From Candidatus Sulfotelmatobacter sp. (GTDB taxonomy: Bacteria > Acidobacteriota > Terriglobia > Terriglobales > Acidobacteriaceae), in the NCBI GenBank assembly GCA_035710825.1, contig DASTCU010000219.1:2134-66133 (forward strand): DNA of 64,000 bases, in the 5' to 3' direction. This document shows positions 1 to 64,000 of the stretch, in pieces; position 1 is the first letter of the stretch, and each line of letters starts with the position of its first letter. The position numbers and the translations under genes were made by a program. Under the pieces are notes generated by a model. The model searched no databases. It was not told the DNA's origin and worked only from the letters and a program-made list of their open reading frames with translations.

Positions 1-629
1 CGACAGTGCAGGAAGCGCCTATGCTGCCGACGGTAGCCATTGCCGGTCACAAAAAGATGAAGGGCGTGACCAACATTGTTCTCGATCACGAACACGCGGC
101 GGTATTAGCCCTGAATCACCTCAAAGATCTGCATCATGAACGAATCGCTTTCCTGAAAGGCAATCCGATCAGTTCCGATGCGAACGACCGGTGGGAGGCG
201 ATCTGCCGGGTGGCTGAGCAGATTGGATTGAAGATTGACCCCGAGTTGACGGTGCAGATCGATGCCGACGATTCCACGCCGAAACTCGGATATCCATTTG
301 CGCAGCAACTGCTGGCTCGGCATAAACCATTCACAGCCTTGTTCGCCTACAACGACATGTCGGCGATCGGCGCCATTCGAGCGCTCCAGGAGCAAGGATT
401 GCGAGTGCCGCAGGATATTTCGGTCATAGGCTTTGATGACATTCCCGGCGCGGCTTTTCATTTTCCCAGTCTGACGACGGTGCGCCAACCGCTGAACCGG
501 ATGGGCGAAGTAGCGGCCCAATGTCTCCTGGACCGAATCGAAGGCAATAAAGAATATCCTTCCGAAATCGCGATCGAACCCGAACTCGTGGTGCGGGAAT
601 CCACTGCGCAGGCCTCCGGTTCCTGCTAG
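1..629 (+). CDS. LacI-family transcriptional regulator, C-terminal sugar-binding domain (N-terminus lies upstream of the window)
   Basis: The frame is open to the window edge (track ORF 6..629). It carries LacI/PurR-type ligand-binding motifs FAYNDMSAIGAIRALQEQGLRVPQDISVIGFDD and LTTVRQP. Confidence 0.85.
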   Translation, partial: TVQEAPMLPTVAIAGHKKMKGVTNIVLDHEHAAVLALNHLKDLHHERIAFLKGNPISSDANDRWEAICRVAEQIGLKIDPELTVQIDADDSTPKLGYPFAQQLLARHKPFTALFAYNDMSAIGAIRALQEQGLRVPQDISVIGFDDIPGAAFHFPSLTTVRQPLNRMGEVAAQCLLDRIEGNKEYPSEIAIEPELVVRESTAQASGSC

Positions 630-682
630 CATCGCAAGCAGCGCTTTTCCTCTAAGCGAACTGCGACCCGCAGGACTCTTTC

Positions 683-1897
683 ATGCCCGCTACCTCAACC
701 GCAAAGACCTCTGCTTCTGCTGGTCCTCTGACGCTGGCGGCATACGTGTCGTTCGTGCCAATCGGGATCGCCACCGTACTTCTCGGCCCGATGCTGCCTA
801 CGCTTTCGGCGAGATGGTCGCTGAACTATGCGCAGGCGGGCGCACTCTTTACTGCCCAGTACCTGGCATCTACGTTTGCGGTCGCGCTTTCGGGAGTGCT
901 GGCTTCCTGTTGGGGATTTCGATTTCCCATGAAGGCTGGCCTGTGGCTGGTCGCAGCCGGCCTGGCGCTGTTGCTCGCTGGGCCAGAGTGGCTAGGCATC
1001 GCCTGCATTGCAGCATACGGGGCGGGCCTGGGGCTGGCAGTTCCCGCAGCGAATCTAATGGTTGCGGCGGCGAATCCGGAGCGACGAAGCGCGACGCTGA
1101 ACCTGCTCAATTTCTTCTGGAGTGCGGGCGCAGTAGCCTGTCCGTTTCTGGTGGCCGCGGCGGCGAAGAGCCATCAGATTCCTCTCTTTCTGGGATTCGC
1201 TTCGGTGTTTTGCGCCGTGGTGGCGATTGGAATTGCGGTGATGCCCGCCCGTATTGTCGAACTGGTGCCGCATCGCCAAGTTTCCCCGCCGATCGTTCCG
1301 CTGGTTCGGAAAAAGTTGAACGCATTTCTCATTCTCGGCGTGCTATTTCTCGTGTACGTGGGCACCGAAAATGCTTTTGGGCAATGGGTAGCATCGTTTT
1401 CGAAGAGCCTCGGCAGCATGACCCTTGCAGTAGCCGTAATGACTCCGTCGTTCTTCTATGCTGCGCTGATGATCGGAAGATGGCTAGCCCCAGCACTGCT
1501 GCGTACGATGCATGAAGTAAAGCTGGTTCAGGCAGGCTTGCTGCTTGCCTGTGCAGGGACCACAGGGCTGCTGTTTTCACAGGGACTGTCTGCAGTCGTG
1601 GCCAGCGCTTGTGCCACAGGACTGGGCCTCGCCGCTGTGTATCCCATCACGATTTCGTTGTTGTCCCACGAATTTGGAACGGCGTCATCGCGGATTGGCT
1701 CGGTTATGTTCGTGCTATCCAATGTCGGAGGAGGCTTGTTTCCGTGGATTGTGGGGCTGTCATCGAACCGGTTCGGCACGCTGAAAGCCGGACTATTGGT
1801 GCCACTACTCGGGTGCGTGGCGATGTACGTTCTTTATCTACGCGAATGGCGTGGAATGGCAGTTGAAGAATCCTTGGAAAGCAATACCACTATCTAA
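683..1897 (+). CDS. MFS transporter
   Basis: 404-aa ORF made almost entirely of Gly/Ala/Leu-rich hydrophobic helices (about 12), with a short charged central loop. It directly follows the LacI-type gene. Confidence 0.8.
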   Translation: MPATSTAKTSASAGPLTLAAYVSFVPIGIATVLLGPMLPTLSARWSLNYAQAGALFTAQYLASTFAVALSGVLASCWGFRFPMKAGLWLVAAGLALLLAGPEWLGIACIAAYGAGLGLAVPAANLMVAAANPERRSATLNLLNFFWSAGAVACPFLVAAAAKSHQIPLFLGFASVFCAVVAIGIAVMPARIVELVPHRQVSPPIVPLVRKKLNAFLILGVLFLVYVGTENAFGQWVASFSKSLGSMTLAVAVMTPSFFYAALMIGRWLAPALLRTMHEVKLVQAGLLLACAGTTGLLFSQGLSAVVASACATGLGLAAVYPITISLLSHEFGTASSRIGSVMFVLSNVGGGLFPWIVGLSSNRFGTLKAGLLVPLLGCVAMYVLYLREWRGMAVEESLESNTTI

Positions 1898-3048
1898 GTC
1901 CGAAGCAACCGGGCCGTAAGGCGAGAGAGTCGAACCAAGCGATACAGCGGGGACAACAACGCGGGAAGTTGGATTGCCTCCCACTCGCTGGGACCGGGCG
2001 TGAAGATAAGGCGCATGAGAAAGCGCAAGCGGTCGGGTTTGGCCTCTCTGAGACGAAGCATCAGGCGGAAATATTCGAAAGATTCGACGTTGAACAGCGT
2101 CTCGCGGGTAATACTGGGCTCAATCTCCTCGGCAAATGCTTGGGCGGCGGCATCTTGAGGTAGGCTGGCTTCTCCTGCCGCAGGAATCGGAGCGCCGAGC
2201 ATGCGATTTGCCAGGAGCATGCCGACGCGCAAGATACGCACGACTCGCAAGTTTTTGGCTTGTTCTGCAATCAAGCCCCAGTTTAGCTTCGGCAGATTCA
2301 TGAGTCGGGCGAGGTCGCAAAGCCAGATCAGGCGTCCCCAAACGTGTTTGGCGGCGTGCAGCGAAAGAATGATGTACAGATCTTCAGCGCACGGCGTCTG
2401 CATGATACGGCCTGCGACCGGGACCGTCACCGCACGACGGAACAGTCCATCCATGTCATAGTCAGCGGCATAAAATCGCGGCTGGATGGCCCACTGAAGT
2501 TCCAGAAGATTCGGGCCTGCAATTCCATCGAAGGCGCATTCGTATCCTGATTTCAGATAAGCCCGTTCCTGCGCTTCCGGCACCGGGGCATGTGGAGTGT
2601 AGCCAAGTTCCTGAACTGCATCGCGGATACGCGAAAAATCGGAAGCGCGAATCAAGATGTCAATATCCCCGGCGTGGCGCAGTGCGATGTCTCCATAGAC
2701 AGTCTGCGCCAGGGCTAGGCCCTTATAAGCCAGCACCTTCAACCCCAGGCTAGCCAAGAGATCGTAAATTCGGATCAACTCCAGCGAGAGAAGCATTGCC
2801 TTGTGCAGGTTCGTTTGATAATTCTGCTCGAGGGCGCGCATCTCGTCAGCGGGAATGAATTCAGCTATGCTCGACAGGCGTTGATACAGAAGTGGCTGAA
2901 CGCCGTGGTGATCGGCGAAATCGAAGAGAATTCTCCAGTTAACGGGGCTCGCGAACAGATCCACCAAATTCTGCTGGCTGGCGACTTCGGAGCAAGCCGC
3001 GCGCAACAAAGACCACTCTGTCTCGTGTGCGGAACTTGTTCGGTCCAT
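1894..3048 (-). CDS. NTP_transf_5-type (uncharacterised) nucleotidyltransferase family protein
   Basis: 384 aa with the pol-beta-like NTase signature HAGDIDILI. The layout resembles the nucleotidyltransferases found beside PqqD and HPr-kinase-like genes in peptide maturation clusters. It is the last gene of the 5994->1894 operon. Confidence 0.75.
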   Translation of the reverse strand: MDRTSSAHETEWSLLRAACSEVASQQNLVDLFASPVNWRILFDFADHHGVQPLLYQRLSSIAEFIPADEMRALEQNYQTNLHKAMLLSLELIRIYDLLASLGLKVLAYKGLALAQTVYGDIALRHAGDIDILIRASDFSRIRDAVQELGYTPHAPVPEAQERAYLKSGYECAFDGIAGPNLLELQWAIQPRFYAADYDMDGLFRRAVTVPVAGRIMQTPCAEDLYIILSLHAAKHVWGRLIWLCDLARLMNLPKLNWGLIAEQAKNLRVVRILRVGMLLANRMLGAPIPAAGEASLPQDAAAQAFAEEIEPSITRETLFNVESFEYFRLMLRLREAKPDRLRFLMRLIFTPGPSEWEAIQLPALLSPLYRLVRLSRLTARLLRT

Positions 3049-3075
3049 CGGATCGGTTGGAGCGCAGGAGCCAGA

Positions 3076-4200
3076 TTACGCGTTTGCCCCGGCACCCGGA
3101 AAGCTGGCCGGCACTGGAATAGGCCGGATCTGTACGAGATTGGCTGCACCGCGTTTTTTCGCCAGCATGTTAGCCGAGGGAACCCCGGTTTTCGCAAAAG
3201 ACTTTTCGCAATCTGCCGACGATGGGCCGCGCATGTTGCCTTCCGTGTAGGCAAGGCCGGGGCAGCGTTCGCAGGAAGAGATATGGCTACACGAGGTACA
3301 GGTCGTGAGATCTTTCAGCCGGATTGAGCGCACTTCCTTCATGCGATCGGAGTGACGCCAGATATCAATGAAGCGCGATTTGCGAACATTGCCGGTGGGC
3401 AGGGGAAACTGGACGCAAGGGAAAACGTCTCCGTAAGGCGAAACGTAGCAGGTGGTATGACCGGCGCTGCAGGGAATGTGTTCCAATACGTCTTCTTCGG
3501 CGGCTGCAACCGTGCAGGATTCCTCAGCCTCACTGACAAAGTTTTCAGTGCGAAAGACCTGCTGCAGCGAACTGCGGTCAATGCGGAGATCGAGCACCGA
3601 GCGATTTCCGTCCATCATGGGAGTAATGGTTGGATCAAGCGTGCTCTGTACACCCATATCCTCGGCAAGCGCTCGCACTCCCGGATAATCCTGGAGATTC
3701 TGGACCATCAGCACGTTCGCGAGAACAACCCGCAGTCCTTGGGACTTTAGGAAGCGTGCCGCATTCAACGAACGCTGGAGCGAGCCCGGCACCAGAGTGA
3801 TGGCATCGTGGATTTCGGGACGGTGGGAATAAATGCTGATCTGGACGGACTCGACACCGAGATCACGAATCCGAGCAGCTTCCTGCTCCCGAATCAGAAT
3901 CGCGTTGGTTTTTAGTTTTACGCAGAAGGTCAGCTGCCGGCGGGCATATTCAAGAATCTCGAAGAAATCTTTGCGCAGCATGATCTCGCCGCCGCTGAGC
4001 GTAAGGATGAAAACGCCGGCTTCGGCCATCTCTTCGAGCAGGTGCTTGATCTCGGCGGTGGTCATCTCGCCGTAGTCCTGATGGTCGAGATAACAGTGCA
4101 CGCACCGCTCGTTACAGCGGTACGTGAGATCCAATTGGACACTCAGCGGAATGTTTAGACTTTCCGCTTTGTCCGTCATCTCCTCAAGCAGATTGCTCAT
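3076..4200 (-). CDS. radical SAM/SPASM domain peptide-maturase-like protein
   Basis: 374 aa. CNERCVHC (CxxxCxxC) lies near the N-terminus. The C-terminus has Cys-rich auxiliary-cluster motifs CSAGHTTCYVSPYGDVFPC and CTSCSHISSCERCPG. Its ATG overlaps the upstream stop (ATGA). Confidence 0.9.
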   Translation of the reverse strand: MSNLLEEMTDKAESLNIPLSVQLDLTYRCNERCVHCYLDHQDYGEMTTAEIKHLLEEMAEAGVFILTLSGGEIMLRKDFFEILEYARRQLTFCVKLKTNAILIREQEAARIRDLGVESVQISIYSHRPEIHDAITLVPGSLQRSLNAARFLKSQGLRVVLANVLMVQNLQDYPGVRALAEDMGVQSTLDPTITPMMDGNRSVLDLRIDRSSLQQVFRTENFVSEAEESCTVAAAEEDVLEHIPCSAGHTTCYVSPYGDVFPCVQFPLPTGNVRKSRFIDIWRHSDRMKEVRSIRLKDLTTCTSCSHISSCERCPGLAYTEGNMRGPSSADCEKSFAKTGVPSANMLAKKRGAANLVQIRPIPVPASFPGAGANA

Positions 4201-4514
4201 CGCGATGCTCCGGGAACTGCATTCGCCTGCAGGATGGGCTGCTCAGAGATCTGGATAATGGAATGACCGGCTAGATCGCGGAGGAGCGTTTCTGCGTCTT
4301 GCAGCGCCTCGGCCAGCTCGACGTCAAATTCGCCGCAAATCTTCTGCTGCACAATTTCATCGAGGGGGGTGATGCCATCGGCAGCCTGCCACAATATGGT
4401 GGCCGTCTTACTGAGCGTAAACAGAGTGGAATCGCGTCCCGACATGATCATCATTTCGCCACCAACGCTGCGCGCAGCCACTCGCGGACTGCGAGCTACG
4501 TAAAGCTTGCTCAT
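4197..4514 (-). CDS. PqqD-family protein (RiPP recognition element type peptide chaperone)
   Basis: About 105 aa with the PqqD-like pattern LFTLSKTATILWQAADGITPLDEIVQQKICGEFDV...DAETLLRDLAGHSII. The preferred start, ATG 4514, overlaps the upstream stop as ATGA; the track ORF extends to 4529. Confidence 0.8.
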   Translation of the reverse strand: MSKLYVARSPRVAARSVGGEMMIMSGRDSTLFTLSKTATILWQAADGITPLDEIVQQKICGEFDVELAEALQDAETLLRDLAGHSIIQISEQPILQANAVPGASR

Positions 4515-5335
4515 CGGATCAACTCCCAAACCCGGACATCGGGCACAAAAGTCAATCGGGAGATGGGCACCCGGCTGACGAATTCGAATGCAGAATGGAA
4601 GATTGCCTGTACCAACTCGTCATCGTTGGCAAAAAAAAGCACGTTCGAGAGCAGCGATCGGACCGCGTCAGCTGGTGCGACGGGATCGATTCGGTTCTCT
4701 TGTCCTTTAGCCAGAAGATACAGATGGGAAATGGGCGCAGAAACATTCTCCCCCAGCTTCGCCAACTCTCCTGCGAAAGGCGTGCCAAAGGCAACGTAGC
4801 CGCCCGGCTGTCGTCGCACATAAGAAATTTCGTCCGTGAGAAGAGTAACGTCGGGCGGCGCCAGACGGGAGATCGTTGTCTTTCCGGCCTCGGATGCTCC
4901 CGCAAAAACGAAAGCCTTGCCGTCACGAATGAGACTGGCCGAGTGGAGAAGGAAACCTCCCCGCCTGGCCAGCAAGATCGAATGCAAGATGCGGAGCACC
5001 GCATCCACGGAATATGGACTGTCCGTGTGCCGAATCCAGCCGCGTCCGCTAGCTGGCTCCCATTCGCTAAAAAAATCCCCGCGTTCCAAAGTCCAGCGGC
5101 CTTCTTGGCAGGCTACATGCACCTGCGCATCTGTCGGGCCGGACTCCGGCGCCGCAAGCTCAACTGTGAGATCTATTTCGGAGTGCTCGATCGAGCTGAC
5201 GAAGCCCCCATACATGCGATGCAGCAAGTTGAAGAGCACTCGGTCCGATGTCTGAACGCGAACGGGCATCTCCCCAATTTCAATGGTGAGGCTGAGGCGA
5301 TCGACTTCGGCGATTAGCTCTGGCAACGGACCCAC
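4511..5335 (-). CDS. HPr-kinase-C-terminal-domain-like P-loop protein
   Basis: 274 aa. Walker A GASEAGKTT is preceded by GGFLLHSASL and followed by LLTDE, as in the HPr kinase catalytic domain. The N-terminal ~120 aa are unassigned. Confidence 0.65.
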   Translation of the reverse strand: MGPLPELIAEVDRLSLTIEIGEMPVRVQTSDRVLFNLLHRMYGGFVSSIEHSEIDLTVELAAPESGPTDAQVHVACQEGRWTLERGDFFSEWEPASGRGWIRHTDSPYSVDAVLRILHSILLARRGGFLLHSASLIRDGKAFVFAGASEAGKTTISRLAPPDVTLLTDEISYVRRQPGGYVAFGTPFAGELAKLGENVSAPISHLYLLAKGQENRIDPVAPADAVRSLLSNVLFFANDDELVQAIFHSAFEFVSRVPISRLTFVPDVRVWELIR

Positions 5336-5359
5336 CCCTCATTTCTTTGATGCCGGAAC

Positions 5360-5830
5360 TTACGAGATCGCGGTCCAGCTACGCACGGTCAAAAGGATGC
5401 GAGCCGAGAGCTGTGAATGGCGCACTAAAGCAGCAATGGCGCGTTCGAAGAACGTCCGGCTACTCCGGAGTACCGTGCACTTTTCATTCTTCACGATCGA
5501 GGAAACTCTGCCCAGCAATTCCTGAGAATGAACCACGGGATCGGGCTGAGGGCTGGCGTCACCGCGCGTCAGGAATCTTGAGTCGTCAAGTTTTTTCACG
5601 ATGCGGTGAGCACAAAGCCACCGGTTACGGGCAAACAAAATAACGTCGCCTTCTCTTACTCCACTGGTAGTGGCCCTGTCGACAAGAAGGGTATCGCCGG
5701 GCCAAATAGCTGGCAGCATGCTACAGCCCGAGACCTGCAAGCTCAGGGTACCGCATGAGCGCAAAATCTCCTCAGCAAGATCACACTGCACGCCTTGGAC
5801 AGCGTTCTTTTGATCGAATGAATCCATCAT
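5360..5830 (-). CDS. S24/S26-superfamily serine peptidase (LexA/signal-peptidase-like), soluble
   Basis: It has the Ser motif GCSMLPAIWPGDTLLVD and the downstream motif GDVILFARNRWLCAHRIVKK. There is no N-terminal TM helix. I set the start to ATG 5830, which overlaps the stop of the small upstream ORF (ATGA); the track ORF runs to 5884. Confidence 0.7.
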   Translation of the reverse strand: MMDSFDQKNAVQGVQCDLAEEILRSCGTLSLQVSGCSMLPAIWPGDTLLVDRATTSGVREGDVILFARNRWLCAHRIVKKLDDSRFLTRGDASPQPDPVVHSQELLGRVSSIVKNEKCTVLRSSRTFFERAIAALVRHSQLSARILLTVRSWTAIS

Positions 5831-5994
5831 GAGGCACTGGGGCGGTGACTGCATCCACGGGATTCGGAGCCGATCTTTACGCAATGAAGAGCAGCCGTCA
5901 CGAAAACCTGCTCAAAACGGAAGGTCGGCTTTTCATAGGGTTTCTTAGGCTCTGGATTGGGTGGAGCATCGGAAATTGTATTGTCTGTAGGCAT
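5827..5994 (-). CDS. candidate RiPP precursor peptide (55 aa, below the ORF-track size cutoff)
   Basis: Hand translation of the minus strand gives MPTDNTISDAPPNPEPKKPYEKPTFRFEQVFVTAALHCVKIGSESRGCSHRPSAS. It fills the otherwise empty 5885-6003 gap and its stop overlaps the peptidase ATG. YEKPTF resembles the YxxPxL leader motif bound by PqqD-type RREs. There is no clear Shine-Dalgarno. Confidence 0.5.
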   Translation of the reverse strand: MPTDNTISDAPPNPEPKKPYEKPTFRFEQVFVTAALHCVKIGSESRGCSHRPSAS

Positions 5995-6003
5995 AGGAGA
6001 ACC

Positions 6004-8205
6004 TTATTTTAAACTCGCCTGGGAGGCCTGCATGGCACAACCACCAGGCCCGCCGCTTAAACACGATTGATTTGCCAGAGTGCTGAAGTATACCTGAGAA
6101 GCTCCCGCTAGAGTGCCGGAAGGGACCACGTTATCCATGATAATGCTGCTCGCTCCACCGCTGGCTTGCAAACCATTGACGGACATCGTGCCGCCGTTGA
6201 TCCAGGTCACCGTGCCGTCCACGGTGGTTCCACCTGGCGTAGTAGACCATGCCGGGGTGGTTGCCCCTGATGTTCCGGCTGTGCCCACAATTTCGACGTT
6301 GCCTTTCGAGTCTAGAATGAGAGTGGTGGAGGTGTACGCGGTGCTCGCGGCCCAAGCTGCTAGGGGCACGGCTGTAAGTGTCCCCTGATCCAGCCACGTC
6401 ACAGAGCCGTCGCTGACACTCGATCCTGCCGTGTTAGTCCAAGTGGGCGCGGTCGCAGCAGAAGTCCCGGCCTTGGTGACCACTTCAATGTGGAGCTTCG
6501 GGCTCAGGATCTGGTGGCCAACGACATAGGAATTGCTCGCCTGCCAGGGGGTCACGATAAAGCTCTCGACACACCCTTTGGAGGCGCAGGCCGCCGTCCG
6601 TCCGTGATTCGCAGGACTGAAAAAAATTCGTTCTTCCAGTCCTCCGGCAGCGTTCGGGTTCGAGACATCGGTAACTGTCGAACAAGAGTCTGTAGAGCCT
6701 GTCGTAGTTACCGTGCTCATGCTGGTGCCGGTGGCGGGAATGACCCCTGCGGCAATTGCAATTTGGTACATCGTTGGATTTGCGGCGGTATTGCCACAAA
6801 CATAGAGGTTGCCCGTAGCGTTTTTGGAAGCATAATACGCATTATCGAAAGCACCGGCATACAGGAAGTTCGGAGTTGCACTGCTGACACCGACTTGAGT
6901 TTCCGTTCCGGAACTGCCGGATGTAAACGTCGTACCCAACTGATACACGGCAGCGCATCCGTTCCCCCCACAACCGCCGCTGCCGTCATTCGACGAGAAG
7001 ACGTAAACTTTCTGGGAGGTGCTATCGACGATCGGTCCGTCTGCACTGAGCCCGGCGCCATGATCTATTTGGTGAGACACCGTGGCCGTACCGGTTGTGG
7101 CATTAACGCGTTCCAGAAATCCACCAGCATCGCCGACGAAAACATTCTGAGTCACATTGTCGAGAATAGGACTGGTAAGAGCGGTGTGATTACTAACATT
7201 CGCCTGAACCGGCCAAGGAGATCCCACTTCTGCTGGTGTTCCGTTTGTGAAGAATGGACTATATTTATGCAACAATCCTAGATTGTCGCCGACATAAGCT
7301 GTGTCGGTATCGAAGTCATACATGATTGAGGACGTCGTGTCGTTGGTCTGGGCTCCTACACCAGTGGCGCTGGTGCGCAGGAAGAATGCGGTCATGCAAG
7401 GAGCTGTGCAAGTGGGATAGGTCGCTGCGGTTTTGTAGGTAGGTGCGATTGGACTGGCAAGCGTTCCATTGTTCCCCTTCCACTTCAGCAAGACCACGTA
7501 TCCGTGAGAACCATCGGTCTGAACAAAGGCGATCTGTGAGCCGTCCAGTGAGATAACCGGGGAAGTCTTAACTGTTCCCGCAATGTTCCCCGGAAGTGTG
7601 GTGTTATATGCCCAATAGAGCGTAGGCACCGCACCAAACGCGGAGCATCCCGAATACAGATTGTCGTAGGCGAGGATGCTGGGCTTGGTGGTCGAGCTTA
7701 GCAGGCCGGTATTGAAGACCACAAAATCCGGACTCGCGACATTACTACAGGTCGCCTTGGTAATACTGAAAGAATATTTCAGAGGATAATTGCCTGCCCC
7801 GACGGTGGCACCGGAGCCCATGTTTTGCGACCAAAGGCCGCTACTGGAGGGCGCGGAAGAATCGTCCGAAGTGGCAAGGTAAGATCGCGAATCGGGATTC
7901 GAAACGTCCTCCTCCGGGGAAAGCACACGAACCATGTTGCGGCGGACAAACTGCTGCCAGTACCGCGTATTGTGGATCACGCGTGTAACCTGCTCGGGGG
8001 TGGTGGGCTGTGAAAAGATAACGTGGCCGTGACTCCAATCCGTAGGCAGGCCGTGCTCATAAGGCCTAGCAGCTTGGAGACTCAGAATCCAGCCCAACGT
8101 GACCAGCGCTACTAAGGCTCCACCAATCCTGACGAATCGCGCGGCAGTACCATTCATTATTCTCGACTCCATGGTTCGCAAGGTGCAGAGATTTGCGGGC
8201 AGCAC
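6004..8205 (-). CDS. secreted or membrane-anchored protein of unknown function (Ser/Thr/Gly-rich, beta-propeller-like middle part, repeated C-terminal modules)
   Basis: 733-aa ORF (GTG start) with an N-terminal hydrophobic anchor FVRIGGALVALVTLGWILSL. Alternative ATG starts lie at 8172 and 8157. I recognised no catalytic motif. Confidence 0.6.
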   Translation of the reverse strand: MLPANLCTLRTMESRIMNGTAARFVRIGGALVALVTLGWILSLQAARPYEHGLPTDWSHGHVIFSQPTTPEQVTRVIHNTRYWQQFVRRNMVRVLSPEEDVSNPDSRSYLATSDDSSAPSSSGLWSQNMGSGATVGAGNYPLKYSFSITKATCSNVASPDFVVFNTGLLSSTTKPSILAYDNLYSGCSAFGAVPTLYWAYNTTLPGNIAGTVKTSPVISLDGSQIAFVQTDGSHGYVVLLKWKGNNGTLASPIAPTYKTAATYPTCTAPCMTAFFLRTSATGVGAQTNDTTSSIMYDFDTDTAYVGDNLGLLHKYSPFFTNGTPAEVGSPWPVQANVSNHTALTSPILDNVTQNVFVGDAGGFLERVNATTGTATVSHQIDHGAGLSADGPIVDSTSQKVYVFSSNDGSGGCGGNGCAAVYQLGTTFTSGSSGTETQVGVSSATPNFLYAGAFDNAYYASKNATGNLYVCGNTAANPTMYQIAIAAGVIPATGTSMSTVTTTGSTDSCSTVTDVSNPNAAGGLEERIFFSPANHGRTAACASKGCVESFIVTPWQASNSYVVGHQILSPKLHIEVVTKAGTSAATAPTWTNTAGSSVSDGSVTWLDQGTLTAVPLAAWAASTAYTSTTLILDSKGNVEIVGTAGTSGATTPAWSTTPGGTTVDGTVTWINGGTMSVNGLQASGGASSIIMDNVVPSGTLAGASQVYFSTLANQSCLSGGPGGCAMQASQASLK
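6190..6552 (-). repeat. two tandem ~60-aa protein repeats within the 6004..8205 gene
   Basis: TPWQASNSYVVGHQILSPKLHIEVVTKAGTSAATAPTWTNTAGSSVSDGSVTWLDQG aligns with AAWAASTAYTSTTLILDSKGNVEIVGTAGTSGATTPAWSTTPGGTTVDGTVTWINGG. Confidence 0.7.
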
Positions 8206-8627
8206 TCAAGGAACATTCCCGCCGTGCATACGTCCAAACTTTTGGAACGAGCCAGTCTTCCGCAACTTATAAAATCGATCTGTCGCCGATGGCAGCTGGA
8301 CGCGGATTCCATCGATTGGCTGGAATGGGCGAGATTCTACTCTTTCTTGGGAGAGCAAGCAAACTAGTTTTGCGGCAAGTCCCGCGACTGGCGGCCAATC
8401 CAGTGAACGCAGCCAGCCTTTTGTCGTCCCTTTATGCAAATCTGGCGAGCCGAGGGTCACGGCGACGGACGAAAGACGAGCTGTCTGGTGTACTTTCAAT
8501 GCTGAAAAATTAAACACCGTTCGCGAATTCGGTCGCACACCGTACAATGGTGAAACCCTTCTGACCGCGACGTCATCAGGACATGGCAAAATTGGGATCG
8601 AGTCCCAGGGAGGCTTAGTAAAACGAT

Positions 8628-11315
8628 TTGGACGCGTACGAGGTAGCTGGGGATATGGATCAAGGCGTGCGTGCGAGTGAAGTCAATAACGTGCTCTCGC
8701 TGGAGGAAATATCAAACCTTGCGGCGGAAGGCGGTCAATCGGCGGAAACGCTGATGAACGTCGTCGCGCTCATCGCCAAACGGTTTCATACGGATGTTTG
8801 TTCGGCATATTTGCTGGAACCGGATCGGGCCAATCTTGTGTTGGCCGCCACCGTCGGGCTGCGCCGTGAATGCGTGGGCAATCTGCGGATGGCGGTGCAC
8901 GAGGGCCTGACCGGGCTCGTCGCTGAGCAGGTACAGCCGGTTTCTGTGAGCCAGGTCAAGAATCATCCGCGGTTTAAATATTTTCGTGACGCCGGCGAAG
9001 ATGCTTATCAGTCATTCCTGGGCGTGCCCCTGGTCGATCGCGGAATCCTGCAGGGTGTTCTCGTCGTGCAAACTGTGGAAGCTCGCGTCTTCAGTGCGGA
9101 AGATATCCGCATGCTGACCGAAGCCGCCACCCAGGTTGCGCCCGTAGTCAGCGAGGCGCGCACGTTAGACCGCTTCATCGCGCCACTGCAGGAACGATTG
9201 TGGGCCCTGGCGCGCAATTTGTGGTGGAGCTGGGACCATAACGCGCAGAGCCTTTTCCTCGATCTGGATCCCGCGCGCTGGAGCGAACTGAACCACAATC
9301 CCGTGGCTCTGCTGACTGAAATTCCGCTGGCCAAGCTGGAAACCCGAGCTAACGAACTGATGCTGCATAGCCGCGTGAACTATGCCTACCGGCGCATGCT
9401 GGAATACCTCGAAGATGACCATACCTGGGGAACTCGGCACGCGGGTGTCCTGCGGCCGCATCCGGTGGCGTATTTTTCGGCAGAGTTTGGGTTGCATGAA
9501 TCCCTTCCAGTGTATTCCGGCGGACTGGGCGTGTTGGCGGGCGATCACATCAAGAGCGCTTCTGATCTCGACATTCCGCTAGTCGGCATAGGACTGTTCT
9601 ACGGACAAGGTTATTTCCGGCAGCGCCTTGATCAGGGGGGGTGGCAGCACGAGGAGTACCTCGAGACTGACGTCAATCAACTCCCCATGGAAGTGGCCAT
9701 CGGAAAAGATGGCCGGCCTGTCGTGGTAGAAATTGAGACCCGCAGCGGCCTGCTTCAGGCAAAAGTCTGGCGGGTGAAGGTGGGCCGGCGTGACCTGCTG
9801 CTGCTCGACTCGGACGTGGAAGGCAATGCGCCGGAAGATCGCGAGCTTACGTCGCGCTTGTACGGCGGAGATTTGCGCATCCGAATACGCCAGGAGTTGC
9901 TGCTGGGCGTTGGGGGCCTCCGGGCTCTGAAGGCTCTGGGAATCACTCCGGGTGTGCTTCACCTTAACGAAGGTCACAGCGGCTTTGCAGTGCTGGAAGC
10001 CATTCGCATGCGGATGGAAGATGAAGGAATCGGGTTTGACGCCGCCGTGCCGCGAGTATCGCGCGAGGTGGTTTTCACGACGCACACTCCGGTTCCAGCC
10101 GGACACGATCGATTCGACGCCAAGCTCGTCGAAGAGCACATCGGTCCGCTGCGTGAGGAATTGGGGCTTTCGCAGGAAAGCTTGCAGGGCCTCGGCCGCG
10201 AGAACACGAACAACTCCGAAGAAACGTTTTGCATGACGGTACTGGCGCTGCGGCTCTCGCGGCGGGCGAATGCGGTGTCTGCGCTGCATGGCGAAGTTTC
10301 GCGCGCCATGTGGACCGGGCTCTTTCGCGGCAAGCCTGAAGACGACGTCCCTATCGGGCACATCACCAACGGCGTCCACGTTCCTTCGTGGCTCGCGCCG
10401 CAGATGTTCCGTCTCTACGATCGTCATCTTGGAACCGATTGGCACCAGCGAGGCAGCGAGGCGAAGATCTGGCTGGGTATCGAGAATGTCGACGACGGCG
10501 AACTTTGGGAGACTCACCTCAATTTGAAGTCGCAACTGATCGAGTTCGTTCGCAAGCGAGCGGTGTCGCAGGCACAGCGGCGTGGGGAATCCCGCGAGGT
10601 ATTGCAGCGTTTGGAGCGGGTCCTCAGCCGGGACGCCTTAACCATTGGGTTCGCACGGCGCTTTGCAACTTACAAGCGCGCCAATCTCATTCTCAGCGAC
10701 ATCGAGCGACTGGCGTCGATGGTAAACGATCCCAACCGTCCCGTCCAATTCGTGTTTGCCGGCAAGGCGCATCCGCTCGATGAGCCGGGCAAGCGCGTGC
10801 TGCAGCAGATTGCGGAGTTGATGCGCGATCCCAAGTTCCGCGAGAAATTTGTCTTTGTCGAGGACTACGACATCAATGTCGGGCGGCATTTCGTGCAGGG
10901 CGTGGATGTATGGCTCAACAATCCGCGTCGCCCGCTCGAAGCTTCGGGCACGAGCGGCCAGAAAGTCGTACTGAACGGAGGACTGAATCTTTCCATTCTC
11001 GACGGTTGGTGGGCCGAGGCTTACGACGGCGTGAATGGCTTCGCTATTGGAACCGGGAAAACCCATTCCAACATGAGCGTTCACGATACGCGCGATGGCG
11101 AAGATCTGTTGCGGACTCTGCGCGACGAAGTGATTCCGCTTTACTACCAGCGCGATCGCGATGGGCTGCCCCGAGGCTGGATTAAGCGCATGAAGCGAAC
11201 CATCCGCACGCTGGGTTGGCGCTTCAATGCAGACCGCATGGTGATGGACTACACGCAGCAGTGTTATTTGCCCGCTGCGGGTGGAACTTCGAGCGAGATG
11301 CGATCCGGCTCGTAG
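8628..11315 (+). CDS. alpha-glucan phosphorylase (GT35 family) with N-terminal GAF domain
   Basis: Phosphorylase motifs: AYFSAEFGLHESLPVYSGGLGVLAGDHIKSASDL, TTHTPVPAGHD, FARRFATYKRANL, and the PLP-lysine region EASGTSGQKVVLNGG. The first ~170 aa look GAF-like (SAYLLEPDRANLVLAATVGL...FLGVPLVDRGILQGVLVVQ). The start is TTG 8628 or ATG 8655. Confidence 0.9.
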   Translation: MDAYEVAGDMDQGVRASEVNNVLSLEEISNLAAEGGQSAETLMNVVALIAKRFHTDVCSAYLLEPDRANLVLAATVGLRRECVGNLRMAVHEGLTGLVAEQVQPVSVSQVKNHPRFKYFRDAGEDAYQSFLGVPLVDRGILQGVLVVQTVEARVFSAEDIRMLTEAATQVAPVVSEARTLDRFIAPLQERLWALARNLWWSWDHNAQSLFLDLDPARWSELNHNPVALLTEIPLAKLETRANELMLHSRVNYAYRRMLEYLEDDHTWGTRHAGVLRPHPVAYFSAEFGLHESLPVYSGGLGVLAGDHIKSASDLDIPLVGIGLFYGQGYFRQRLDQGGWQHEEYLETDVNQLPMEVAIGKDGRPVVVEIETRSGLLQAKVWRVKVGRRDLLLLDSDVEGNAPEDRELTSRLYGGDLRIRIRQELLLGVGGLRALKALGITPGVLHLNEGHSGFAVLEAIRMRMEDEGIGFDAAVPRVSREVVFTTHTPVPAGHDRFDAKLVEEHIGPLREELGLSQESLQGLGRENTNNSEETFCMTVLALRLSRRANAVSALHGEVSRAMWTGLFRGKPEDDVPIGHITNGVHVPSWLAPQMFRLYDRHLGTDWHQRGSEAKIWLGIENVDDGELWETHLNLKSQLIEFVRKRAVSQAQRRGESREVLQRLERVLSRDALTIGFARRFATYKRANLILSDIERLASMVNDPNRPVQFVFAGKAHPLDEPGKRVLQQIAELMRDPKFREKFVFVEDYDINVGRHFVQGVDVWLNNPRRPLEASGTSGQKVVLNGGLNLSILDGWWAEAYDGVNGFAIGTGKTHSNMSVHDTRDGEDLLRTLRDEVIPLYYQRDRDGLPRGWIKRMKRTIRTLGWRFNADRMVMDYTQQCYLPAAGGTSSEMRSGS

Positions 11316-11373
11316 AGTCACGAGTTGGATGACTGAGTAATTGAATCAACAGCCCGTCGTTATTCATGTAGCT

Positions 11374-12924
11374 TCATTGTTCCGGAAGCGCCCACGCGAA
11401 CAGGACGCCGCCACTACTGGTGACGACGTATTGCCGGCTATCCAGTTCGTACGTGATCGGTGAACTTGTAATATGCGAACCGGAACCGGCGTGCCAGAGC
11501 GTTTTGCCATCCGTAGAGTCAAGGGCCAGGAAATTACCGTGAGCATCGCCGCTGAAGATGAGGCCGGAGTCCGTCGTAAGGATGCCTGCGCCTGATTCTT
11601 CGCCCAATTCGTGGCGCCATCGGATGTTGCCGGTCTGGTAATCGATTGCCTCGATCACCCCCGTGCCCCAAACGCCGTAGTCTGCCCCCGCCCAGCCGTA
11701 AACTCCATCGGCCGGCTTGGAAAAATAAACGCTCCAACTGGGGTGGGCACTCACCATGAACGAGCCAGTTTTTGTGTCGAAGCTGGGAGAGCGGTAATTG
11801 GTCATGCCGCCCTCGTCGGGTGCAATGAGCCGACCGTCGGGAGCTGGTTCCTTAGCCGGATTCGGAATGGGACGGCCTTGTTTATCCACTCCGAGCGTCC
11901 AGTTCACCGGACCGAATGGAACGGTAAGCAGACTCTTTCCGTTGGTGCGGTCGAGGACGAAGAAGTAGCCGTTACGGGAAGTCTGCATCAACATTTTGCG
12001 CGGCTTGCCATGGAAGTCTCCATCCACCAGCACGGGCGTCTCGACTGCATCCCAATCGTGCGTATCGTGCGGCGAGGGCTGGAATGACCAGACTAATTTC
12101 CCGGTGTCAGGATTGAGCGCGACGATGGAGCAAGTGTAGAGATCGTCGCCCGGGCGCTTGGAACCGTTCAGGACGGGAGTAGGGTTTCCAGTTCCCCAAT
12201 AGACAAGATGCAGATCGGGATCGTAGGTTCCCGTCATCCACGTCATCCCGCCGGTGGTTTGATTCGGAGTGCCCACTGGGGGCGTGGAATCCCACTGCCA
12301 CTGGGTCGTGCCGGTCTCTGGATCGATCGAGCGAAGAAAGCCGCTGAGGTTGTCAAAATCTCCAGAAACGCCGACCAGTACGTGGTTGCCCACAACCAGA
12401 GGCGCCATGCTCGTCCAGTAACCCTTGGTGACATCAGCCACTTCCACTTTCCACCGAATCATTCCATCTTTTGCGTTCAGGCAGATCAGGTGCGCATCGG
12501 GCGACAGAAAAAAGACAGACCCCTTGTACATCCCGACGCCCCGTTGACCGATGTGCTCGCCCTGGCTGCGTGGATAAGTGAACCGCCAGATCTGGTGCCC
12601 TGAGCGTGCGTCGACAGCCCAAACATTATCGGGGGCAGTGAAGTAGAGAACGCCATCAACCATCAACGGCGACGACTTGATTGGGATCGTCTGATTGGTC
12701 TGGAAGGACCATGCAAGAGCCAGGCCCTTCACGTTCTGCGGCGTGATTTGAGTGAGCGAACTGTGGCGGCGACCGGAGTAGTCGCCATGGTATCCGGGCC
12801 AACTGTTCGCAGGCGGATGCAGCAGCATTTGCTCGGCGGGTTCTTGAGCCCTTGTTATGGCGGAGACTCCCATGACCAGGAGCACGCTGACCGCAAACAT
12901 AAGTAGCCGTACTTTATTCATCAT
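11374..12924 (-). CDS. PQQ-dependent dehydrogenase family beta-propeller protein, secreted
   Basis: It has quinoprotein propeller motifs (WPGYHGDYSGRRHSSLTQI, SSPLMVDGVLYFTAPDNVWAVDARSGHQIWRF, repeated W-motifs) and the signal peptide MMNKVRLLMFAVSVLLVMGVSAITRA. The track ORF extends to 12966. Confidence 0.8.
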   Translation of the reverse strand: MMNKVRLLMFAVSVLLVMGVSAITRAQEPAEQMLLHPPANSWPGYHGDYSGRRHSSLTQITPQNVKGLALAWSFQTNQTIPIKSSPLMVDGVLYFTAPDNVWAVDARSGHQIWRFTYPRSQGEHIGQRGVGMYKGSVFFLSPDAHLICLNAKDGMIRWKVEVADVTKGYWTSMAPLVVGNHVLVGVSGDFDNLSGFLRSIDPETGTTQWQWDSTPPVGTPNQTTGGMTWMTGTYDPDLHLVYWGTGNPTPVLNGSKRPGDDLYTCSIVALNPDTGKLVWSFQPSPHDTHDWDAVETPVLVDGDFHGKPRKMLMQTSRNGYFFVLDRTNGKSLLTVPFGPVNWTLGVDKQGRPIPNPAKEPAPDGRLIAPDEGGMTNYRSPSFDTKTGSFMVSAHPSWSVYFSKPADGVYGWAGADYGVWGTGVIEAIDYQTGNIRWRHELGEESGAGILTTDSGLIFSGDAHGNFLALDSTDGKTLWHAGSGSHITSSPITYELDSRQYVVTSSGGVLFAWALPEQ

Positions 12925-12976
12925 GGATCGGAAATTCCTCAAACTTCTCAGGCACATGAGAGTCAAAGTTCGTCGT

Positions 12977-13807
12977 CTATTGCAGAGTTTGCAAATACGC
13001 CATCAGGTTATGGATGTCGGCATCGGTGTACTTGCTGAACTGTTCCGCGTGAGCAGTCACGGGCGCGTCGACTTTGAAATGCACATCTCGAGTGCGCCAG
13101 GATCGATAAGTCTCACTGGCATCGGTGAGCGCAACGGTGAACTCGTCGAGGTACGCCAGCGTGCCGGTGATGGCTTCGCCGGAAGCAAGAGTTACAGTGA
13201 CTTTTGATTTCGGGTGCTTGGGATAAAGCATCTGCTGTTCGAGTTCGAGTCCTTTATAGCGCGACGCGATGCCGGCAAGGTCACCGGTAGGGGAGTGGCA
13301 GGACGCACATCCGCCAGCGCCTTCGAAATATTTCTTGCCGGCTTCGGCGTTGCCAGTTTGCAGATCGGAGGGATCCACGCCCTTGCGTCCACCGCCGCGG
13401 CTGTGTTCGGCATTCTGCTGCGAGTGGATGAAGGCGACCAGGCTCGCGATCTGCTGATCAGAACGCTCGAAGGGCGGCATGCCCTTGTCAGGGCGGCCGT
13501 TGCGAATGACAGGGCCGATCTTGTCACCGTCAACGTCGGCTCTCACCACCCGGGAACGCGTGAGGTCGGGGCCGGTCTCGCCGCCAGTAGCATCGCGGCC
13601 ATGACAGAACGAGCAATCTTGCCGGAACTGAGCGGCCCCGCTCTGCACCAGTTCGGGCGGATAGGTCTTGGCCGGTGTGTTCTGCTGAACCGGGTTTCCT
13701 GGTGCCGGGTTTGGGGCGGAATTCTGCGCCGCCGCAACGGCCAGACCGCCAAAGCACGTGCTCGCCAAAAGCACGCCGGAACATACGCTTGATCGAAGGA
13801 CTCTCAT
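12977..13807 (-). CDS. dihaem c-type cytochrome
   Basis: It has two CxxCH haem-binding motifs (CSFCHG, CASCHS) and an N-terminal signal peptide. It lies immediately downstream of the PQQ dehydrogenase gene. Confidence 0.85.
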   Translation of the reverse strand: MRVLRSSVCSGVLLASTCFGGLAVAAAQNSAPNPAPGNPVQQNTPAKTYPPELVQSGAAQFRQDCSFCHGRDATGGETGPDLTRSRVVRADVDGDKIGPVIRNGRPDKGMPPFERSDQQIASLVAFIHSQQNAEHSRGGGRKGVDPSDLQTGNAEAGKKYFEGAGGCASCHSPTGDLAGIASRYKGLELEQQMLYPKHPKSKVTVTLASGEAITGTLAYLDEFTVALTDASETYRSWRTRDVHFKVDAPVTAHAEQFSKYTDADIHNLMAYLQTLQ

Positions 13808-13817
13808 GTCAGCAGCC

Positions 13818-14735
13818 TCAGTGACCTTCTCCGGACGTTTGCGGCCGCGGATGAGAAACCGTGCTGCCGTCTGTCATGCCTAGGGCCCAGCGAATCGCTT
13901 CAAAATACATTTTGCGGATATCCGGGTCGCTCCAACCTTCTTCGGTGTGGCCGAGCGTGGAATAGAAAACGCGGCCCTTGCCGTGCATCTTGGCCCAAGC
14001 CACGGCAAAGTCATGATCCGTGCGGTGAATGCGCGGGTTGTTTTCATAATTCAGTTTTGAAGGGTCAAGGCTGAGCAGCACATTTACCTTGTCGCGCGAC
14101 CATTCTTTGGGCTGATAGATCTCGTCATACTTCACGAAAGCGTGCGGAAAGTGGCGAACCGCGGGGAAATTCGCGTCTTCGTTAATGATGGGCGCGTTAA
14201 ACGTCATCCACGGATGCTGATCAAACCATCCGCCAATCATCTCTCCATATTCCGGCCACTTGTAGTTGGTATCGAGGGCGGCATGAACACCGACAAATCC
14301 TTTGCCGTCGTCCTTGATGAACGACATCATGTCTTTCTTCTGGCTTTCATCGAGGTCCAGTTCGCCGGTGGTGCTCACGAATACCAAAGCATCGAAATAG
14401 TCGAGGTTCTTGGCGTTTCTTTCCAAGCTCTTCTTTGTAATGAGCTCGGTGTCAGTGCGCAGCGTGGCCTCCCACAAACCGCTCTCGCGCCCCATGTTGT
14501 AGATGGCGACCATGCCCGGGGAAACCGAGTCGTGCTCGAAGCCCTTGGTCTGGCCGATCACCAGAATGTGCTTGAGGTGAATCTTCTTTTCGTGGGGCGG
14601 CGGGGGCGTGGAAGCAGCGATGCCAGCTTGATTCTGGGCGGCTGCGAGAGAGGTTAACAGCGACAACAGCAGACAAGGCAGCACAGCGAGTCGGTTTCGT
14701 CGCAAGGGAACTCCCCAAGAAATTAGATCTGACAA
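13818..14735 (-). CDS. ThuA-domain protein with signal peptide
   Basis: ThuA-like motifs FVGVHAALDT, GGWFDQHPW and GRVFYSTLGH. The N-terminal signal is LAVLPCLLLSLLTSLAAAQ. Confidence 0.85.
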   Translation of the reverse strand: MSDLISWGVPLRRNRLAVLPCLLLSLLTSLAAAQNQAGIAASTPPPPHEKKIHLKHILVIGQTKGFEHDSVSPGMVAIYNMGRESGLWEATLRTDTELITKKSLERNAKNLDYFDALVFVSTTGELDLDESQKKDMMSFIKDDGKGFVGVHAALDTNYKWPEYGEMIGGWFDQHPWMTFNAPIINEDANFPAVRHFPHAFVKYDEIYQPKEWSRDKVNVLLSLDPSKLNYENNPRIHRTDHDFAVAWAKMHGKGRVFYSTLGHTEEGWSDPDIRKMYFEAIRWALGMTDGSTVSHPRPQTSGEGH

Positions 14736-14852
14736 TTGTTGGCAATAAAGTTATCACAACGCACTGCTCGGGCGTGCCGCCCCGTCTGCGGTCGAAATCC
14801 AATCCAAAAGCTGCGATAGAATGACCCGATCATTTCAGGAGACCGAATCGCT

Positions 14853-15812
14853 ATGCGCGTTGGCGTCTTTACCCCATTACTCTCGAAGCTCCCGCTTGAC
14901 GCGGTTCTAAAAAAACTGGCGGAGCTTGATATCCATACCGTCGAGCTTGCGACCGGCAATTATGTGGGCGATGCACACTGCAAGCTGTCGATGCTCGAAG
15001 ATGCTTCTGCCCTGGTAAATTTCACGAAGGTCTTGAATGATCACGGGGTCAGCATCAGCGCTTTGAGTTGTCATGGCAATGCGCTGCACCCGAACAAGGA
15101 CTTGGGAAAGCAGCATCGCGACGTAAGCCGTAAGACCATTCTGCTGGCAGAAAAACTCGGCGTATCGGTTATGGTCGATTTTTCGGGATGCCCGGGAGAT
15201 TCGCCGAATGCTATCGCTCCGAACTGGATAACGTGCCCCTGGCCTCCAGATTTTCGGACCGTACTGGACTGGCAATGGAACGAGGTGGTCGCGCCTTACT
15301 GGATCGAGCACGCGAAGTTTGCCGCCGATCACGGCGTGAAAATCGCGGTCGAAATGCATCCCGGATTCGTGGTGTACAACCCGGAGAGCATGCTGCGTCT
15401 GCGTTCCATCGCGGGCAAGAATGTGGGTTGCAATTACGACCCGAGTCATCTTTTCTGGCAAAACATTGACCCAGTGGGTGCAGTCCGCGTGTTGCAGGAC
15501 GCGATCTTTCACGTCCATGCCAAGGACACGCAACTGTATCCGGCGAACCTGGTGCGTGCGGGCGTACTCGATACCAAGCCGTATACCGAGGAAAAGGACC
15601 GCAGCTGGATCTTCCGCACTTGCGGCTACGGGCATGGCGTCGAGTTTTGGAGCGAGTTGATTTCTACGCTGCGCATGTTCGGCTACGATCACGTGATTTC
15701 TATCGAGCACGAAGATACCCTGCTGTCCCCCGGCGAGGGGTTGACCAAGGCTGCGAATTTGCTCAATAGCATCGTGATCCGCGAGCAGCCGGCTGCTGCC
15801 TGGTGGTCTTAG
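14853..15812 (+). CDS. sugar phosphate isomerase/epimerase (xylose isomerase-like TIM barrel)
   Basis: AP-endonuclease-2/xylose-isomerase-like barrel motifs VEMHPGFVVYNPES, HVHAKD and ISIEHED. Confidence 0.85.
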   Translation: MRVGVFTPLLSKLPLDAVLKKLAELDIHTVELATGNYVGDAHCKLSMLEDASALVNFTKVLNDHGVSISALSCHGNALHPNKDLGKQHRDVSRKTILLAEKLGVSVMVDFSGCPGDSPNAIAPNWITCPWPPDFRTVLDWQWNEVVAPYWIEHAKFAADHGVKIAVEMHPGFVVYNPESMLRLRSIAGKNVGCNYDPSHLFWQNIDPVGAVRVLQDAIFHVHAKDTQLYPANLVRAGVLDTKPYTEEKDRSWIFRTCGYGHGVEFWSELISTLRMFGYDHVISIEHEDTLLSPGEGLTKAANLLNSIVIREQPAAAWWS

Positions 15813-15833
15813 CAAAACGCACAGGAACTGCAA

Positions 15834-16982
15834 ATGAAATCAATCAAAACCGCAATCATTGGCACCGGATTCATGGGCCGCGTACATCTGGAGGCGGTCC
15901 AGCGCGTAGAGAATGTGGAAGCCGCCGGCATCGCGGGCAGAAATAAAGAAGCAGTGCAGCGGTTAGGCGCGGCCTTCTCCGTTCCGACAACGACCACCAA
16001 TTATCGCGATCTTCTTCGCGATCCCGAGATCGAAGCCGTGCACATTACAACGCCCAACGCGCAGCATTTCTCGATAGCAAAAGAAGCGCTCGAAGCGGGC
16101 AAGCATGTGCTTTGCGAGAAACCGCTTACGACCACCGTCGCCGAGGCGGAAGAACTAGCCTCCATCGCCGGCAAGCGGGGGTTGCGTAATTGTACTTGCC
16201 ACAATCTCCGCTATTACCCAATGGTGCAGCAGATGCGCCGCATGCGTGAGGCCGGTGACCTGGGCGACATTCTCGTGGTTCAGGGGACCTACTCCCAGGA
16301 CTGGCTCCTCTACGACACGGACTGGAATTGGCGCGTGGAAACGAAGGCTGCCGGCGCTTCGCGATGCATGGGAGACATCGGATCGCACTTCTTTGATATG
16401 GCCGAACACGTCAGCGGATTGCGCGTTAATTCCCTCTGCGCCGATCTGCAGACGTTCCACAAAACGCGCAAACAGCCGAAACACTCCGTCGAGACCTTTG
16501 CCAACAAATTGATGGGGCCGGAGGATTTCATCGAAACTCCGGTGGATACAGAAGATTTCGGCGCGGTCGTGTTCCGCATGGGGCCACGCACGCGCGGCTG
16601 CATGACGGCGAGCCAGGTTTCCGCCGGACGAAAGAATGGTTTCTGCCTTGAAGTCTATGGGACGAAGTCGTCGGTGTCCTGGAATCAGGAGCGGCCCGAC
16701 GAACTCTGGCAGGGTCACCGTGATACGGCAAATGGGATCTACATCAAAGACCCGTCGCTACTCAAGCCCGCGGCGCGCAGTTATGCCGACCTGCCGGGAG
16801 GCCATTGCGAAGGGTACGATGACACGTTCAAGCAAGTCTTCCGGCGCTTCTACGCGTCCATCCGCGACTCTGGCGAGCCCGAGTACCCGCAGTTCACCGA
16901 TGGGCTCCGGCAAATGGTCATCCTGAACAGCGTGCTTGAGAGCCATGGCAAGCGAGCGTGGGTGGACGTTCCCCGGGCTTAA
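15834..16982 (+). CDS. Gfo/Idh/MocA family oxidoreductase
   Basis: N-terminal Rossmann motif AIIGTGFMGRVH and the EKP motif (LCEKPL). 382 aa. Confidence 0.9.
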   Translation: MKSIKTAIIGTGFMGRVHLEAVQRVENVEAAGIAGRNKEAVQRLGAAFSVPTTTTNYRDLLRDPEIEAVHITTPNAQHFSIAKEALEAGKHVLCEKPLTTTVAEAEELASIAGKRGLRNCTCHNLRYYPMVQQMRRMREAGDLGDILVVQGTYSQDWLLYDTDWNWRVETKAAGASRCMGDIGSHFFDMAEHVSGLRVNSLCADLQTFHKTRKQPKHSVETFANKLMGPEDFIETPVDTEDFGAVVFRMGPRTRGCMTASQVSAGRKNGFCLEVYGTKSSVSWNQERPDELWQGHRDTANGIYIKDPSLLKPAARSYADLPGGHCEGYDDTFKQVFRRFYASIRDSGEPEYPQFTDGLRQMVILNSVLESHGKRAWVDVPRA

Positions 16983-17263
16983 GTCCGGAAATTGAAACAA
17001 GTTTCAGTTACCCACTTGCATGATTGACTCTCTGGGTTAGAATGCACCCACGCAATCTTCCGCGAGCACGGACACATCAAGCCGGCCGGCCACGCGGGAC
17101 TCAGGGCTCGCATAATCCAAAGACCTGAAATCCTACAGCCGATCGCAGGCATTTGAGTTGTATCACTGCATCCTTTGCCGCTTCAATTTTGTGGCTCACA
17201 GTTCGGCGGCAGGGATACGACTCTCCGTGCAAAAGTTGCGAACCACGATTCAGGGCTGAGCAC

Positions 17264-19834
17264 ATGATCGGGAAATCACTCCGTTCGTACCGCATCGAAA
17301 GCAAGATCGGGGCCGGAGGAATGGGCGTGGTCTACAAGGCGGTAGATTCCCGCCTGGGCCGGACGGCCGCCATCAAGATTCTTTCCACGGGAGCTCTCAA
17401 TCCCGAACGCGAGCGGCGTTTCATTCAGGAAGCCAAAGCAGCATCTTCGCTGAACCATCCCAACATCGTAACCATCTACGACATTGACACGCAGGAAGTC
17501 GACGGCAAGCCCGTGCAGTACATCGCCATGGAGTACGTGCCCGGCGATACGCTCGATCACCTGGTTGGGCGTAAGGGACTGCGCATTCGAGATGTGGTGA
17601 AGTATGCAGTTCAGATCGCCGACGCACTGGCGGCGGCTCACGCAGCGGGAATCGTGCATCGCGATCTTAAGCCATCGAATGTGATCGTGAGCCCTCAGGG
17701 AGTGGTCAAGATCCTTGATTTCGGCTTGGCCAAGCTGAGCGAATCGGAGGAAGCCGACGCCTATGCCGAAACCATGCACGGCCAGGGCGCACCGCTCACC
17801 GAAGAAGGCACCATCCTTGGAACCGTCGCCTACATGTCCCCCGAGCAAGCTGACGGCAAGAAGGTCGACAGCCGCTCCGACGTTTTTTCTTTCGGATCGG
17901 TGCTCTACGAAATGGCAACCGGGCAGCGCGCATTCTCGGGCGGCTCCAAATTGTCATCGCTTTCGGCAGTGCTCTACAAAGACCCACAACCGGCGTCGCA
18001 AGCGGCGGCCGAAGTACCTTCGGAGCTGGATCGGATTATTGCGCGGTGCTTAAAAAAGGATCCCGAGCGACGCTGGCAGACCATGGCGGATGTAAAGGTG
18101 GCGCTGGAAGAGTTGCGCGACGAGATGGATTCGAGCCGCGTTGCGGTCGCCGGTCATGCGCCCGCCCCCCGTGTTAAGCCGCGTACCCAGTTCTGGGCAG
18201 GCGTGGGCGTACTGATCGGGGTGTTGCTTGGACTGGCGCTGCGCATCACATACGAGAATCAACAGAAGTTCGCGCACCCCAGCGATCCGCCATCTTTTCA
18301 GCGCTTGACGTTTCGCCGTGGTGACGTGACCTCTGCGAAGTTTGCTCCCGGCGGCACGGTCGTCTACAGCGCCGAATGGGACGGATCACCCTCTACATTA
18401 TTTTCCGCACAGCCGGGTAATCACGAAGGACGGCCTCTGGCTCTTCCCAGCGCAAGGGTACTCGCGGTCTCGCAAAGCGGAGAAATGGCGATCCTGCTAG
18501 GAGGCGAAGATGTAGGCACTCTCGCCCGAGTGCCGTTTGGCGCCGGCGCGCCGCGACAGGTACTGGAGGGTGTAAGTGGCGCGGACTGGGGACCCGATGG
18601 AGAATCGCTCGCCGTAGTGCGCGCGGTTGGCGGCAAGTTTCGGCTCGAGTATCCCATCGGCAGCGTGCTATTTGAAGCCGAGAAGCGCCCCCCCATGATG
18701 CCCCGCGTCTCTGCGGATGGGAAGCTGGTGGCCTTCTTCGATTTCGATGTGGAAGTCGGGGACTATGCGCTGTGTGTCATCGGCTCCAATCATCCCCGGC
18801 AAGTTCTTTCACGTGGATGGCGCGCCATTGGGGCTTTGAATTGGTCGCCCGACAACAATGAGATATGGTTCTCCGGAAGTCAGCCTGGGGCCGATCCAGC
18901 GCTTTACGCTGTCACCCTCTCGGGCGCGCAGCGGCTGGTCACGCAGACTGGCGGAATCATCGTGATGCAAGACGTAGCCCGCGACGGCCGCGTTCTTCTC
19001 AGCACAGTGAATTCACGACTGGGAATTCTTTTCCTTCCGCCGAGCGGCCCCCCTCGCGATCTCGCCTGGCTTGACGCTTCGCTGATTTACGAGCTTTCCA
19101 ACGACGCGCAATCCCTGGTTTTCGTAGAGCTGTCGAATGGCCAGGGACGCAATTCGGCCATCTATTTGAGAAAGAGCGACGGTTCTCCCGCAATCCAACT
19201 TGGCTACGGAAACCGGCCGTCGCTTTCGCCGGATGGAAAGTGGGTGGCCTGCATCCATCATGAGGGCGACCGCTCCAGCTTGATGTTGCTTCCCACCGGT
19301 CCCGGGGAATCCAAATTCCCCAAGATCGAGGGAATGCACTTCGACGGCGTGGAGTGGTTTCCCGACAACAAGCGCATTCTGTTCACGGGAAACGAAACCG
19401 GTCACGCGACGCGGACCTGGATGTATGACGTGGACGCAAACAAGTGGACGCCCCTCACCCCGGAAGGCACCCGCGGGACGCGAGTTTCGCCCGATGGGCA
19501 GTGGTTCATCACTGTCGATCCGCACAAATTGCTCATTTCTCCGGTTGCGGGTGGGGACTCAAAGACCATTCTTGACCTGCAGCCCGGGGAAAGTGTCGCG
19601 CGCTGGAGCGGCGATGGGCGCTATCTTTTCTTGCAGCAGCGGGAACCAGCCAGCATCAAGATCAGTCGTTTGGAGATCGCGACCCATCGTCGCGAGCCTT
19701 GGCGGGTGATAAAGGCGCCTGAACCAGGAGCTCAGTTCTTTGGACCGTTAGCTCTCTCGGCTGATGGGAAAGCATGCGCGACCACTTTTCAGCACGACCT
19801 TGCCAACCTATTCCTTGTGCGAGGCCTGAAATAA
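17264..19834 (+). CDS. Hanks-type Ser/Thr protein kinase with TM segment and C-terminal TolB-like beta-propeller
   Basis: Kinase motifs GAGGMGVVYKA, AIK, HRDLKPSN, DFG and YMSPEQ. TM segment FWAGVGVLIGVLLGLAL. The C-terminal part has repeated SPDG / WSPD propeller motifs. I chose ATG 17264; the track ORF begins at TTG 17153. Confidence 0.9.
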   Translation: MIGKSLRSYRIESKIGAGGMGVVYKAVDSRLGRTAAIKILSTGALNPERERRFIQEAKAASSLNHPNIVTIYDIDTQEVDGKPVQYIAMEYVPGDTLDHLVGRKGLRIRDVVKYAVQIADALAAAHAAGIVHRDLKPSNVIVSPQGVVKILDFGLAKLSESEEADAYAETMHGQGAPLTEEGTILGTVAYMSPEQADGKKVDSRSDVFSFGSVLYEMATGQRAFSGGSKLSSLSAVLYKDPQPASQAAAEVPSELDRIIARCLKKDPERRWQTMADVKVALEELRDEMDSSRVAVAGHAPAPRVKPRTQFWAGVGVLIGVLLGLALRITYENQQKFAHPSDPPSFQRLTFRRGDVTSAKFAPGGTVVYSAEWDGSPSTLFSAQPGNHEGRPLALPSARVLAVSQSGEMAILLGGEDVGTLARVPFGAGAPRQVLEGVSGADWGPDGESLAVVRAVGGKFRLEYPIGSVLFEAEKRPPMMPRVSADGKLVAFFDFDVEVGDYALCVIGSNHPRQVLSRGWRAIGALNWSPDNNEIWFSGSQPGADPALYAVTLSGAQRLVTQTGGIIVMQDVARDGRVLLSTVNSRLGILFLPPSGPPRDLAWLDASLIYELSNDAQSLVFVELSNGQGRNSAIYLRKSDGSPAIQLGYGNRPSLSPDGKWVACIHHEGDRSSLMLLPTGPGESKFPKIEGMHFDGVEWFPDNKRILFTGNETGHATRTWMYDVDANKWTPLTPEGTRGTRVSPDGQWFITVDPHKLLISPVAGGDSKTILDLQPGESVARWSGDGRYLFLQQREPASIKISRLEIATHRREPWRVIKAPEPGAQFFGPLALSADGKACATTFQHDLANLFLVRGLK

Positions 19835-19869
19835 ACGCATCCAGCCGGCCTTCCACCGAGCGTGCCACA

Positions 19870-21849
19870 TTACGCTTGCCGCTGCCGCTTGGGCTTCAGG
19901 TTCAGCGTGCGGATCAAACGGAACAGGTGGTTGGGATGCACCCCGAGAATTCGGGCAGCCTCTGTGTAATTCCCGTTCGCCTGGTCGATCGCCCGCTCGA
20001 TCAGCGTCTTCTTCGCCTCGCGGATGCCTTCGTGCAACGGGCTGACGGGCTCTCCTGAAGAGGCGGTTTCTTCCAAAATAGAGTCTGGCAAATCCTCCGC
20101 GAGGATTAACTCCGTCGATCCCAGAACCACCGCCCGTTCAATCGCGTTCTCCAGTTCGCGAACGTTGCCAGGCCAGTCATAGCGCATCATGCAGGCACGG
20201 GCTTCAGGAGCAATCCCCGCCACCCGGCGCTTGACCTTCTCGCCATAGTGCGCGGCAAAGAATGCTGCAAGCAAAGGGATGTCTTCGCGGCGCTCGCGCA
20301 ATGCCGGCATATGCAACGACACAACATTCAATCGATAGTAGAGATCCGGGCGAAACCCTCCCGTGCGCGACGCCTCTTTCAGATCGCGATTGGTTGCCGC
20401 GATGAGCCGCACGTCAAGCTTGATAGGACGCGTGCCGCCAACCCGCTCGAACTCCCTCTCTTGCAAAACGCGCAGAAGCTTGGCTTGCATGGGGACAGCA
20501 AGCTCGCCGATTTCGTCCAGAAAGACCGTGCCTCCCTCGGCGATTTCCAGCTTCCCTTTTTTCTGCGAGACCGCTCCGGTAAAGGCTCCGCGTTCGTGTC
20601 CAAACAACTCGCTCTCCAGCAAGGTTTCGGTGATGGCAGCGCAGTTAATGGCCACGAACGGTTTATCGGCGCGTGGGCTATTGATATGAACGGCCCGCGC
20701 CACCAGTTCTTTTCCTGTGCCGCTTTCGCCCGAGATTAGTACCGTTGAATCGCGCCCTGCAACCCGGGATACGAATGCATACACGTCGTGCATGGCCTTG
20801 CTCTCACCCACCATGCTGTGATGGATATTCAGTTCCTCGTGCAGTCGGCGGTTCTCTCCGCCGAGCCTATCGAGGTGCCGGGCGTTCTCAAGCGCCAAGG
20901 CCGTGATATTTCCGAGAGTCGTGACCAACTGCAGAAGCTCGGCGTCAAAGCGAGCGCCGGGGGAACTGGCATCCAGGTACAGAATCCCAAGAACTTTTTC
21001 CTGGAGGGAAAGCGGCACCGCCAATACCGAATGCACCCGCCGTTCGATCAAGCTCTCGACCTGACGATAGGCGTCCTCGCTCTGGACATCATTCGACAGC
21101 ACCGCCAGGTTCTCCTCAAGGACGCGGTTCAGGATGGTCTGGCTGGCGTGGATCGGCTGATTGGGACCCAGGCGGCGATGCCTTCCCACTACTGAAGAGA
21201 ATCCGGCCACGTCGTCTTCCGTCAACATGATAGCTGCTTGATCCGCGGGGACGATCCCGAGCACGGCCTCCAGGACCTTCTCCTGCAGGGCTGCCAGGCC
21301 GCGCACCGAATTCAAGGTCCGGCTGAAGTCGAGCAGCACATTGAGGTCGCGAACCGTTTTAGCAGTCGCGGGCAGCGCCTCAGGCCGCGCAGGCTGCAGG
21401 TAGAGAGCATCCTCCTTGCGCAGGATAACGGTCGCGGAGCCCGGCACCGGGCTTGCATCCAGTTGGAGAGAGAGATTGCCCGGGTTGGTCTCACTATTTG
21501 GTCCTTGAAAGATGAGGACTGAGTTCCCGACCCGGATCTGATCGCCGGGGACCAGGACCCGCTCCCGTACCGGGACGCCGCTTACGAAAGTATTGTTGCG
21601 GCTCTCCAAGTCCAGGAGGCGGAAAGCATCACTTTCCTTGCGAATTACACAGTGACGCCGGGAGACCAGGGAATCGAGTAGCGAGATCTCGTTGGAGGGA
21701 TCGCGGCCGATGGAGACCTCACCGGTTGTCAGCGAGAAGAGTTTTCCTTTGAGAGGACCGCTTACCGCTTCTAGCCGCGCGCCGGCTACGGAAGCACGAA
21801 TCTCTCCAGTCGAATCGCCCATGACGCAATGAGTATACCCGCAGGTCAC
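19870..21849 (-). CDS. sigma54-dependent transcriptional activator with FHA and GAF sensory domains
   Basis: FHA motif ([24 protein letters not shown]), a GAF-like middle region, AAA+ Walker A GESGTGKE, the GAFTGA sigma54-contact motif, and a C-terminal Fis-type HTH ([21 protein letters not shown]). An alternative ATG start lies at 21822. Confidence 0.9.
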
Positions 21850-21866
21850 GGCTCCGGCTGCCCGTA

Positions 21867-21903
21867 CCTAACAGAAATGTTAGGCACACGCGCTTATGTT
21901 AGG
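21867..21903. promoter_or_regulatory. candidate activator binding sites (palindrome CCTAACA-N4-TGTTAGG plus a third TGTTAGG half-site)
   Basis: A perfect 7-bp inverted repeat sits at 21867..21884 and the half-site repeats at 21897..21903. These lie about 120-150 bp upstream of the sigma54 promoter, the usual distance for an upstream activating sequence (UAS). Confidence 0.35.
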
Positions 21904-22019
21904 GATTGTTATGCCGTGGCGTGACGGGATGACCGGGCATAGTACCCAGAAAGCGAAGTTTGGCCTTTGTTTCTGGGGGAATACGGGCGGATGCACGCCG
22001 CTTGCCGATAGGCCTCTTT

Positions 22020-22035
22020 TGGCACCTGCCTTGCA
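22020..22035 (+). promoter_or_regulatory. sigma54 (-24/-12) promoter
   Basis: TGGCACctgccTTGCA matches the TGGCAC-N5-TTGCW consensus exactly. It lies 66 nt upstream of ATG 22101 and is divergent from the sigma54 activator gene. Confidence 0.75.
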
Positions 22036-22100
22036 TTACTAAGGTCACTTGCGGCGGGCAATCCGAAGCAAGCAAATCCCAGGTCCCAAGGAGCAAGACA

Positions 22101-22283
22101 ATGATGGCAAAGATGAATGCGAAGCTGGCAATCCGGATCGCGGTTCTCACTCTTGGCATGGTAGGCGCGTTCGTAGCAGCCAGCGTTCAGCCCATGGCCA
22201 CCGCCACGGATGGAGGGCCGCTCATTCTGTGCAAGCCCGGAACCACCAACTGCACATCCACCCTGCCCCCGCTGAACAGCTAG
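22101..22283 (+). CDS. small secreted peptide (60-aa precursor, two Cys in the mature part)
   Basis: AAGGAG lies 7 nt upstream of the ATG. Product: MMAKMNAKLAIRIAVLTLGMVGAFVAASVQPMATATDGGPLILCKPGTTNCTSTLPPLNS, with a basic n-region and a hydrophobic h-region. It is bracketed by the sigma54 promoter and a terminator. The track ORF 21960..22283 is the same frame with an implausible upstream extension. Confidence 0.65.
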   Translation: MMAKMNAKLAIRIAVLTLGMVGAFVAASVQPMATATDGGPLILCKPGTTNCTSTLPPLNS

Positions 22284-22358
22284 ACCGGAAATACGCTGCG
22301 ACCACTTCGACAGGGGCGTCATAAATTGGGCTCGGATAATTTGGGCTCGCGATCTTGG

Positions 22359-22397
22359 GGCTGACGGGGATAATGAACCCCGCCAGCCGCAGTTTTT
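22359..22397 (+). terminator. intrinsic terminator after the small peptide gene
   Basis: GGCTGACGGGG-ataatgaa-CCCCGCCAGCC (11-bp stem, one mismatch), followed after 4 nt by TTTTT. Confidence 0.55.
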
Positions 22398-22566
22398 GGG
22401 GGCGATTCTCAGGAGTGATGATCCGGCGGAGAGGCAGGCTTCTCATCAGCGACGAACTCTTGTCGGAGTATCATCGTATACTGCCAAGCGATGAGGCGAA
22501 CCTCAACAAACTGAAATGAACCGCCCGGGGACCAATAGTCGCATGCCGTCCGCTTGGTTTTACCTC

Positions 22567-25500
22567 TCACTGCACCGTGAGGCTGAGAGCTGTCGAATGC
22601 GATATGCTGCCCGAGGTTGCTGTGACCGTGATGGTGTAGGTGCTCGGTTGTGGCACCGTAGAGGCTGAGTTTCCGCATCCCAAAACCACTCCGGCTGATC
22701 CCATCGCGATCAATAATAGGACGGCTCCGTGCACTCGCTTTAAGGGACGCCTGCCCTTTATTCCGCTACACAATACCAGTATTCCCATCAGCGGAAACGC
22801 TGCGCCGAGTACCGAAACATCAGATCTGCGGGCGGCGGCAGTGGTCGCAGGCACCTGGACACTTACTGTTACATTAGTTGCTGCCGCCCCGGCCGCTATG
22901 ATTTGAGGAGTGATGGTGATTGTTGAACCCACCGGCCCACCACTTGCCGTGAGCGTCACCGCAGCTGGAAATCTTGATCCGGTTGAAGGACTGATACTCA
23001 GGTGATAGGTTGCAGTACCGCCTGCTGAAACGGATGCATTGCGGGTGCCTCCGCTTGCGATGTTCACCGTCACATCGGAAACAACCTGTGACACTGCTGA
23101 ACTGGTCACCGACAAGAAATTCGAGTCGCCGGAGTACACAGCTGTGATCGAGTGCGTTCCGGACGACAGGTTTGCCGTCGCGTACGTGGCATCGCCCGAC
23201 TGCAGCGTGCCCGAACCGAGAAGTGTCGTCCCATCGTAGAAGTCGACCGATCCCGTGGGTGTGCTCGCCGAAGCGGAGACTGTCGCCGTAAAGCTAACGC
23301 TGCTCGATAAGACTGCGGGGTTTGCTGACGAGACCAATAGGACTGAAGGCTCCGCTTTATTGACCGTGAGCGGCACACTCCCACTCGCAGAATCGTAGGC
23401 GATCTCGTCGGAAGGAGTGAAGATGACCGAGAGTGTGTAGATACCGACTCCCAAAACCGTTGCGGTGGTTACCGTACTTGCTGTCCCCCCTACAGCCGTC
23501 GCCGTATAGGCAAAGGTACCGGCAACCGGACTCGCCCCATTGGTTGCCGTAGCGTTCAGAATACCGCTCAGAGTCGTGCCGTAGTCAATGGCTGACGGCT
23601 GCGTCCACGTGATGGTCGGCGTAGTCGGGCTCACGCCGGTTCCACTTACCGCTACGTTCTGTGTAGCACTGCTTCCGTTGAGATGATTGTTCGTGACAAC
23701 CAGGCTCGCACTCAAACTTCCCGCCGACTGCGGCGTAAATAGCACGGACACGTCGCATGTCTCACCCGGTTCTAGCGATGTGCTTGAAGAGCACAGGCTG
23801 GCGTCCAAGCTATCCTCTGAGAAATCCGCCGTGTAGCTGGTGTCGCTGCTGAAGGCAAGCGCCTGATTCCCAAGGTTGGTTACTGTCGCGGTCTTTGGGC
23901 TATCGCTACTGGTGCCCCCGATGGATGTATTCGCAAACCGGAGGACAGCGCCACTTACGTTTACACTCAGCACGCGATTATATGACCAGTCCACAGCGTA
24001 GATGTTCCCATTACTATCGGTGGTAACGCCGTACATTATGGTTCCAATCGTCTGACCCGGCGTCTGGACCACCGAGGCAGTACCGGCAAGGGTCACCTGC
24101 ACGACACGCCGGTGACCGGAATCGGCGATGTACAAGTTCCCATTGCCATCGACAGCCACCCCCTGAGGATTGGTCAGAGTGAGTCCGGTGACGCTGACCA
24201 GAGATGCTGCGCCCGACGGTGTCACCTTCACGATATGGTTGGCAATGCGGTCCGCGATGTAGATGTTCCCGCTAGGGTCGACCGCCACTCCAGTAACACC
24301 CATTGAACTGAGCGTATAGCTCCCTGTGGCAACGACGTACCCTGCGCCTGCTGGTGTTACTTTGACAACCCGGTCGTTACCCCAGTCGGCGATGTAGAGA
24401 TTACCTGCTCCATCAAGAGCCAGAGCTGCCGGTTGGTTGATCGCCGTGCCTAAGCCCGTAACGGTGAAAACCGATGCTGCCCCTGTGGAAGTCACCAGCA
24501 CAATCCGATTGTGGCCATAATCGGCGATGTACAGATTGCCTGCTCCATCGACAGCCACGCCACATGCCTCAAGCAGAGTAAGCCCTCCCGTGCTGACCAC
24601 GGAAGCACTTCCGCCACCCGCGGCAATCTTCACTACGTTGTTGCCGGTGTAATTCCCCACGTAGAGGTTCCCCGCGCCGTCGATCGCCACCCCGAATGGT
24701 GAACCGATAGATACCCCTCCAGTGCTGACAATGGTGGCGGTCCCCGGCGATAGGGCCGCTAACGGGGCCCCTCCGCTGCCATATATGGGAACGAATGCCA
24801 GAAGGGTCGAACTCTGGTCGAACAGGGCCACGCCGCCTCGCCGCAAACCCGACGCAAGCGGCAAGAATTGCACTTCCACGTTGCAGGTGGTGTTGGTCGT
24901 GCCGTTCGCGCAAGTTGTGCCGGCACCGAGGGTGAAATCAAGGCTCTGAGCACCGAGCGTCAGCGCCTGCACGCTGCCGAGAGTGGCAGCAACGCCAATT
25001 GTGAATGGCAACGTGAAGGACTTGCCCGACATCGCCCCGACTTGCAGTTGGCCAAAACCGACAGCGGAGAGCATCAGCAACGCAACGCGGCTATTGGACG
25101 TATCGGCGACATGAATTGCTCCGGAAATGTCCACAGCCACGGCATTGGGAGCATTGAGAGTGAGGCTGCCCGTGCTGGGCACCGATCCAACTCCGGCGGA
25201 TGTCACTTGCACGACGCGGTTGTTGCCGGAATCCGCGATGAAGAGGTTTGCGAAACCATCCACCGCAACACCGGTGGGAGCGCTGAGCGCAGTGCCCAAG
25301 CCCGAGATGCTTACGGCTGAGCCTGCACCCCCGGTGGTTACCTTCACGATGCGATTGTTGCCCGAGTCAGCAATGTAGAGATTTCCCGAAACATCGACAC
25401 TTAACCCTGCAGGAGCACTTAGAGCGGTTCCTAAGCCGGTGATGTTCAACGCCGCCGCAGAGCCGCCCGACGGCAATTTTATGATCCGGTTGTTGTCAGT

Positions 25501-26034
25501 ATCTGCAACACAAAGATTCCCCGACGAATCGATGGCCACTCCTCTCGGGCTACTGAGGGTCAGGCCACCAAGATCAACCACAGATCCGGCGGCTAACGAA
25601 GTCACTACGACGATCCGATGGTTCCCGGTATCCGCGATGTAGACGTTCCCAGAACCATCGATTGCCAGACCTTCTGGCGAATTGAGCCCTGTGCTTAGTC
25701 CCGTGATAGTCAAAACAATCGCATCACCAGCCGAGGTTACCTTAACGATTTGATGGTGGGCTGTATCCGCGATGTAGACATTTCCCGCGTTGTCGGCGAC
25801 GACCCCTCTGGGGTGGTTGAGAGTAACGGTACCTGTATCCAATGTCGCGGCAACTCCATTGAATACCACGGCCGGCGGCAGACACCAAACCATCGACGTG
25901 CAAATGAATAAGAAACATAGAGAAATAGCCGGCAGCAAATGAAATCTCGTGTTGAAGCGGGCGGATATACGACCGGAGAAGCACGACATAGGGCTCCTTG
26001 GCCACAAAATGAGACGATGGCGGCCTAGAGCCAA
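22567..26034 (-). CDS. giant NHL-repeat / Ig-like-domain surface protein
   Basis: About 17 units of the NHL pattern (P.GVAVD.SGNLYIADSGNNRIVKVT) are followed by Ig-like Thr/Ser-rich modules and hydrophobic C-terminal segments. The start is TTG; an alternative ATG lies at 25989. Confidence 0.85.
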   Translation of the reverse strand: MALGRHRLILWPRSPMSCFSGRISARFNTRFHLLPAISLCFLFICTSMVWCLPPAVVFNGVAATLDTGTVTLNHPRGVVADNAGNVYIADTAHHQIVKVTSAGDAIVLTITGLSTGLNSPEGLAIDGSGNVYIADTGNHRIVVVTSLAAGSVVDLGGLTLSSPRGVAIDSSGNLCVADTDNNRIIKLPSGGSAAALNITGLGTALSAPAGLSVDVSGNLYIADSGNNRIVKVTTGGAGSAVSISGLGTALSAPTGVAVDGFANLFIADSGNNRVVQVTSAGVGSVPSTGSLTLNAPNAVAVDISGAIHVADTSNSRVALLMLSAVGFGQLQVGAMSGKSFTLPFTIGVAATLGSVQALTLGAQSLDFTLGAGTTCANGTTNTTCNVEVQFLPLASGLRRGGVALFDQSSTLLAFVPIYGSGGAPLAALSPGTATIVSTGGVSIGSPFGVAIDGAGNLYVGNYTGNNVVKIAAGGGSASVVSTGGLTLLEACGVAVDGAGNLYIADYGHNRIVLVTSTGAASVFTVTGLGTAINQPAALALDGAGNLYIADWGNDRVVKVTPAGAGYVVATGSYTLSSMGVTGVAVDPSGNIYIADRIANHIVKVTPSGAASLVSVTGLTLTNPQGVAVDGNGNLYIADSGHRRVVQVTLAGTASVVQTPGQTIGTIMYGVTTDSNGNIYAVDWSYNRVLSVNVSGAVLRFANTSIGGTSSDSPKTATVTNLGNQALAFSSDTSYTADFSEDSLDASLCSSSTSLEPGETCDVSVLFTPQSAGSLSASLVVTNNHLNGSSATQNVAVSGTGVSPTTPTITWTQPSAIDYGTTLSGILNATATNGASPVAGTFAYTATAVGGTASTVTTATVLGVGIYTLSVIFTPSDEIAYDSASGSVPLTVNKAEPSVLLVSSANPAVLSSSVSFTATVSASASTPTGSVDFYDGTTLLGSGTLQSGDATYATANLSSGTHSITAVYSGDSNFLSVTSSAVSQVVSDVTVNIASGGTRNASVSAGGTATYHLSISPSTGSRFPAAVTLTASGGPVGSTITITPQIIAAGAAATNVTVSVQVPATTAAARRSDVSVLGAAFPLMGILVLCSGIKGRRPLKRVHGAVLLLIAMGSAGVVLGCGNSASTVPQPSTYTITVTATSGSISHSTALSLTVQ

Positions 26035-26163
26035 GTATCGGCTGGGGTCTTCGGAGGATTACGCCTATGTGGACATGCAAAGGGAGATGAACTTTCGTTT
26101 CCTTCTTCCGACCGCAGGAGAGCTGAACTCGGGAAGCCAGAGAAATCGTTAATAATTAGGATC

Positions 26164-26253
26164 TGGCGGAGAGGGAGGGATTCGAACCCCCGGTACCCTT
26201 TCGGGTACGCCGGTTTTCAAGACCGGAGCCATCAACCACTCGGCCACCTCTCC
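26164..26253 (-). tRNA. tRNA-Ser (anticodon UGA)
   Basis: The 90-nt cloverleaf folds by hand: acceptor GGAGAGG/CCTCTCC, anticodon stem CCGGT/ACCGG with loop CTTGAAA, a long variable arm (CGTACCCGAAAGGGTACC), T-loop GGTTCGAATCC, and an encoded CCA. Confidence 0.95.
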
Positions 26254-26354
26254 GGGTTCTTCGCGGTTGCTGCAGCGGCTGCATTGCTTCCCGGACGGGA
26301 AGCGCCAAACTTCCACAGTCACTTCTGGTTAGTTTACATCAGGCGGGTCGCGGC

Positions 26355-27260
26355 TTAGTGCTCCGGCAGGAGTCCGAAAGCTTTGGAGTGAAACTCCATC
26401 ACTTCGGCGAAATGAGAGAGGAAATAAGTGATGCTGTGGTCGCCAGTATAGGCGTGGTATTCGTGCTTCACGTGCTCTTTTAGCAGTTCATCGTGCAACT
26501 CGGCCGCGCCTTTCTCAAAACCGTAGTTGTCCTCTTGCCCGCAGTTGAAATAAATGGCCAGCTTCTGCAGGGCGGAGGCGTTCTTCTTGGCAAGCAGTAA
26601 GGGATTGTTCTCGTTCCACTGGCGCACGTCGATGGGCTTGCCAAAAACCGGGCCCAAGACCGAAACAATAGGCACGCCAGTGCCGCCGGCTGCATCGAGC
26701 TCATGGGGTGATTCTGTCATCAGTGCGGCACTTTGCGCGCTTACTGCCGAGAACAACTCCGGATGCGAGAAAGCGAAACGCAAGGCTCCGTAACCTCCCA
26801 TGGAAATGCCGCTGATCGCCCTTCCCTGCCGCCCGGCACGAATAGAATATTTGTGCTCGATCAAAGGCATCAACTCCTGCAGGAAAAAATCGCTGTAGCG
26901 AACTGTGCCATCGGCCGAGTTGACGTAGAAGCTGCGCCGTCCCTCGGGAGCGACGATGAGAAAGTCGCCCATCCTATGCTGGTTACGCAAATCGTCCAGC
27001 AGAGTCCAGCCCCCACTGTTGAATAAGGTTTGCTCGTTGTCGCCCAGTCCGTGCAGCAGATACAGCACGGGATAGCGCCGCGCCGGATGCTGCGCCCTGG
27101 CGGCATCATAGCCGGAGGGCAGGTAGACGCAATAACGGACGGGTCGCTTAAGGATGCGGCTGTTGAGAGCGTTGCAATCGATGCGGCTTTGCGCCCTTGC
27201 CGAAGACGCGCCCATTACAGCCAAAACGAGCAAGCAGCGAAGCCACGGGATCGCCTTCAT
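26355..27260 (-). CDS. secreted esterase-family alpha/beta hydrolase
   Basis: Motifs YLLHGLGDNEQTLF and the nucleophile elbow GISMGGYGA. Signal peptide MKAIPWLRCLLVLAVMGASSARA. I chose ATG 27260, which avoids overlap with the upstream gene; the track ORF runs to 27440. Confidence 0.8.
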   Translation of the reverse strand: MKAIPWLRCLLVLAVMGASSARAQSRIDCNALNSRILKRPVRYCVYLPSGYDAARAQHPARRYPVLYLLHGLGDNEQTLFNSGGWTLLDDLRNQHRMGDFLIVAPEGRRSFYVNSADGTVRYSDFFLQELMPLIEHKYSIRAGRQGRAISGISMGGYGALRFAFSHPELFSAVSAQSAALMTESPHELDAAGGTGVPIVSVLGPVFGKPIDVRQWNENNPLLLAKKNASALQKLAIYFNCGQEDNYGFEKGAAELHDELLKEHVKHEYHAYTGDHSITYFLSHFAEVMEFHSKAFGLLPEH

Positions 27261-27270
27261 TCCGATTCGT

Positions 27271-28653
27271 TTACTCGTAGCGCAGTGCCTGCACGGGATC
27301 GAGCCTGGCGGCGCGCCCCGCGGGATAAAGCCCCGAAACCATACTGACCAAAAACGCAAATAAGATTGCGCCTCCAACCAACCACCACGGTACAGCCCAG
27401 AAGTGCTCCGGAGGAAGCGATTGGCGTCGGAGATAAACATTGGTACCCAGATTGATCACCTCACCGATCGCCCAGCCCAGCGCAACTCCCACCAATCCTC
27501 CCAGGATTCCCATCGCCCCGGCTTCGGCAAAAAAGAGCTTTTTAACATCGCCGTCGCTGGCGCCGATGGCCTTCATGATGCCGATCTCGCGGCGCCGTTC
27601 CAGAATCGCCATTACCAGCGTATTCACGATGCCTATGGAGGCTACCATCAAGGCAAGACTGCCGAAGATTCCCAGAAACGCATATAGAACTGCAAAGAAT
27701 TGTCGAAGGCCGCGGCTTGCGTCGAGGATCGAGAACGCAGTGAATCCCATCTTCTTGATGGCATCCTCGACGCCTTGTATCTGCGCGGGATTCTTTACAC
27801 GCACGCTGATTGAGGAATAGACGGGCTGATCGCTCGCCGCCCGCGCAATCTCGCGGAGGTCGGTGGGCTGCATTACGTGAAGGCTCTCGGCCAGTTTCAA
27901 CGGCAAAAATACTTTCGCTCGTGTTGGACCGCGCATGCTCTCGGGATCCAGATCGGCAACGCCGACGATCTTCAGCTTTTGCTCACGGGACACGACCGAG
28001 TATGCAGCACCGGAGAGATCGTCCGTCGCGGGCTGAGCGTCCGAGTTGGTGGCACGCTGCGCATAGCGCATTGTGAGTTCCTTGCCCAGGAGCGGCTTTG
28101 CGAGGTCAGAGACGCTCGGTTCAGGCGCGCCGAGTGCGGGCGTTTTGCCCAAAAGTTCCTCCGCAAACGACTTTTGCAACACCGCTTCCGCTGCGGTATC
28201 CGACGAAAAAAAGCTGCCCTGCATGCCTTCGAATGCGTCGTTAGATTTCGCGGACTCGGGCAGGGCCGACACCATGGTCAGGTGCGGCTTGTCTTCGAAG
28301 CGCAGCTCGGTAGCGAAGCGAATGTCAGGATAGGCTTCCGCCACATTCGGCATGCGCTCGATTTCGGTGCGTGCCGCTTCGTCGAGCACCCGGCTTTCTC
28401 CCGGCGTCGGTCCGGTACGTTCTTCTTCGCGGCCCATGCCGCGCAATTCGCGGCGGGAAGTGACCACAATGGTGTCGAATAACCCCGATTTCACCAGTCG
28501 CCGCGATGCCATTTGCTGCAGCCCGATGCCGAGCGAGAGCATGGCCACCAGCGACGCTACTCCCACGGAGATCCCGACGGTAGTCAGCGAGTTTCGCAGC
28601 AGCGATTCCCGCAGATTGCGCAGTGCGAGTTCGGTGAGGTCGGGAATCTTCAT
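27271..28653 (-). CDS. ABC transporter permease, FtsX/MacB type
   Basis: An N-terminal TM helix, a large extracytoplasmic domain, and a C-terminal FtsX-like 3-TM bundle (RRREIGIMKAIGASD). It overlaps the upstream ATPase gene by 4 nt. Confidence 0.85.
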   Translation of the reverse strand: MKIPDLTELALRNLRESLLRNSLTTVGISVGVASLVAMLSLGIGLQQMASRRLVKSGLFDTIVVTSRRELRGMGREEERTGPTPGESRVLDEAARTEIERMPNVAEAYPDIRFATELRFEDKPHLTMVSALPESAKSNDAFEGMQGSFFSSDTAAEAVLQKSFAEELLGKTPALGAPEPSVSDLAKPLLGKELTMRYAQRATNSDAQPATDDLSGAAYSVVSREQKLKIVGVADLDPESMRGPTRAKVFLPLKLAESLHVMQPTDLREIARAASDQPVYSSISVRVKNPAQIQGVEDAIKKMGFTAFSILDASRGLRQFFAVLYAFLGIFGSLALMVASIGIVNTLVMAILERRREIGIMKAIGASDGDVKKLFFAEAGAMGILGGLVGVALGWAIGEVINLGTNVYLRRQSLPPEHFWAVPWWLVGGAILFAFLVSMVSGLYPAGRAARLDPVQALRYE

Positions 28654-29405
28654 GACCGTCCCCGCATGCCGGATTGAACGTCGGAAGTTTGCTGATCATC
28701 CACCAGTTTCCCGTCTGCCAGGAAAATCATCCGTTGCGCATAGCGTTCGGCCAGTGCCCGCTCGTGCGTCACCATCAGGACGGTCATTCCCAGTTCGCGG
28801 TTGAAATCGCGGACCATATCCATGATTTCCGTTCCGGTGTGGCTGTCGAGATTTCCGGTGGGTTCGTCTGCCAAGAGTAGCTGTGGACGGTTGATCAGCG
28901 CGCGCGCCAAAGCCGCCCTCTGCTGTTCGCCGCCTGAAAGTTCGGTTGGGCGATGGTTCATGCGCCCCCGCAGCCCGACGCGCTCCAAGGCTTCCTGCGC
29001 CAGCTTGAAACGCTGGTTGCGATCGACTTCAGCAAAACGCAAAGGGAGTTCTACATTTTCCGCAACCGTCATGCTGGCGATCAGATTGAACGACTGGAAC
29101 ACCATCCCTACGACATGCAGACGATACTTTGCCAGATCTTCGCGGGAAAGCTTCGCCAGATCGCGATCCTGCACCATGACGCTTCCCGACGTCGGACGAT
29201 CCAGCCCGGCAATCAGGTTCAACACTGACGATTTGCCGGAGCCGGAACTTCCCAGCAGCGCGACGAATTCTCCCGCCCGAATTTCAAGCGTCACGCCATC
29301 GACCGCGCGGATCACACTCTCGCCCATGCGGTAGTGTCGGCAAAGATTTTCGCTGCGGATCGCCAAGGTACTACGAGCGGCAGAAGCTACGGGGGCAGTC
29401 GTCAT
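28650..29405 (-). CDS. ABC transporter ATP-binding protein (MacB/LolD type)
   Basis: Walker A GSSGSGKSS, signature LSGGEQQR, Walker B LLLADEPTGNLD. Confidence 0.9.
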   Translation of the reverse strand: MTTAPVASAARSTLAIRSENLCRHYRMGESVIRAVDGVTLEIRAGEFVALLGSSGSGKSSVLNLIAGLDRPTSGSVMVQDRDLAKLSREDLAKYRLHVVGMVFQSFNLIASMTVAENVELPLRFAEVDRNQRFKLAQEALERVGLRGRMNHRPTELSGGEQQRAALARALINRPQLLLADEPTGNLDSHTGTEIMDMVRDFNRELGMTVLMVTHERALAERYAQRMIFLADGKLVDDQQTSDVQSGMRGRS

Positions 29406-29410
29406 AAGAA

Positions 29411-31309
29411 CTAGCGAATTTCTCCTCGCAGCACCCGCAGAGCGTCGCCCGCCTTCACATCTCCGTTTTTGGTCTCCGCGCCATTGCCGTTGACCAGCAC
29501 CGCATCGCCTTCGCCCGGAGCGAGAAACAGATTCTCTTCGACACCGTGTTGCCGCGTGTACAAATCGTAATAGCGGCCCCGCAATGCATAAAGTTGCGCG
29601 TGCGTGCCCCGCTCTACGATCTGTCCTTGCTCCATCACCATAATCTGATCGGCGCGGCGAATCGTCGAAAGCCGGTGCGCAATCACAAACGTGGTGCGTC
29701 CTTGCATCAGATAAGAGAGCCCTTGCTGGATCATGTGTTCGGATTCCGAGTCGAGGCTCGACGTTGCCTCATCCAGAATGAGGATGCGCGGCTCGGCCAG
29801 AATGGCGCGGGCAATCGAAATGCGCTGCCGCTGCCCGCCGGAGAGCTTGACCCCACGCTCCCCGACCACAGTCTCGTATCCCTCGGCAAAAGATTCGGCG
29901 AACTCATCCACCCGCGCAATGCGGCACGCCCGCATGATCTCTTCTTCCGTCGCGTCAGGACGCGAAAACGCGACATTCTCGCGGATCGTTCCATCGAATA
30001 GGAACGATTCCTGCAGCACTACTCCCAACCGCGTGCGGAAGGAATCGAGCCGAACTGTGCTAAGGTCAACGTTGTCTACCCGGATCGTACCCTTCGTTGG
30101 CGTGTAGAAAGCGCACACCAAACCAATCGTGGTGGATTTTCCCGAGCCTGACGAACCCACCAGCGCAGTAACCGTCCCTGGCTGGGAGCGGAAGGACACA
30201 TTGTGCAGAACTTCATGAGCGCCGTCGTAGCTGAAGCTCACATTCTCGAATTCAACTTCTCCCACAATATCTTCGAGGGACAAAGCACGCTTTGGATCCT
30301 GGTCCTCAGGCCGCTCGGCCATAATTTCCTGCGTGCGCTCCAGCCCTGCCAATGCTTCCGTAATCTGCGTGCCGATGGCAACGACCTGGAGGATCGGCGC
30401 AACCAGAAAAACAAGATACAGGTTGTACGAAATGTAGCCGCCGGGAGTCAGGGTGTGACCGACCATCTGGCGCCCGCCGACGTACATTGTGGCTGCGCCG
30501 ACTAGCCCCATCAGAACGCTTGCTGATAGGCTCATCAGCGAAGTCGCCGTGAGCGTGCGCATGACGTTGTCGAGCAACCGCCGCACTCCCGCCGCGAAGG
30601 TCTTCTCCTCGCGCTGTTCCGCGTGATACCCCTTGATGACGCGGACCCCGCCCAGCGACTCGGTCAGGCGTCCGGTGACCTCGGCGTTGATCTTGCCGCG
30701 TTCCCGAAAAATCGGGCGAATCGTTTTGAATGCCCGGTTGAGCGTAAACGCAAAGCAACCGAGCGATCCGACCGCGATCAGCGTCAGTGGCACGCTGGTC
30801 TTCAGAAGCAGTACCAGCGCGATGGCGGCCGCGACCAGCCCTCCGGCGAACTCAACCAGCCCCGTGCCCAGCAAATTGCGGACACCCTCCACGTCGCTCA
30901 TGATCCGCGACACCAGTGCGCCAGTCTTGTTCGCATCGTAAAAAGCGACCGGCAGGCGCGAGATGTGCTGCTGCACCTGCTCGCGCAGTTCGGCGATCAG
31001 GCGCTGCGCTGCCTTCGACAGCAGTTGGGTCAAAGAGAAGGAAGTCACGCCCTGCACCAGCGTGGCCAACAGCACCCAGAAGACGAGCGGCCTTAACAGC
31101 CCAATCTGATGCCTGGTAACAACGTTATCGATGAGGAATCGCGAAGAATAGGGCAGCACGAAGCCGGCGACGCGGTTGATCACCATCAGCACGAAGCCCA
31201 GCGCCAGCAACCGCCGCCGCGGGCGCATCAACTTCCAGACCTCCGGCAAGACGGCCTTCAATCGCTGCATCTTCGGAGGCTTCGCGGCTTCTTTAGTTGG
31301 GGAACTCAA
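29411..31309 (-). CDS. ABC exporter, fused permease/ATPase (MsbA-like half transporter)
   Basis: Six N-terminal TM helices, then Walker A GSSGSGKST, LSGGQRQR and ILILDEATS. Confidence 0.9.
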   Translation of the reverse strand: MSSPTKEAAKPPKMQRLKAVLPEVWKLMRPRRRLLALGFVLMVINRVAGFVLPYSSRFLIDNVVTRHQIGLLRPLVFWVLLATLVQGVTSFSLTQLLSKAAQRLIAELREQVQQHISRLPVAFYDANKTGALVSRIMSDVEGVRNLLGTGLVEFAGGLVAAAIALVLLLKTSVPLTLIAVGSLGCFAFTLNRAFKTIRPIFRERGKINAEVTGRLTESLGGVRVIKGYHAEQREEKTFAAGVRRLLDNVMRTLTATSLMSLSASVLMGLVGAATMYVGGRQMVGHTLTPGGYISYNLYLVFLVAPILQVVAIGTQITEALAGLERTQEIMAERPEDQDPKRALSLEDIVGEVEFENVSFSYDGAHEVLHNVSFRSQPGTVTALVGSSGSGKSTTIGLVCAFYTPTKGTIRVDNVDLSTVRLDSFRTRLGVVLQESFLFDGTIRENVAFSRPDATEEEIMRACRIARVDEFAESFAEGYETVVGERGVKLSGGQRQRISIARAILAEPRILILDEATSSLDSESEHMIQQGLSYLMQGRTTFVIAHRLSTIRRADQIMVMEQGQIVERGTHAQLYALRGRYYDLYTRQHGVEENLFLAPGEGDAVLVNGNGAETKNGDVKAGDALRVLRGEIR

Positions 31310-31390
31310 TCCTCTGTTTGACTCCGTTGGGGCGGGATTGGCTTCAATATTACTGCATCTGCCCCGAGAGCGCGGGACAACCTCCGGCCT

Positions 31391-32794
31391 GTGACAGCGG
31401 CCATCCCAGCGTTGTATGCTCGGGGCGTGTCCCGCTCATCCCCGCCGGAGCGTTCGCTGACCCTTGGCCTGTTGCTAGGGCTTCTGATCACGCTCTCCGC
31501 GGTGCTGGCGTATTCGGCCTATATCACGTGGCAGGTAACCGGACTGCGCCAGTTGCAAACCAACCTGGTGGACCGCAACCGCAAGGATTCGCTGCAGTTG
31601 CTGCGAATTCAGAATGATCTGAACCTGCTCGCCGTGGCCATGCGCGATATGGTCAGCAGTGATGAACCCTATCCTCTGACAGCGTGGTCGGCGCAATTCC
31701 AGCGCATTCGCACCGATCTGGACGATGCCATGCGTCTGGAGGCCGATTTGTCCGCCACCAGCCGCACTCCGGAGCAGAGCGCATTTCTAAGCCAGTCTTT
31801 CACCCAGTTCTGGGATGCGGTCGACCGCATCTTCGCGCTCGCGCACGAGGGCAAGGAAAAACAAGCCCGCGAGCAGATTCAGCTCTCGCTGCAAGAACGG
31901 CAAGCCGCTCTGAGCACAGCCGTGGCCCGTCTCCTCGTACAGAACAGCGAAAACGAGGAACAAGCCGGGCAGCGCATCGTCCAGATTTACGACCGCGTGC
32001 GGCGGCAGGTTTACGTCTTTCTTGCTTGCACCCTCCTGGCAATTTTGCTCAACGGTCTCTCCCTGATTCGCTGGAACCGGCGTCTGTTCGCCCGCATGGA
32101 AGAGATTTCCGAGCGGCGCAGCGAACTCGCGCAAAAGCTCATCGCCACCCAGGAATCCACCTTGCGCTACATATCGCGCGAACTGCACGACGAGTTCGGA
32201 CAAGTGTTGACGGCGGTCGGCTCCATGCTGCGTCGCGCGGGAACGCATGCCCCCGAAGGCTCATCTCTGCGCGCTGATCTACAGGAAGTTCTTCAGACCG
32301 TGCAGACTACTTTGGAAAGCGTCCGCAGCCTCTCCCAGGCTCTCCACCCGGTCATGCTCGATGAGGCTGGTCTTGAGAGCACTCTCGACTGGTACATCCC
32401 CAACGTGGAAAGACAAACCGGAATTGCCATATCCTATGAGAAGCAGGGGGAGCCGTTTCCGGTCGACGGCAGCGCTGGGGTACACATCTATCGCATTTTG
32501 CAGGAAGCATTGAACAACGTGGCGCGGCATTCGGGCGCGAAAGAGGCGCGGGTGAGATTACGTTTCTTACCCCACAGGCTTGAGTTGGAAGTTGAAGATC
32601 GTGGCACCGGCTTCCATGAACGCCCCAACCGGCGTGGCATCGGTCTGGTGGCCATGCGCGAACGGTCCGAACTGATGGGCGGACAGATTGTATTTTCGCA
32701 TCCGGCGGAAGGTGGAACTCTGGTGCATTTAACCGTGCCGCGGGAGAAAGCGGAGTCTTATGGAAAAGAAGATCACAGTGTTGCTCGTGGATGA
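31391..32794 (+). CDS. sensor histidine kinase (HisKA_3 / NarX-LiaS type)
   Basis: Two TM segments flank a helical sensor domain. H-box ELHDEFGQVLTAV. ATPase motifs LQEALNNVARHSGA and GIGLVAMRERSELMGG. The start is GTG. Confidence 0.9.
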   Translation: MTAAIPALYARGVSRSSPPERSLTLGLLLGLLITLSAVLAYSAYITWQVTGLRQLQTNLVDRNRKDSLQLLRIQNDLNLLAVAMRDMVSSDEPYPLTAWSAQFQRIRTDLDDAMRLEADLSATSRTPEQSAFLSQSFTQFWDAVDRIFALAHEGKEKQAREQIQLSLQERQAALSTAVARLLVQNSENEEQAGQRIVQIYDRVRRQVYVFLACTLLAILLNGLSLIRWNRRLFARMEEISERRSELAQKLIATQESTLRYISRELHDEFGQVLTAVGSMLRRAGTHAPEGSSLRADLQEVLQTVQTTLESVRSLSQALHPVMLDEAGLESTLDWYIPNVERQTGIAISYEKQGEPFPVDGSAGVHIYRILQEALNNVARHSGAKEARVRLRFLPHRLELEVEDRGTGFHERPNRRGIGLVAMRERSELMGGQIVFSHPAEGGTLVHLTVPREKAESYGKEDHSVARG

Positions 32795-33389
32795 CCACAG
32801 CCTGGTGCGCCGTGGTTTCCGGCGCATGCTCGAGGATGAGCCCGACATGGAAGTCGTCGGCGAAGCGGGAGATGGCGAAGAATCGATCAAGCTCGCAAAA
32901 CAGTTGCATCCGCAGGTCGTGGTCATGGACTGCGCTTTGCCCGGAATGAACGGTCTGCAAGCCACGCGGCAAATCATGGAAGACTTGCCCAACACCGCCG
33001 TTCTCATGCTCAGCATGCACACAGAGAGCACCTGGGTGCGACAGGCCATTGAGGCCGGAGCCAAGGGATACGTCCTCAAGGAGGCTCTCGACCTGGAACT
33101 CGGCGCAGCCATTCGCAAGGTCGCCGCCGGAGAGTCGGTATTCGATCCTAAAGTCGAACAGCGCTCCGTACTAAAAGGCGAGCGCAGCGCCGCCCTCACG
33201 CATCGCGAACTTGAAGTACTGCAGATGATTGTCGACGGTAAATCAAACAAAGAAATTGCGACTGCGCTCGAGCTGAGTGCCAACACCGTTGCTGTCCATC
33301 GCGCCAACATCATGAACACGCTGGGAATCCACAAGACTGCGGAGCTGGTTGTCTACGCGATTCGCGCCGGGCTGGTGAACGTTCCGTGA
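32760..33389 (+). CDS. response regulator, NarL/LuxR family
   Basis: Receiver motif VLLVDDHSLVRRG and LuxR HTH LTHRELEVLQMIVDGKSNKEIA. It overlaps the kinase gene 3' end. Confidence 0.92.
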   Translation: MEKKITVLLVDDHSLVRRGFRRMLEDEPDMEVVGEAGDGEESIKLAKQLHPQVVVMDCALPGMNGLQATRQIMEDLPNTAVLMLSMHTESTWVRQAIEAGAKGYVLKEALDLELGAAIRKVAAGESVFDPKVEQRSVLKGERSAALTHRELEVLQMIVDGKSNKEIATALELSANTVAVHRANIMNTLGIHKTAELVVYAIRAGLVNVP

Positions 33390-35089
33390 ATCGCAGGTCT
33401 TTCCTGGGGGGAATGGCAGGACTCGCAGCGTGGTCGCCCTTGGCTCGCCTGCATGCTTTGACAGCACAGGCAGGCGCCGCCTCCTCCCTCGGTTTCCGTT
33501 TCACCGATGTGACCGGCCCGGCTGGAATTCAGTTTCAGCACAACAGCGGAGCCTTCGGCGGCAAGTACCTGCCTGAGACCCTCGGCTCAGGCTGCGCATT
33601 TCTGGATTACGATCGCGATGGTTGGCAGGACATCCTTCTGATCAACGGTGCCGACTGGCCCGGCCATAAAAAGAATCGCACCACGCTTCGCCTCTACCAC
33701 AACAACGGGAACGGCACTTTCACCGATGTCACGGCGCGCGCTGGACTCGATGTGGAACTCTACGGCATGGGCGTTGCCGTTGGGGATTACAACAATGACG
33801 GCTTTCCCGACATTTTGATCACGTGCGTCGGCCAGAATCATTTGTTTCACAACACTGGCAAGGGGAAGTTCGTTGATGTGACCAATGCGGCCGGTCTCGG
33901 GAAGCGCGAGGGATTCAGCACTTCCGCGCTCTGGTTTGATTACGACCGCGATGGGTTGCTCGATCTTTTCGTCTGCAATTACGTGAAGTGGTCGCCGGAG
34001 CACGACGTTTTCTGCAGTCTGGATGGCAAGCACAAGTCCTACTGCACCCCTGAGGCGTATCGCGGAGAAACCTGCTGGCTGTTCCACAATCGCGGCAATG
34101 GCACCTTCGAAGACGTCACTGCCTCGAGCGGAATTTTCGACAGCAGTTCCAAATCGCTGGGTGTCGCGCTTTTCGACGATAATCACGACGGCTGGCCCGA
34201 TCTGCTCGTCGCCAACGATACGCAGCCGAACAAGCTTTATCGGAACCAGCACAACGGCACGTTTAAGGATTTCGCGGTCGAGGCCGGGCTTGCTTTCAGC
34301 AGCGAAGGGAAAGCGCGCGCGGGCATGGGAGTCGATGTCGCCGATTTCGATAACTCCGGCTCTCCCGGAGTAGCCATCACGAATTTCGACAATGAGATGA
34401 TCGGCCTGTACCGGCTCAGTGGCAAAACCTTCGAAGATATTGCTCCTCAATCGGGAGTGGGCGTTGCCTCCCGAAACAGCCTGGGATTCGGCTGCGCTTT
34501 CCTGGATGTGAATCTTGACGGCTGGCTCGACTTTGCCGTCGCCAACGGCCATATCGACGAGACGGTGCGCAACATCCGAGGCAACGTGGGATATGCGCAG
34601 CCCCCACAACTGTTTCTCAACAGAGGGAAAACAAACTTTCACGACGTCGCAGCAGAAATGGGCAGCGGCTTTGATGAGCCTAAAGTCGGGCGCGGACTGG
34701 CTTACGGCGACTTCGACCGTGACGGCGACCTCGACCTCCTGATCACTACCAATAATGGGCCAGCCCATCTGTACCGCAACGACCAACTCGCCGGCAATCG
34801 CAGCATTCGCTTCCGGCTGGTAGGAACGAAATCAAATCGAGACGCAATCGGCGCAGCGGTGCACGTTTATGCCGGCGGACTGGTACAGTCGCGGTTGGTG
34901 AAGGGCGGTTCCAGTTATCTCTCGCAGTCCGAGCTTCCAGTGACCTTCGGACTGGAGAAACAGGACCATGTCGAGCGGGTGGTCATCAACTGGCCAAGCG
35001 GACGAACGGAAGAATACAAGAATCTTGCCGCCGGCCGCACTTATGATTGCACCGAAGCGAAAGGAATTGCCCCGCAGAACGGTTACTGA
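33386..35089 (+). CDS. CRTAC1-family protein (FG-GAP/VCBS repeats + ASPIC/UnbV domain), Tat signal
   Basis: Twin-arginine signal MNRRSFLGG, repeated DYDRDGWxD FG-GAP motifs, and a C-terminal UnbV-like region NRDAIGAAVHVYAGG...GGSSYLSQSE. Its GTG start overlaps the regulator stop (GTGA). Confidence 0.88.
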   Translation: MNRRSFLGGMAGLAAWSPLARLHALTAQAGAASSLGFRFTDVTGPAGIQFQHNSGAFGGKYLPETLGSGCAFLDYDRDGWQDILLINGADWPGHKKNRTTLRLYHNNGNGTFTDVTARAGLDVELYGMGVAVGDYNNDGFPDILITCVGQNHLFHNTGKGKFVDVTNAAGLGKREGFSTSALWFDYDRDGLLDLFVCNYVKWSPEHDVFCSLDGKHKSYCTPEAYRGETCWLFHNRGNGTFEDVTASSGIFDSSSKSLGVALFDDNHDGWPDLLVANDTQPNKLYRNQHNGTFKDFAVEAGLAFSSEGKARAGMGVDVADFDNSGSPGVAITNFDNEMIGLYRLSGKTFEDIAPQSGVGVASRNSLGFGCAFLDVNLDGWLDFAVANGHIDETVRNIRGNVGYAQPPQLFLNRGKTNFHDVAAEMGSGFDEPKVGRGLAYGDFDRDGDLDLLITTNNGPAHLYRNDQLAGNRSIRFRLVGTKSNRDAIGAAVHVYAGGLVQSRLVKGGSSYLSQSELPVTFGLEKQDHVERVVINWPSGRTEEYKNLAAGRTYDCTEAKGIAPQNGY

Positions 35090-35691
35090 CTGGAAATAAC
35101 CGGGCCCCTGACCAGTGAACCCTCGGCCGCCAGATCAATCTCCACCGTATCGCTCACGCGCAAAAACAGTGTGCTCGGATTCTTCATGCCCCACTTGGCA
35201 TAGGGAATCGTGAAGTGGACCTTCGCCGTCCAGTGGTCGGCTGCCATTTCAACCTGCGCCGGGACGGTGATCTCGCGCTCCGCTCCATGAATGCTGAAAA
35301 TCCCGTGAACCATCACCGAAGACTTCCCCTCGCCGGCCACCTTACCGTCAATCCGATCCGGACGAAAAGCGATTTCCGGATAACGCGCGCTCTCCAGGAC
35401 TTCTTTGTTCATTTTCCGATCGCGCATGCCGCTGCTGCTTTGACCACTGGCAGCGTCAACCACAATCTCTCCTGCCATCTTTCCTGTTGGCTCGATTTGC
35501 AAGTTTCCATGCTTCACCTTGAACGTTCCATGCACTGTGTGGAGAACGTCGCCGAGCGTGAACTGCACCGAGCTCTGGCCCGGATCAAGCTGGAAAGCCC
35601 TATCCTGAGCCGCCGCAAAGAGGGCGCCACAAGTGAGTAGCGCAATCATCGACAGCACGTGTGTCCGAGAAGTTTTAGACATCCCGCTCAT
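35083..35691 (-). CDS. YceI-family (polyisoprenoid/lipid-binding) periplasmic protein
   Basis: YceI-like motifs SSVQFTLGDVLHTVHGTFKV and YPEIAFRPD, with signal peptide HVLSMIALLTCGALFAAAQ. ATG 35691 overlaps the upstream stop as ATGA; the track ORF extends to 35943. Confidence 0.8.
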   Translation of the reverse strand: MSGMSKTSRTHVLSMIALLTCGALFAAAQDRAFQLDPGQSSVQFTLGDVLHTVHGTFKVKHGNLQIEPTGKMAGEIVVDAASGQSSSGMRDRKMNKEVLESARYPEIAFRPDRIDGKVAGEGKSSVMVHGIFSIHGAEREITVPAQVEMAADHWTAKVHFTIPYAKWGMKNPSTLFLRVSDTVEIDLAAEGSLVRGPVISSQ

Positions 35692-36803
35692 GATTCCGCT
35701 GTAAACAACCCCCATCCTAAAGTTAATCCATCCCAGACCAGACGTTGTGGCGGCAATGCACCAACGTGCAGTGCCAGCATCCTCCGAAAAATCTCTGGAT
35801 GTTTGCGGAAGGCTTGCAGGGTGCGATGCTGCAGTCGCGAGCGTCCATCCAGCGTGAGCATTAACCGCGCCATCAACAAGGGACGCCGAACCAGACGCCG
35901 ATGCTCCGCCTGATAAGGCGCCAGGCTCCCGGATTGCAAGCAATTCGCCAATGCAATTGCCTGGCTGAAAGCCAACTGCAGCCCATCACCTGTGATCGCG
36001 TCTACCGTGCCCGCGGCATCGCCGATGAGCGCAATGTTGTCCTTCCACACATGCCTGAATCGGCGGTTTCCTGTGATCGCTCCTCGTTCCACAGTAACCG
36101 GCTCAGCGCCTTGCAATCGCTCCGCAAGTCTGGGCAACTCCCGCAAGCCGTCTCGCAGGCGCAGGTAAGGGTTGTGCGATGCCAACGCCACGCAGACCTG
36201 ATTCGGACCGACCCCCGCGGCGTAGCCCTGGCAACGATCGCCCCAATGCACCTCCATGTGATCGGTCCAAGGAGCTACGCGATAGTGCTGTCGAAAGGCA
36301 TAACGACGCCGAGGACGAGAGTAGTCGTCCAGGCCAGCCCAGCGCCGAACACGGGAGTTGGAACCATCGGCTCCCACAATCCAGCGGGCTTGAATGAAGC
36401 TGTTGGCGACATAAACTCCCTCGCCGGAGATGCCCGCGACCGGAGCGTTCCACAGCAACTCCGTGCCGAGCTGTGCGGCCCGCGCGATCATCACACGATG
36501 CAGGGCCGTACGGCGAACTGAAAGGCCGCACTCTTGGTTCGGAAACAGAGCCTCGGCGGATGACCACGAACTCACAAACCTGATCCCGCGAAAGGGATGA
36601 GCCTCGGTCAGCGAAAGCTGAATGCCCAGCCGCTCCAGCGCCGCCAGGCCATCGGGCATCAGGCCTTCGCCGCAAGCCTTGTCGATGGGAGGCTGCCCGC
36701 CATCGGCAACCACCACCCGCAATCCACGCTGGCGCGCTGCAATCGCCGCCGCCAGTCCCGCCGGACCGCCGCCAACTATGAAAACATCTGTTGAATTGAG
36801 CAA
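35688..36803 (-). CDS. FAD-dependent oxidoreductase (geranylgeranyl-reductase / aromatic hydroxylase-like flavoprotein)
   Basis: Dinucleotide fold VFIVGGGPAGLAAAIAARQRGLRVVVAD and the GD motif LIGDAAGTVDAITGDGL. Confidence 0.8.
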   Translation of the reverse strand: MLNSTDVFIVGGGPAGLAAAIAARQRGLRVVVADGGQPPIDKACGEGLMPDGLAALERLGIQLSLTEAHPFRGIRFVSSWSSAEALFPNQECGLSVRRTALHRVMIARAAQLGTELLWNAPVAGISGEGVYVANSFIQARWIVGADGSNSRVRRWAGLDDYSRPRRRYAFRQHYRVAPWTDHMEVHWGDRCQGYAAGVGPNQVCVALASHNPYLRLRDGLRELPRLAERLQGAEPVTVERGAITGNRRFRHVWKDNIALIGDAAGTVDAITGDGLQLAFSQAIALANCLQSGSLAPYQAEHRRLVRRPLLMARLMLTLDGRSRLQHRTLQAFRKHPEIFRRMLALHVGALPPQRLVWDGLTLGWGLFTAES

Positions 36804-36813
36804 CTACTCGACC

Positions 36814-37863
36814 TCACCACTGTAGAAGTACGATCTCTGAACAGAATCCCGGCCCCATGGCCGCCAGTATGCCAAGCGTCCCCGGCTCGGGACGGCGGTT
36901 TCTCATCACATCTTCGAGCACCACCAGCACCGATGCGGAAGATAGATTCCCCACGCGTTTCAGGCAATCCCAGGAAGCGTCGAGCTGGCCATTGTTGAGA
37001 TTGAGCGCCGCCGCCGTGGCTTCCAAAACTTTCGGACCTCCCGTATGCAGCACCCAACTTCCTATGTCGCTGCGCTTGTGTCCGTGATCGGCAAGAAACG
37101 CGTCCACGTCGTGCCCGAGATGTTCGCGAATCAGCACAGGAACCTCGGGCGACAGCGTAATGCGGAAGCCCTTCTCAGTCACCTTCCATCCCATCATCGC
37201 TTCCGTGTCTGGATAAAACACGGACCGCGTCGCGAGGACTTCTGGCCCCGTGGCATTGAGATCATCTCCAGTGACGATCACCGCCGCCGAGCCATCGGCA
37301 AAGAGCCCTGACGAAATCAGGTTGGCCACCGAAAGATCGTCGCGCTGTATGGTTAACGAGCAAAGCTCAACTGAAACCAGCGCGGCCGCCTGCGAGGGAT
37401 AAGCACGCACATAATCGGCTGCGCGCGCAATTCCAGCAGCCCCTGCAACGCAACCCAGACCAAAAATCGGCACGCGGCGAATATTCACTGGCAAGCCCAT
37501 GCGATTGATCAGCAGAGCGTCAATGGATGGGCTCGAAATTCCTGTGACCGACGTGAAAAATAGCGCGCCCAATTCGCTCGTCTGCAGTCCGGCATGATGC
37601 AGCGCACGGCAGAGGGCCTGCTCCCCTAGTTCTTGCGCGACCTCAATCCAAATGTCATTTGCCTTTCCCCAGGTGTCGATCTCGTAATATTTTTCCGCAG
37701 GTATGGCGAGATGACGGCCCTCAACGGCCACGTTGCGATGCAGACGCGCCAGCATCTGAGGGTTCTTCAGCTGGTCGCCCCAATACTCCTGCAGCTTCTC
37801 CAGCAAGAATTTTTGCGGGTAATAATGCTTCGGGAAAGCGCTCGCGGCGCTGGCTATTTTCAT
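36814..37863 (-). CDS. type III polyketide synthase (chalcone/stilbene synthase family)
   Basis: Catalytic Cys context IFGLGCVAGAAG, His in VLHTGGPKVL, Asn in VGNLSSASVL. 349 aa. Confidence 0.9.
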   Translation of the reverse strand: MKIASAASAFPKHYYPQKFLLEKLQEYWGDQLKNPQMLARLHRNVAVEGRHLAIPAEKYYEIDTWGKANDIWIEVAQELGEQALCRALHHAGLQTSELGALFFTSVTGISSPSIDALLINRMGLPVNIRRVPIFGLGCVAGAAGIARAADYVRAYPSQAAALVSVELCSLTIQRDDLSVANLISSGLFADGSAAVIVTGDDLNATGPEVLATRSVFYPDTEAMMGWKVTEKGFRITLSPEVPVLIREHLGHDVDAFLADHGHKRSDIGSWVLHTGGPKVLEATAAALNLNNGQLDASWDCLKRVGNLSSASVLVVLEDVMRNRRPEPGTLGILAAMGPGFCSEIVLLQW

Positions 37864-38087
37864 TGGTCATCCGTTCCGGCGCGAGTCAGCGCCATCAGCG
37901 CCGGACATCGGGAATTAAAGAATTAGATGACCGGGCGCTGGTTACAGTTGTACCCACCTTCTGCCGTTACTACATTGTCCCCACGGTAAAGGCCTGAATT
38001 GTCATGGTCATGTTAACAAATGACGAGGTCAGCCGATCCAAAGCCAGGGCCTAGAATTACGTCAGCCGAATAAGGCGGGCTTTCAAA

Positions 38088-39182
38088 TTAATCCGTCACA
38101 GCGATCGATGTCGCCGTGGCGGGCACCGTGTAGGTTTGAACAGAGGTCAGGGTGCCGCTGTTGGTGTCCAGGGCGAAAGACTGAACGCTGGTAGACGAAC
38201 TCCCCTGATTCCCGACAAACAGAAATTTGCCGTTTGGGTCACTGGCTATGAAACTGGGATTCGATCCCGTACCAAACGGGGATGAACTGAGCACGGTCAA
38301 CCCGCCGTCGGATTGGATTGAAAAGGCCACAAGATTGGTTGAACCTTGATTGGCCACATAAAGATATTTTCCGGATTTGTCGATGAACAACGAGACTGGA
38401 CCGGTGAATGATCCACCGAGCGGCGAGTTCTGCAACTGGGTCAGAGATCCGTCAGCATTGATCGTGAATTCCGACAGGGTATTGTCCCCTTTGTTCGCGG
38501 TATAGAGAAAAGTTCCGCTGGAGTTAATCACCAATCCGAAAGGATTATTTCCCGTGATGAAGACTGAATTTGGCTGCAGCGGAGAGAGTACTCCCTGGCT
38601 CACGGTAAATACTTCCACGAATCCCTGGGTCTGCCCGCCTGTAACGTAGAGGAAGTTGCCCGAAGGAGACAGCTTCATGTTCATGGGCGACACACCAATG
38701 GGTGCCGTCGTACTGTTTTGTTGCTGAACCGGGGTCAGCGCACCACTGCTCGCGTCGATGGAGAATACGGAAATGTCCTCCGATCCCGAATTTCCCACAT
38801 AAAGAAAGCTTCCCGCCGAGTCCATGGTCAAAATCGTCGGCACCGAACCTACGTTCGTCCGCGGCGTTACTTCCGTTAGCGTCCCGGTACTCGAGATCGT
38901 GTACAACGAGATGTTCCCCTGCGGTGTGACGCCGGAGTTTGCCGCATACAAGAATTTCTTGGAGGGATGAATGGCGATGGACTGTACTCCCGGACCTGCC
39001 AGGATGGGACTGACTGAAAGTGGCGTCAATATGCCAGAATTCGGATCCTCGCGATAGGCAATAATTTCACTCGACGCAGGGATCGCCGCATACAGAAAAT
39101 GACTGCTGGTCGTAGTGCTACAACCTACCGCTATGGCTATGCTTCCGCAAACAAGCAACAGAGTCGCTGCTTTCTTTCGCAT
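38088..39182 (-). CDS. 7-bladed beta-propeller lactonase-family lipoprotein
   Basis: Lipobox LLVCGSIAIAVGC and repeated blades of the form FLYVGNSGSEDISVFSI / YLYVANQGSTNLVAFSI. Confidence 0.8.
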   Translation of the reverse strand: MRKKAATLLLVCGSIAIAVGCSTTTSSHFLYAAIPASSEIIAYREDPNSGILTPLSVSPILAGPGVQSIAIHPSKKFLYAANSGVTPQGNISLYTISSTGTLTEVTPRTNVGSVPTILTMDSAGSFLYVGNSGSEDISVFSIDASSGALTPVQQQNSTTAPIGVSPMNMKLSPSGNFLYVTGGQTQGFVEVFTVSQGVLSPLQPNSVFITGNNPFGLVINSSGTFLYTANKGDNTLSEFTINADGSLTQLQNSPLGGSFTGPVSLFIDKSGKYLYVANQGSTNLVAFSIQSDGGLTVLSSSPFGTGSNPSFIASDPNGKFLFVGNQGSSSTSVQSFALDTNSGTLTSVQTYTVPATATSIAVTD

Positions 39183-39419
39183 CCGTGACCCCTCATGAAT
39201 TTAAAACGAAACTTGGAAATCGCTGGCTGCCCGGGCTGCTCCAGGACGAACGCTTGCATTCAGGCAGTATTGCCCGTGCTCTCTATCATACGGGACAAGC
39301 GATTTTTACGCAGCATCAGTCGCCGCTAGCTCTGCGATGCGCTATCTCTCCAGGTAGGTTGCACCAGAAACGCCGTACGTCGGAAATCGATCTACGAGAT
39401 TCAAAAATCAACAATTCTC

Positions 39420-42400
39420 TCAATGAGCGGGACTCGGCCGCGGCGGACCCGGCGCCGCTGTTTGCGGCAGCGCATGATCTTCCCCGCCTCGCAAGGCCAG
39501 CCTCAAGCGATCCAGATAGACGTATACGACTGGCGTGGTGAATAGTGTCAGCATCTGGCTCACGATGAGTCCGCCCACAATCGTAATGCCCAGCGGTCGA
39601 TGCAACTCCGAACCCACGCCACCCTCCAGGGCCAGCGGCAGCCCACCGAGCAGCGCAGCCATCGTCGTCATCATGATCGGCCGGAACCGCAGGATACAGG
39701 CATCATAGATCGCCTCTACCGGCTTCTTCCCCTGGTTGCGCTCCACATCGAGCGCGACGTCAATCATCATGATCGCGTTCTTCTTCACCAATCCGATGAG
39801 CAGGATGATGCCGATCATCCCGATCACGTTTAACTCATTGTGCGTAATAAGCAGCGCCAGCAACGCTCCCACACCTGCAGACGGGATCGTCGAAAGAATC
39901 GTAATCGGATGCATGAAGCTCTCATACAACATGCCCAGCACGATATACACCGCAGCCAGGGCCGTAATAATCAGGACCAGCATGTTGGATTTCGAATCCT
40001 GGAATGCCGCGGCTGTGCCTTGAAAACTTGCGGTGATCGTCGGTGGGAATCCGATGCTGCGTTCAGCCTTCTCAATCGCGTCCGTCGCCTGTCCCAGCGA
40101 TACTCCCGGCGCCAGATTGAATGAAATCGTCGCCGAAGGTATCTGCCCTTGATGGTTGACCGCGAGTGGTGTATTCGAAGGCTCAAAATGAGTGAACGCC
40201 GACAAAGGAATAGGCTGTCCCGTGGTCGATTTCAAATAGATGTTCTGCAGCGCTTCCGGTGTCTGCTGAAATTGTTCCGCCACCTCCATGACGACGTGAT
40301 ACTGGTTGAGCGGAAGATACATCGTGGAAACCATGCGCTGCCCGAAAGCGTCGTAGAGAGCATTGTCCAGCGTCTGCGGCGTGATTCCCAGCCGGCTGGC
40401 CGTATCGCGGTCGATGACCAGTTTGGCCTGAAGTCCCTTGTCCTGCTGATCGGAATTCTGGTCTCGCAATTCCGGAAGCTGTCTCATTTTCTGCAACAGC
40501 CGCGGAGCCCACGAATTCAATTCACTGATGTCCGCGCTCTGTAGCGTGTACTGATATTGCGCATTCCCAAATCGTCCGCCAATCGTAAGTTCCTGGGACG
40601 ATTGCAGAATCAGCGTCGCTCCCGGCACCACTGCCAGTTTCCCTCGCAAACGATTGATCACTTCATCAGAGGACGCGTAATGGCATGACTGCCAGAAATG
40701 TTGTTTCTGGCAAGGCCCGCGCTGCTCCACCGGCTTCAGCATGACAAAGAAGCGGCCCTGGTTGAGCGCCGTATTTCCGCCGGTAAAGCCGGCCATCGTG
40801 TCCACTGCAGGGTCAGCCATCACGATCTGTACGTAGCGCGTCATCTTCTCGGCCATTGACTGGAACGAGATGTCCTGCGCCCCGATCAGGGCCCCCTGGA
40901 TGCGCCCGGTATCCTGCTGCGGAAAGAATCCCTTCGGCACGATGATGTACAACCACACGCTTAATGCCGCAACGCCAATCGTAACCAGGAGCGTCACGAA
41001 CTGATATCTAAGCACCCACTTCAGCGCATGCGTATACCCTCCTACCAGACGGTTGAATGACCATTCGCTGGTTCGATAGAAGATGTTGTGCTTCTCCTCC
41101 TTCGGCGGCCTCAGAAATTTTGCGCACATCGTCGGAGTCGTCGTCAACGAGACTACCAGCGACACCCCGATCGCCACACTCAGTGTGACGGCGAATTCGC
41201 GGAACAGCCTTCCCACAATTCCGCCCATCATCAGCAAAGGAATAAACACGGCCACCAGCGACGTGCTCATCGACAGCACCGTAAATCCAATCTCCGCTGC
41301 TCCCTTGAACGTCGCCTGCACTACTCCCATCCCGTGCTCGATATAGCGGGTGATGTTCTCCAGCACCACAATCGCGTCGTCCACCACAAATCCCGTTGAA
41401 ATCGCAAGTGCCATCAGGGATAAGTTATCGAGGCTGTATCCCAGCAGGTACATCACCCCAAACGTTCCTACCAGCGAAAGCGGTACAGCAATACTCGGGA
41501 TGATCGTCGCCCGCACAGTGCGCAAAAATACGAACACGACCATGATCACCAGTGCGATGGAAATCAGCAGCGTCCGCTCGATATCTTTGACCGACGCTCT
41601 CACCGAAACCGTCCGGTCCATCACAACGGAGAGTTCCATCGACGGCGGTATCGAGGATTGAAGGAAGGGAATGACCGCCTGCACCCGGTCGACGGTGTCG
41701 ATGATGTTCGCTCCCGCCTGCCGGAAAATCGCCAGCATCACTCCCTGTTTCCCGTTGATCAACCCCAGATTGCGCGCATCCGTTCTTGAATCGATTACCT
41801 CGCCCACATCGCCAAGCCGCACGGCCGCCCCATTGTGGTAGGCCACGATCAGCGGGCGATATTGATCCGCCGTGAACAGCTGGTCGGTGTCATCGAGCAT
41901 GTACATCCTCGATCCGTTCGAGACTGCTCCCTTCGGGCGGTTAGAGTTCGCGGCGTTGAGCGCGTTCCGCACCGTGTCCAGACCGATTCCAAGCTTGTTC
42001 AACAGAGTCGGATTAACTTCCGCACGCACCGCCGGCTGCGATGATCCCCATACGAAGACTTGCCCTACTCCATCGACCTGCGCCAGTTTCTGCGCCAGGA
42101 TAGAGTCGGCGGCGTCGTACATGTGAGGCACCGTCTCGGTATCCGAAGTTAATCCCAGCAACAGAATGGGAGCATCCGAGGGATTCACCTTTCGATAACT
42201 GGGATTGCTCGGCAGGTTGGCGGGCAACTGGCTTCGCGCCGCATTGATGGACGCCTGCACGTCGCGCGCTGCCGCATCAATGTTCCGGTTCAGATCGAAC
42301 TGCAGCGAGATTCCAGTGCTTCCCAACTGGCTCGAGGAAGTCATCTGGTTGATCGCTGCGATGCGTCCAAACTGCCGCTCGAGCGGCGTCGCTACGGCCG

Positions 42401-42581
42401 ACGCCATCGTTTGCGGATCGGCTCCCGGCAACGAAGCGCCGACGCTGATCACGGGGAACTCCATCTTCGGCAATGAGGCGACTGGAAGGAAATTGAATGC
42501 GAGGATTCCCGACAGCAGCAACGCCATCGCCAGCAGCGAAGTGCCAATCGGACGACGGATAAATGGAGCCGAGATACTCAT
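39420..42581 (-). CDS. RND multidrug efflux permease (MdtC-like)
   Basis: 1053 aa with typical AcrB/MdtC N-terminus MSISAPFIRRPIGTSLLAMALLL and 12-TM architecture. Confidence 0.92.
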   Translation of the reverse strand: MSISAPFIRRPIGTSLLAMALLLSGILAFNFLPVASLPKMEFPVISVGASLPGADPQTMASAVATPLERQFGRIAAINQMTSSSQLGSTGISLQFDLNRNIDAAARDVQASINAARSQLPANLPSNPSYRKVNPSDAPILLLGLTSDTETVPHMYDAADSILAQKLAQVDGVGQVFVWGSSQPAVRAEVNPTLLNKLGIGLDTVRNALNAANSNRPKGAVSNGSRMYMLDDTDQLFTADQYRPLIVAYHNGAAVRLGDVGEVIDSRTDARNLGLINGKQGVMLAIFRQAGANIIDTVDRVQAVIPFLQSSIPPSMELSVVMDRTVSVRASVKDIERTLLISIALVIMVVFVFLRTVRATIIPSIAVPLSLVGTFGVMYLLGYSLDNLSLMALAISTGFVVDDAIVVLENITRYIEHGMGVVQATFKGAAEIGFTVLSMSTSLVAVFIPLLMMGGIVGRLFREFAVTLSVAIGVSLVVSLTTTPTMCAKFLRPPKEEKHNIFYRTSEWSFNRLVGGYTHALKWVLRYQFVTLLVTIGVAALSVWLYIIVPKGFFPQQDTGRIQGALIGAQDISFQSMAEKMTRYVQIVMADPAVDTMAGFTGGNTALNQGRFFVMLKPVEQRGPCQKQHFWQSCHYASSDEVINRLRGKLAVVPGATLILQSSQELTIGGRFGNAQYQYTLQSADISELNSWAPRLLQKMRQLPELRDQNSDQQDKGLQAKLVIDRDTASRLGITPQTLDNALYDAFGQRMVSTMYLPLNQYHVVMEVAEQFQQTPEALQNIYLKSTTGQPIPLSAFTHFEPSNTPLAVNHQGQIPSATISFNLAPGVSLGQATDAIEKAERSIGFPPTITASFQGTAAAFQDSKSNMLVLIITALAAVYIVLGMLYESFMHPITILSTIPSAGVGALLALLITHNELNVIGMIGIILLIGLVKKNAIMMIDVALDVERNQGKKPVEAIYDACILRFRPIMMTTMAALLGGLPLALEGGVGSELHRPLGITIVGGLIVSQMLTLFTTPVVYVYLDRLRLALRGGEDHALPQTAAPGPPRPSPAH

Positions 42582-42584
42582 CGC

Positions 42585-45500
42585 TTAGTCTGTCATGCCC
42601 TCTTGCGGAATGGGATTGCCGATCTGGTAGCGCGCAAATCTCTGCGCCAGCCGGTCAAACCAGAGGTACACCACCGGAGTCGTATAGAGCGTCAACAATT
42701 GGCTGAGCAGCAATCCGCCGACGATCGTGATGCCCAGGGGCCGCCGCAGCTCCGCCCCCGTGCCTGTGCCCAGAGCCAGCGGCAGTCCGCCCAGCAGCGC
42801 TGCCATGGTCGTCATCATGATCGGCCGGAAGCGCAGCAGGCACGCCTGATAGATCGCCTCTTCCGGCGGCTTATGCTCCTCGCGCTCGGCCTCCAGTGCG
42901 AAGTCGATCATCATGATGGCGTTCTTCTTCACGATTCCGATCAGCAAGATGATTCCTATCAGCGCCACCACGGTCAAATCATTTCCCGTGAGCATCAAGG
43001 CCAGAATCGCACCAACTCCAGCAGAAGGCAGCGTCGAGAGAATCGTAATGGGATGAATATAGCTCTCGTACAAAACTCCCAGCACGATATAAACCGTAAT
43101 CACCGCCGCCAGAATCAAGTAAGGCTCACTCGATAATGAGTTCTGGAACGCCGCGGCAGTGCCCTGGAAAGCTGCATGAATGCTGGGCGGCAATTGAATA
43201 TCTTTTTCTGCCTGCTGAATGGCCTTGGTTGCGTCGCCCAGAGATGCTCCCGGCGCCAGGTTGAACGACAGCGTCACCACAGGAAATTGCCCCTGGTGAT
43301 TCACAGCCAGCGACGCGCTGGTCGAGTTCATCCGGGTGAACGCCGAGAGCGGCACTGGGGCGCCGTTCGTCGTCACCGAGGCGCCGTTCGCGCTCGGAGC
43401 CCCCGTGTTCGGGGTCACGGCGCTGGGCCGGATATAGATATCTTTCAAGTTGTCAGGATTCTGCGCGAAGTTCGGCAGGACTTCCAGGATCACGTGATAC
43501 TGGTTCAACTGTGTGAATATGGTCGAGACCTGCCGCTGCCCAAACGCGTCGTAGAGCGTATTGTCGATGGCCTGCGGAAAAATGCCCAAGCGCGACGCGG
43601 TGTCGCGATCAATCGTAACATTCGTTCTCAAGCCGTCATTCAGCTGGTCAGTTGCCACATCGCGCAAGGCGGGCAACGCCTGGAGCTTGGCGACCAGTTT
43701 GGGCGTCCACTGCGCCAACTCTTGCGCATCCGCATCCTCGATCGAGTACTGGAACTGCGTGCGGCTTACGCGATCTTCCACCGTGAGGTCCTGCACCGGC
43801 TGCATGTAGAGAGTGATGCCATGCACTTTTTCGACTTCGGGCTGCAGGCGCCGAATGATCGCCGAGGCATCGTCAGAACGCTGGTCGAGCGGCTTCAGGT
43901 TGATTTGGATTCGTCCCTCATTCGGCGTCGTGTTCGTCCCATCCACCCCGATAAAGGAGGAGAGACTCTCCACGGCCTTATCTTTCAGAATGACCTTGGC
44001 TAGCTCCTGCTGGCGCTGCGCCATGGCATCAAAGGAAACGTCGTCGGGCGCTTCCGATACTCCCAAAATCACGCCCGTATCCTGAACCGGGAAGAATCCT
44101 TTCGGAACGATGACGTACAGGAACAACGTGAGCACCAGGGTCGCGGCGGTCACCAGCAACGTCGCCGTCTGGTGCTTGAGCACCCACTTTACCGTTCGCC
44201 CGTAAAAAGCGATGATGCGGTTGTACAGATCCTCGGTCTTCTCGTAGAACTTCCCCTGCTGACCTTCCTTCCGGTGTTTGAGAAGCTTGGCGCTCATCAT
44301 GGGTGTCAAGCTGAGTGAAACTACTGCGGACACCAGGATGGTCACGGCCAGCGTCACCGCAAATTCCCGGAAGAGCCTTCCGACGATATCGCCCATGAAC
44401 AGCAGGGGAATGAGCACAGCGATCAGCGATACCGTCAGCGAAATGATCGTGAACCCGATCTGCTCCGCGCCCTTCAACGCCGCGTCCAGCGGGGAATCTC
44501 CCGCTTCGAGGAAACGATCGATGTTCTCGATCATCACGATGGCATCGTCCACCACGAATCCGGTGGAGATGGTGAGCGCCATGAGCGTCAGGTTGTTTAA
44601 GCTGTAGCCCAGCAGGTACATCACCCCAAACGTTCCAATCAGCGAGAGCGGAACTGCAACACTGGGAATCGTTGTCGCCGAAAAATTGCGCAGGAATAGG
44701 AAAACCACCATCACCACCAGGGCGATGGCCAGCATCAATTCGAACTCAACATCTTTCACCGAAGCGCGAATCGTTGTGGTCCGGTCCGTGAGAATCTGCA
44801 CCTTCACCGCGGTCGTAAGCGACGCCTGTAATTGCGGCAGCAACTTCTTGATCCGGTCGACGACGCTGATGATGTTGGCACCCGGCTGCCGCTGGATGTT
44901 GACGATCACCGCCGGCGTCAGATTCATCCATGCCGCGAGTTGAACATTCTCGGTTCCATCGATCACATTGGCAACGTCGCTTAGCCGTACCGGAGCGCCA
45001 TTGCGGTAAGCAATCACAATCGGTTTGTACTGTTCGCTGGAAAAAAGCTGGTCATTCGCTCCGATCGTGTACGCCTGCCGCTGCCCGTCAATTACGCCTT
45101 TGGCCTGATCCACATTGGCCTGGGCGAGCGCAGCCCGCAAATCTTCCAGACTCAGCCCGTAAGAAGCCAAGGCCGTGGGATTGGCTTGAATGCGCACCGC
45201 CGGCTTCTGCCCGCCGCTGATAGAAACCAATCCCACGCCCGGCAATTGAGAAATCTTCTGCGCCAGAGAAGTGTCAGCCATATCTTCGACCTTCGATAGC
45301 GCCAGAGAATCGGAGCTCAGCGCCAAGGTCAGAATCGGCGCGTCCGCGGGATTCACCTTGTTGTAGATCGGGGGATTCGGCAGGTCCGTCGGCAAGTAGG
45401 TCGAACCGGAGTTGATGGCGGCCTGCACCTGCTGCTCTTCAACATCGATGTTCTCGTCCACGCCGAACTGAAGAGTGATGATCGAACTGCCGAACGAACT

Positions 45501-45749
45501 GGTCGACGTCATCTGGGTCAGCCCCGGCACCTGCCCGAACTGCCGCTCCAGCGGAGACGTCACTGACGAAGCCATCACCTCCGGATCTGCTCCCGGATAA
45601 AACGTCACCACCTGGATGGTTGGATAGTCCACCTCGGGCAGCGCCGAGACCGGCAGTTGCATGAACGCAACCCAGCCCACCAGCAGCACGCCGACCATCA
45701 GCAGCGTGGTCGCAACCGGCCGTAGGATGAATAATCTTGAAGGGCTCAT
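42585..45749 (-). CDS. RND multidrug efflux permease (MdtB-like)
   Basis: 1054 aa with N-terminus [22 protein letters not shown]. It is a paralogue of the downstream permease, and its start overlaps the MFP stop (ATGA). Confidence 0.92.
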
Positions 45750-47005
45750 GAGCCGGGAACACCTGAAATGGGCGCAGTCGAGAGCCCCGGAGCTGGAGTG
45801 TGATTGCGCCGGACCGCACCCGTCACCGGCGCACCTCCGCTTCCCGCGCCTGGAGTGCCGTTGCGCGGCTCAATCCGGCTGCCTCGCTGCAGCTTGTCTT
45901 GTCCGTCCGTAACTACCGTATCTCCGGGATTCACTCCGCTGGTGATCACCGTGGTATCGCCCTGCGTTAGCCCGACTGTGACCGCCTTATCCTGCACGGT
46001 GTTGTCCGGGTTTACCGTATAAACAAAAGTCCCCTGCGGGCCGCGCAACAGTGCCGCGGTTGGCACCACGGTGCTGTTCCTTCTCGTCTCCACCAGCAAA
46101 TCTGCATTCACAAACTGGTTGGGCCAGAGCTTGTTGTCTGTGTTATCGAAGACGGCCTTCAGTTTTGCCGTTCCTGTCGTCGGATCGATCTGGTTGTCAA
46201 TGGTCAGCAACTTTCCGGCGGCCAGTTTCGTCTGGTCATCGCGGCTGAACGCGTCCACTTCAAGCGTCCGCTTCCCCATTTGCTGCGACACATTACGCAA
46301 TACATCTTCCGGCAGGGTGAAGATCACGGCAATGGGCTGCAGTTGCGTCAAGATCAGCATCGGAGTGGTATCCGAGGCATGCACGATGTTCCCGGTATCA
46401 ACTTGCCGCAGCCCGATTCTCCCGCTGAATGGCGCTGTGATATGGCAGTACGTGATGTTCAACTTTGCGCTATCAATTTGCGCTTGATCATTGCGTACCG
46501 TTCCGTCTAGTTGATCCACTGTGGCTTTCTGCGTGTCCACCTGCTGCTGCGCGATGCTGCCCGACGGAATCAGCGATGTGTAGCGCTCCAGGTTCAGCCT
46601 GGCATCCCGCAGTTGCGCCTGATCGCGAAATAGCTGCGCCTGCATCTGCTCCATCTGCACTTGATAAGGGCGGGAATCAACCTCGATCAGCACTTCTCCC
46701 TGGTGCACCTCCTGCCCTTCGCGGACGTTCACCTTCATGATTTGGCCGTCAACTCGGCTTTTGATATTTGCGGTATTGAACGCTGTTACTGTTCCCAGGC
46801 CAGAGAGGTAAACCGGCACATCCTGCCGCTGTACGGGCGCGACGGAAACTGAAATCGAGCGCGGGCCGGCCGCGTGGGCTTTCTGTTGTTTAGAATCGGC
46901 GCTGGTGCAGCCGAAGAAAAATGCGCAAACTGACGCAAGAGTGCAGATCATCACCGTGCGGAAGACCACTGCCGCGCGCGATTTTCTTCTATGAGAATCA
47001 ATCAT
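45746..47005 (-). CDS. RND efflux membrane fusion (periplasmic adaptor) lipoprotein (MdtA-like)
   Basis: Lipobox AFFFGC, a coiled-coil hairpin region, and beta-barrel motifs ([10 protein letters not shown]). I chose ATG 47005; the track ORF extends to 47194. Confidence 0.88.
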
Positions 47006-47257
47006 GTTCACAGGTAGTCCGTTCGTTTGCCCCGAACCCGTAGGCAGTTCGAGTATTAGACGTATGCATTCTAGACTCGGTTGCGGCGACTTGCCCTGAA
47101 AAACGGCACTACTATGCCGATGAGGCCTTCCTGGAGATCGAGCCAAGTGGAAGTTGCTACGGCAGATCCGCGACAATCTTAGGATCAGCCTCACCCCTGA
47201 GGCGGGTCAAGATCGGGGCGAAGGTTTTACAAATCTTTACTCCCTTTGACTTTGCCT

Positions 47258-47875
47258 TTACTGAGGCACCGAGTTCAGCGCCGATGGCGCCGGGTGCTTA
47301 GTTTCATACGCAGTAATTTCTGCTTCGTGCTGCAGCGTCAACCCGATGTCGTCCAGTCCGTTCAGCAGGCAGTGGCGAACGAATTCATCGATCGGAAATT
47401 TGGCGCAGAACCCCTGCTCGTCTCGCACTTCACATTTTTCCAGGTCGACCGTGACGGTATAGTTATCGATCTCTTGCGCACGCTGCATCAGCAACGCCGC
47501 CTCATCTTCGCTCACACGCACCGTCAGAAATCCGTTCTTGGTGCTGTTGTTGGCGAAAATATCGGCGAATGAAGACGAGATGACCGCTCGAAATCCGAAA
47601 TCCGCCAGCGCCCACACCGCATGCTCGCGCGATGACCCGCATCCAAAATTCTTACCCGCAACCAGAATGCTCGCGCCCTCATACCGAGGCTCATGTAACA
47701 CGAAATCCGGATTCTTCGTTCCATCCGCTGCAAACCGCCAGTCGTAGAACACAAATTTTCCAAACCCGGTCTTCTCGACCCGCTTGAGAAATTGCTTTGG
47801 GATGATCTGGTCGGTATCGACGTTGACGCGATCCAAAGGCGCCACCCGCCCGCGATGCACAGTAAATGGTTTCAT
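47258..47875 (-). CDS. leuD: 3-isopropylmalate dehydratase small subunit
   Basis: Typical LeuD sequence VDTDQIIPKQFLK, GKNFGCGSSREHA. Confidence 0.95.
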   Translation of the reverse strand: MKPFTVHRGRVAPLDRVNVDTDQIIPKQFLKRVEKTGFGKFVFYDWRFAADGTKNPDFVLHEPRYEGASILVAGKNFGCGSSREHAVWALADFGFRAVISSSFADIFANNSTKNGFLTVRVSEDEAALLMQRAQEIDNYTVTVDLEKCEVRDEQGFCAKFPIDEFVRHCLLNGLDDIGLTLQHEAEITAYETKHPAPSALNSVPQ

Positions 47876-47907
47876 GATCTTTTGTACCGCCGTGTCCCGC
47901 TGGTTCT

Positions 47908-47932
47908 TAGCGCCGGCGTCCCGCCGGCTGTC
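47908..47932. repeat. GC-rich palindromic (REP-like) element, copy 1, in the leuC-leuD spacer
   Basis: TAGCGCCGGCGTCCCGCCGGCTGTC is identical over 25 nt to 55825..55849. It contains the hairpin GCCGGCG-tcc-CGCCGGC. Confidence 0.7.
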
Positions 47933-47959
47933 GCGAGGCGTCCCGCCCCCGCGCCGTTC

Positions 47960-49369
47960 CTACTGATAGTTCCAATTCCGAATATCGGTGAAATGCCCCG
48001 CAATGGCCGCAGCCGCCGCCATCATCGGACTCACTAAGTGGGTCCGCCCTCCCCGTCCCTGCCGTCCCTCAAAATTCCGGTTGCTGGTCGAAGCGCATCT
48101 TTCTCCAGGCCGCAAAATATCCGGATTCATCCCCAAACACATCGAACATCCCGACTCCCGCCACTCAAATCCCGCATCCTGAAAAATCCGGTGCAACCCT
48201 TCCTGCTCGGCTGCGCGCTTCACCGTCTGCGATCCCGGCACGACCATGGCTCGCACCTTCGCGTTGACATGGTGTCCTTTGGCCACCCGCGCCGCCGCCC
48301 GCAGATCCTCAAGCCGCGAATTCGTGCACGATCCAATGAACACGCGATCGACTGCGATCTCTTCAATCCGCCGCCCCGGCTCCAGCGCCATATACTGCAG
48401 CGCGAGTTCGGCCGCGCGCCGATCGTTCTCCTGCAATCCCTTCACCTCCGGGACGCGCCCTGTCACCGGCGCCACCATCCCCGGATTCGTTCCCCACGTC
48501 ACGAACGGGCAAAGCTGTGACGCATCGATCTCGATAACTTTATCGAACTTGGCATCCGAATCCGTCGGCAGCCTGCGCCAATACGCCACCGCCTTCTCCC
48601 ACGCCGCATCTCGCGGTGCAAACCGCTTCCCTTTCACGTACGCGATGGTGGTCTCATCGGGCGCCACCATGCCCGCGCGCGCACCGGCTTCGATGCTCAT
48701 ATTGCACAGCGTCATCCGCCCTTCCATGGAGAGCGCGCGCACCGCCGGTCCCGCATATTCGATTACGTGCCCGGTGGCGCCATCGGTTCCGATCTGGCCG
48801 ATAATGCCCAGCGCAAGATCCTTTGCCGTCACCCCATCGCCCAACTTCCCGCGCACGTCAATCTTCATCGTCTTCGGCTTCTGCTGCGCCAGGCATTGCG
48901 TTGCGAGGACGTGCTCGACTTCTGAGGTTCCAATCCCAAACGCCAGCGCTCCGAACGCTCCATGGGTTGAGGTGTGGCTGTCGCCGCAAACGATCGTCAT
49001 CCCCGGCTGCGTCAGCCCCAACTCCGGACCAATCACGTGCACGATGCCCTGCTCCGGCGAATCCATGTCAAATAACCGGATTCCGAATTCCTTACAGTTC
49101 GCCTGCAGCGCGGCAATTTGCTTTGCCGCGACCAGATCGGTGATTGGCGTACCGCGCGGTTCGGTAGGAATGTTGTGATCCACAGTCGCCACCGCGCGCA
49201 ACGGCTGCCGCACTTCGCGTCCCGCAGCCCGCAGCCCGTCAAAGGCCTGAGGCGAGGTCACTTCATGCACCAGATGCAGATCGATGTAAACAATTGGGGA
49301 CCGCCCAGCGGGCTGAGCCACCAGGTGCGCCTCCCAGATTTTTTCGAATAGTGTCCGCGCTGCTGCCAT
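47960..49369 (-). CDS. leuC: 3-isopropylmalate dehydratase large subunit
   Basis: Aconitase-family motifs [35 protein letters not shown] and [11 protein letters not shown] chose ATG 49369; the track ORF runs to 49408. Confidence 0.95.
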
Positions 49370-49579
49370 AGATCTCGCCGAAATTAGGAGTAATTGGTAG
49401 TTTTTCACAGCCGCGCAAAGTCAGCAAGAGACCCGTAAATGGCCGCTTTTGTAAACCATCTGCCAACCCCATTATGTTTTCTTGCGGGATACCCGAAATC
49501 CCTGATCGCTTCAGGTTTTTCGCGCTACTAGGCTTGGCCAATGGAAGGTTTCTCATTTTGTACCAGGGCTCGGTAACCC

Positions 49580-49999
49580 ATGACCAACCACATCAATCAC
49601 GAGCGCAATATTTCCGAAGTTTTAACCGACATTAAGACAGAGCTGAAGGACTTCGTTCAGACCCGCATCGCGATGTTCAAGGCTGAGCTCCAGGAGAAGG
49701 TAAAAAACATCAAAACGGTAGCTCCGCTCGCAGCTGTCGCGGCCGTGCTGCTCGGAACCGCTTACTTGCTCTTTACATTAGCGCTAGTAGGCCTCGCGGC
49801 GGCGTTTCTTCCGGACAATCAGTACCGTTGGTTCCTGGCGTTCCTCGCTGTTGCCATTCTCTGGGCCATCCTTGGCGGAATTGCAGCCTACTTCGCCAAG
49901 CGCGAGTTTGAGATCAAGGGCCTGTTGCCCAAGAGAACGATCGAAGTTCTCAAAGATGACAAGGTTTGGGTACAGGCCGAGGTGAAAAATCAAATATGA
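49580..49999 (+). CDS. Holin-X-like (phage holin family) two-TM membrane protein
   Basis: 139 aa: an amphipathic N-terminal helix, then two long hydrophobic helices. It resembles the widespread non-phage 'putative holin-X' stress-cluster proteins. Confidence 0.55.
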   Translation: MTNHINHERNISEVLTDIKTELKDFVQTRIAMFKAELQEKVKNIKTVAPLAAVAAVLLGTAYLLFTLALVGLAAAFLPDNQYRWFLAFLAVAILWAILGGIAAYFAKREFEIKGLLPKRTIEVLKDDKVWVQAEVKNQI

Positions 50000-50217
50000 G
50001 TACCAAGCCTGTCGAAAATCTGGAACTCCGTGCGATCGAACAGCGCAACGAGATCCATCAGACCACCGCGGAACTCAAAGAAAAAATCGCCGCTGCACGC
50101 CAGAGATATGACGTGTCCGCGAATTTGCGGCAACGTTTCACCACGATCGCCATTGTTGTTTCGTGCCTCGGCCTGATCGCCGGGTATGGTGTCGGCGGGG
50201 TGTTCTCCCGCCGCTAA
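49996..50217 (+). CDS. small tail-anchored membrane protein (DUF3618-like)
   Basis: 73 aa with a coiled N-terminus and a C-terminal TM segment IAIVVSCLGLIAGYGVGGVF. Its ATG overlaps the upstream stop (ATGA). Confidence 0.5.
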   Translation: MSTKPVENLELRAIEQRNEIHQTTAELKEKIAAARQRYDVSANLRQRFTTIAIVVSCLGLIAGYGVGGVFSRR

Positions 50218-50249
50218 CCGCCCGATTTTCGTATTGGAGTATTGATCCT

Positions 50250-50675
50250 ATGCCCATGCTGAACAGTATCACCAAGGTGGCGGCCAAACCCTTGCCGCGC
50301 ATGATCTCGCCCAAAGCCCATGCCATCTTCGACTACGTCATCGTCGGCACGTTTTTTGCCACCGCCGGCTGGTTCTGGCGACACAATAAGCGCGCCGCCA
50401 TCGCCTCGTTTCTCTGCGGAGGCGCCAAGCTTGCGGTCAGCCTGCTCACAGATTATCCGGGTGGCGTTCGCAAGGTTATCCATTACCCGGTGCGCCACGA
50501 AATCGATTTAGGAATCGCCGCCATGGTCGCCACCATGCCAGAATTCCTTGCCTTCAAGGACGAGCCGCAGAAGAAATTTTTTATGGTCCAGGGCGCGCTG
50601 ATTACGGCCGCCAACGAACTTACTCAATTCCCCGAGCGCCGCCGGCGCAGCAAAGACCGGGCCAAAGTAGCGTGA
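50250..50675 (+). CDS. membrane protein of unknown function
   Basis: 141 aa with GGAG 10 nt upstream of ATG 50250 and several hydrophobic segments. The track ORF starts at 50163. Confidence 0.5.
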   Translation: MPMLNSITKVAAKPLPRMISPKAHAIFDYVIVGTFFATAGWFWRHNKRAAIASFLCGGAKLAVSLLTDYPGGVRKVIHYPVRHEIDLGIAAMVATMPEFLAFKDEPQKKFFMVQGALITAANELTQFPERRRRSKDRAKVA

Positions 50676-50678
50676 TCC

Positions 50679-51590
50679 ATGCCCTCGCTATGGAAATTCG
50701 GGGGATTCACTCCGCTCGAACTGAGCAAGCTCGTGGTCAAGAAAATCGGGGATGACGAACTTTCGACCCGCTCTGCGTCACTATCGTATTACTTCCTGCT
50801 CGCGCTCTTCCCCATGCTCTTGTTTCTGGTTTCCCTGGTGGCGGTAATTGCCGGGCCGGGGTCCCAACTGCGCGAGACGATCTTGTCCTCTTTAGGAAAT
50901 CTCGTACCCGGATCCGCATCCAACCTCGTTCACAGTATTGTCGACCAGACCTTCAAGAACAGCGGCGGGATCAAGATGGCCGCAGGAATCCTCGGCGCAC
51001 TCTGGGCCGCCTCAGGCGGCATGGGTGCGGTAGTCACGTCGCTCAACGTCATCTATCAGACCCACGAGACTCGGCCTTGGTGGGAGCAGAAGATCACCAT
51101 TGTTGGATTGACTCTCGCGCTCGCCGCCCTCATTCTGACCGCCCTGGTGCTTGTGCTGTATGGCGGAAAAATCGGCGTCCTCATCGCATCGCATGTCGGG
51201 TTGGGCAACATCTTCCGCGTGACCTGGAAAATCTTGCAGTGGCCCGTCACCTTCGCCGCGATGTTCCTGTCCTACTCCATCATCTACTACTTCGGTCCCG
51301 ATCTGGAGGAACGCAAATGGTATTGGGTCACGCCGGGTGCCGCTGCCGGAGTTGCCCTTTGGCTGCTTGCATCCATCGGTTTTCGTATCTACCTGCATTT
51401 CTTTAATAGCTACAGCGCGACCTACGGTTCGCTGGGCGCAGCTGTCATCCTCATGCTCTGGTTGTACAACACCGGTTTCGCCATTCTGGTTGGAGGCATC
51501 GTCAACTGGATCATCGAGAATGAAGACAAGAGAACGGCGGAACTGGGGACCAAGAAACGTAAGCTCTTGAGGCGCCTAAAAGTCGCCTAG
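50679..51590 (+). CDS. YihY/BrkB family membrane protein
   Basis: Characteristic N-terminus ELSTRSASLSYYFLLALFPMLLFL and six TM helices. Confidence 0.85.
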   Translation: MPSLWKFGGFTPLELSKLVVKKIGDDELSTRSASLSYYFLLALFPMLLFLVSLVAVIAGPGSQLRETILSSLGNLVPGSASNLVHSIVDQTFKNSGGIKMAAGILGALWAASGGMGAVVTSLNVIYQTHETRPWWEQKITIVGLTLALAALILTALVLVLYGGKIGVLIASHVGLGNIFRVTWKILQWPVTFAAMFLSYSIIYYFGPDLEERKWYWVTPGAAAGVALWLLASIGFRIYLHFFNSYSATYGSLGAAVILMLWLYNTGFAILVGGIVNWIIENEDKRTAELGTKKRKLLRRLKVA

Positions 51591-51897
51591 CGAATTTCTT
51601 CGACAGCGCTCTCGCCAATCCCCGCATTTCACGCCGGCCATTCCGTTTCGAGAACACACAAGTTCATATCCACACTCACAGGTGCCTCTCCCGATTGACT
51701 CGCTTGCGTCTCTGCAATAACGTTTGCACAGTTTCATTCGCCACAATCCCGCGCCGTCGCTGACGGACAACTCGGCCCAGGTATCCGTCTCAGCAACGGC
51801 CTCCGAAGGCCACTTCAATCGGTTAATAAATCGTGCCTCGCAATCCGCACGCGCGAGGCCGGCGCTCTTAGTGTGTTCGAAGGTAAAGGAGAAACCA

Positions 51898-53439
51898 GTG
51901 CATCCATTCAATAGAATTTACGTCCTGTTTTTGCTCTCGTTTGCATTCTCATTCAGCGCGCTTGCTCAAACCGAATACACCGCGGCAGACAGCCCTACGA
52001 CCAGTTGCGCCACCCCGACTTATAGTTGCGCGCGCAACGACCTGATCACAACCAATAATCTGAATCCGCCTCCCGTGGTCAGCAAGCAAAATTCGATTGT
52101 GACTCCCTCGGATTTCAAACTTCCGATCGTACGCGTCACCGATGGCAATACCTTTGCCAGCAAAAGCCTGAATGTCACTCTTACCGGATCAAACGGCGAC
52201 AATATTTTCAACATCAACGACACCTACCTCATCGTTTCAGATCAGGGCGGCTGGAGATATCCCGTCTCCTTCAGTCCCTCCTCTCTGCAAGTAGTCAATG
52301 CCGGCGCGTGGACCCCCGGCACCAACCAGGTACGCTGGACCGGCAGTGGTTCCTTCAGCCGAACCACCGCCAATGTGATTTATTCAGTCGTGAACTCCGC
52401 CCCGACGATTCCCGGCGTGAATGCCAACGGCACCACTCTCAACAAACTGACACTTTCAGGCACCACCTCTATTTCCGCCACGGCCACAAAGGTATTTGAC
52501 TTCGCAACCTGCAAAGGAATGCCGAATCCCTACAACATCGGCCACGGAATCTGGCACTCGGCATTGACGGTCAGTTCCGGCGATAAGCGCTTCTCCCACG
52601 CCTTCTCGAATCAATTAGGCGGCCAGGATACGGGCACCGATGTGGTTGTCTATGACGCGCCTTCCGGGCAATGTTACCGCTACGACACGGCTCACGCCCA
52701 ACTCTGCACCTCAACTGGCTGTTCTCCCATGAGCCTGCCGGACGAGTTCACCGTTCATGAGGCGTACATGTCGCTCGATGGAAATTATCTCCGCGTCGTC
52801 TTTCACAAGTGCATCATCGGGGGATGCACCCAGGGAAGTAACTCAAATCCTTACTTCTGGCACATCGGCACCACCACTGTGACCCGTTGCTATGCCTCCT
52901 CCGGCGCCGCCAACTGCACCGGACACATGGTGGAAGGCTACAGTCACATTTACAACGGAACCGGTTGGCCGGAATCAGCGAAACGCTCCTTCACGGACCC
53001 GCTGTCCTACTCCATCGTTAATACGACGCCGACGTTGTCGCCAAACAGTGACCTCCATTACTCCAACAATGCTGCTGATACGAACGACACGTATCCCTAC
53101 TGGGCCACGAACATTCAAAACGTGCATACGATGTTCGCTGGCGCCGGATGCAACAAGACCGGGAATATATACGAAGGCTGCACTTTCACGGGACCGCTTT
53201 ACGGAGAAGTATTCGCCGTCACGCAAAGCGGCGGTTACGTGCGCGCGGCGCACACCTACAACAGCGGCTCGTCCACCTATTTCAACTGTCAAAACACAAT
53301 CGGTGCGGTTTCACAAACCGGAAAATTCTTTGCTTGGACATCGGACTGGTTGACTACGCTCGGCAAGGACGATGCCGGTAAGAACCGCTGCGACGTTTTC
53401 ATCGTCAATCTAGCCGCAGCACAGGGAGCGACTCATTAG
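51898..53439 (+). CDS. secreted protein of unknown function
   Basis: AAAGGAG lies 6 nt upstream of GTG 51898. Signal peptide HPFNRIYVLFLLSFAFSFSALAQ. 513 aa with no recognisable motif. The track ORF extends upstream to 51724. Confidence 0.6.
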   Translation: MHPFNRIYVLFLLSFAFSFSALAQTEYTAADSPTTSCATPTYSCARNDLITTNNLNPPPVVSKQNSIVTPSDFKLPIVRVTDGNTFASKSLNVTLTGSNGDNIFNINDTYLIVSDQGGWRYPVSFSPSSLQVVNAGAWTPGTNQVRWTGSGSFSRTTANVIYSVVNSAPTIPGVNANGTTLNKLTLSGTTSISATATKVFDFATCKGMPNPYNIGHGIWHSALTVSSGDKRFSHAFSNQLGGQDTGTDVVVYDAPSGQCYRYDTAHAQLCTSTGCSPMSLPDEFTVHEAYMSLDGNYLRVVFHKCIIGGCTQGSNSNPYFWHIGTTTVTRCYASSGAANCTGHMVEGYSHIYNGTGWPESAKRSFTDPLSYSIVNTTPTLSPNSDLHYSNNAADTNDTYPYWATNIQNVHTMFAGAGCNKTGNIYEGCTFTGPLYGEVFAVTQSGGYVRAAHTYNSGSSTYFNCQNTIGAVSQTGKFFAWTSDWLTTLGKDDAGKNRCDVFIVNLAAAQGATH

Positions 53440-53467
53440 CGATCGACAGAGTCCGAAACCTGTGATG

Positions 53468-53512
53468 AGCCCCATTTTTCGTGCGTTTTGTGCGCGAGAA
53501 CTGGGGCTTTTT
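53468..53512 (+). terminator. possible intrinsic terminator
   Basis: AGCCCCA ... TGGGGCT followed by TTTTT, but the loop is long (27 nt). Confidence 0.3.
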
Positions 53513-53598
53513 CACACATCCTGGCAGCCCTACCTACAATCGCTCCCACGGAAAAAAATATCTTCAGGATGAACTCCTCTTCTACCGATTGCGATCCC

Positions 53599-55272
53599 TC
53601 ACCGCGGTCGCGTGATCGCTCCCTGCGATGCGGACGAAACCAGCGCTGCGTATTTCGCGAACACGCCAGTTTCATAGCGTGGCTTGGGAGCCTTCCACTC
53701 CGCCACGCGCTGCTGCAGTACCTCGAGGCTGATTTCGACCTCCAGGGTGCGCTTGTTCACATCAAAGCGAATGATATCTCCATCGCGCACGCCTGTAATC
53801 GGTCCGCCCATCGCCGCTTCCGGCGCAACGTGTCCCGCCATGAGCCCGCGCGTCGCCCCGCTGAATCGCCCATCCGTGAGCAGCGCGACCGATCCACCAA
53901 GGCCCTCTCCGACGATGGCTGCCGTAACCCCCAGCATCTCGCGCATCCCCGGACCGCCTTTCGGGCCCTCATTGCGAATCACCACGACGTCGCCTGCTTT
54001 GATTTTTTTCGCTGTAACCGCAGCCATGGCGTCTTCTTCCGATTCGAAAACGCGCGCCGGTCCCCGATGCTCGAGCCGCTCGTGGCCGCTGATCTTTGCC
54101 ACGCATCCCTCGGGCGCAAGATTGCCTTTGAGAATCACCAGGCCACCCGTTGCTTTGAGCGGCTTATCTAGCGGCACAATAACTTCCTGATTCGGACCTT
54201 CCACCGCACTCGCGGCTTCCGCAGAAATCGTCTGTCCAGTCACGGTTTTTGCCGATCCATGCAGGTACTTCCCGCTCGTCAGCCGTTTCGCCAATAGCCG
54301 AATACCTCCCGCCCTATGCATGTCCGCGGCCACGAATCTGCCGGAAGGCTTCAGATCCGCAAACACGGGAGTCCGCTCGCTCACCGTCTGGAAGTCGTCG
54401 ATTTCCAAGCCGACGCCCGCCTCGCGCGCAATCGCCAGCAGATGCAGAACCGCATTGGTTGACCCGCCCGTGGCGGCGACCGACGCAATCGCATTCTCGA
54501 ATGCCTCGCGCGTCAGAATGTCGCGTGGCTTCAGATCCTTCTGCAGGACGTTCATCACAATCTTCCCGCAGTCGAAAGAAATCTGATCTTTCTGGGCATC
54601 CATGGCCGGCACGCTGTTGAATCCCATCGGCGAAAGTCCGATCATCTCCATCACGGTCGACATCGTGTTCGCCGTGTATTGCCCGCCGCACGCGCCCGCG
54701 CCGGGACAAGCAACATCCTCCAATTCCTTCAGTTCCGCATCGCTCATCTTTCCCGCAACATTCGCGCCGATGGCCTCATAAACATCTTGAATCGTGACAT
54801 CCTCCCCGCGATAGCTGCCGGGAGCAATGGTTCCTCCGTAAAGCACCACACCGGGAAGATTCATACGCGCCAGAGCCATCGCCGCCGCCGGAATCGTCTT
54901 GTCGCAGCCCACCACACACACCACTGCGTCGAACATCTGCCCTCGGCAGACAAGTTCGATCGAGTCGGCGATCAACTCACGGCTTACCAGCGACGCACGC
55001 ATGCCTTCCGTACCCATGGTCTCGCCGTCAGAAATCGCGATCGTGTTGAACTCCATGGGGGTGCCGCCCGCCGCACGAATGCCCTCTTTCACCTTCGCCG
55101 ACAGGCGGCGCAAATGAAAGTTGCACGGCATGGTTTCGATCCAGGTATTGGCCACGCCGATCAGAGGACGGCTCAGATCAGCATCGGTGAACCCAATGGC
55201 CTTGAACATCGAGCGCGCTCCGGCCCGATCGCGCCCTTCAGTAATTCCACGGCTAATGTGCTTGAGATCCAT
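53599..55272 (-). CDS. ilvD: dihydroxy-acid dehydratase
   Basis: Typical IlvD motifs [24 protein letters not shown] and the ILVD_EDD signatures. I chose ATG 55272; the track ORF starts at TTG 55293. Confidence 0.95.
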
Positions 55273-55300
55273 GGCTGAAAGAGTACCGAACAAAGACGAA

Positions 55301-55392
55301 GTTTCAAAGTTTCAAGGTTTCAAAGTTTTAAGGTTGACGCGTGTTGCATAACCAAAACCCTTGAAACCTTGAACCTATGAAACCTGGAAACC
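55301..55392. repeat. inverted array of degenerate octamer repeats (GTTTCAAR x4, ~22-nt spacer, YTTGAAAC-like x4)
   Basis: Read directly: gtttcaaa gtttcaag gtttcaaa gttttaag gtt - gacgcgtgttgcataaccaaaa - ccc ttgaaacc ttgaacc tatgaaacc tggaaacc. The two halves are imperfect reverse complements. Confidence 0.8.
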
Positions 55393-55398
55393 TGCCTG

Positions 55399-55431
55399 AT
55401 AAAAACGGGGAACCCGCTTTGCAGGTTCCCC
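55399..55431 (-). terminator. intrinsic terminator after the ilvM-like gene
   Basis: The minus strand reads GGGGAACC-tgcaaagcg-GGTTCCCC-GTTTTTAT: a perfect 8-bp GC-rich stem plus a T-tract, 55 nt past the stop at 55486. Confidence 0.65.
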
Positions 55432-55485
55432 AGTTGCATGACGTTTGCCCAGGAGTCGTCATGCTTGCCCAGCCACAAAGTCGAA

Positions 55486-55788
55486 CTACGCGCGCGCTGC
55501 TGCTCGCGATCCTTCCAGCGTCACGCCCGCCGGAGGATGATGTGAAGTCCACTCCGTCGCCGCAGCCGTACCCGCGCCTACATGAATCACATCCGCAATC
55601 GAATACCATTCGCGATAAAGTTGGCCGACCTGCTTCTGGTTTACATCCAGCGTCAGCGTGACCTGGTGATCGCGCTCCGCCGGTTCAGCCATTACTGACG
55701 GCAGATCTAAGGCACGGCGCGAGGCCGCGTTCAAGATGCGCATCAACGTCCCCTGCGTATTGCGATAGCGAATGTGAAAAGCCTGCAT
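55486..55788 (-). CDS. small ACT-domain protein resembling acetolactate synthase small subunit IlvM
   Basis: The pattern FHIRYRNTQGTLMRILNAASRRALDLPSVMAEP...VTLTLDVNQKQVGQLYREWYSIADVIHV parallels E. coli IlvM (as I recall its sequence). It lies just downstream of ilvB. Confidence 0.6.
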   Translation of the reverse strand: MQAFHIRYRNTQGTLMRILNAASRRALDLPSVMAEPAERDHQVTLTLDVNQKQVGQLYREWYSIADVIHVGAGTAAATEWTSHHPPAGVTLEGSRAAARA

Positions 55789-55824
55789 GTGGTCATCCCC
55801 CAGTTTCTTCGTAGCACATCTTTG

Positions 55825-55849
55825 TAGCGCCGGCGTCCCGCCGGCTGTC
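55825..55849. repeat. GC-rich palindromic (REP-like) element, copy 2, in the ilvB/ilvM-like spacer
   Basis: 25-nt identity with 47908..47932. Confidence 0.7.
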
Positions 55850-55883
55850 CGGCGGCCATCTTGGCCGCCGCCCCCGACGCCAC

Positions 55884-57587
55884 CTACTGCGTCGGTTCTT
55901 CCTCCAGCAACATCTCCGAAAGCGCCGCCCCGGCCGGCACCATCGGAAACACATTGGCTTCCGGTGCGCAGTCGAACACCAGCAACTCCGCCTCTGGAGA
56001 ATGCAAGAAACGATCAATCTGATCGCCTGTCTCCTGCGATACCGGGAATTCGCGCATGGCATCTTCTTTCATGCGAAAACTGTGAATCTTGTACGCCTTC
56101 GCGATCTCCACAAAATCCGGGTTGTCGCTCAAGTCGGTTTCGGCGTAGTTGCGCTCGTAGAACAGCTGCTGCCACTGCCGCACCATGCCCAAATATTTGT
56201 TGTCGATGATGACCATCTTCACCCGCAGCCCGAGACGGTGCACCGTAGCCAGTTCCTGGATGTTCATCTGAAATCCGCCGTCTCCGGAAACACACAGCAC
56301 GCACGTATCCGGCTTGGCGAGTTGCACACCAACAGCCGCCGGCAGAGCAAAGCCCATCGCTCCCAGTCCGCCCGAGGTAATAAAACCCCGCGGCGAGGAC
56401 GAGCGGTAGCGCTGCGCCGCCCACATCTGGTGCTGGCCCACGTCGGCCAGAATCACGCTGTCTTGCGGCAATCGACTGAAGAGCTCATCGAGGAAGCGAA
56501 TCGTCGGCTGCGCCAGCCCCCGCGGATCAAGTTCGGCTCGCTCTTCCCCGCACGCGACCGCACGCCACGAAGAAAAGTCAGGCAGAGTGTGCCGCCGCAA
56601 CTCCGCATGAAATGCAGGAATCGTGTCAGCAAGATTTCCAATCACCGGCAGATCGCACGGCCGCACGCGATCCAGTTGTGCCGGATCGATTTCAAAGTGA
56701 ACGATCTTGGCCTGCGGCGCAAACCGCCCCGGGTCGCCAGTCACCCGGTCATCCAGCCGCGCTCCGAAAACCAGCAACAGATCCGTTTCATGCAGCGCCA
56801 TGTTCGCGGCGCGCGTGCCGTGCATTCCCACCATCCCGAGGTAATACGGTGCTTCAGGCTGCACCGCACCTAAGCCGTGAACGGTCGCGAAGGTTGGGAT
56901 GTTCAAGTGACCGAGCAGCCGCCGCAGCTCAGGAACCGCCCCCGAAAGCTTTGCTCCTGCACCCACCAACGCAACCGGCTTCGCCGATTGCCGCAGCAAG
57001 GCCACGATGGTGTCAGTGAAGCCGCCATCTGCCTTCGCTTCCGCCGGCCGAGCGTGCGGCGTGAATTTCACCGGGCCGGAGAATTCCTTCTTGGCCTTCA
57101 GCATGTCCGTGGGAATGTCGATCACCACCGGTCCCGGACGCCCGCTGCGTGCCCAATGGAACCCTTCGGCAATCGCCTCGGGAATCTCATCCAGCGTGCG
57201 AACCAGCCGGCTCCACTTGGTCAGCGAAAGTGTCACGCCGAACACGTCGGTTTCCTGAAACGCATCCGTTCCGATCAGGGCGCTGCGCACCTGTCCCGTT
57301 ATGCAGACCAGGGGAACGGAATCCATCTTCGCATCGGCAATGCCTGTGACCAGATTCGTAGCACCCGGACCGCTGGTCGCCATCGCGACGCCAACCTTGC
57401 CCGTCACCCGCGCGTAGCCCTCAGCCGCGAATACCGCTCCCTGCTCGTGCCGGGTGAGAACGTGCCGCACGCCGCTGCCCTCAAGCGCGTCGTACAGCGG
57501 CATGATCGCGCCCCCCGGATAGCCGAATACCAGATCCACGCCCTCGGAGCGCAGGCACTGCAAAACGATGTCGGCTCCCTTAAGCAT
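55884..57587 (-). CDS. ilvB: acetolactate synthase large (catalytic) subunit
   Basis: ThDP enzyme motifs [28 protein letters not shown] and [15 protein letters not shown]...SGDGGFQMN. Confidence 0.95.
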
Positions 57588-58629
57588 TCACCACCTGTTT
57601 TGTGGATTCCTTGGGAGCTTCCGCCGGCTTCTTCCCCTCTTTTGGCAGCCAACTCATCATGCTACGCAGTTGCGCGCCCACGATCTCGATGGGATGCTGC
57701 TTCTCGTTCTCTCGCAGCTTGTTGAAGTTCGGGCAGCCAGCCTGATTCTCGGCAATCCACTCCTTCGCGAATTTTCCGGACTGGATATCGGCGAGCGTCT
57801 TCTTCATCGCCTGCCGCGTAGCATCTCCGACCACCTGCTCGCCGCGTGTCAGATCGCCGTACTCGGCAGTATTCGAAATCGAGTAGCGCATCCGCGCCAA
57901 TCCGCCTTCGTATATCAGGTCGACGATGAGTTTTACTTCATGCAGGCATTCGAAATAGGCAATCTCGGGTGCGTAGCCAGCCTCAACCAGCGTCTCGAAT
58001 CCTTTTTTGATCAGCGACGTCAGCCCGCCGCACAGTACGGCTTGCTCACCGAACAGATCGCTCTCGGTTTCTTCTTTGAAAGTAGTCTCCAGCACCCCAG
58101 CCCGCGTCGAGCCAATGCCGTGTGCATAAGCCAGTCCGAGTTCGTGCCCGCGCCCGCTCGCATCCTGCTGAACCGCCAGCAGCGCCGGTACTCCGCGCCC
58201 CTCCGTATACACTCGCCGCACCAGATGTCCGGGACTCTTGGGAGCGATCATCACCACATCCACATCACTGGGCGGAACGATCGTTTTGAAGTGAATGCTG
58301 AACCCGTGCGAGACCCCGAGGACTTTTCCGGGATGCAGATACGGCTTGATGGACTTTTCGTAGAGCGCACCTTGCGTTTCGTCCGGCGTGAGCACGTGGA
58401 TCCAGTCCGCGCGCTTGGCTGCCTCGTCGGGCGCCACGACGACCATGCCGTCACCCCGCGCCTGCTGCGCACTTTGCCGGTTGGGATCGAGTCCGACGAT
58501 GACTTTGTGTCCGCTGTCGCGAAGATTCTGAGCCTGGGCGTGTCCCTGGCTGCCATAGCCAAGGATGGCGATCGTTTTGCCCTTCAGCACCTCAGGCTTG
58601 GCATCGCGTTCATAAAAAATAGTGACCAC
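57580..58629 (-). CDS. ilvC: ketol-acid reductoisomerase
   Basis: [21 protein letters not shown] and typical class I KARI length. GTG 58629 has GGAG upstream; the track ORF starts at 58653. The stop overlaps the ilvB start by 8 nt. Confidence 0.95.
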
Positions 58630-58759
58630 TATCGTGCTCCTCTCGTAGCACAAGGGGAGAATATAGCCCTTGTCTTTTGGGGATGGGACTTAATGTATCG
58701 CCCCAAACCTGGGAAACTACACATTGCCGCAAAACCGACCGGTCGGTCGGCATCTGAAG

Positions 58760-58788
58760 ATGCTACCCCGACCCTTTTCTAGTGTCAA
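58760..58788 (-). promoter_or_regulatory. candidate sigma70-type promoter of the ilvC operon
   Basis: The minus strand reads TTGACA-17 nt-TAGCAT. This is a match to consensus only. Confidence 0.3.
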
Positions 58789-58970
58789 CCAATAGATGGA
58801 CGCACCAACCTCGTCAGCCTGTCGCTCTCAAACAGGATGCCACTATCTTGCTCATAATCAGTAACTTATAACTTGTTGCCAGTCTGATTCAGCATTTCGC
58901 GTGTTTCTCAACTCCTCGTACGCTGTAGGATTGCGCTGCTCTTGCCGATGTATCACAGGAAGGTCCTGAC

Positions 58971-59846
58971 ATGCCAGACAAGCGCTCTACTATCGACAAA
59001 AATCACTCAGCCGATTCGGCCACACCAAAGGCCGAAGCCGCGAACAAGGCCTCCAAGCCCCTGCGCCTCGGCAAAGACTGCACCTATGACAATGAGCTCA
59101 CCCGCTTGCAGATCGAACTCGTGAAATTGCAGGAATGGATCAAAGATAAGGGACTGCGCGTGGTCGTGCTGTTCGAGGGCCGCGATGCTGCCGGCAAAGG
59201 CGGAGCCATCAAGCGCATCACTCAATGCCTCAATCCGCGAATTTGCCGGGTCGTCGCGCTGAGCACTCCCACGGAACGCGAGAAATCCCAGTGGTACTTC
59301 CAGCGTTACGTCGCGCACCTGCCCGCCGCCGGAGAAATAGTTTTATTCGACCGCAGTTGGTACAACCGCGCCGGCGTCGAGCACGTCATGGGCTTCTGTA
59401 CCGAGGCGGAATATCTGGAGTTCCTGCACAGTTGCCCGGAGTTCGAACGCATGCTGGTGCGCTCAGGAATCATCCTCATCAAATACTGGTTCTCGGTCAG
59501 CGACGAGGAGCAAGAACGCCGCTTTCAAGACCGGATGAATGATCCGACGAAGCGCTGGAAATTGAGTCCCATGGATCTCGAGTCTCGCCGTCGATGGGCG
59601 GAATACTCCAGGGCCAAGGATGAGATGTTCGCGGTCACCGACATCAAGCAGGCGCCCTGGTACGTGGTCAACGCGGAAAATAAAAAGTGTGCCCGGCTCA
59701 ACGTCATCCACCACCTGCTGTCGCTGATTCCCTACCGTGACCTGACTCCTGAGCGGCTCAAACTGCCGCCGCTCGACAAGACCAAGTACGTGCGTCCGCC
59801 CATCCAGGAGCAGAACTTCGTTCCCGAGTTGTACCGCGCCGGCTAA
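58971..59846 (+). CDS. ppk2: polyphosphate kinase 2
   Basis: PPK2 motifs VLFEGRDAAGKGGAIKRI and FDRSWYNRAGVE. Confidence 0.92.
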   Translation: MPDKRSTIDKNHSADSATPKAEAANKASKPLRLGKDCTYDNELTRLQIELVKLQEWIKDKGLRVVVLFEGRDAAGKGGAIKRITQCLNPRICRVVALSTPTEREKSQWYFQRYVAHLPAAGEIVLFDRSWYNRAGVEHVMGFCTEAEYLEFLHSCPEFERMLVRSGIILIKYWFSVSDEEQERRFQDRMNDPTKRWKLSPMDLESRRRWAEYSRAKDEMFAVTDIKQAPWYVVNAENKKCARLNVIHHLLSLIPYRDLTPERLKLPPLDKTKYVRPPIQEQNFVPELYRAG

Positions 59847-59914
59847 GCTCTACAGATCGCCACGACGGGCTAGCAATTGGCATTCCGGCCCGCAACTGTT
59901 TACCATGACACGCG

Positions 59915-60502
59915 ATGCCTCGCGAAGCTCTGGTAGATTCCCGGCAGGAGATCCTGCGTACCGCCGCACGCTTGTTCCAGCAGCGCGGCTACGACGCCAC
60001 CTCCATGAACGACGTCGCCGCGGCTCTCAAGCTCAGCAAAGGCGGGCTGTACCATCATTTCCAAAGCAAAGATGAAATCCTGTTCGAGATCATGAACCAC
60101 GCCATGGAGATCACTGAGGAACGCGTCCTCACTCCAGTACGCGGTATTGCTGATCCGGAAGAGCGGCTGCGAGCCTTGATCCGCCTGCACATCGAAGTTG
60201 TACTCAGTCCCCGGGATCGCGAAATCACCGTCATGCTGCACGAGAACCATCCCCTGCCTCCCGGCCTCCGCAAGCGCATCAACACGCGCAAGAAAGATTA
60301 CGTTCACTTTGTCGAGGACCTGATGGCGGACGTGCAACGCGCACGTCGCGCCAAAGGATCAGTCAGCCCTCGTGCTGCTGCCTTCGCGCTGCTCGGTATG
60401 ATCAACTGGATTTACCAGTGGTATAAGCCTGAAGGAAATCTGCAGGCCCATAGCCTGGTTCCGCAATTTACCGACCTGGTGTTCGGGGGCATTCTCGCGT
60501 GA
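59915..60502 (+). CDS. TetR/AcrR family transcriptional regulator
   Basis: N-terminal HTH ILRTAARLFQQRGYDATSMNDVAAALKLSKGGLYHHFQSKDEIL. Confidence 0.92.
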   Translation: MPREALVDSRQEILRTAARLFQQRGYDATSMNDVAAALKLSKGGLYHHFQSKDEILFEIMNHAMEITEERVLTPVRGIADPEERLRALIRLHIEVVLSPRDREITVMLHENHPLPPGLRKRINTRKKDYVHFVEDLMADVQRARRAKGSVSPRAAAFALLGMINWIYQWYKPEGNLQAHSLVPQFTDLVFGGILA

Positions 60503-60822
60503 AGGCTCTGTTCGCCAAGATCAACGAAATCGACCAGCAACGCATCGCGAACGGGAAGCTCTACCGGGAATTTCTGCGCGTGCCCTCGATGAGTGCCGGC
60601 CTGTACGTGCTGCCGGCCGGAGCTACCGATCCGCAGCGTCCCCATCATGAAGATGAGATGTACTACGTAATTCGAGGCCGAGCGCGTTTTCGGGCTGGCG
60701 ATCACGACCAGGAAGTTTCGGCCGGGACCGTGCTGTTCGTTGCGGCGGAACTAGAGCACCGCTTCTACGACGTCGCGGAAGAACTAGCAGTGCTGGTCTT
60801 CTTTGCCCCTGCGGAAACCTAA
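60499..60822 (+). CDS. cupin domain protein
   Basis: 107 aa with the cupin motif HHEDEMYYVIRGRARF...GTVLFVAAELEHRF. Its start overlaps the TetR stop. Confidence 0.8.
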   Translation: MKALFAKINEIDQQRIANGKLYREFLRVPSMSAGLYVLPAGATDPQRPHHEDEMYYVIRGRARFRAGDHDQEVSAGTVLFVAAELEHRFYDVAEELAVLVFFAPAET

Positions 60823-60884
60823 CGAAATCTCTGCGTGCTCTGCGAGGGGTCTCAGCGTCCTCTGCGGTTACGATTTCGCTAGCC

Positions 60885-61673
60885 CTATTTGTGCGGCGGT
60901 ATCCAGTAAACCTCTTCCTTAATAGCTTTCTTATCTACGAAGCCGCGCCTCTTTAGAATGGCTTTGCTGTGCTCGATCATCTCGGGATGCCCGCACAAAT
61001 ACGCCACCGTATTGCTGGCATCCAGTTCCCAATGGTCGGCGTACTTCCGCAGGATGTCGTCCGCCCGCCCGATCTCCCCCGGCCAATCCTCGTGGTCCCA
61101 CGGACGGCTCACCGTCGGCACATACTTGAACCACGGCAACTCCCTGTCAAACTGGTTCAGTTCCTCGAGGTATCCAAACTCCCACGGCCGGCTGGCGCCA
61201 TTCAGAAGGTAGAGTTTGTGGGACCCGTCGAATCGCCCTTCTTTCCAATCCTTCGATAAGGTTCGCACATAGCTGACAAACGGAGCGACCCCGGTAACGG
61301 TCGAAATCAGCAGATGATTTTTCTTCTCGCTCTGGGTATCAATCGAAAATTTTCCCTTGGGAATCTTCCGCATCAGCAGTTGGTCGCCCGGCTGCAATTG
61401 GTGCAGCAGAGGCGTCAGGGCGCCTTCCGGAACCAACTCAACGAAAAATTCCACTTCATCTTCAGACGGAGACGACACAATCGAATAGGGACGCTCGAGC
61501 CGCTTCCCGTTGTGTTCAAGTCCGAGGCTCGCGTACTGCCCCGGGACAAACCGGAAGTCCCCGCTGCTGCGGACGCGGAACATCCACAGATCGGGAGCGA
61601 AGTCCACGCGCCTGGTGACCTCTGCGCGGTAGAACTTTTCTTCAAGAATCGTTACTGGCCTGGCTGTACTCAT
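60885..61673 (-). CDS. ferredoxin-NADP(+) reductase (plant-type FNR family)
   Basis: FAD-binding RPYSIVS motif and NADP-binding region LISTVTGVAPF. 262 aa. Confidence 0.85.
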   Translation of the reverse strand: MSTARPVTILEEKFYRAEVTRRVDFAPDLWMFRVRSSGDFRFVPGQYASLGLEHNGKRLERPYSIVSSPSEDEVEFFVELVPEGALTPLLHQLQPGDQLLMRKIPKGKFSIDTQSEKKNHLLISTVTGVAPFVSYVRTLSKDWKEGRFDGSHKLYLLNGASRPWEFGYLEELNQFDRELPWFKYVPTVSRPWDHEDWPGEIGRADDILRKYADHWELDASNTVAYLCGHPEMIEHSKAILKRRGFVDKKAIKEEVYWIPPHK

Positions 61674-61927
61674 TTTGAAATGGCTGTCGAAAAAAATTAC
61701 TCACACAGTCCAGAGAACTGGACGAGATTCTTAGTCCTCTAATTATTTTGATGTCGGATCAGAGGTCCCGGACTCTGCTCTGCACTTCAGGCTCCATCCG
61801 AACGCTCACGCCGTCGGGTTGAGTTGCAATATCCTAGCCGGAAGCCGCCGCTATGGGAAGCACTTTCGCAATCTTGCACCGTGCGGGCACAGTTGCAGGG
61901 ACGTGTACGACTGAATTTTGCCGCGGG

Positions 61928-64000
61928 TCAGCGAACTTCGGACGACGCTTCCTCTGCCGCCAGTTGTTCCAGCACGGTGCGCAGCGATCGCAATACGTCC
62001 TCGGCGGCGCCAGCTTTCAACGCGAATTTCAACATGCCATCCGGAGTAAAGTTGGCACCGCGCTGCGCCGACACAAATCGGGCCAAATGCTCGGGATCAA
62101 CCGCGGCATTCTGGCGGAACTTGAACGTCACCGATTCGCGCTTGCGTTCGATCGCGTTCACTCCCACGCGCATGCACAGTAATTTGAGCGAAGCATAGTC
62201 AAGCAGGTTGCGCACCGCGGGCGGTGGCGGGCCATAGCGATCTTCCAACTCCGCCGCCACATCCGCCAGCTGCGATTCGGCTTCGACCCCTGCCACGCGC
62301 TTGTACATTCGCAGCCGCTGATTTTCCTCCGGGATATACTCCGCAGGAATCCGGATGTTGAGGCCCAGGTTGAGTTGAGTTTCGGCCTCGTCCGGCGCAG
62401 CTTCCCCTTTCATCTCGCGGACTGCACGATCCAGCATCTGCGTATAAAGTTCAAATCCCACGGCCTCGATGTGCCCACTCTGCTCGCCGCCGAGAAGGTT
62501 CCCTGCCCCGCGCAACTCCAGATCGAGCGCGGCAATCTTGAATCCCGCGCCCAGGTCGGAGAATTCCTTTAACGCTGCCAGCCGTCGTCGCGCAATCGGA
62601 GTGAGTTCGAGTTCCCGCGGAATCAGCAGATACGCATACGCACGCCGGTTCGAGCGCCCCACGCGCCCGCGCAACTGGTACAACTCTGAAAGCCCAAGCC
62701 GGTCCGCCCGGTTGATCAGAATCGTATTACAGAGCGGAATATCAAGGCCGTTTTCGATGATCGTAGTTGCAACCAGAATGTCGGCTTCGTGATGCATGAA
62801 TTTCAACATCACTTTTTCAAGTTCTGACTCGCCCATCTGGCCGTGGCCGACAGCGATGCGCGCCTTTGGAATCAACTCCTGCAACTTCGCCGCGATCTCC
62901 CAGATGCTCTCCACCCGGTTGTGCACGAAGTAGACCTGTCCGCCCCGTTCCAGTTCCTGCTCGATGGCCGACTGGATCAGCTTGTCATCCCAACTGGCGA
63001 CCACAGTCTGAATCGCCATACGATCTTTGGGCGGCGTTTCGATGACGCTCATGTCGCGCAGCCCCACCAGCGACATGTGCAGTGTCCGCGGGATCGGCGT
63101 AGCCGACATGGTGAGCACGTCCACCTGCTTCCGCATCTGCTTGATGCGTTCTTTGTGGCGCACGCCGAAGCGCTGCTCTTCGTCAACGATCAGCAGGCCG
63201 AGGTCGGAGAACTTAAGATCTTTCGACAGAATGCGGTGCGTGCCAATGAGGATGTCGATCTTCCCCGCTTCCGTCTTCTGCAGAATTTCTTTTTGCTGCT
63301 TGGGATTGCGGAAGCGGCTGATCATTTCGACCGTCACCGGAAATGGCCCGAAGCGCTGCTTGAACGTTTCGTAGTGCTGGAAAGCCAACACCGTGGTCGG
63401 CGCCAGCACGGCGACTTGCTTATTGTCGCTGATCGCTTTGAAAGCCGCGCGCATGGCGACTTCCGTCTTGCCGTAGCCAACATCGCCGCACAGCAACCGG
63501 TCCATGGGCTGCGACGATTCCATATCGTTCATGACATCGCTGATAGCCTGGGCCTGGTCTTCGGTCTCGCTGAACTCAAACGCATCCTCGAATTCGCGCA
63601 CGAATTCGTTGCCTGCCGGAAACGCGTGCCCCTGCGCCGTTTTGCGCTCGGCGTAGAGCTTGAGCAGTTCGTCGGCCATGTCTTTCATGGCCTTGCGCAC
63701 ACGTGCCTTTGTTTTCGACCAGGCCTGCGTCCCCAGATGGCTCAGCGCCGGCTTCGCCCCTTCCGACGACCGGTACTTCTGAATCAGGTCGAGCCTCGTC
63801 AGCGGGACATAAAGCCGCGCTCCCTCCGCGTATTCCAGCAGCATGAACTCCGCATTGCCGTCGCCCTGATTGATTTCCTTCAGCCCCTGATATTGCCCAA
63901 TCCCGTGCTCGACATGAACCACGTAATCTCCGACTTGCAGGTCGCGAAAGTCAGAGAGGAATGCCGACACTTTCGACTTCTGCCGCTGCGGCCGCGAGGC
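61928..64000 (-). CDS. mfd: transcription-repair coupling factor (N-terminus beyond the window end)
   Basis: CarD-like segment GDYVVHVEHGIGQY, helicase motifs LLCGDVGYGKTEVA, DEEQRFGV and QLRGRVGRS, and the TRCF C-terminal domain. The frame is open to position 64000. Confidence 0.95.
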   Translation of the reverse strand, partial: ASRPQRQKSKVSAFLSDFRDLQVGDYVVHVEHGIGQYQGLKEINQGDGNAEFMLLEYAEGARLYVPLTRLDLIQKYRSSEGAKPALSHLGTQAWSKTKARVRKAMKDMADELLKLYAERKTAQGHAFPAGNEFVREFEDAFEFSETEDQAQAISDVMNDMESSQPMDRLLCGDVGYGKTEVAMRAAFKAISDNKQVAVLAPTTVLAFQHYETFKQRFGPFPVTVEMISRFRNPKQQKEILQKTEAGKIDILIGTHRILSKDLKFSDLGLLIVDEEQRFGVRHKERIKQMRKQVDVLTMSATPIPRTLHMSLVGLRDMSVIETPPKDRMAIQTVVASWDDKLIQSAIEQELERGGQVYFVHNRVESIWEIAAKLQELIPKARIAVGHGQMGESELEKVMLKFMHHEADILVATTIIENGLDIPLCNTILINRADRLGLSELYQLRGRVGRSNRRAYAYLLIPRELELTPIARRRLAALKEFSDLGAGFKIAALDLELRGAGNLLGGEQSGHIEAVGFELYTQMLDRAVREMKGEAAPDEAETQLNLGLNIRIPAEYIPEENQRLRMYKRVAGVEAESQLADVAAELEDRYGPPPPAVRNLLDYASLKLLCMRVGVNAIERKRESVTFKFRQNAAVDPEHLARFVSAQRGANFTPDGMLKFALKAGAAEDVLRSLRTVLEQLAAEEASSEVR

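Follow-up and report, generated by a model that had tools for sequence, protein, structure and literature searches.

A minus-strand operon of Acidobacteriota that may encode a radical SAM-bearing relative of linear polyphosphorylated and phospho-lasso peptide pathways

Gene content and recurrence of the operon

Within the 64-kb window (the whole 64,000-nt stretch of Candidatus Sulfotelmatobacter DNA analysed here), an earlier note made from the sequence alone had described an operon of six co-directional minus-strand genes. All six ORFs were found, with the described gaps of 0-27 nt, and the domain assignments of their products hold in profile HMM searches (Table 1). The operon nonetheless comprises seven genes rather than six, as a beta-propeller gene ending 9 nt before the peptide gene had been missed; it is read from 8157 to 1894, and the six form its distal part. 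These distal genes are tightly packed and translationally coupled, with ATGA overlaps at the peptide/peptidase junction and, at both ends of the PqqD gene, at the HprK/PqqD and PqqD/radical SAM (rSAM) junctions. The likeliest start of the peptidase is the ATG at 5830, which overlaps the peptide stop, and not 5884, while the gene caller places the starts of the HprK-like and NTP_transf_5 proteins at 5326 and 3009, respectively.

Table 1. Positions in the window of the operon's genes and of sites in the precursor peptide
Feature	Positions	Strand	Basis
Beta-propeller gene, first of the operon	6004..8157	-	ORF; conserved position upstream of the peptide gene
Precursor peptide, 55 aa	5827..5994	-	ORF, orthologues, gene caller
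Leader motif Y20-E-K-P-T-F25 (YxKPxF), predicted RRE-binding site	5920..5937	-	
Leader end F31-V-T33 (consensus F-[E/V]-T)	5896..5904	-	
Cys38, first invariant core Cys, in A-L-x-C-G-K	5881..5883	-	69/69 and 106/106 sequences
Cys48, second invariant core Cys	5851..5853	-	69/69 and 106/106 sequences
Ser55, invariant C-terminal residue, predicted phosphorylation site	5830..5832	-	69/69 orthologues
Signal-peptidase-I-like protein, 156 aa	5360..5830	-	PF00717, TIGR02228
HprK/ScmC-family P-loop protein	4511..5335	-	TIGR04249, HprK_rel_A, PF27840
PqqD-type RRE, 105 aa	4197..4514 (ORF 4197-4529)	-	PF05402
Radical SAM/SPASM enzyme, 374 aa	3076..4200	-	PF04055, PF13186
NTP_transf_5 protein	1894..3048	-	PF14907

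The gene set also recurs in other genomes, in at least 80 species. Of 80 species-level genomes, most of them Terriglobia (the hosts being Acidobacteriota plus a few other soil lineages), at least 75 keep the peptide, peptidase, HprK-like, PqqD and rSAM/SPASM genes colinear. Because of this colinear recurrence, the arrangement lies far beyond chance. The PqqD and rSAM genes, present in all 80 loci, are the most conserved pair, and two reduced loci (L050 and L056) retain only propeller, peptide, RRE and rSAM, which makes the peptide-RRE-rSAM trio the persistent core. An NTP_transf_5 gene occurs in 53 of the 80 loci, downstream on the same strand in 41 and divergently upstream in 12.

The propeller protein (717 aa, Cys-rich, with twelve invariant Cys) has one N-terminal transmembrane helix, the only hydrophobic segment of transmembrane grade within the operon, and its propeller domain is probably extracytoplasmic. 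Its likely start is the ATG at 8157, because homologues measure about 716 aa, though the ORF is open to a GTG at 8205. At least 1698 homologues were found, all named 'hypothetical', with PF13570 in some of them; an AF2 model (pTM 0.82) shows a helix at residues 4-29 followed by an all-beta fold, for which Foldseek retrieved only generic WD40, BamB and YncE propellers. In 65-69 of the 80 loci the gene immediately precedes the peptide gene, often in several copies. In six of the eight complete loci that have no propeller gene, the peptide gene is adjoined by an ABC-2 exporter, which points to an exported product. The window's operon itself contains no exporter or immunity gene. A convergent MFS gene, conserved among close relatives only, lies beside it.

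Precursor family and predicted maturation enzymes

The precursor (55 aa, MPTDNTISDAPPNPEPKKPYEKPTFRFEQVFVTAALHCVKIGSESRGCSHRPSAS), whose ORF was also predicted by the gene caller in an independent assembly, comprises a predicted leader (residues 1-33) and a predicted 22-aa core (residues 34-55, positions 5830-5895). Orthologues were found in 77 of 80 loci, and a search of 1.84 billion representatives returned 93 clusters at 50% identity, whose representatives end in Ser in 89 cases and contain exactly two Cys in 84, the four that have no terminal Ser looking truncated or frameshifted. The family's leader reads YxKPxF...VF[E/V]T and its 22-residue core x-A-L-x-C-G-K-x7-C-x6-S, with Y, P, E, F, A, the two Cys and the C-terminal Ser invariant at fixed spacing; C-x9-C is the spacing in most members, and in the window's precursor V replaces the G of A-L-x-C-G-K. 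Conservation of YxKPxF is complete at Y and P and nearly so at K (66/69) and F (67/69), and at the leader end F and the E-or-V position are kept in 69/69 sequences and T in 66/69. Core residues T11, Q12, N18 and K20 are only moderately conserved, and no invariant acceptor residue was found among 106 core sequences.

The leader motif fits [Y/W]xxPx[L/V/I/F/A], which is bound by the RREs of lasso peptides and of the pathway by which Bacillota make linear polyphosphorylated peptides (LPP), a pathway comprising LppA, K, B, S, D and N (PMC13381572; Popov et al., Nat Commun May 2026). The PqqD-type RRE (PF05402, 3e-10) has GeoRSP and lasso PqqD chaperones as its best NCBIfam matches, all under cut-off. 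Among solved structures it comes nearest to the lasso B1 proteins TfuB1, TbiB1 and 9x90_B, and its similarity to LppB is marginal (7 bits).

The peptidase is soluble, with no transmembrane segment, and matches PF00717 (1.6e-6) and, as its best NCBIfam model, the archaeal-type signal peptidase I TIGR02228 (47.6 bits, cut-off 51.85). S37, H75, D91 and D97 are invariant. This invariant triad (Ser37/His75/Asp91) and an alignment with SEC11A/C over the catalytic Ser, His and GD motifs bear out one half of the earlier description as a LexA/signal-peptidase-like protease, pointing to a Sec11/SipW-like (S26B) enzyme, but not the LexA half. The peptidase shares 30% identity over 93 aa with LppS (E 2e-11), which in turn scores 75 bits against the peptidase family HMM. 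LppS is an SpI-like enzyme shown experimentally to act as an RRE-dependent leader peptidase that cuts after T(-1) of F-E-T and needs F-3, E-2 and T-1 (PMC13381572). By analogy, we predict that the peptidase is the operon's leader peptidase and that the precursor is cut after Thr33.

The rSAM/SPASM enzyme is a predicted core-modifying maturase, with Radical_SAM (3e-22) and SPASM (8e-11) domains, the CNERCVHC motif and no N-terminal RRE domain. C29/C33/C36 and S69-G-G-E72 are invariant, as are, across 80 orthologues, seven SPASM Cys in the C-terminal half (C244, C262, C301, C304, C310, C313 and C331). It falls under cut-off for every curated family, cofactor and protein maturases included (MftC being the best at 141.7 bits against 265, followed by AhbD and NirJ2), a point in favour of the earlier note; its nearest solved structures are SkfB (2.9e-15), then PqqE, SuiB and CteB. 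Its seven-Cys SPASM domain, its having no RRE of its own and its closest solved relative, the thioether-forming peptide maturase SkfB, favour the pathway proposed below, and its best curated matches (MftC, AhbD and NirJ), which are not thioether synthases, count against it.

The HPrK-like P-loop assignment was likewise confirmed, the protein belonging to the ScmC family (TIGR04249, 2e-7; precomputed Pfam match PF27840), with HprK_rel_A (1.9e-5) and HprK_rel_B (2e-4) as further matches, the TIGR04249 and HprK_rel matches all being under cut-off. Its invariant residues are His131, G146-x-S-x-A-G-K152-T-T and D168-E169, of which H, K and D also occur in the kinase encoded by a true lasso cluster at locus L040, and its P-loop region aligns with ATP-PEPCK, a fold common to HPrK/P. 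We predict a peptide kinase, although the similarity to kinases is weak (20-30 bits, centred on the P-loop) and a single-sequence structure model reached a pLDDT of only 33. Lasso-associated HprK-like kinases phosphorylate a conserved C-terminal Ser, to which PsmN then adds hexoses (PMC9266682), and the LPP kinase polyphosphorylates a core Ser (PMC13381572). As the C-terminal Ser is kept in loci L050 and L056, which have no nearby kinase, it could also matter for a reason other than phosphorylation. The NTP_transf_5 protein (PF14907, 5e-56; invariant K109-G110 and D128-x-D130) is an accessory tailoring enzyme of the same Pfam family as LppN and PsmN.

Alternative readings and a proposed pathway

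The earlier note's picture of lasso-type recognition and tailoring parts joined to an rSAM/SPASM enzyme, in a RiPP-like operon with no lasso cyclase, is supported, and neither cyclase nor B2 protease was detected in the 64 kb by ORF scan, motif search or tblastn. Asn_synthase was absent from ten scanned ORFs (460-900 aa, otherwise unaccounted for; ORFs of 1053-1155 aa and 482 aa lay outside the scan), the window contains no SGGxDS motif, and tblastn with acidobacterial lasso C and B2 gave no match, either within the window or in the 7 kb that precede it. A lasso cluster was rejected here, having neither enzyme. It is extremely improbable that one with cyclase and B2 lies elsewhere in the genome, even though the RRE most resembles lasso B1 proteins, the leader combines YxxPx[hydrophobic] with a conserved Thr near the predicted junction, and a kinase and NTP_transf_5 typically serve in lasso tailoring: 79 of 80 loci have no cyclase/B2 within 10 kb of the operon, and in the exception (L040), the operon adjoins a genuine lasso cluster with a precursor, B1 and kinase of its own. 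The core, moreover, has no conserved Asp/Glu at positions 7-9 for an isopeptide ring, and a dedicated serine leader peptidase stands in B2's place. Membership in SynChlorMet (Scm) or GeoRSP, two PqqD plus rSAM/SPASM sets defined by comparative genomics (Scm with an HprK-like protein), is also very unlikely. ScmC is indeed the best match of the HprK-like protein (also in Pfam), GeoRSP PqqD that of the RRE, and the rSAM matches ScmE and GeoRSP_rSAM at about 1e-30; the earlier note's comparison with Scm stays a resemblance only, because every Scm model is far under cut-off (ScmC 30.7 bits vs. 125, ScmE 103 vs. 400, ScmF 53.6 vs. 400), as are those of GeoRSP (rSAM 105 vs. 400, PqqD 21.8 vs. 100). 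Scm has two rSAM enzymes where this operon has one, and ScmD is missing among the PqqD matches. The TIGRFAM descriptions that define both sets are not known to include a signal-peptidase-like protease, NTP_transf_5 or a beta-propeller.

Two further readings concern what the peptide becomes. Rather than being a free natural product, it could, once crosslinked or phosphorylated, serve the membrane-anchored propeller encoded beside it as a small subunit, prosthetic group or dedicated ligand, by a logic that would resemble QhpC/QhpD/QhpB (quinohemoprotein amine dehydrogenase) or the peptide-derived cofactors PQQ and mycofactocin. The propeller gene's conserved and often multicopy place at the head of the operon, a fixed-length and highly conserved core of the kind expected in a partner-constrained peptide more than in an antimicrobial, and the window's operon having no exporter or immunity gene all favour this, as do the mycofactocin maturase as best curated rSAM match and a discrete PqqD partner as in PQQ and mycofactocin. 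We nonetheless regard it as rather unlikely, since the propeller carries no cofactor-binding family signature and has generic structural neighbours only, an ABC-2 exporter replaces it in some lineages, the cut-offs are widely missed (PqqE 101.9 vs. 381, as well as MftC), and the precursor has no Trp, Tyr or Glu-Tyr of the kind used by known peptide-derived cofactors. The operon could also be an ordinary LPP member whose product is linear and polyphosphorylated, the rSAM having a minor non-crosslinking role (epimerisation or methylation) or another one. Both have the leader's YxxP and F-E-T in common, as well as four of the five enzyme families at the core of LPP, but rSAM and RRE occur in 80 of 80 loci and persist in those that lack peptidase and kinase, a purely linear phosphopeptide would have no use for two invariant Cys at fixed spacing, the short, conserved cores have Ser at position 4 in only 61 of 106, an MsbA-type exporter is absent, and LPPs are described as restricted to Bacillota (PMC13381572); we judge this reading improbable, somewhat more so than a propeller partner.

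On balance, and with moderate confidence, we read the locus as a ribosomal peptide maturation operon, an acidobacterial relative of LPP and phospho-lasso tailoring to which an rSAM/SPASM enzyme has been added, and we infer a pathway for it, including its chemical steps, their order and the cleavage site. The discrete RRE would recognise the precursor through YxKPxF, as suggested by the identity of this motif with lasso and LPP leader motifs, and would present it to the rSAM, whose gene is translationally coupled to its own. The rSAM would then modify the fixed-length core, most likely by forming one or two intramolecular crosslinks from the invariant Cys, as thioethers of the sacti/ranthi type. 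The HprK/ScmC-family protein may phosphorylate Ser, possibly several times and most likely at the invariant C-terminal position, as in paeninodin-type lasso peptides, and NTP_transf_5, where present (as in the window), may further decorate the phosphate. Like its homologue LppS, the soluble SpI-like protease would remove the leader by cutting behind the conserved Thr of F-[E/V]-T, and the mature peptide of about 22 residues may act with, or be handled by, the membrane-anchored extracytoplasmic propeller, a DrrAB-type ABC-2 exporter taking the propeller's place in some lineages.

Comparison with known systems

Among known systems, Scm and GeoRSP share with the operon the combination of an rSAM/SPASM enzyme with a PqqD homologue and an HprK-like protein of the ScmC family, but cut-offs are missed three- to four-fold and the operon has a single rSAM plus peptidase, NTP_transf_5, beta-propeller and a defined precursor family. 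The mycofactocin (MftA/B/C/E) and PQQ (PqqA/D/E/F) pathways likewise join a SPASM rSAM to a discrete chaperone of the PqqD family, followed by a peptidase, and start from a small precursor with an invariant C-terminal region; here, however, the precursor does not end in Val-Tyr or contain a Glu/Tyr pair, and neither pathway uses a kinase, NTase or SpI-like peptidase. The sactipeptide and ranthipeptide maturases (SkfB, AlbA, CteB and others) are, like the operon's enzyme, SPASM rSAMs with the full auxiliary-cluster Cys set, working in RRE-dependent pathways on short Cys-containing cores, as is predicted here too, and of the solved structures SkfB is the one nearest in sequence. They usually have their own N-terminal RRE, whereas the RRE here is a separate protein, the rSAM meets no curated sacti/ranthi model and the core has no evident invariant acceptor. 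We know of no kinase, NTase or SpI-like peptidase in these classes.

The phospho-lasso peptides (paeninodin, the ThcoK/SyanK substrates and pseudomycoidin) share a B1-type RRE with a YxxP leader, an HprK-like kinase acting on substrates with a conserved C-terminal Ser, and an NTP_transf_5 enzyme, theirs (PsmN) decorating phospho-Ser. The operon differs in having a serine peptidase and rSAM but no Asn-synthetase-like cyclase or transglutaminase-like B2, and its core has no ring-forming acidic residue.

The LPP clusters contain TIGR02228, PqqD, NTP_transf_5 and HprK kinase families, all also found here, and neither system has a lasso cyclase. The soluble archaeal-type signal-peptidase-I-like leader peptidases are homologous with the same Ser/His/Asp triad, the RRE is discrete in both, YxxPx[hydrophobic] and a terminal F-E-T mark the leaders of both, and the operon's position beside a lasso cluster in one of 80 loci echoes the reported LPP/lasso co-localisation. 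Because this cyclase-less four-part set of peptidase, RRE, kinase and NTP_transf_5 is the LPP core and already described, the earlier label of an uncharacterised RiPP class was too strong. The precursor-peptide HMM did not detect LppA, and together with the weak RRE-LppB similarity this means that the LPP link could reflect modular reuse and not common descent of the whole pathway. Unlike LPP cores, which are long, variable and Gly/Pro/Lys-rich with phospho-Ser3, the core here has only 22 aa and is conserved; it contains two invariant Cys and ends in Ser but has no conserved counterpart of the Ser3 phosphosite, and the YxxP-to-FET leader spacing is two residues shorter. The rSAM/SPASM gene, the most conserved here, has no LPP equivalent, a beta-propeller gene or sometimes an ABC-2 exporter stands in place of the MsbA-type exporter, and the operon is found in Acidobacteriota and a small number of other soil lineages instead of in Bacillota. 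The label that fits the evidence is an uncharacterised rSAM-bearing relative of the LPP and phospho-lasso pathways, what is new here being the rSAM/SPASM enzyme, a different precursor family, the beta-propeller gene and the absence of an MsbA-type exporter.

Architecture of the operon and its proteins

All six co-directional minus-strand ORFs that the earlier note had read here, from the 55-aa peptide to the NTP_transf_5 protein, were present, and profile searches confirmed each of their assigned domains. The proposed six-gene extent of the operon did not stand, as the ORF of a seventh gene, encoding a predicted beta-propeller protein, ends 9 nt before the peptide start. The same genes, including the 55-aa peptide, were annotated by a gene caller in an independent assembly (a Candidatus Sulfotelmatobacter MAG of the same organism), in which the P-loop protein is labelled Pfam PF27840 'ScmC'. 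ATGA start/stop overlaps at three junctions (peptide/peptidase at 5830, HprK/PqqD at 4514 and PqqD/rSAM at 4200) set the RRE start and point to ATG 5830 as the most likely start of the peptidase (156 aa). A 420-nt gap followed by a divergent GAF-glucan phosphorylase gene lies upstream of the propeller gene and a convergent MFS gene lies downstream, so that the operon runs from ~8157 to 1894; scans for promoters and terminators found nothing exceeding shuffled expectation.

Features of the window and of related loci (L-numbers denote relatives' loci from the species-level genome scan)
Locus	Feature	Coordinates	Strand	Profile match or size
Window	NTP_transf_5 protein	1894-3048	minus	PF14907, 5e-56
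Window	Radical SAM (rSAM)/SPASM protein	3076-4200	minus	Radical_SAM 3e-22, SPASM 8e-11
Window	PqqD RRE	4197-4529 (start 4514 from overlap)	minus	PqqD 3e-10; 105 aa
Window	P-loop (HprK-like) protein	4511-5335	minus	ScmC TIGR04249 2e-7, HprK_rel_A 1.9e-5, HprK_rel_B 2e-4
Window	S24/S26 peptidase	5360-5884 (ORF)	minus	PF00717 1.6e-6
Window	Precursor ORF	5827-5994	minus	55 aa
Window	Propeller gene	6004-8205 (ORF; likely start ATG 8157)	minus	717 aa
Window	GAF-DUF3417/alpha-glucan phosphorylase fusion	8628-11315	plus	
Window	PQQ-dependent dehydrogenase, then dihaem cytochrome c gene	11374-13807	minus	PF01011, 1e-75
Window	Ser/Thr protein kinase-WD40/PD40 fusion and sigma-54 activator	17153-21849		893 aa and 659 aa
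Window	ORF without Pfam match at 1e-4	51724-53439	plus	571 aa
L040	Complete kinase-bearing lasso cluster	2992-6760	minus	B2: NF033537, 92.6 bits
L045	ABC-2 pair beside precursor	5223-6880		
L047	Two precursor genes	6080-6259 and 8228-8404		
L047	Class I SAM methyltransferase gene	11123-11845		
L050	Minimal system	5473-8931		
L056	Minimal system	6810-11077		
L074	Two precursor genes	7735-7920 and 8123-8308		
L077	Two precursor genes	3315-3482 and 6102-6263		

Across orthologues, the rSAM protein retains invariant CNERCxHC and SGGE motifs and seven invariant SPASM Cys, giving it a full set of auxiliary-cluster ligands, and since it lacks an N-terminal RRE domain it must depend on the separate PqqD protein. 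The peptidase, described in the earlier note as LexA/signal-peptidase-like, kept only the second half of that description. Its top NCBIfam match is TIGR02228 (archaeal-type signal peptidase I; 47.6 bits against a cut-off of 51.85), and its alignment to SEC11A/C spans the catalytic Ser, His-Arg and Gly-Asp motifs, which together with the invariant residues S37, H75, D91 and D97 makes it an S26B-type Ser/His(/Asp) enzyme rather than a LexA-type Ser/Lys one. Profile matches of the P-loop protein were solely HprK-type. Its invariant residues (H131, GxSxAGKTT and D168-E169) show the His-Lys-Asp-acid pattern reported for lasso kinases (PMC9266682) and line up with the kinase from the genuine lasso cluster at the related locus L040. 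A search with its HprK family profile against the PDB gave marginal PEPCK, HPrK and P-loop matches only, and a single-sequence AlphaFold model (pLDDT 33) was not usable; with scores of 20-30 bits, the protein is weakly predicted to be a kinase. In the NTP_transf_5 protein, K-G and D-x-D are invariant.

For the propeller protein, Pfam and PDB sequence searches were empty, and every one of its at least 1698 homologues is named hypothetical. In an AlphaFold model based on 30 homologues (pTM 0.82), residues 4-29 form a single N-terminal helix that leads into an all-beta propeller, for which Foldseek returned only generic WD40, BamB and YncE propellers and no functional lead. It alone among the operon proteins carries a membrane-grade hydrophobic segment, which together with its 12 invariant Cys fits an anchored, extracytoplasmic domain.

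The window holds several other gene arrangements. The operon's divergent neighbour unusually joins a GAF domain at its N-terminus to DUF3417/alpha-glucan phosphorylase and is syntenic with the operon in ~32 close relatives only. The beta-propeller of the PQQ-dependent dehydrogenase bears no relation to that of the operon, and the window ORFs checked included no pqq biosynthesis genes. Further along, the kinase-WD40/PD40 fusion adjoins a sigma-54 activator with FHA and GAF domains, and the two may form a phospho-signalling pair.

Recurrence across genomes and the precursor family

Using the rSAM protein as query with one genome per species, we recovered 80 loci (60-83% identity), hosted mainly by Terriglobia/Acidobacteriota MAGs, with a few labelled Binatia, deltaproteobacteria, Methylomirabilota or Verrucomicrobiia, some of which may be mis-binned. 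We then counted genes per locus by tblastn and all-against-all ORF clustering. The rSAM and PqqD genes were present in 80/80 loci (tblastn), the HprK-like gene in 78, the peptide in 77 and the peptidase in 75-76, and the order of peptide, peptidase, HprK-like, PqqD and rSAM genes was identical across loci. The recurrence in other genomes on which the earlier note had staked its reading was borne out by this colinear five-gene set. The propeller gene lies immediately upstream of the peptide in 65-69 of the 80 loci and is frequently duplicated, and NTP_transf_5 was found in 53 (41 downstream on the same strand, 12 divergent upstream). MFS and phosphorylase neighbours were confined to close relatives, and their co-occurrence is plain synteny; no further family recurs widely among the 80 loci.

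A DrrA/DrrB-type ABC-2 exporter adjoins the peptide gene in 9/80 loci (L045 and, equivalently, L040, L052, L057, L063, L064, L068, L073 and L076) and is present in six of the eight complete loci without a propeller, so that exporter and propeller seem to replace each other in part. Two loci, L050 and L056, encode solely propeller, peptide, RRE and rSAM, with no peptidase or HprK-like gene within 10 kb, which marks the peptide-RRE-rSAM trio as the persistent core. The peptides of both still end their leader in F-E-T and carry Ser at the C-terminus, and the peptide gene of L056 is inverted.

Individual loci vary further. The same operon occurs in MAGs labelled Binatia, Verrucomicrobiia, Methylomirabilota or 'delta proteobacterium' (L009, L024, L033, L042, L051, L055, L062, L066 and L077), with flanking synteny also agreeing with the acidobacterial pattern in L009 and L024, which suggests either mis-binning or recent horizontal transfer. 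Two precursor genes with differing loop sequences are found in each of L047, L074 and L077, and 2-5 beta-propeller paralogues or fragments in several loci (L037, L041, L043, L047, L051, L055 and L057). In the distant locus L047, a methyltransferase gene directly follows the rSAM gene; this single occurrence may represent an additional tailoring enzyme.

The precursors form a well-defined family. A word-indexed homologue search with the window peptide retrieved only itself. A common pattern is shared by 69 orthologues: 16-26 variable, hydrophilic residues at the N-terminus, the leader consensus [K/R]-K-P-Y-x-K-P-x-F-R-x-E-x-V-F-[E/V]-T, and the core x-A-L-[S/A]-C-G-K-x7-C-x6-S, followed by the stop codon. 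Y, P, E, F and A are invariant, as are the two Cys and the Ser at the C-terminus, and the YxKPxF leader motif is invariant or near-invariant. A complete HMMER search through 1.84 billion protein representatives added 93 further precursor clusters (50% identity), with a C-terminal Ser in 89/93 and exactly two Cys in 84/93; the four without the Ser look truncated or frameshifted. The 22 core residues of the 106 canonical-length sequences follow the pattern x-A-L-s-C-G-K-[V/I]-x-x-T-Q-x-x-C-x-x-N-[R/P]-K-x-S, with Ser at position 4 in 61/106 and no conserved Ser at position 3.

Candidate maturation pathway and the role of the product

From these features we infer a most likely mechanism, in which the RRE would bind the YxKPxF motif of the leader and the rSAM enzyme, translationally coupled to the RRE, would modify the fixed-length core. 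Our leading guess for its chemistry is the formation of Cys-derived thioether crosslinks, based on the two invariant core Cys, the full SPASM domain and SkfB as the nearest solved relative (2.9e-15). The combination of a CxxxCxxC motif and seven invariant SPASM Cys with two invariant core Cys is a feature of sactipeptide and ranthipeptide systems; the enzyme falls short of the curated models for their maturases (StsB 95 against a cut-off of 625, AlbA 74 against 850, SkfB 71 against 300). Two points speak against thioethers, however: the enzyme's top curated matches are MftC, AhbD and NirJ, and the core lacks an invariant acceptor residue. Formylglycine formation as by anSME and C-terminal decarboxylation as by MftC were also weighed, but neither is accompanied by a supporting motif.

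Following thioether formation or whichever rSAM reaction applies, the ScmC/HprK-family protein would phosphorylate the invariant C-terminal Ser, by the logic of paeninodin. The lasso HprK-like kinases PadeK, ThcoK, SyanK and PsmK phosphorylate a conserved C-terminal Ser, often repeatedly, and the NTP_transf_5-type enzyme PsmN attaches hexoses to the C-terminal Ser phosphate (PMC9266682). Against this link between kinase and Ser, L050 and L056 retain the terminal Ser without a nearby kinase. Where present, the NTP_transf_5 protein would elaborate the phosphate. For the SpI-like peptidase, the preferred cut, by analogy with the mapped site of LppS, the peptidase of the linear polyphosphorylated peptides (LPPs), follows Thr33 of F-V-T and would release residues 34-55; the same analogy led us to set aside a signal-peptidase A-x-A-style cut after T-x-A, with the core starting from Leu.

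The occasional ABC-2 exporters suggest that the product is exported, although the operon in the window encodes no exporter, and the membrane-anchored propeller, nearly universal as it is, points to an extracytoplasmic partner dedicated to the product. A bolder, non-antibiotic reading, which we regard as rather unlikely, is that a crosslinked, C-terminally phosphorylated peptide of ~22 residues serves the propeller as its dedicated ligand, as a small subunit or as a prosthetic group. If true, Terriglobia of soil and peat would widely carry a previously undescribed type of peptide-receptor or peptide-enzyme pair.

Relation to lasso peptides, other rSAM systems and linear polyphosphorylated peptides

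The operon resembles lasso clusters in its B1-type PqqD RRE, for which the lasso B1 proteins TfuB1, TbiB1 and 9x90_B are nearest by sequence among solved structures, and in its YxxPx[hydrophobic] leader (here YxKPxF). The earlier note had seen neither a lasso cyclase nor a B2 protease, and our searches agreed: Asn_synthase matched 0/10 window ORFs scanned (460-900-aa ORFs not otherwise accounted for), the SGGxDS PP-loop motif was absent from the window, and tblastn with the acidobacterial cyclase and B2 of L040 found no match in the window, in L081 or in the 7 kb beyond the window start. With neither a cyclase nor a transglutaminase-like B2 in the window, we rejected lasso membership. Among the 80 loci, the L040 B2 matched L040 itself only, and a cyclase and B2 occur together in 1/80, the same locus. 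There, in an acidobacterial MAG, a complete lasso cluster comprising a 54-aa precursor (KKPYSKPEL leader), cyclase, B1, B2 and HprK-like kinase lies directly upstream of the rSAM operon in divergent orientation; it is separate from the operon, since it occupies the opposite strand and has a precursor, B1 and kinase of its own, and the adjacency echoes the LPP/lasso co-localisation reported in Bacillota.

Membership in SynChlorMet, a cassette the earlier note had likened to this operon, was rejected, as every Scm model scores far under its cut-off (ScmC 30.7 against 125, ScmE 103.2 against 400, ScmF 53.6 against 400), ScmD is not among the profile matches of the operon's proteins, and Scm has two rSAM/SPASM proteins compared with the single rSAM gene here. 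GeoRSP (rSAM/SPASM 105.3 against a cut-off of 400, PqqD-family 21.8 against 100) and mycofactocin/PQQ (MftC 141.7 against 265, PqqE 101.9 against 381) were likewise rejected; the precursor ends in x-S and lacks the C-terminal GVY or conserved Glu-Tyr of the latter systems. The rSAM protein is tied to this operon context in 80/80 genomes and reaches no curated cut-off, so that it falls outside the cofactor maturase families of other contexts, grouping with which the earlier note had named as fatal to its reading.

The closest parallel is the LPP module described in Bacillota (Popov et al., Nat Commun, May 2026, PMC13381572), which combines LppS, a soluble SipW/archaeal-type signal-peptidase-like protease, with a discrete RRE (LppB), an HprK-like kinase (LppK), an NTP_transf_5 protein (LppN) and an MsbA-like exporter, and has no lasso cyclase. 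In that system (PMC13381572), the precursor motif is YxxPxVLxHQxIxFETxxS; LppS, with triad S29/H68/D93, cleaves after T-1 only in the presence of LppB, with F-3, E-2 and T-1 mattering to cleavage, and LppK polyphosphorylates core Ser3. The operon shares a soluble TIGR02228-type SpI-like predicted leader peptidase homologous to LppS, with the triad S37/H75/D91 invariant, as well as, at the level of domain names, an HprK-like kinase and an NTP_transf_5 protein. Using the LppS, LppB and LppA sequences from Supplementary Data 1 of PMC13381572, we found 30% identity over 93 aa between the window peptidase and LppS (E 2e-11), and an HMM of 74 acidobacterial peptidase orthologues scores LppS at 75 bits; non-Bacillota SpI proteins of SSN cluster 3 in that paper, to which OLE53994.1 and PYP86427.1 belong, are closer still, at ~100 bits. 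A word-indexed homologue search with the peptidase returned 22 close relatives, Bacillota LppS not among them.

The resemblance has its limits. The window RRE is likewise a discrete PqqD protein, yet barely similar to LppB: BLASTP gave no alignment, and the RRE HMM scores LppB at 7.3 bits, where a paeninodin-type B1 reaches 14.4 and an acidobacterial RRE, which belongs to one of the SSN cluster 3 SpI proteins, 35.7. The family peptide HMM did not detect LppA, and the precursors have only YxxPx[hydrophobic] and F-[E/V]-T in common, with spacing two residues shorter here. Whereas the LPP core is variable and linear, the core here is conserved with two invariant Cys, and the phosphorylated Ser3 has no conserved counterpart. 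Nor is there an ABC exporter in the operon to match the MsbA-like one, its neighbours being the convergent MFS transporter and a LacI-type regulator.

Taken together, these comparisons partly support the earlier interpretation. A cyclase-less, RRE-dependent, rSAM/SPASM-bearing and widely recurring RiPP-type operon stands, while the derivation of its RRE, kinase and NTP_transf_5 trio from lasso clusters alone does not, and the combination of that trio with a serine peptidase, taken as uncharacterised, is the LPP module already described; the rSAM-bearing combination retains its novelty, with no description in NCBIfam release 20 or the searchable literature. We thus regard the operon as an uncharacterised, rSAM-bearing relative of the LPP and phospho-lasso pathways.

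The family would carry the SpI-like-peptidase/RRE/HprK-kinase/NTP_transf_5 module, so far known from lasso tailoring and the 2026 LPP family only, past Bacillota into Acidobacteriota, and pair it with a radical SAM/SPASM maturase, predicting a scaffold with radical-made crosslinks that is in addition phosphorylated or phospho-glycosylated; we know of no characterised peptide scaffold of this kind. The well-defined precursor family (22-residue core, two Cys, terminal Ser) and small enzyme set make this prediction testable by heterologous expression. The family also offers a handle on ScmC-family HprK-like proteins and NTP_transf_5 enzymes. Its hosts are Terriglobia of peat and soil, Ca. Sulfotelmatobacter among them, which are abundant and for the most part uncultured. 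LPPs themselves have been called Bacillota-restricted, in a text that mentions neither radical SAM enzymes nor Acidobacteria (PMC13381572). What is new here relative to them is the rSAM enzyme, a distinct Cys/Ser precursor family, the beta-propeller and the phylum.

Follow-up and report, generated by a model that had tools for sequence, protein, structure and literature searches.

A conserved 55-residue peptide encoded in an acidobacterial radical SAM/SPASM operon, a probable precursor of a post-translationally modified peptide

The window analyzed here, a stretch of 64,000 nucleotides from Candidatus Sulfotelmatobacter sp. (contig DASTCU010000219.1), contains a minus-strand operon for several candidate peptide-modifying proteins, and a 55-codon open reading frame (ORF) lies between two of its genes. 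Is this ORF the substrate on which its neighbors act? An earlier note, made from the sequence alone, had proposed exactly this. Our comparison supports the proposal, and we consider it likely (probability around 0.7) that the ORF product is a ribosomally made precursor which the rest of the operon modifies post-translationally, yielding an undescribed radical SAM (rSAM)/RRE-dependent RiPP. The genes concerned are the following.

5827..5994, minus strand: precursor-like peptide gene, intact in 72/80 syntenic loci, with a coding substitution pattern and profile matches
6004..8205, minus strand: secreted 733-aa PQQ-like beta-propeller protein; start codon uncertain, an ATG at 8157 is possible
5360..5830, minus strand: signal-peptidase-I-like (S24/S26) peptidase, candidate leader peptidase (PF00717, 1.3e-6)
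4511..5335, minus strand: HPrK-like/PEPCK-like P-loop protein, candidate peptide kinase (precomputed PF27840)
4197..4529, minus strand: PqqD-family protein, candidate leader-binding RRE (PF05402, 3.1e-10)
3076..4200, minus strand: radical SAM/SPASM enzyme (PF04055, 3.3e-22; PF13186, 8e-11)
1894..3048, minus strand: NTP_transf_5 nucleotidyltransferase-like accessory protein (PF14907, 5.2e-56)

The gene set that had been described around the ORF (Peptidase_S24, PqqD, Radical_SAM with SPASM, NTP_transf_5 and the HPrK-like P-loop protein) was thereby recovered. The ATG-initiated ORF at 5827..5994 (minus strand, stop codon included) translates to the 55 residues MPTDNTISDAPPNPEPKKPYEKPTFRFEQVFVTAALHCVKIGSESRGCSHRPSAS, exactly as in the earlier hand translation. 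Its placement in the operon gap also proved correct. The ATG lies 9 nt past the TAA stop of the 6004..8205 gene, and the TGA shares an ATGA with the peptidase ATG at 5830..5828. The gene is present as a single copy within the window, as had been stated.

The length of the ORF is by itself no evidence, because an equally long antisense ORF (55 aa, 5845..6012) overlaps it and the first 14 kb hold 126 ORFs of at least 40 aa. We therefore turn to conservation. The syntenic position was compared in 80 related loci from Terriglobia MAGs, anchored on the HPrK-like gene. An intact ORF was found in 72 of these and also in most peptide-anchored metagenome loci. Each of the five alternative frames, by contrast, stays open in no more than 2-12 of 73 sequences; the ORF thus rises above chance. 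Frame damage was seen in two loci only, one with an in-frame stop (L016) and one with a fusion to the peptidase frame (L062). Within the conserved block, differences at codon positions 1, 2 and 3 amount to 0.14, 0.08 and 0.53, and third-position variation in the peptide frame is 4-6 times that of the first and second positions. The conserved block has a pN of 0.097 against a pS of 0.78 (pN/pS ~0.12), the coding pattern for which the earlier note had asked homologous clusters to be searched. Judged by this pattern, the ORF truly codes for protein and evolves under purifying selection.

A second check concerned the start of the peptidase, which might instead lie at 5884 and turn the ORF into peptidase coding sequence. 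Of 72 loci, 69 keep the overlap of peptide stop and peptidase start, [A/G]TGA. A stop closes the peptidase frame within 13 codons upstream in 18 of the 69, and no upstream peptidase start is conserved. The precursor reading survives both checks, and the arrangement couples translation of the peptide to that of the peptidase.

The family proved to be large. A search with the peptide profile returned 3067 database proteins of ~56 aa at E<=0.01, each standing for one cluster at 90% identity; at 50% identity the family falls into 476 clusters. All members with a source name are labelled "hypothetical protein". The window peptide and 32 diverse members gave no curated family match at E<=1 in a 2025 copy of Pfam-A and in NCBIfam 20.0, except for three single-member matches with E 0.16-0.19. 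A single-sequence word-index search returned the peptide alone, which could be mistaken for an orphan ORF; synteny and the profile search revealed the family. The genomic context of distant members comes mostly from contigs too short to inform.

The peptide can be divided into the following parts.

5887..5994, minus strand: putative leader, residues 1-36, with a boundary set by analogy to lasso leaders, where Y is at -17 (PMC10368454)
5920..5937, minus strand: Y20-E-K-P23-T-F25, with YxxPxL-like spacing, by sequence resemblance to the lasso leader motif
5830..5886, minus strand: putative core, residues 37-55, HCVKIGSESRGCSHRPSAS, with invariant C38, K40, C48 and S55

Residues 17-36 form a conserved block, KKPYEKPxFRxExVF[V/E]TxAL, and residues 1-16 a variable N-terminus. 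The Pro/Lys-rich N-terminus on which the earlier note had remarked is therefore the variable part of the family, which had been overlooked. Residue statistics were taken from 267 family representatives, and Cys spacings from 264 of them. In the motif Y-x-x-P-x-F, which lies 17-18 residues before the first Cys, both Y and P are present in 100% and F in 92%. Exactly two Cys occur in 253/267 representatives (95%), spaced by 9 in 223/264 and with 7 from the second Cys to the end in 229/264. Ser is the very last residue in 262/267 (98%). The three features once singled out in a single sequence, the leader-like motif, the two C-terminal Cys and the terminal Ser, are thus family invariants. The Ser is retained in all three loci without the stop/start overlap, and its conservation must therefore have a cause beyond the overlap.

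From the first Cys to the second, the most common sequence is CGK[IV]xxTQxxC, with no conserved acidic residue among the family representatives. N-x-K-x-S follows the second Cys and the peptide ends in K/S-x-S. This C-terminal segment is of fixed length and semi-conserved (T-Q before the second Cys, N-x-K-x-S after it) and not hypervariable, a property that had also escaped notice. It speaks against the precursor reading, since the cores of antibiotic RiPPs are hypervariable. AlphaFold2 run with the alignment predicted no secondary structure for the peptide (pTM 0.15), and the lack of a predicted fold is as expected for a peptide substrate.

Among the candidate maturases, the rSAM protein shows CxxxCxxC and the SPASM Cys residues, its best NCBIfam match is MftC (3e-41, 142 bits against a cut-off of 265; PqqE 102 against 381), and its nearest solved structures, SkfB (2.9e-15), PqqE, SuiB and CteB, are RiPP maturases. 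The PqqD protein gave weak matches to lasso and GeoRSP PqqD families, and its gene is found in all 80 anchored loci. The HPrK catalytic motif is His-Lys-Asp-Asp. The P-loop protein of the operon has invariant H131, G151-K152-T153 and D168-E169, and its NCBIfam matches are all far below cut-off (ScmC, the best, 2e-7; HprK_rel_A 1.9e-5; HprK_rel_B 2e-4). A PDB profile search with the HPrK-like alignment gave no significant match. The AlphaFold model is poor (pLDDT 56); in Foldseek it matched PEP carboxykinase at 7e-5, whereas HPrK/P reached no better than E 0.56, so that a PEPCK-like P-loop fold is only weakly supported by modeling. We regard the kinase assignment as weak, and this counts against the precursor reading.

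The peptidase matched TIGR02228 (sigpep_I_arch) at 1.2e-12 with 48 bits, just under the cut-off of 51.85. In 135 homologues G35, S37, M38, P40, H75, R76, G90, D91 and D97 are invariant, and the Ser-His boxes of ER/archaeal (SipW/Sec11) type I signal peptidases, GxSMxP, HR[IV] and GDxxxxxD, are all found. No position is Lys in at least 95% of these homologues (K79 varies), and no N-terminal membrane anchor is visible in the peptidase sequence. Signal peptidases favor a small residue at -1 (the -3/-1 rule). Applied to the peptide, the rule puts cleavage after A-L-[S/T/A], which suits 94% of the family. We did not adopt this site, because the lineage to which the window belongs has His or Lys at position 37; this misfit is a further point against the precursor reading. 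Putative cleavage sites are L36|x37, from the lasso register, or x37|C38.

The genes travel together. Peptide, S24 peptidase, HPrK-like, PqqD and rSAM genes occur jointly in 74/80 anchored loci, and the full maturase set is present in 20 of the 28 peptide-anchored loci with enough downstream sequence. The tightly packed operon holds no other candidate substrate ORF. The linkage has exceptions, which weigh against the precursor reading: five loci carry the peptide without nearby maturases, and five maturase clusters lack the peptide gene. The NTP_transf_5 gene is missing from about a third of clusters (29/90 with enough flank), and its presence shows no clear association with the tail type (KxS or SxS; compared without a statistical test), which likewise tells against this reading. 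So does the operon's lack of an exporter or immunity gene.

From the known activities of related proteins we infer peptide binding, modification and chemistry as follows. The PqqD protein would be the recognition element and would bind the leader via YxxPxF, 17-18 residues from the core, in the manner of lasso B1 proteins. In lasso leaders, YxxPxL spans -17..-12, and the kinase BsfK was characterized in conjunction with the PqqD-like BsfB1 (PMC10368454). The rSAM/SPASM enzyme would modify the core, most likely by forming one or two thioether crosslinks from C38 and C48; another Cys-dependent radical reaction is the alternative. The HPrK-like protein would phosphorylate the hydroxyl of the terminal Ser55, as do PadeK, ThcoK and PsmK in lasso systems, and the NTP_transf_5 protein, where present, would decorate the Ser55 phosphoserine as PsmN does. 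There, HPrK-like kinases act on a conserved Ser at the C-terminus of the precursor, and the phosphoserine so formed is decorated by PsmN, an NTP-transferase homologue (PMC9266682). Finally, the soluble signal-peptidase-like enzyme (Ser37/His75) would remove the leader near A35-L36-x37 and release a product of 18-19 residues, (H)CVKIGSESRGCSHRPSAS in the window.

Among the closest parallels are the phosphorylated lasso systems (paeninodin PadeA/K, ThcoA/K, pseudomycoidin PsmA/K/N and BsfA/K). They share with the operon a leader motif, Y-x-x-P-x-(L/F), at a distance of 17-18 residues from the putative core, and a precursor with a conserved C-terminal Ser; on the protein side, both have a discrete RRE of the PqqD type, a P-loop protein like HPrK and a homologue of NTP_transf_5 (PMC9266682, PMC10368454). 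On the contrary, Pfam and NCBIfam scans of the seven operon proteins found neither a lasso cyclase (Asn-synthetase-like) nor a B2 transglutaminase-like cysteine protease; an rSAM/SPASM enzyme and a signal-peptidase-like protease stand in their place. The lasso macrolactam uses Asp or Glu at core positions 7-9. Here the core has two invariant Cys and no conserved Asp/Glu at these positions, and membership among lasso peptides was rejected on these grounds. The leader and tailoring genes resemble phosphorylated lasso systems while an rSAM enzyme replaces the cyclase, a pattern suggesting that RiPP classes exchange modules.

Sactipeptides and ranthipeptides (SkfB, AlbA, CteB) share the rSAM/SPASM maturase with an RRE and the core Cys, SkfB being the nearest solved relative, and the two invariant Cys are candidate donors for thioether crosslinks of this kind. 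In these systems, unlike here, the RRE is not a separate protein; the operon also differs by having only two Cys in a fixed-length, semi-conserved core, by an added kinase-like protein, nucleotidyltransferase and S26-like peptidase, and by family scores far below the NCBIfam cut-offs. Mycofactocin (MftA/B/C) and PQQ (PqqA/D/E) share the discrete PqqD chaperone and the rSAM/SPASM enzyme, with MftC as best match, and their precursors are conserved along the C-terminal part, as here. Yet the peptide has neither the C-terminal Gly-Val-Tyr of MftA nor the Glu-x3-Tyr of PqqA, and MftD/E/F or PqqB/C genes are absent. With a precursor ending in K/S-x-S, the sub-threshold MftC and PqqE scores given above and the pathway genes lacking, membership in these pathways was rejected as well.

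Systems defined in silico in NCBIfam (SynChlorMet ScmC/E/F, GeoRSP and HprK-related kinase A/B) share the combination of HPrK-like, PqqD and rSAM/SPASM proteins. Scores are far below cut-off (ScmC 30.7 vs. 125, GeoRSP rSAM 105 vs. 400, geo_PqqD 21.8 vs. 100), these systems are themselves uncharacterized, and their peptide models do not match the window peptide. In quinohemoprotein amine dehydrogenase (QHNDH) maturation, the QhpC gamma subunit is handled by the rSAM protein QhpD and the protease QhpE, with QhpB as beta-propeller. We take the likeness to lie in a small Cys-containing leader peptide, an rSAM/SPASM enzyme, a leader-removing serine protease and a periplasmic beta-propeller in one operon. 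The operon differs in having no haem c subunit, ABC exporter, flavoprotein or Trp for CTQ, in its S24/S26-like instead of subtilisin-like peptidase, and in the added kinase-like protein.

Literature searches for the gene combination, the sequence motifs, rSAM RiPPs of Acidobacteria, SynChlorMet/GeoRSP and PF14907/PF27840 returned no description of the system, and it is a peptide-modification system without a curated family. The analysis ties a maturase combination (rSAM/SPASM, discrete RRE, candidate HPrK-like kinase, soluble signal-peptidase-like protease and mostly a nucleotidyltransferase) to a large peptide family in soil Acidobacteria that is represented by no model in Pfam or NCBIfam. 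Few bacteria are as abundant in soil and peat as the Terriglobia, yet little of their peptide natural product chemistry has been explored. For experiments, the peptide offers a concrete substrate with a predicted product of 18-19 residues and with Y20, P23, F25, C38, C48 and S55 as specific residues to mutate.

The peptide gene is paired with the 733-aa gene at least as tightly as with the maturases, a link that the earlier note had passed over. This tight pairing makes a cofactor or small-subunit role possible. The modified peptide would then give rise to a new peptide-derived cofactor, or form a (covalently) crosslinked small subunit, that serves the co-transcribed secreted beta-propeller protein and is not a free natural product, following the logic of PQQ with quinoproteins or of the QhpC gamma subunit. 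We regard this as unlikely, although it is the best of the alternatives. An ORF of ~700-780 aa (range 579-845) lies upstream of the peptide in 84 loci, 10-161 nt away (tblastn match start minus ORF end), and directly upstream in 25 of the 28 peptide-anchored loci with enough upstream sequence; but adjacency may merely reflect operon structure, and 11 of 74 peptide-bearing anchored loci have no 733-aa tblastn match, five of them with the full 6000 nt upstream. Furthermore, the pair occurs without nearby maturases (L081, L082, L119, L129, L160) and is jointly lost in five loci where flanking synteny is kept.

In favor of this role, the protein itself has a signal-like N-terminus, many conserved Cys and PQQ-like propeller repeats (profile match to designed PQQ-like propellers at 6e-11, to BamB weakly; Beta-prop_ACSF4 in 11/26 family members). 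However, an unrelated TIG/GH88 protein of 1064 aa is matched by the propeller region as well, which may therefore be a generic extracellular domain. The fixed-length, semi-conserved core, which is like PqqA and MftA, the match of the rSAM enzyme to the mycofactocin maturase and the PqqD family of the chaperone would all suit a cofactor, but the core conserves none of the Trp, Tyr or Glu signatures by which known quinone cofactors derived from peptides are marked. Lacking both a signal sequence of its own and an exporter in the operon, the peptide also has no route to a periplasmic partner. If true, such a cofactor or subunit role with a secreted beta-propeller would be of wider interest, since it would place a new system beside those of PQQ, mycofactocin and QHNDH, one that is widespread in peat and soil Acidobacteria.

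More doubtful still is a genuine small protein that stays unmodified and, say, regulates its neighbors or serves them as a chaperone or assembly factor, while the maturases act elsewhere. Conservation proves gene status only, and the loci with peptide but no nearby maturases, and the reverse, would suit such a protein. Against it stand the absence of any other candidate substrate in so tightly packed an operon, the predicted lack of a fold and the translational coupling to the peptidase, and the invariants (RRE motif, Cys and terminal Ser) fit known needs of the neighboring enzyme families. That the stretch is no gene at all, and that the ORF arose by chance within a 5' untranslated region or is the peptidase 5' end read from a TTG at 5884, is scarcely credible and already refuted as far as sequence comparison goes: ORFs of this size are common locally, the antisense ORF is equally long, the third positions of the window copy are low in GC and the peptidase frame is open for at least 27 codons upstream in many loci, but the third-position excess and low pN/pS, the rarity of other open frames, the conserved overlapping peptidase start and thousands of homologues called independently by gene callers all contradict it.

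Observations on expression signals and codon usage of the peptide gene complete the picture. A scan of 1700..8700 for promoters and terminators gave no signal above shuffled expectation. The start region contains the following element.

6001..6006, minus strand: weak Shine-Dalgarno-like TAAGGT, which overlaps the upstream gene's stop codon

The statement that the ORF has no Shine-Dalgarno was thus too strong. The GG of TAAGGT (6006..6001) is spaced 7 nt from the ATG, an SD-like 4-mer is present in 67 of 71 peptide homologues, and positions -14..-9 upstream of the start are 38-63% G in these 71. The AT-rich third positions, on the other hand, are real in the window copy, with a GC3 of 0.48 compared to 0.59-0.65 in six neighboring genes. 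Homologues of the peptide have a mean GC3 of 0.64, and the low value is no family trait.

The proposed precursor peptide gene lies in a compact operon on the reverse strand of the window. Pfam and NCBIfam scans confirmed the set of genes that the earlier note had placed around it:

6004..8205 (-), 733-aa protein; taken alone, no Pfam match
5827..5994 (-), peptide ORF of 55 codons with ATG start (sequence read and translated)
5360..5830 (-), Peptidase_S24 / signal-peptidase-I-like protein (TIGR02228 1.2e-12, 48 bits against a cut-off of 51.85)
4511..5335 (-), P-loop protein, weakly HPrK-like (ScmC 2e-7, HprK_rel_A 1.9e-5, all far under cut-off)
4197..4529 (-), PqqD (3.1e-10)
3076..4200 (-), Radical_SAM + SPASM protein (best family MftC, 142 bits against 265)
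1894..3048 (-), NTP_transf_5 (5.2e-56)

The recomputed translation of 5827..5994 (-) was identical to the one reported before. The start of the ORF is separated by 9 nt from the TAA stop that ends the 733-aa gene, and at 5830..5827 its TGA is shared with the ATG of the peptidase gene, in the ATGA overlap already described. The rest of the operon is likewise compact, with a 24-nt gap after the peptidase gene, two overlaps and a 27-nt gap. Also as described, the peptide gene occurs as a single copy within the window and has AT-rich third codon positions (GC3 0.48 versus 0.59-0.65 in the neighbour genes). A Shine-Dalgarno sequence had been thought absent; a weak, SD-like TAAGGT is in fact present with a 7-nt spacer. 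The operon is divergent from an alpha-glucan phosphorylase-like gene (8206..8627 and 8628..11315 (+)).

ORF length on its own means little as evidence for a gene, and the first 14 kb contain 126 ORFs that are 40 aa or longer. One of exactly 55 aa, GTG-initiated, overlaps the peptide gene in antisense (5845..6012 (+)); since no more than 3-12 of 73 homologues keep the reverse-strand frames open, it was dismissed as a chance ORF. A single-sequence search with the peptide found no match except the peptide itself. We therefore anchored the comparison on the HPrK-like protein, the P-loop candidate kinase, which has more than 6500 homologues. From one-genome-per-species contigs 80 loci were taken, all Terriglobia-type MAGs (59-72% identity), a few of which carry other bin labels. 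In 74 of these loci tblastn placed the peptide in the syntenic position, directly before the peptidase gene, and in 72 of the 74 the ORF was intact. The remaining genes carry an in-frame stop (L016:5313-5498) or a read-through into the peptidase frame (L062:5327-6013), and are either pseudogenes or MAG assembly errors. Conservation in homologous clusters, which the earlier note had put forward as a check, was thus found in 72 of 80 loci, together with a coding substitution pattern. Codon analysis of 73 sequences gave the following differences at codon positions 1/2/3:

Conserved block KKPY...CGK: 0.14/0.08/0.53; pN 0.097, pS 0.78
N-terminal flank: 0.43/0.36/0.57; pN 0.40, pS 0.64
C-terminal flank: 0.50/0.51/0.60; pN 0.50, pS 0.65

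Constraint is much weaker in both flanks than in the conserved block. Of the 73 sequences, just 2-12 are open in the other five frames of the stretch. The ATG is preceded at -14..-9 by a G-rich patch, and 67 of 71 sequences carry an SD-like 4-mer. A reading of the stretch as the 5' end of the peptidase gene was rejected, because the peptide stop overlaps the peptidase ATG or GTG as [A/G]TGA in 69 of 72 loci, the peptidase frame is shut within 13 codons upstream in 18 of those 69, and no conserved alternative start was found upstream of the overlap in the 72 loci. We conclude that the peptide gene is a conserved, translated-looking small gene that is coupled to the peptidase gene and usually adjoins RRE, rSAM and kinase-like genes.

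At E<=0.01, a profile built from 36 syntenic peptides matched 3067 proteins (90% clusters), almost always 55-57 aa in length. Among the best 120 of these, there was no Pfam domain and no source name except "hypothetical protein", and Pfam and NCBIfam models did not match any of 32 diverse family members. Searching the 50%-identity representatives exhaustively with an HMM yielded 476 clusters. Residue statistics were taken from 267 representatives, and Cys spacings from 264. After a variable N-terminus, the consensus reads [KR][KR]P-Y-x-K-P-x-F-R-x-E-x-V-F-[VE]-T-x-A-L-[STA]-C-G-K, with no variation at Y, P, the second F, A or the first Cys (100%) and with 99.6% conservation of the K after the first Cys and 99% of the E. 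Exactly two Cys are present in 253 of 267 representatives. Their spacing is 9 in 223 of 264, usually with x-x-x-x-x-T-Q-x-x between them, and seven residues follow the second Cys in 229 of 264, usually x-x-N-x-K-x-S; 262 of 267 end in Ser. The window peptide has the modal spacing. Its lineage carries AL[H/K]CVK at residues 36-40 (5875..5889 (-)) where 94-97% of the family have AL[S/T/A]CGK. Since the close variants P0395-P0398 keep the same residues on dozens of contigs (P0395 on 48), this is a maintained lineage trait at the putative cleavage site rather than decay. AlphaFold2 with an MSA predicted no secondary structure in the peptide (pTM 0.15).

The HPrK-like, PqqD and rSAM genes are present in all 80 anchored loci, and peptide and peptidase both accompany them in 74 (tblastn). 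About a third of the clusters with enough flank (29 of 90, both locus sets) lack NTP_transf_5; these are mostly the more divergent ones (L049-L080), where the terminal Ser is still invariant, and no association was seen between presence of the gene and the type of peptide tail. Anchoring on the peptide in metagenome contigs gives a less biased view: 28 loci extend 3.5 kb or more downstream, and peptidase, HPrK-like, PqqD and rSAM genes occur in 20 of them. At one metagenome locus (L105:9001-10560) NTP_transf_5 comes directly after the peptide and a truncated match to the peptidase, as if the HPrK-like, PqqD and rSAM genes had been deleted.

Linkage of the peptide gene to the 733-aa gene is as tight as its linkage to the maturase genes, or tighter. 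Of 28 peptide-anchored loci whose upstream sequence reaches 2.3 kb or more, 25 gave a tblastn match to the 733-aa protein, mostly directly upstream, and in 84 loci an ORF of about 700-780 aa (range 579-845) ends 10-161 nt before the peptide, counted from the end of the ORF to the start of the tblastn match. In L081, L082, L119, L129 and L160 the two genes stand together with no maturases within 8-9 kb, and both are missing from five maturase clusters (L007, L010, L014, L020, L036); there thus appear to be two modules, usually side by side. Flanking synteny is the same in these five clusters, and the antisense alpha-glucan phosphorylase-like neighbour is shared, so that synteny is kept around the deletion. 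A profile of the 733-aa family matched designed PQQ-like propellers at 6e-11 and gave a weak hit to BamB, and Beta-prop_ACSF4 was detected in 11 of 26 members. Since its N-terminus is signal-like and many of its Cys are conserved, the family is probably extracytoplasmic. In L081 and L082 a 1064-aa TIG + Glyco_hydro_88 protein (L081:4398-7592, L082:4096-7290) lies downstream of an orphan 740-aa/peptide pair; its 36% identity to part of the window's 733-aa protein is a hint that the domains of the latter are related to carbohydrate handling.

Every comparative test proposed in the earlier note spoke for a precursor peptide, and the sequence data support its reading as the precursor of an rSAM/RRE-dependent RiPP. 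The family is large and unnamed and is tied to a particular maturase combination, of which no description was found in the literature searched or in curated model libraries. The main rival, a cofactor or subunit precursor, is improbable; the semi-conserved core of fixed length recalls PqqA, MftA and QhpC, as does the linkage to a gene for a secreted propeller, and both speak in its favor. A lasso peptide was ruled out, as C and B2 genes are both absent and an acidic residue for the ring is not conserved. Mycofactocin and PQQ fail on wrong termini, scores under cut-off and missing pathway genes, and the cut-offs of the in-silico systems SynChlorMet, GeoRSP and HprK-related were not reached. The closest analogy for the RiPP precursor is a hybrid: phosphorylated lasso peptides share the logic of leader, RRE, kinase and nucleotidyltransferase, whereas here rSAM/SPASM replaces the cyclase and a signal-peptidase-like enzyme replaces B2.

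Lasso leaders carry YxxPxL at -17..-12, read by PqqD-like B1 proteins (PMC10368454). Y20-x-x-P23-x-F25 sits 17-18 residues before C38; since this distance matches the lasso register, residues 1-36/37 are likely the leader and the last 18-19 residues the core. The HPrK-like lasso kinases PadeK, ThcoK, SyanK and PsmK phosphorylate the conserved C-terminal Ser of their precursors before leader removal, and the NTP-transferase homologue PsmN puts hexoses on that phosphoserine (PMC9266682); BsfK was characterized in conjunction with the RRE protein BsfB1 (PMC10368454). By analogy, the P-loop protein would phosphorylate the terminal Ser of the peptide, its assignment as a kinase being weak; the invariant terminal Ser and the invariant H131, K152 and D168-E169 fit this step. 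The three loci that have lost the stop/start overlap still carry the Ser.

Most plausibly, the rSAM/SPASM enzyme acts on both invariant Cys, the most common precedent being thioether formation. The nearest solved structure is SkfB, with PqqE, SuiB and CteB also among the nearest, and no sequence features fix the chemistry. The signal-peptidase-like protein lacks an N-terminal membrane anchor and is therefore a candidate soluble leader peptidase. Its family invariants are S37-M-x-P, H75-R76 and G90-D91...D97; no position is at least 95% Lys, and K79 is not invariant. This Ser-His pattern is that of ER/archaeal-type (SipW/Sec11) signal peptidases. The invariant A35 and a small residue 37 (94% of the family) are consistent with the -3/-1 rule, from which the His or Lys at residue 37 in the window lineage departs, so that L36|x37 and x37|C38 are both candidates for the exact cut. 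The peptidase also weakly matches the NiSOD maturation protease family (E 0.0012).
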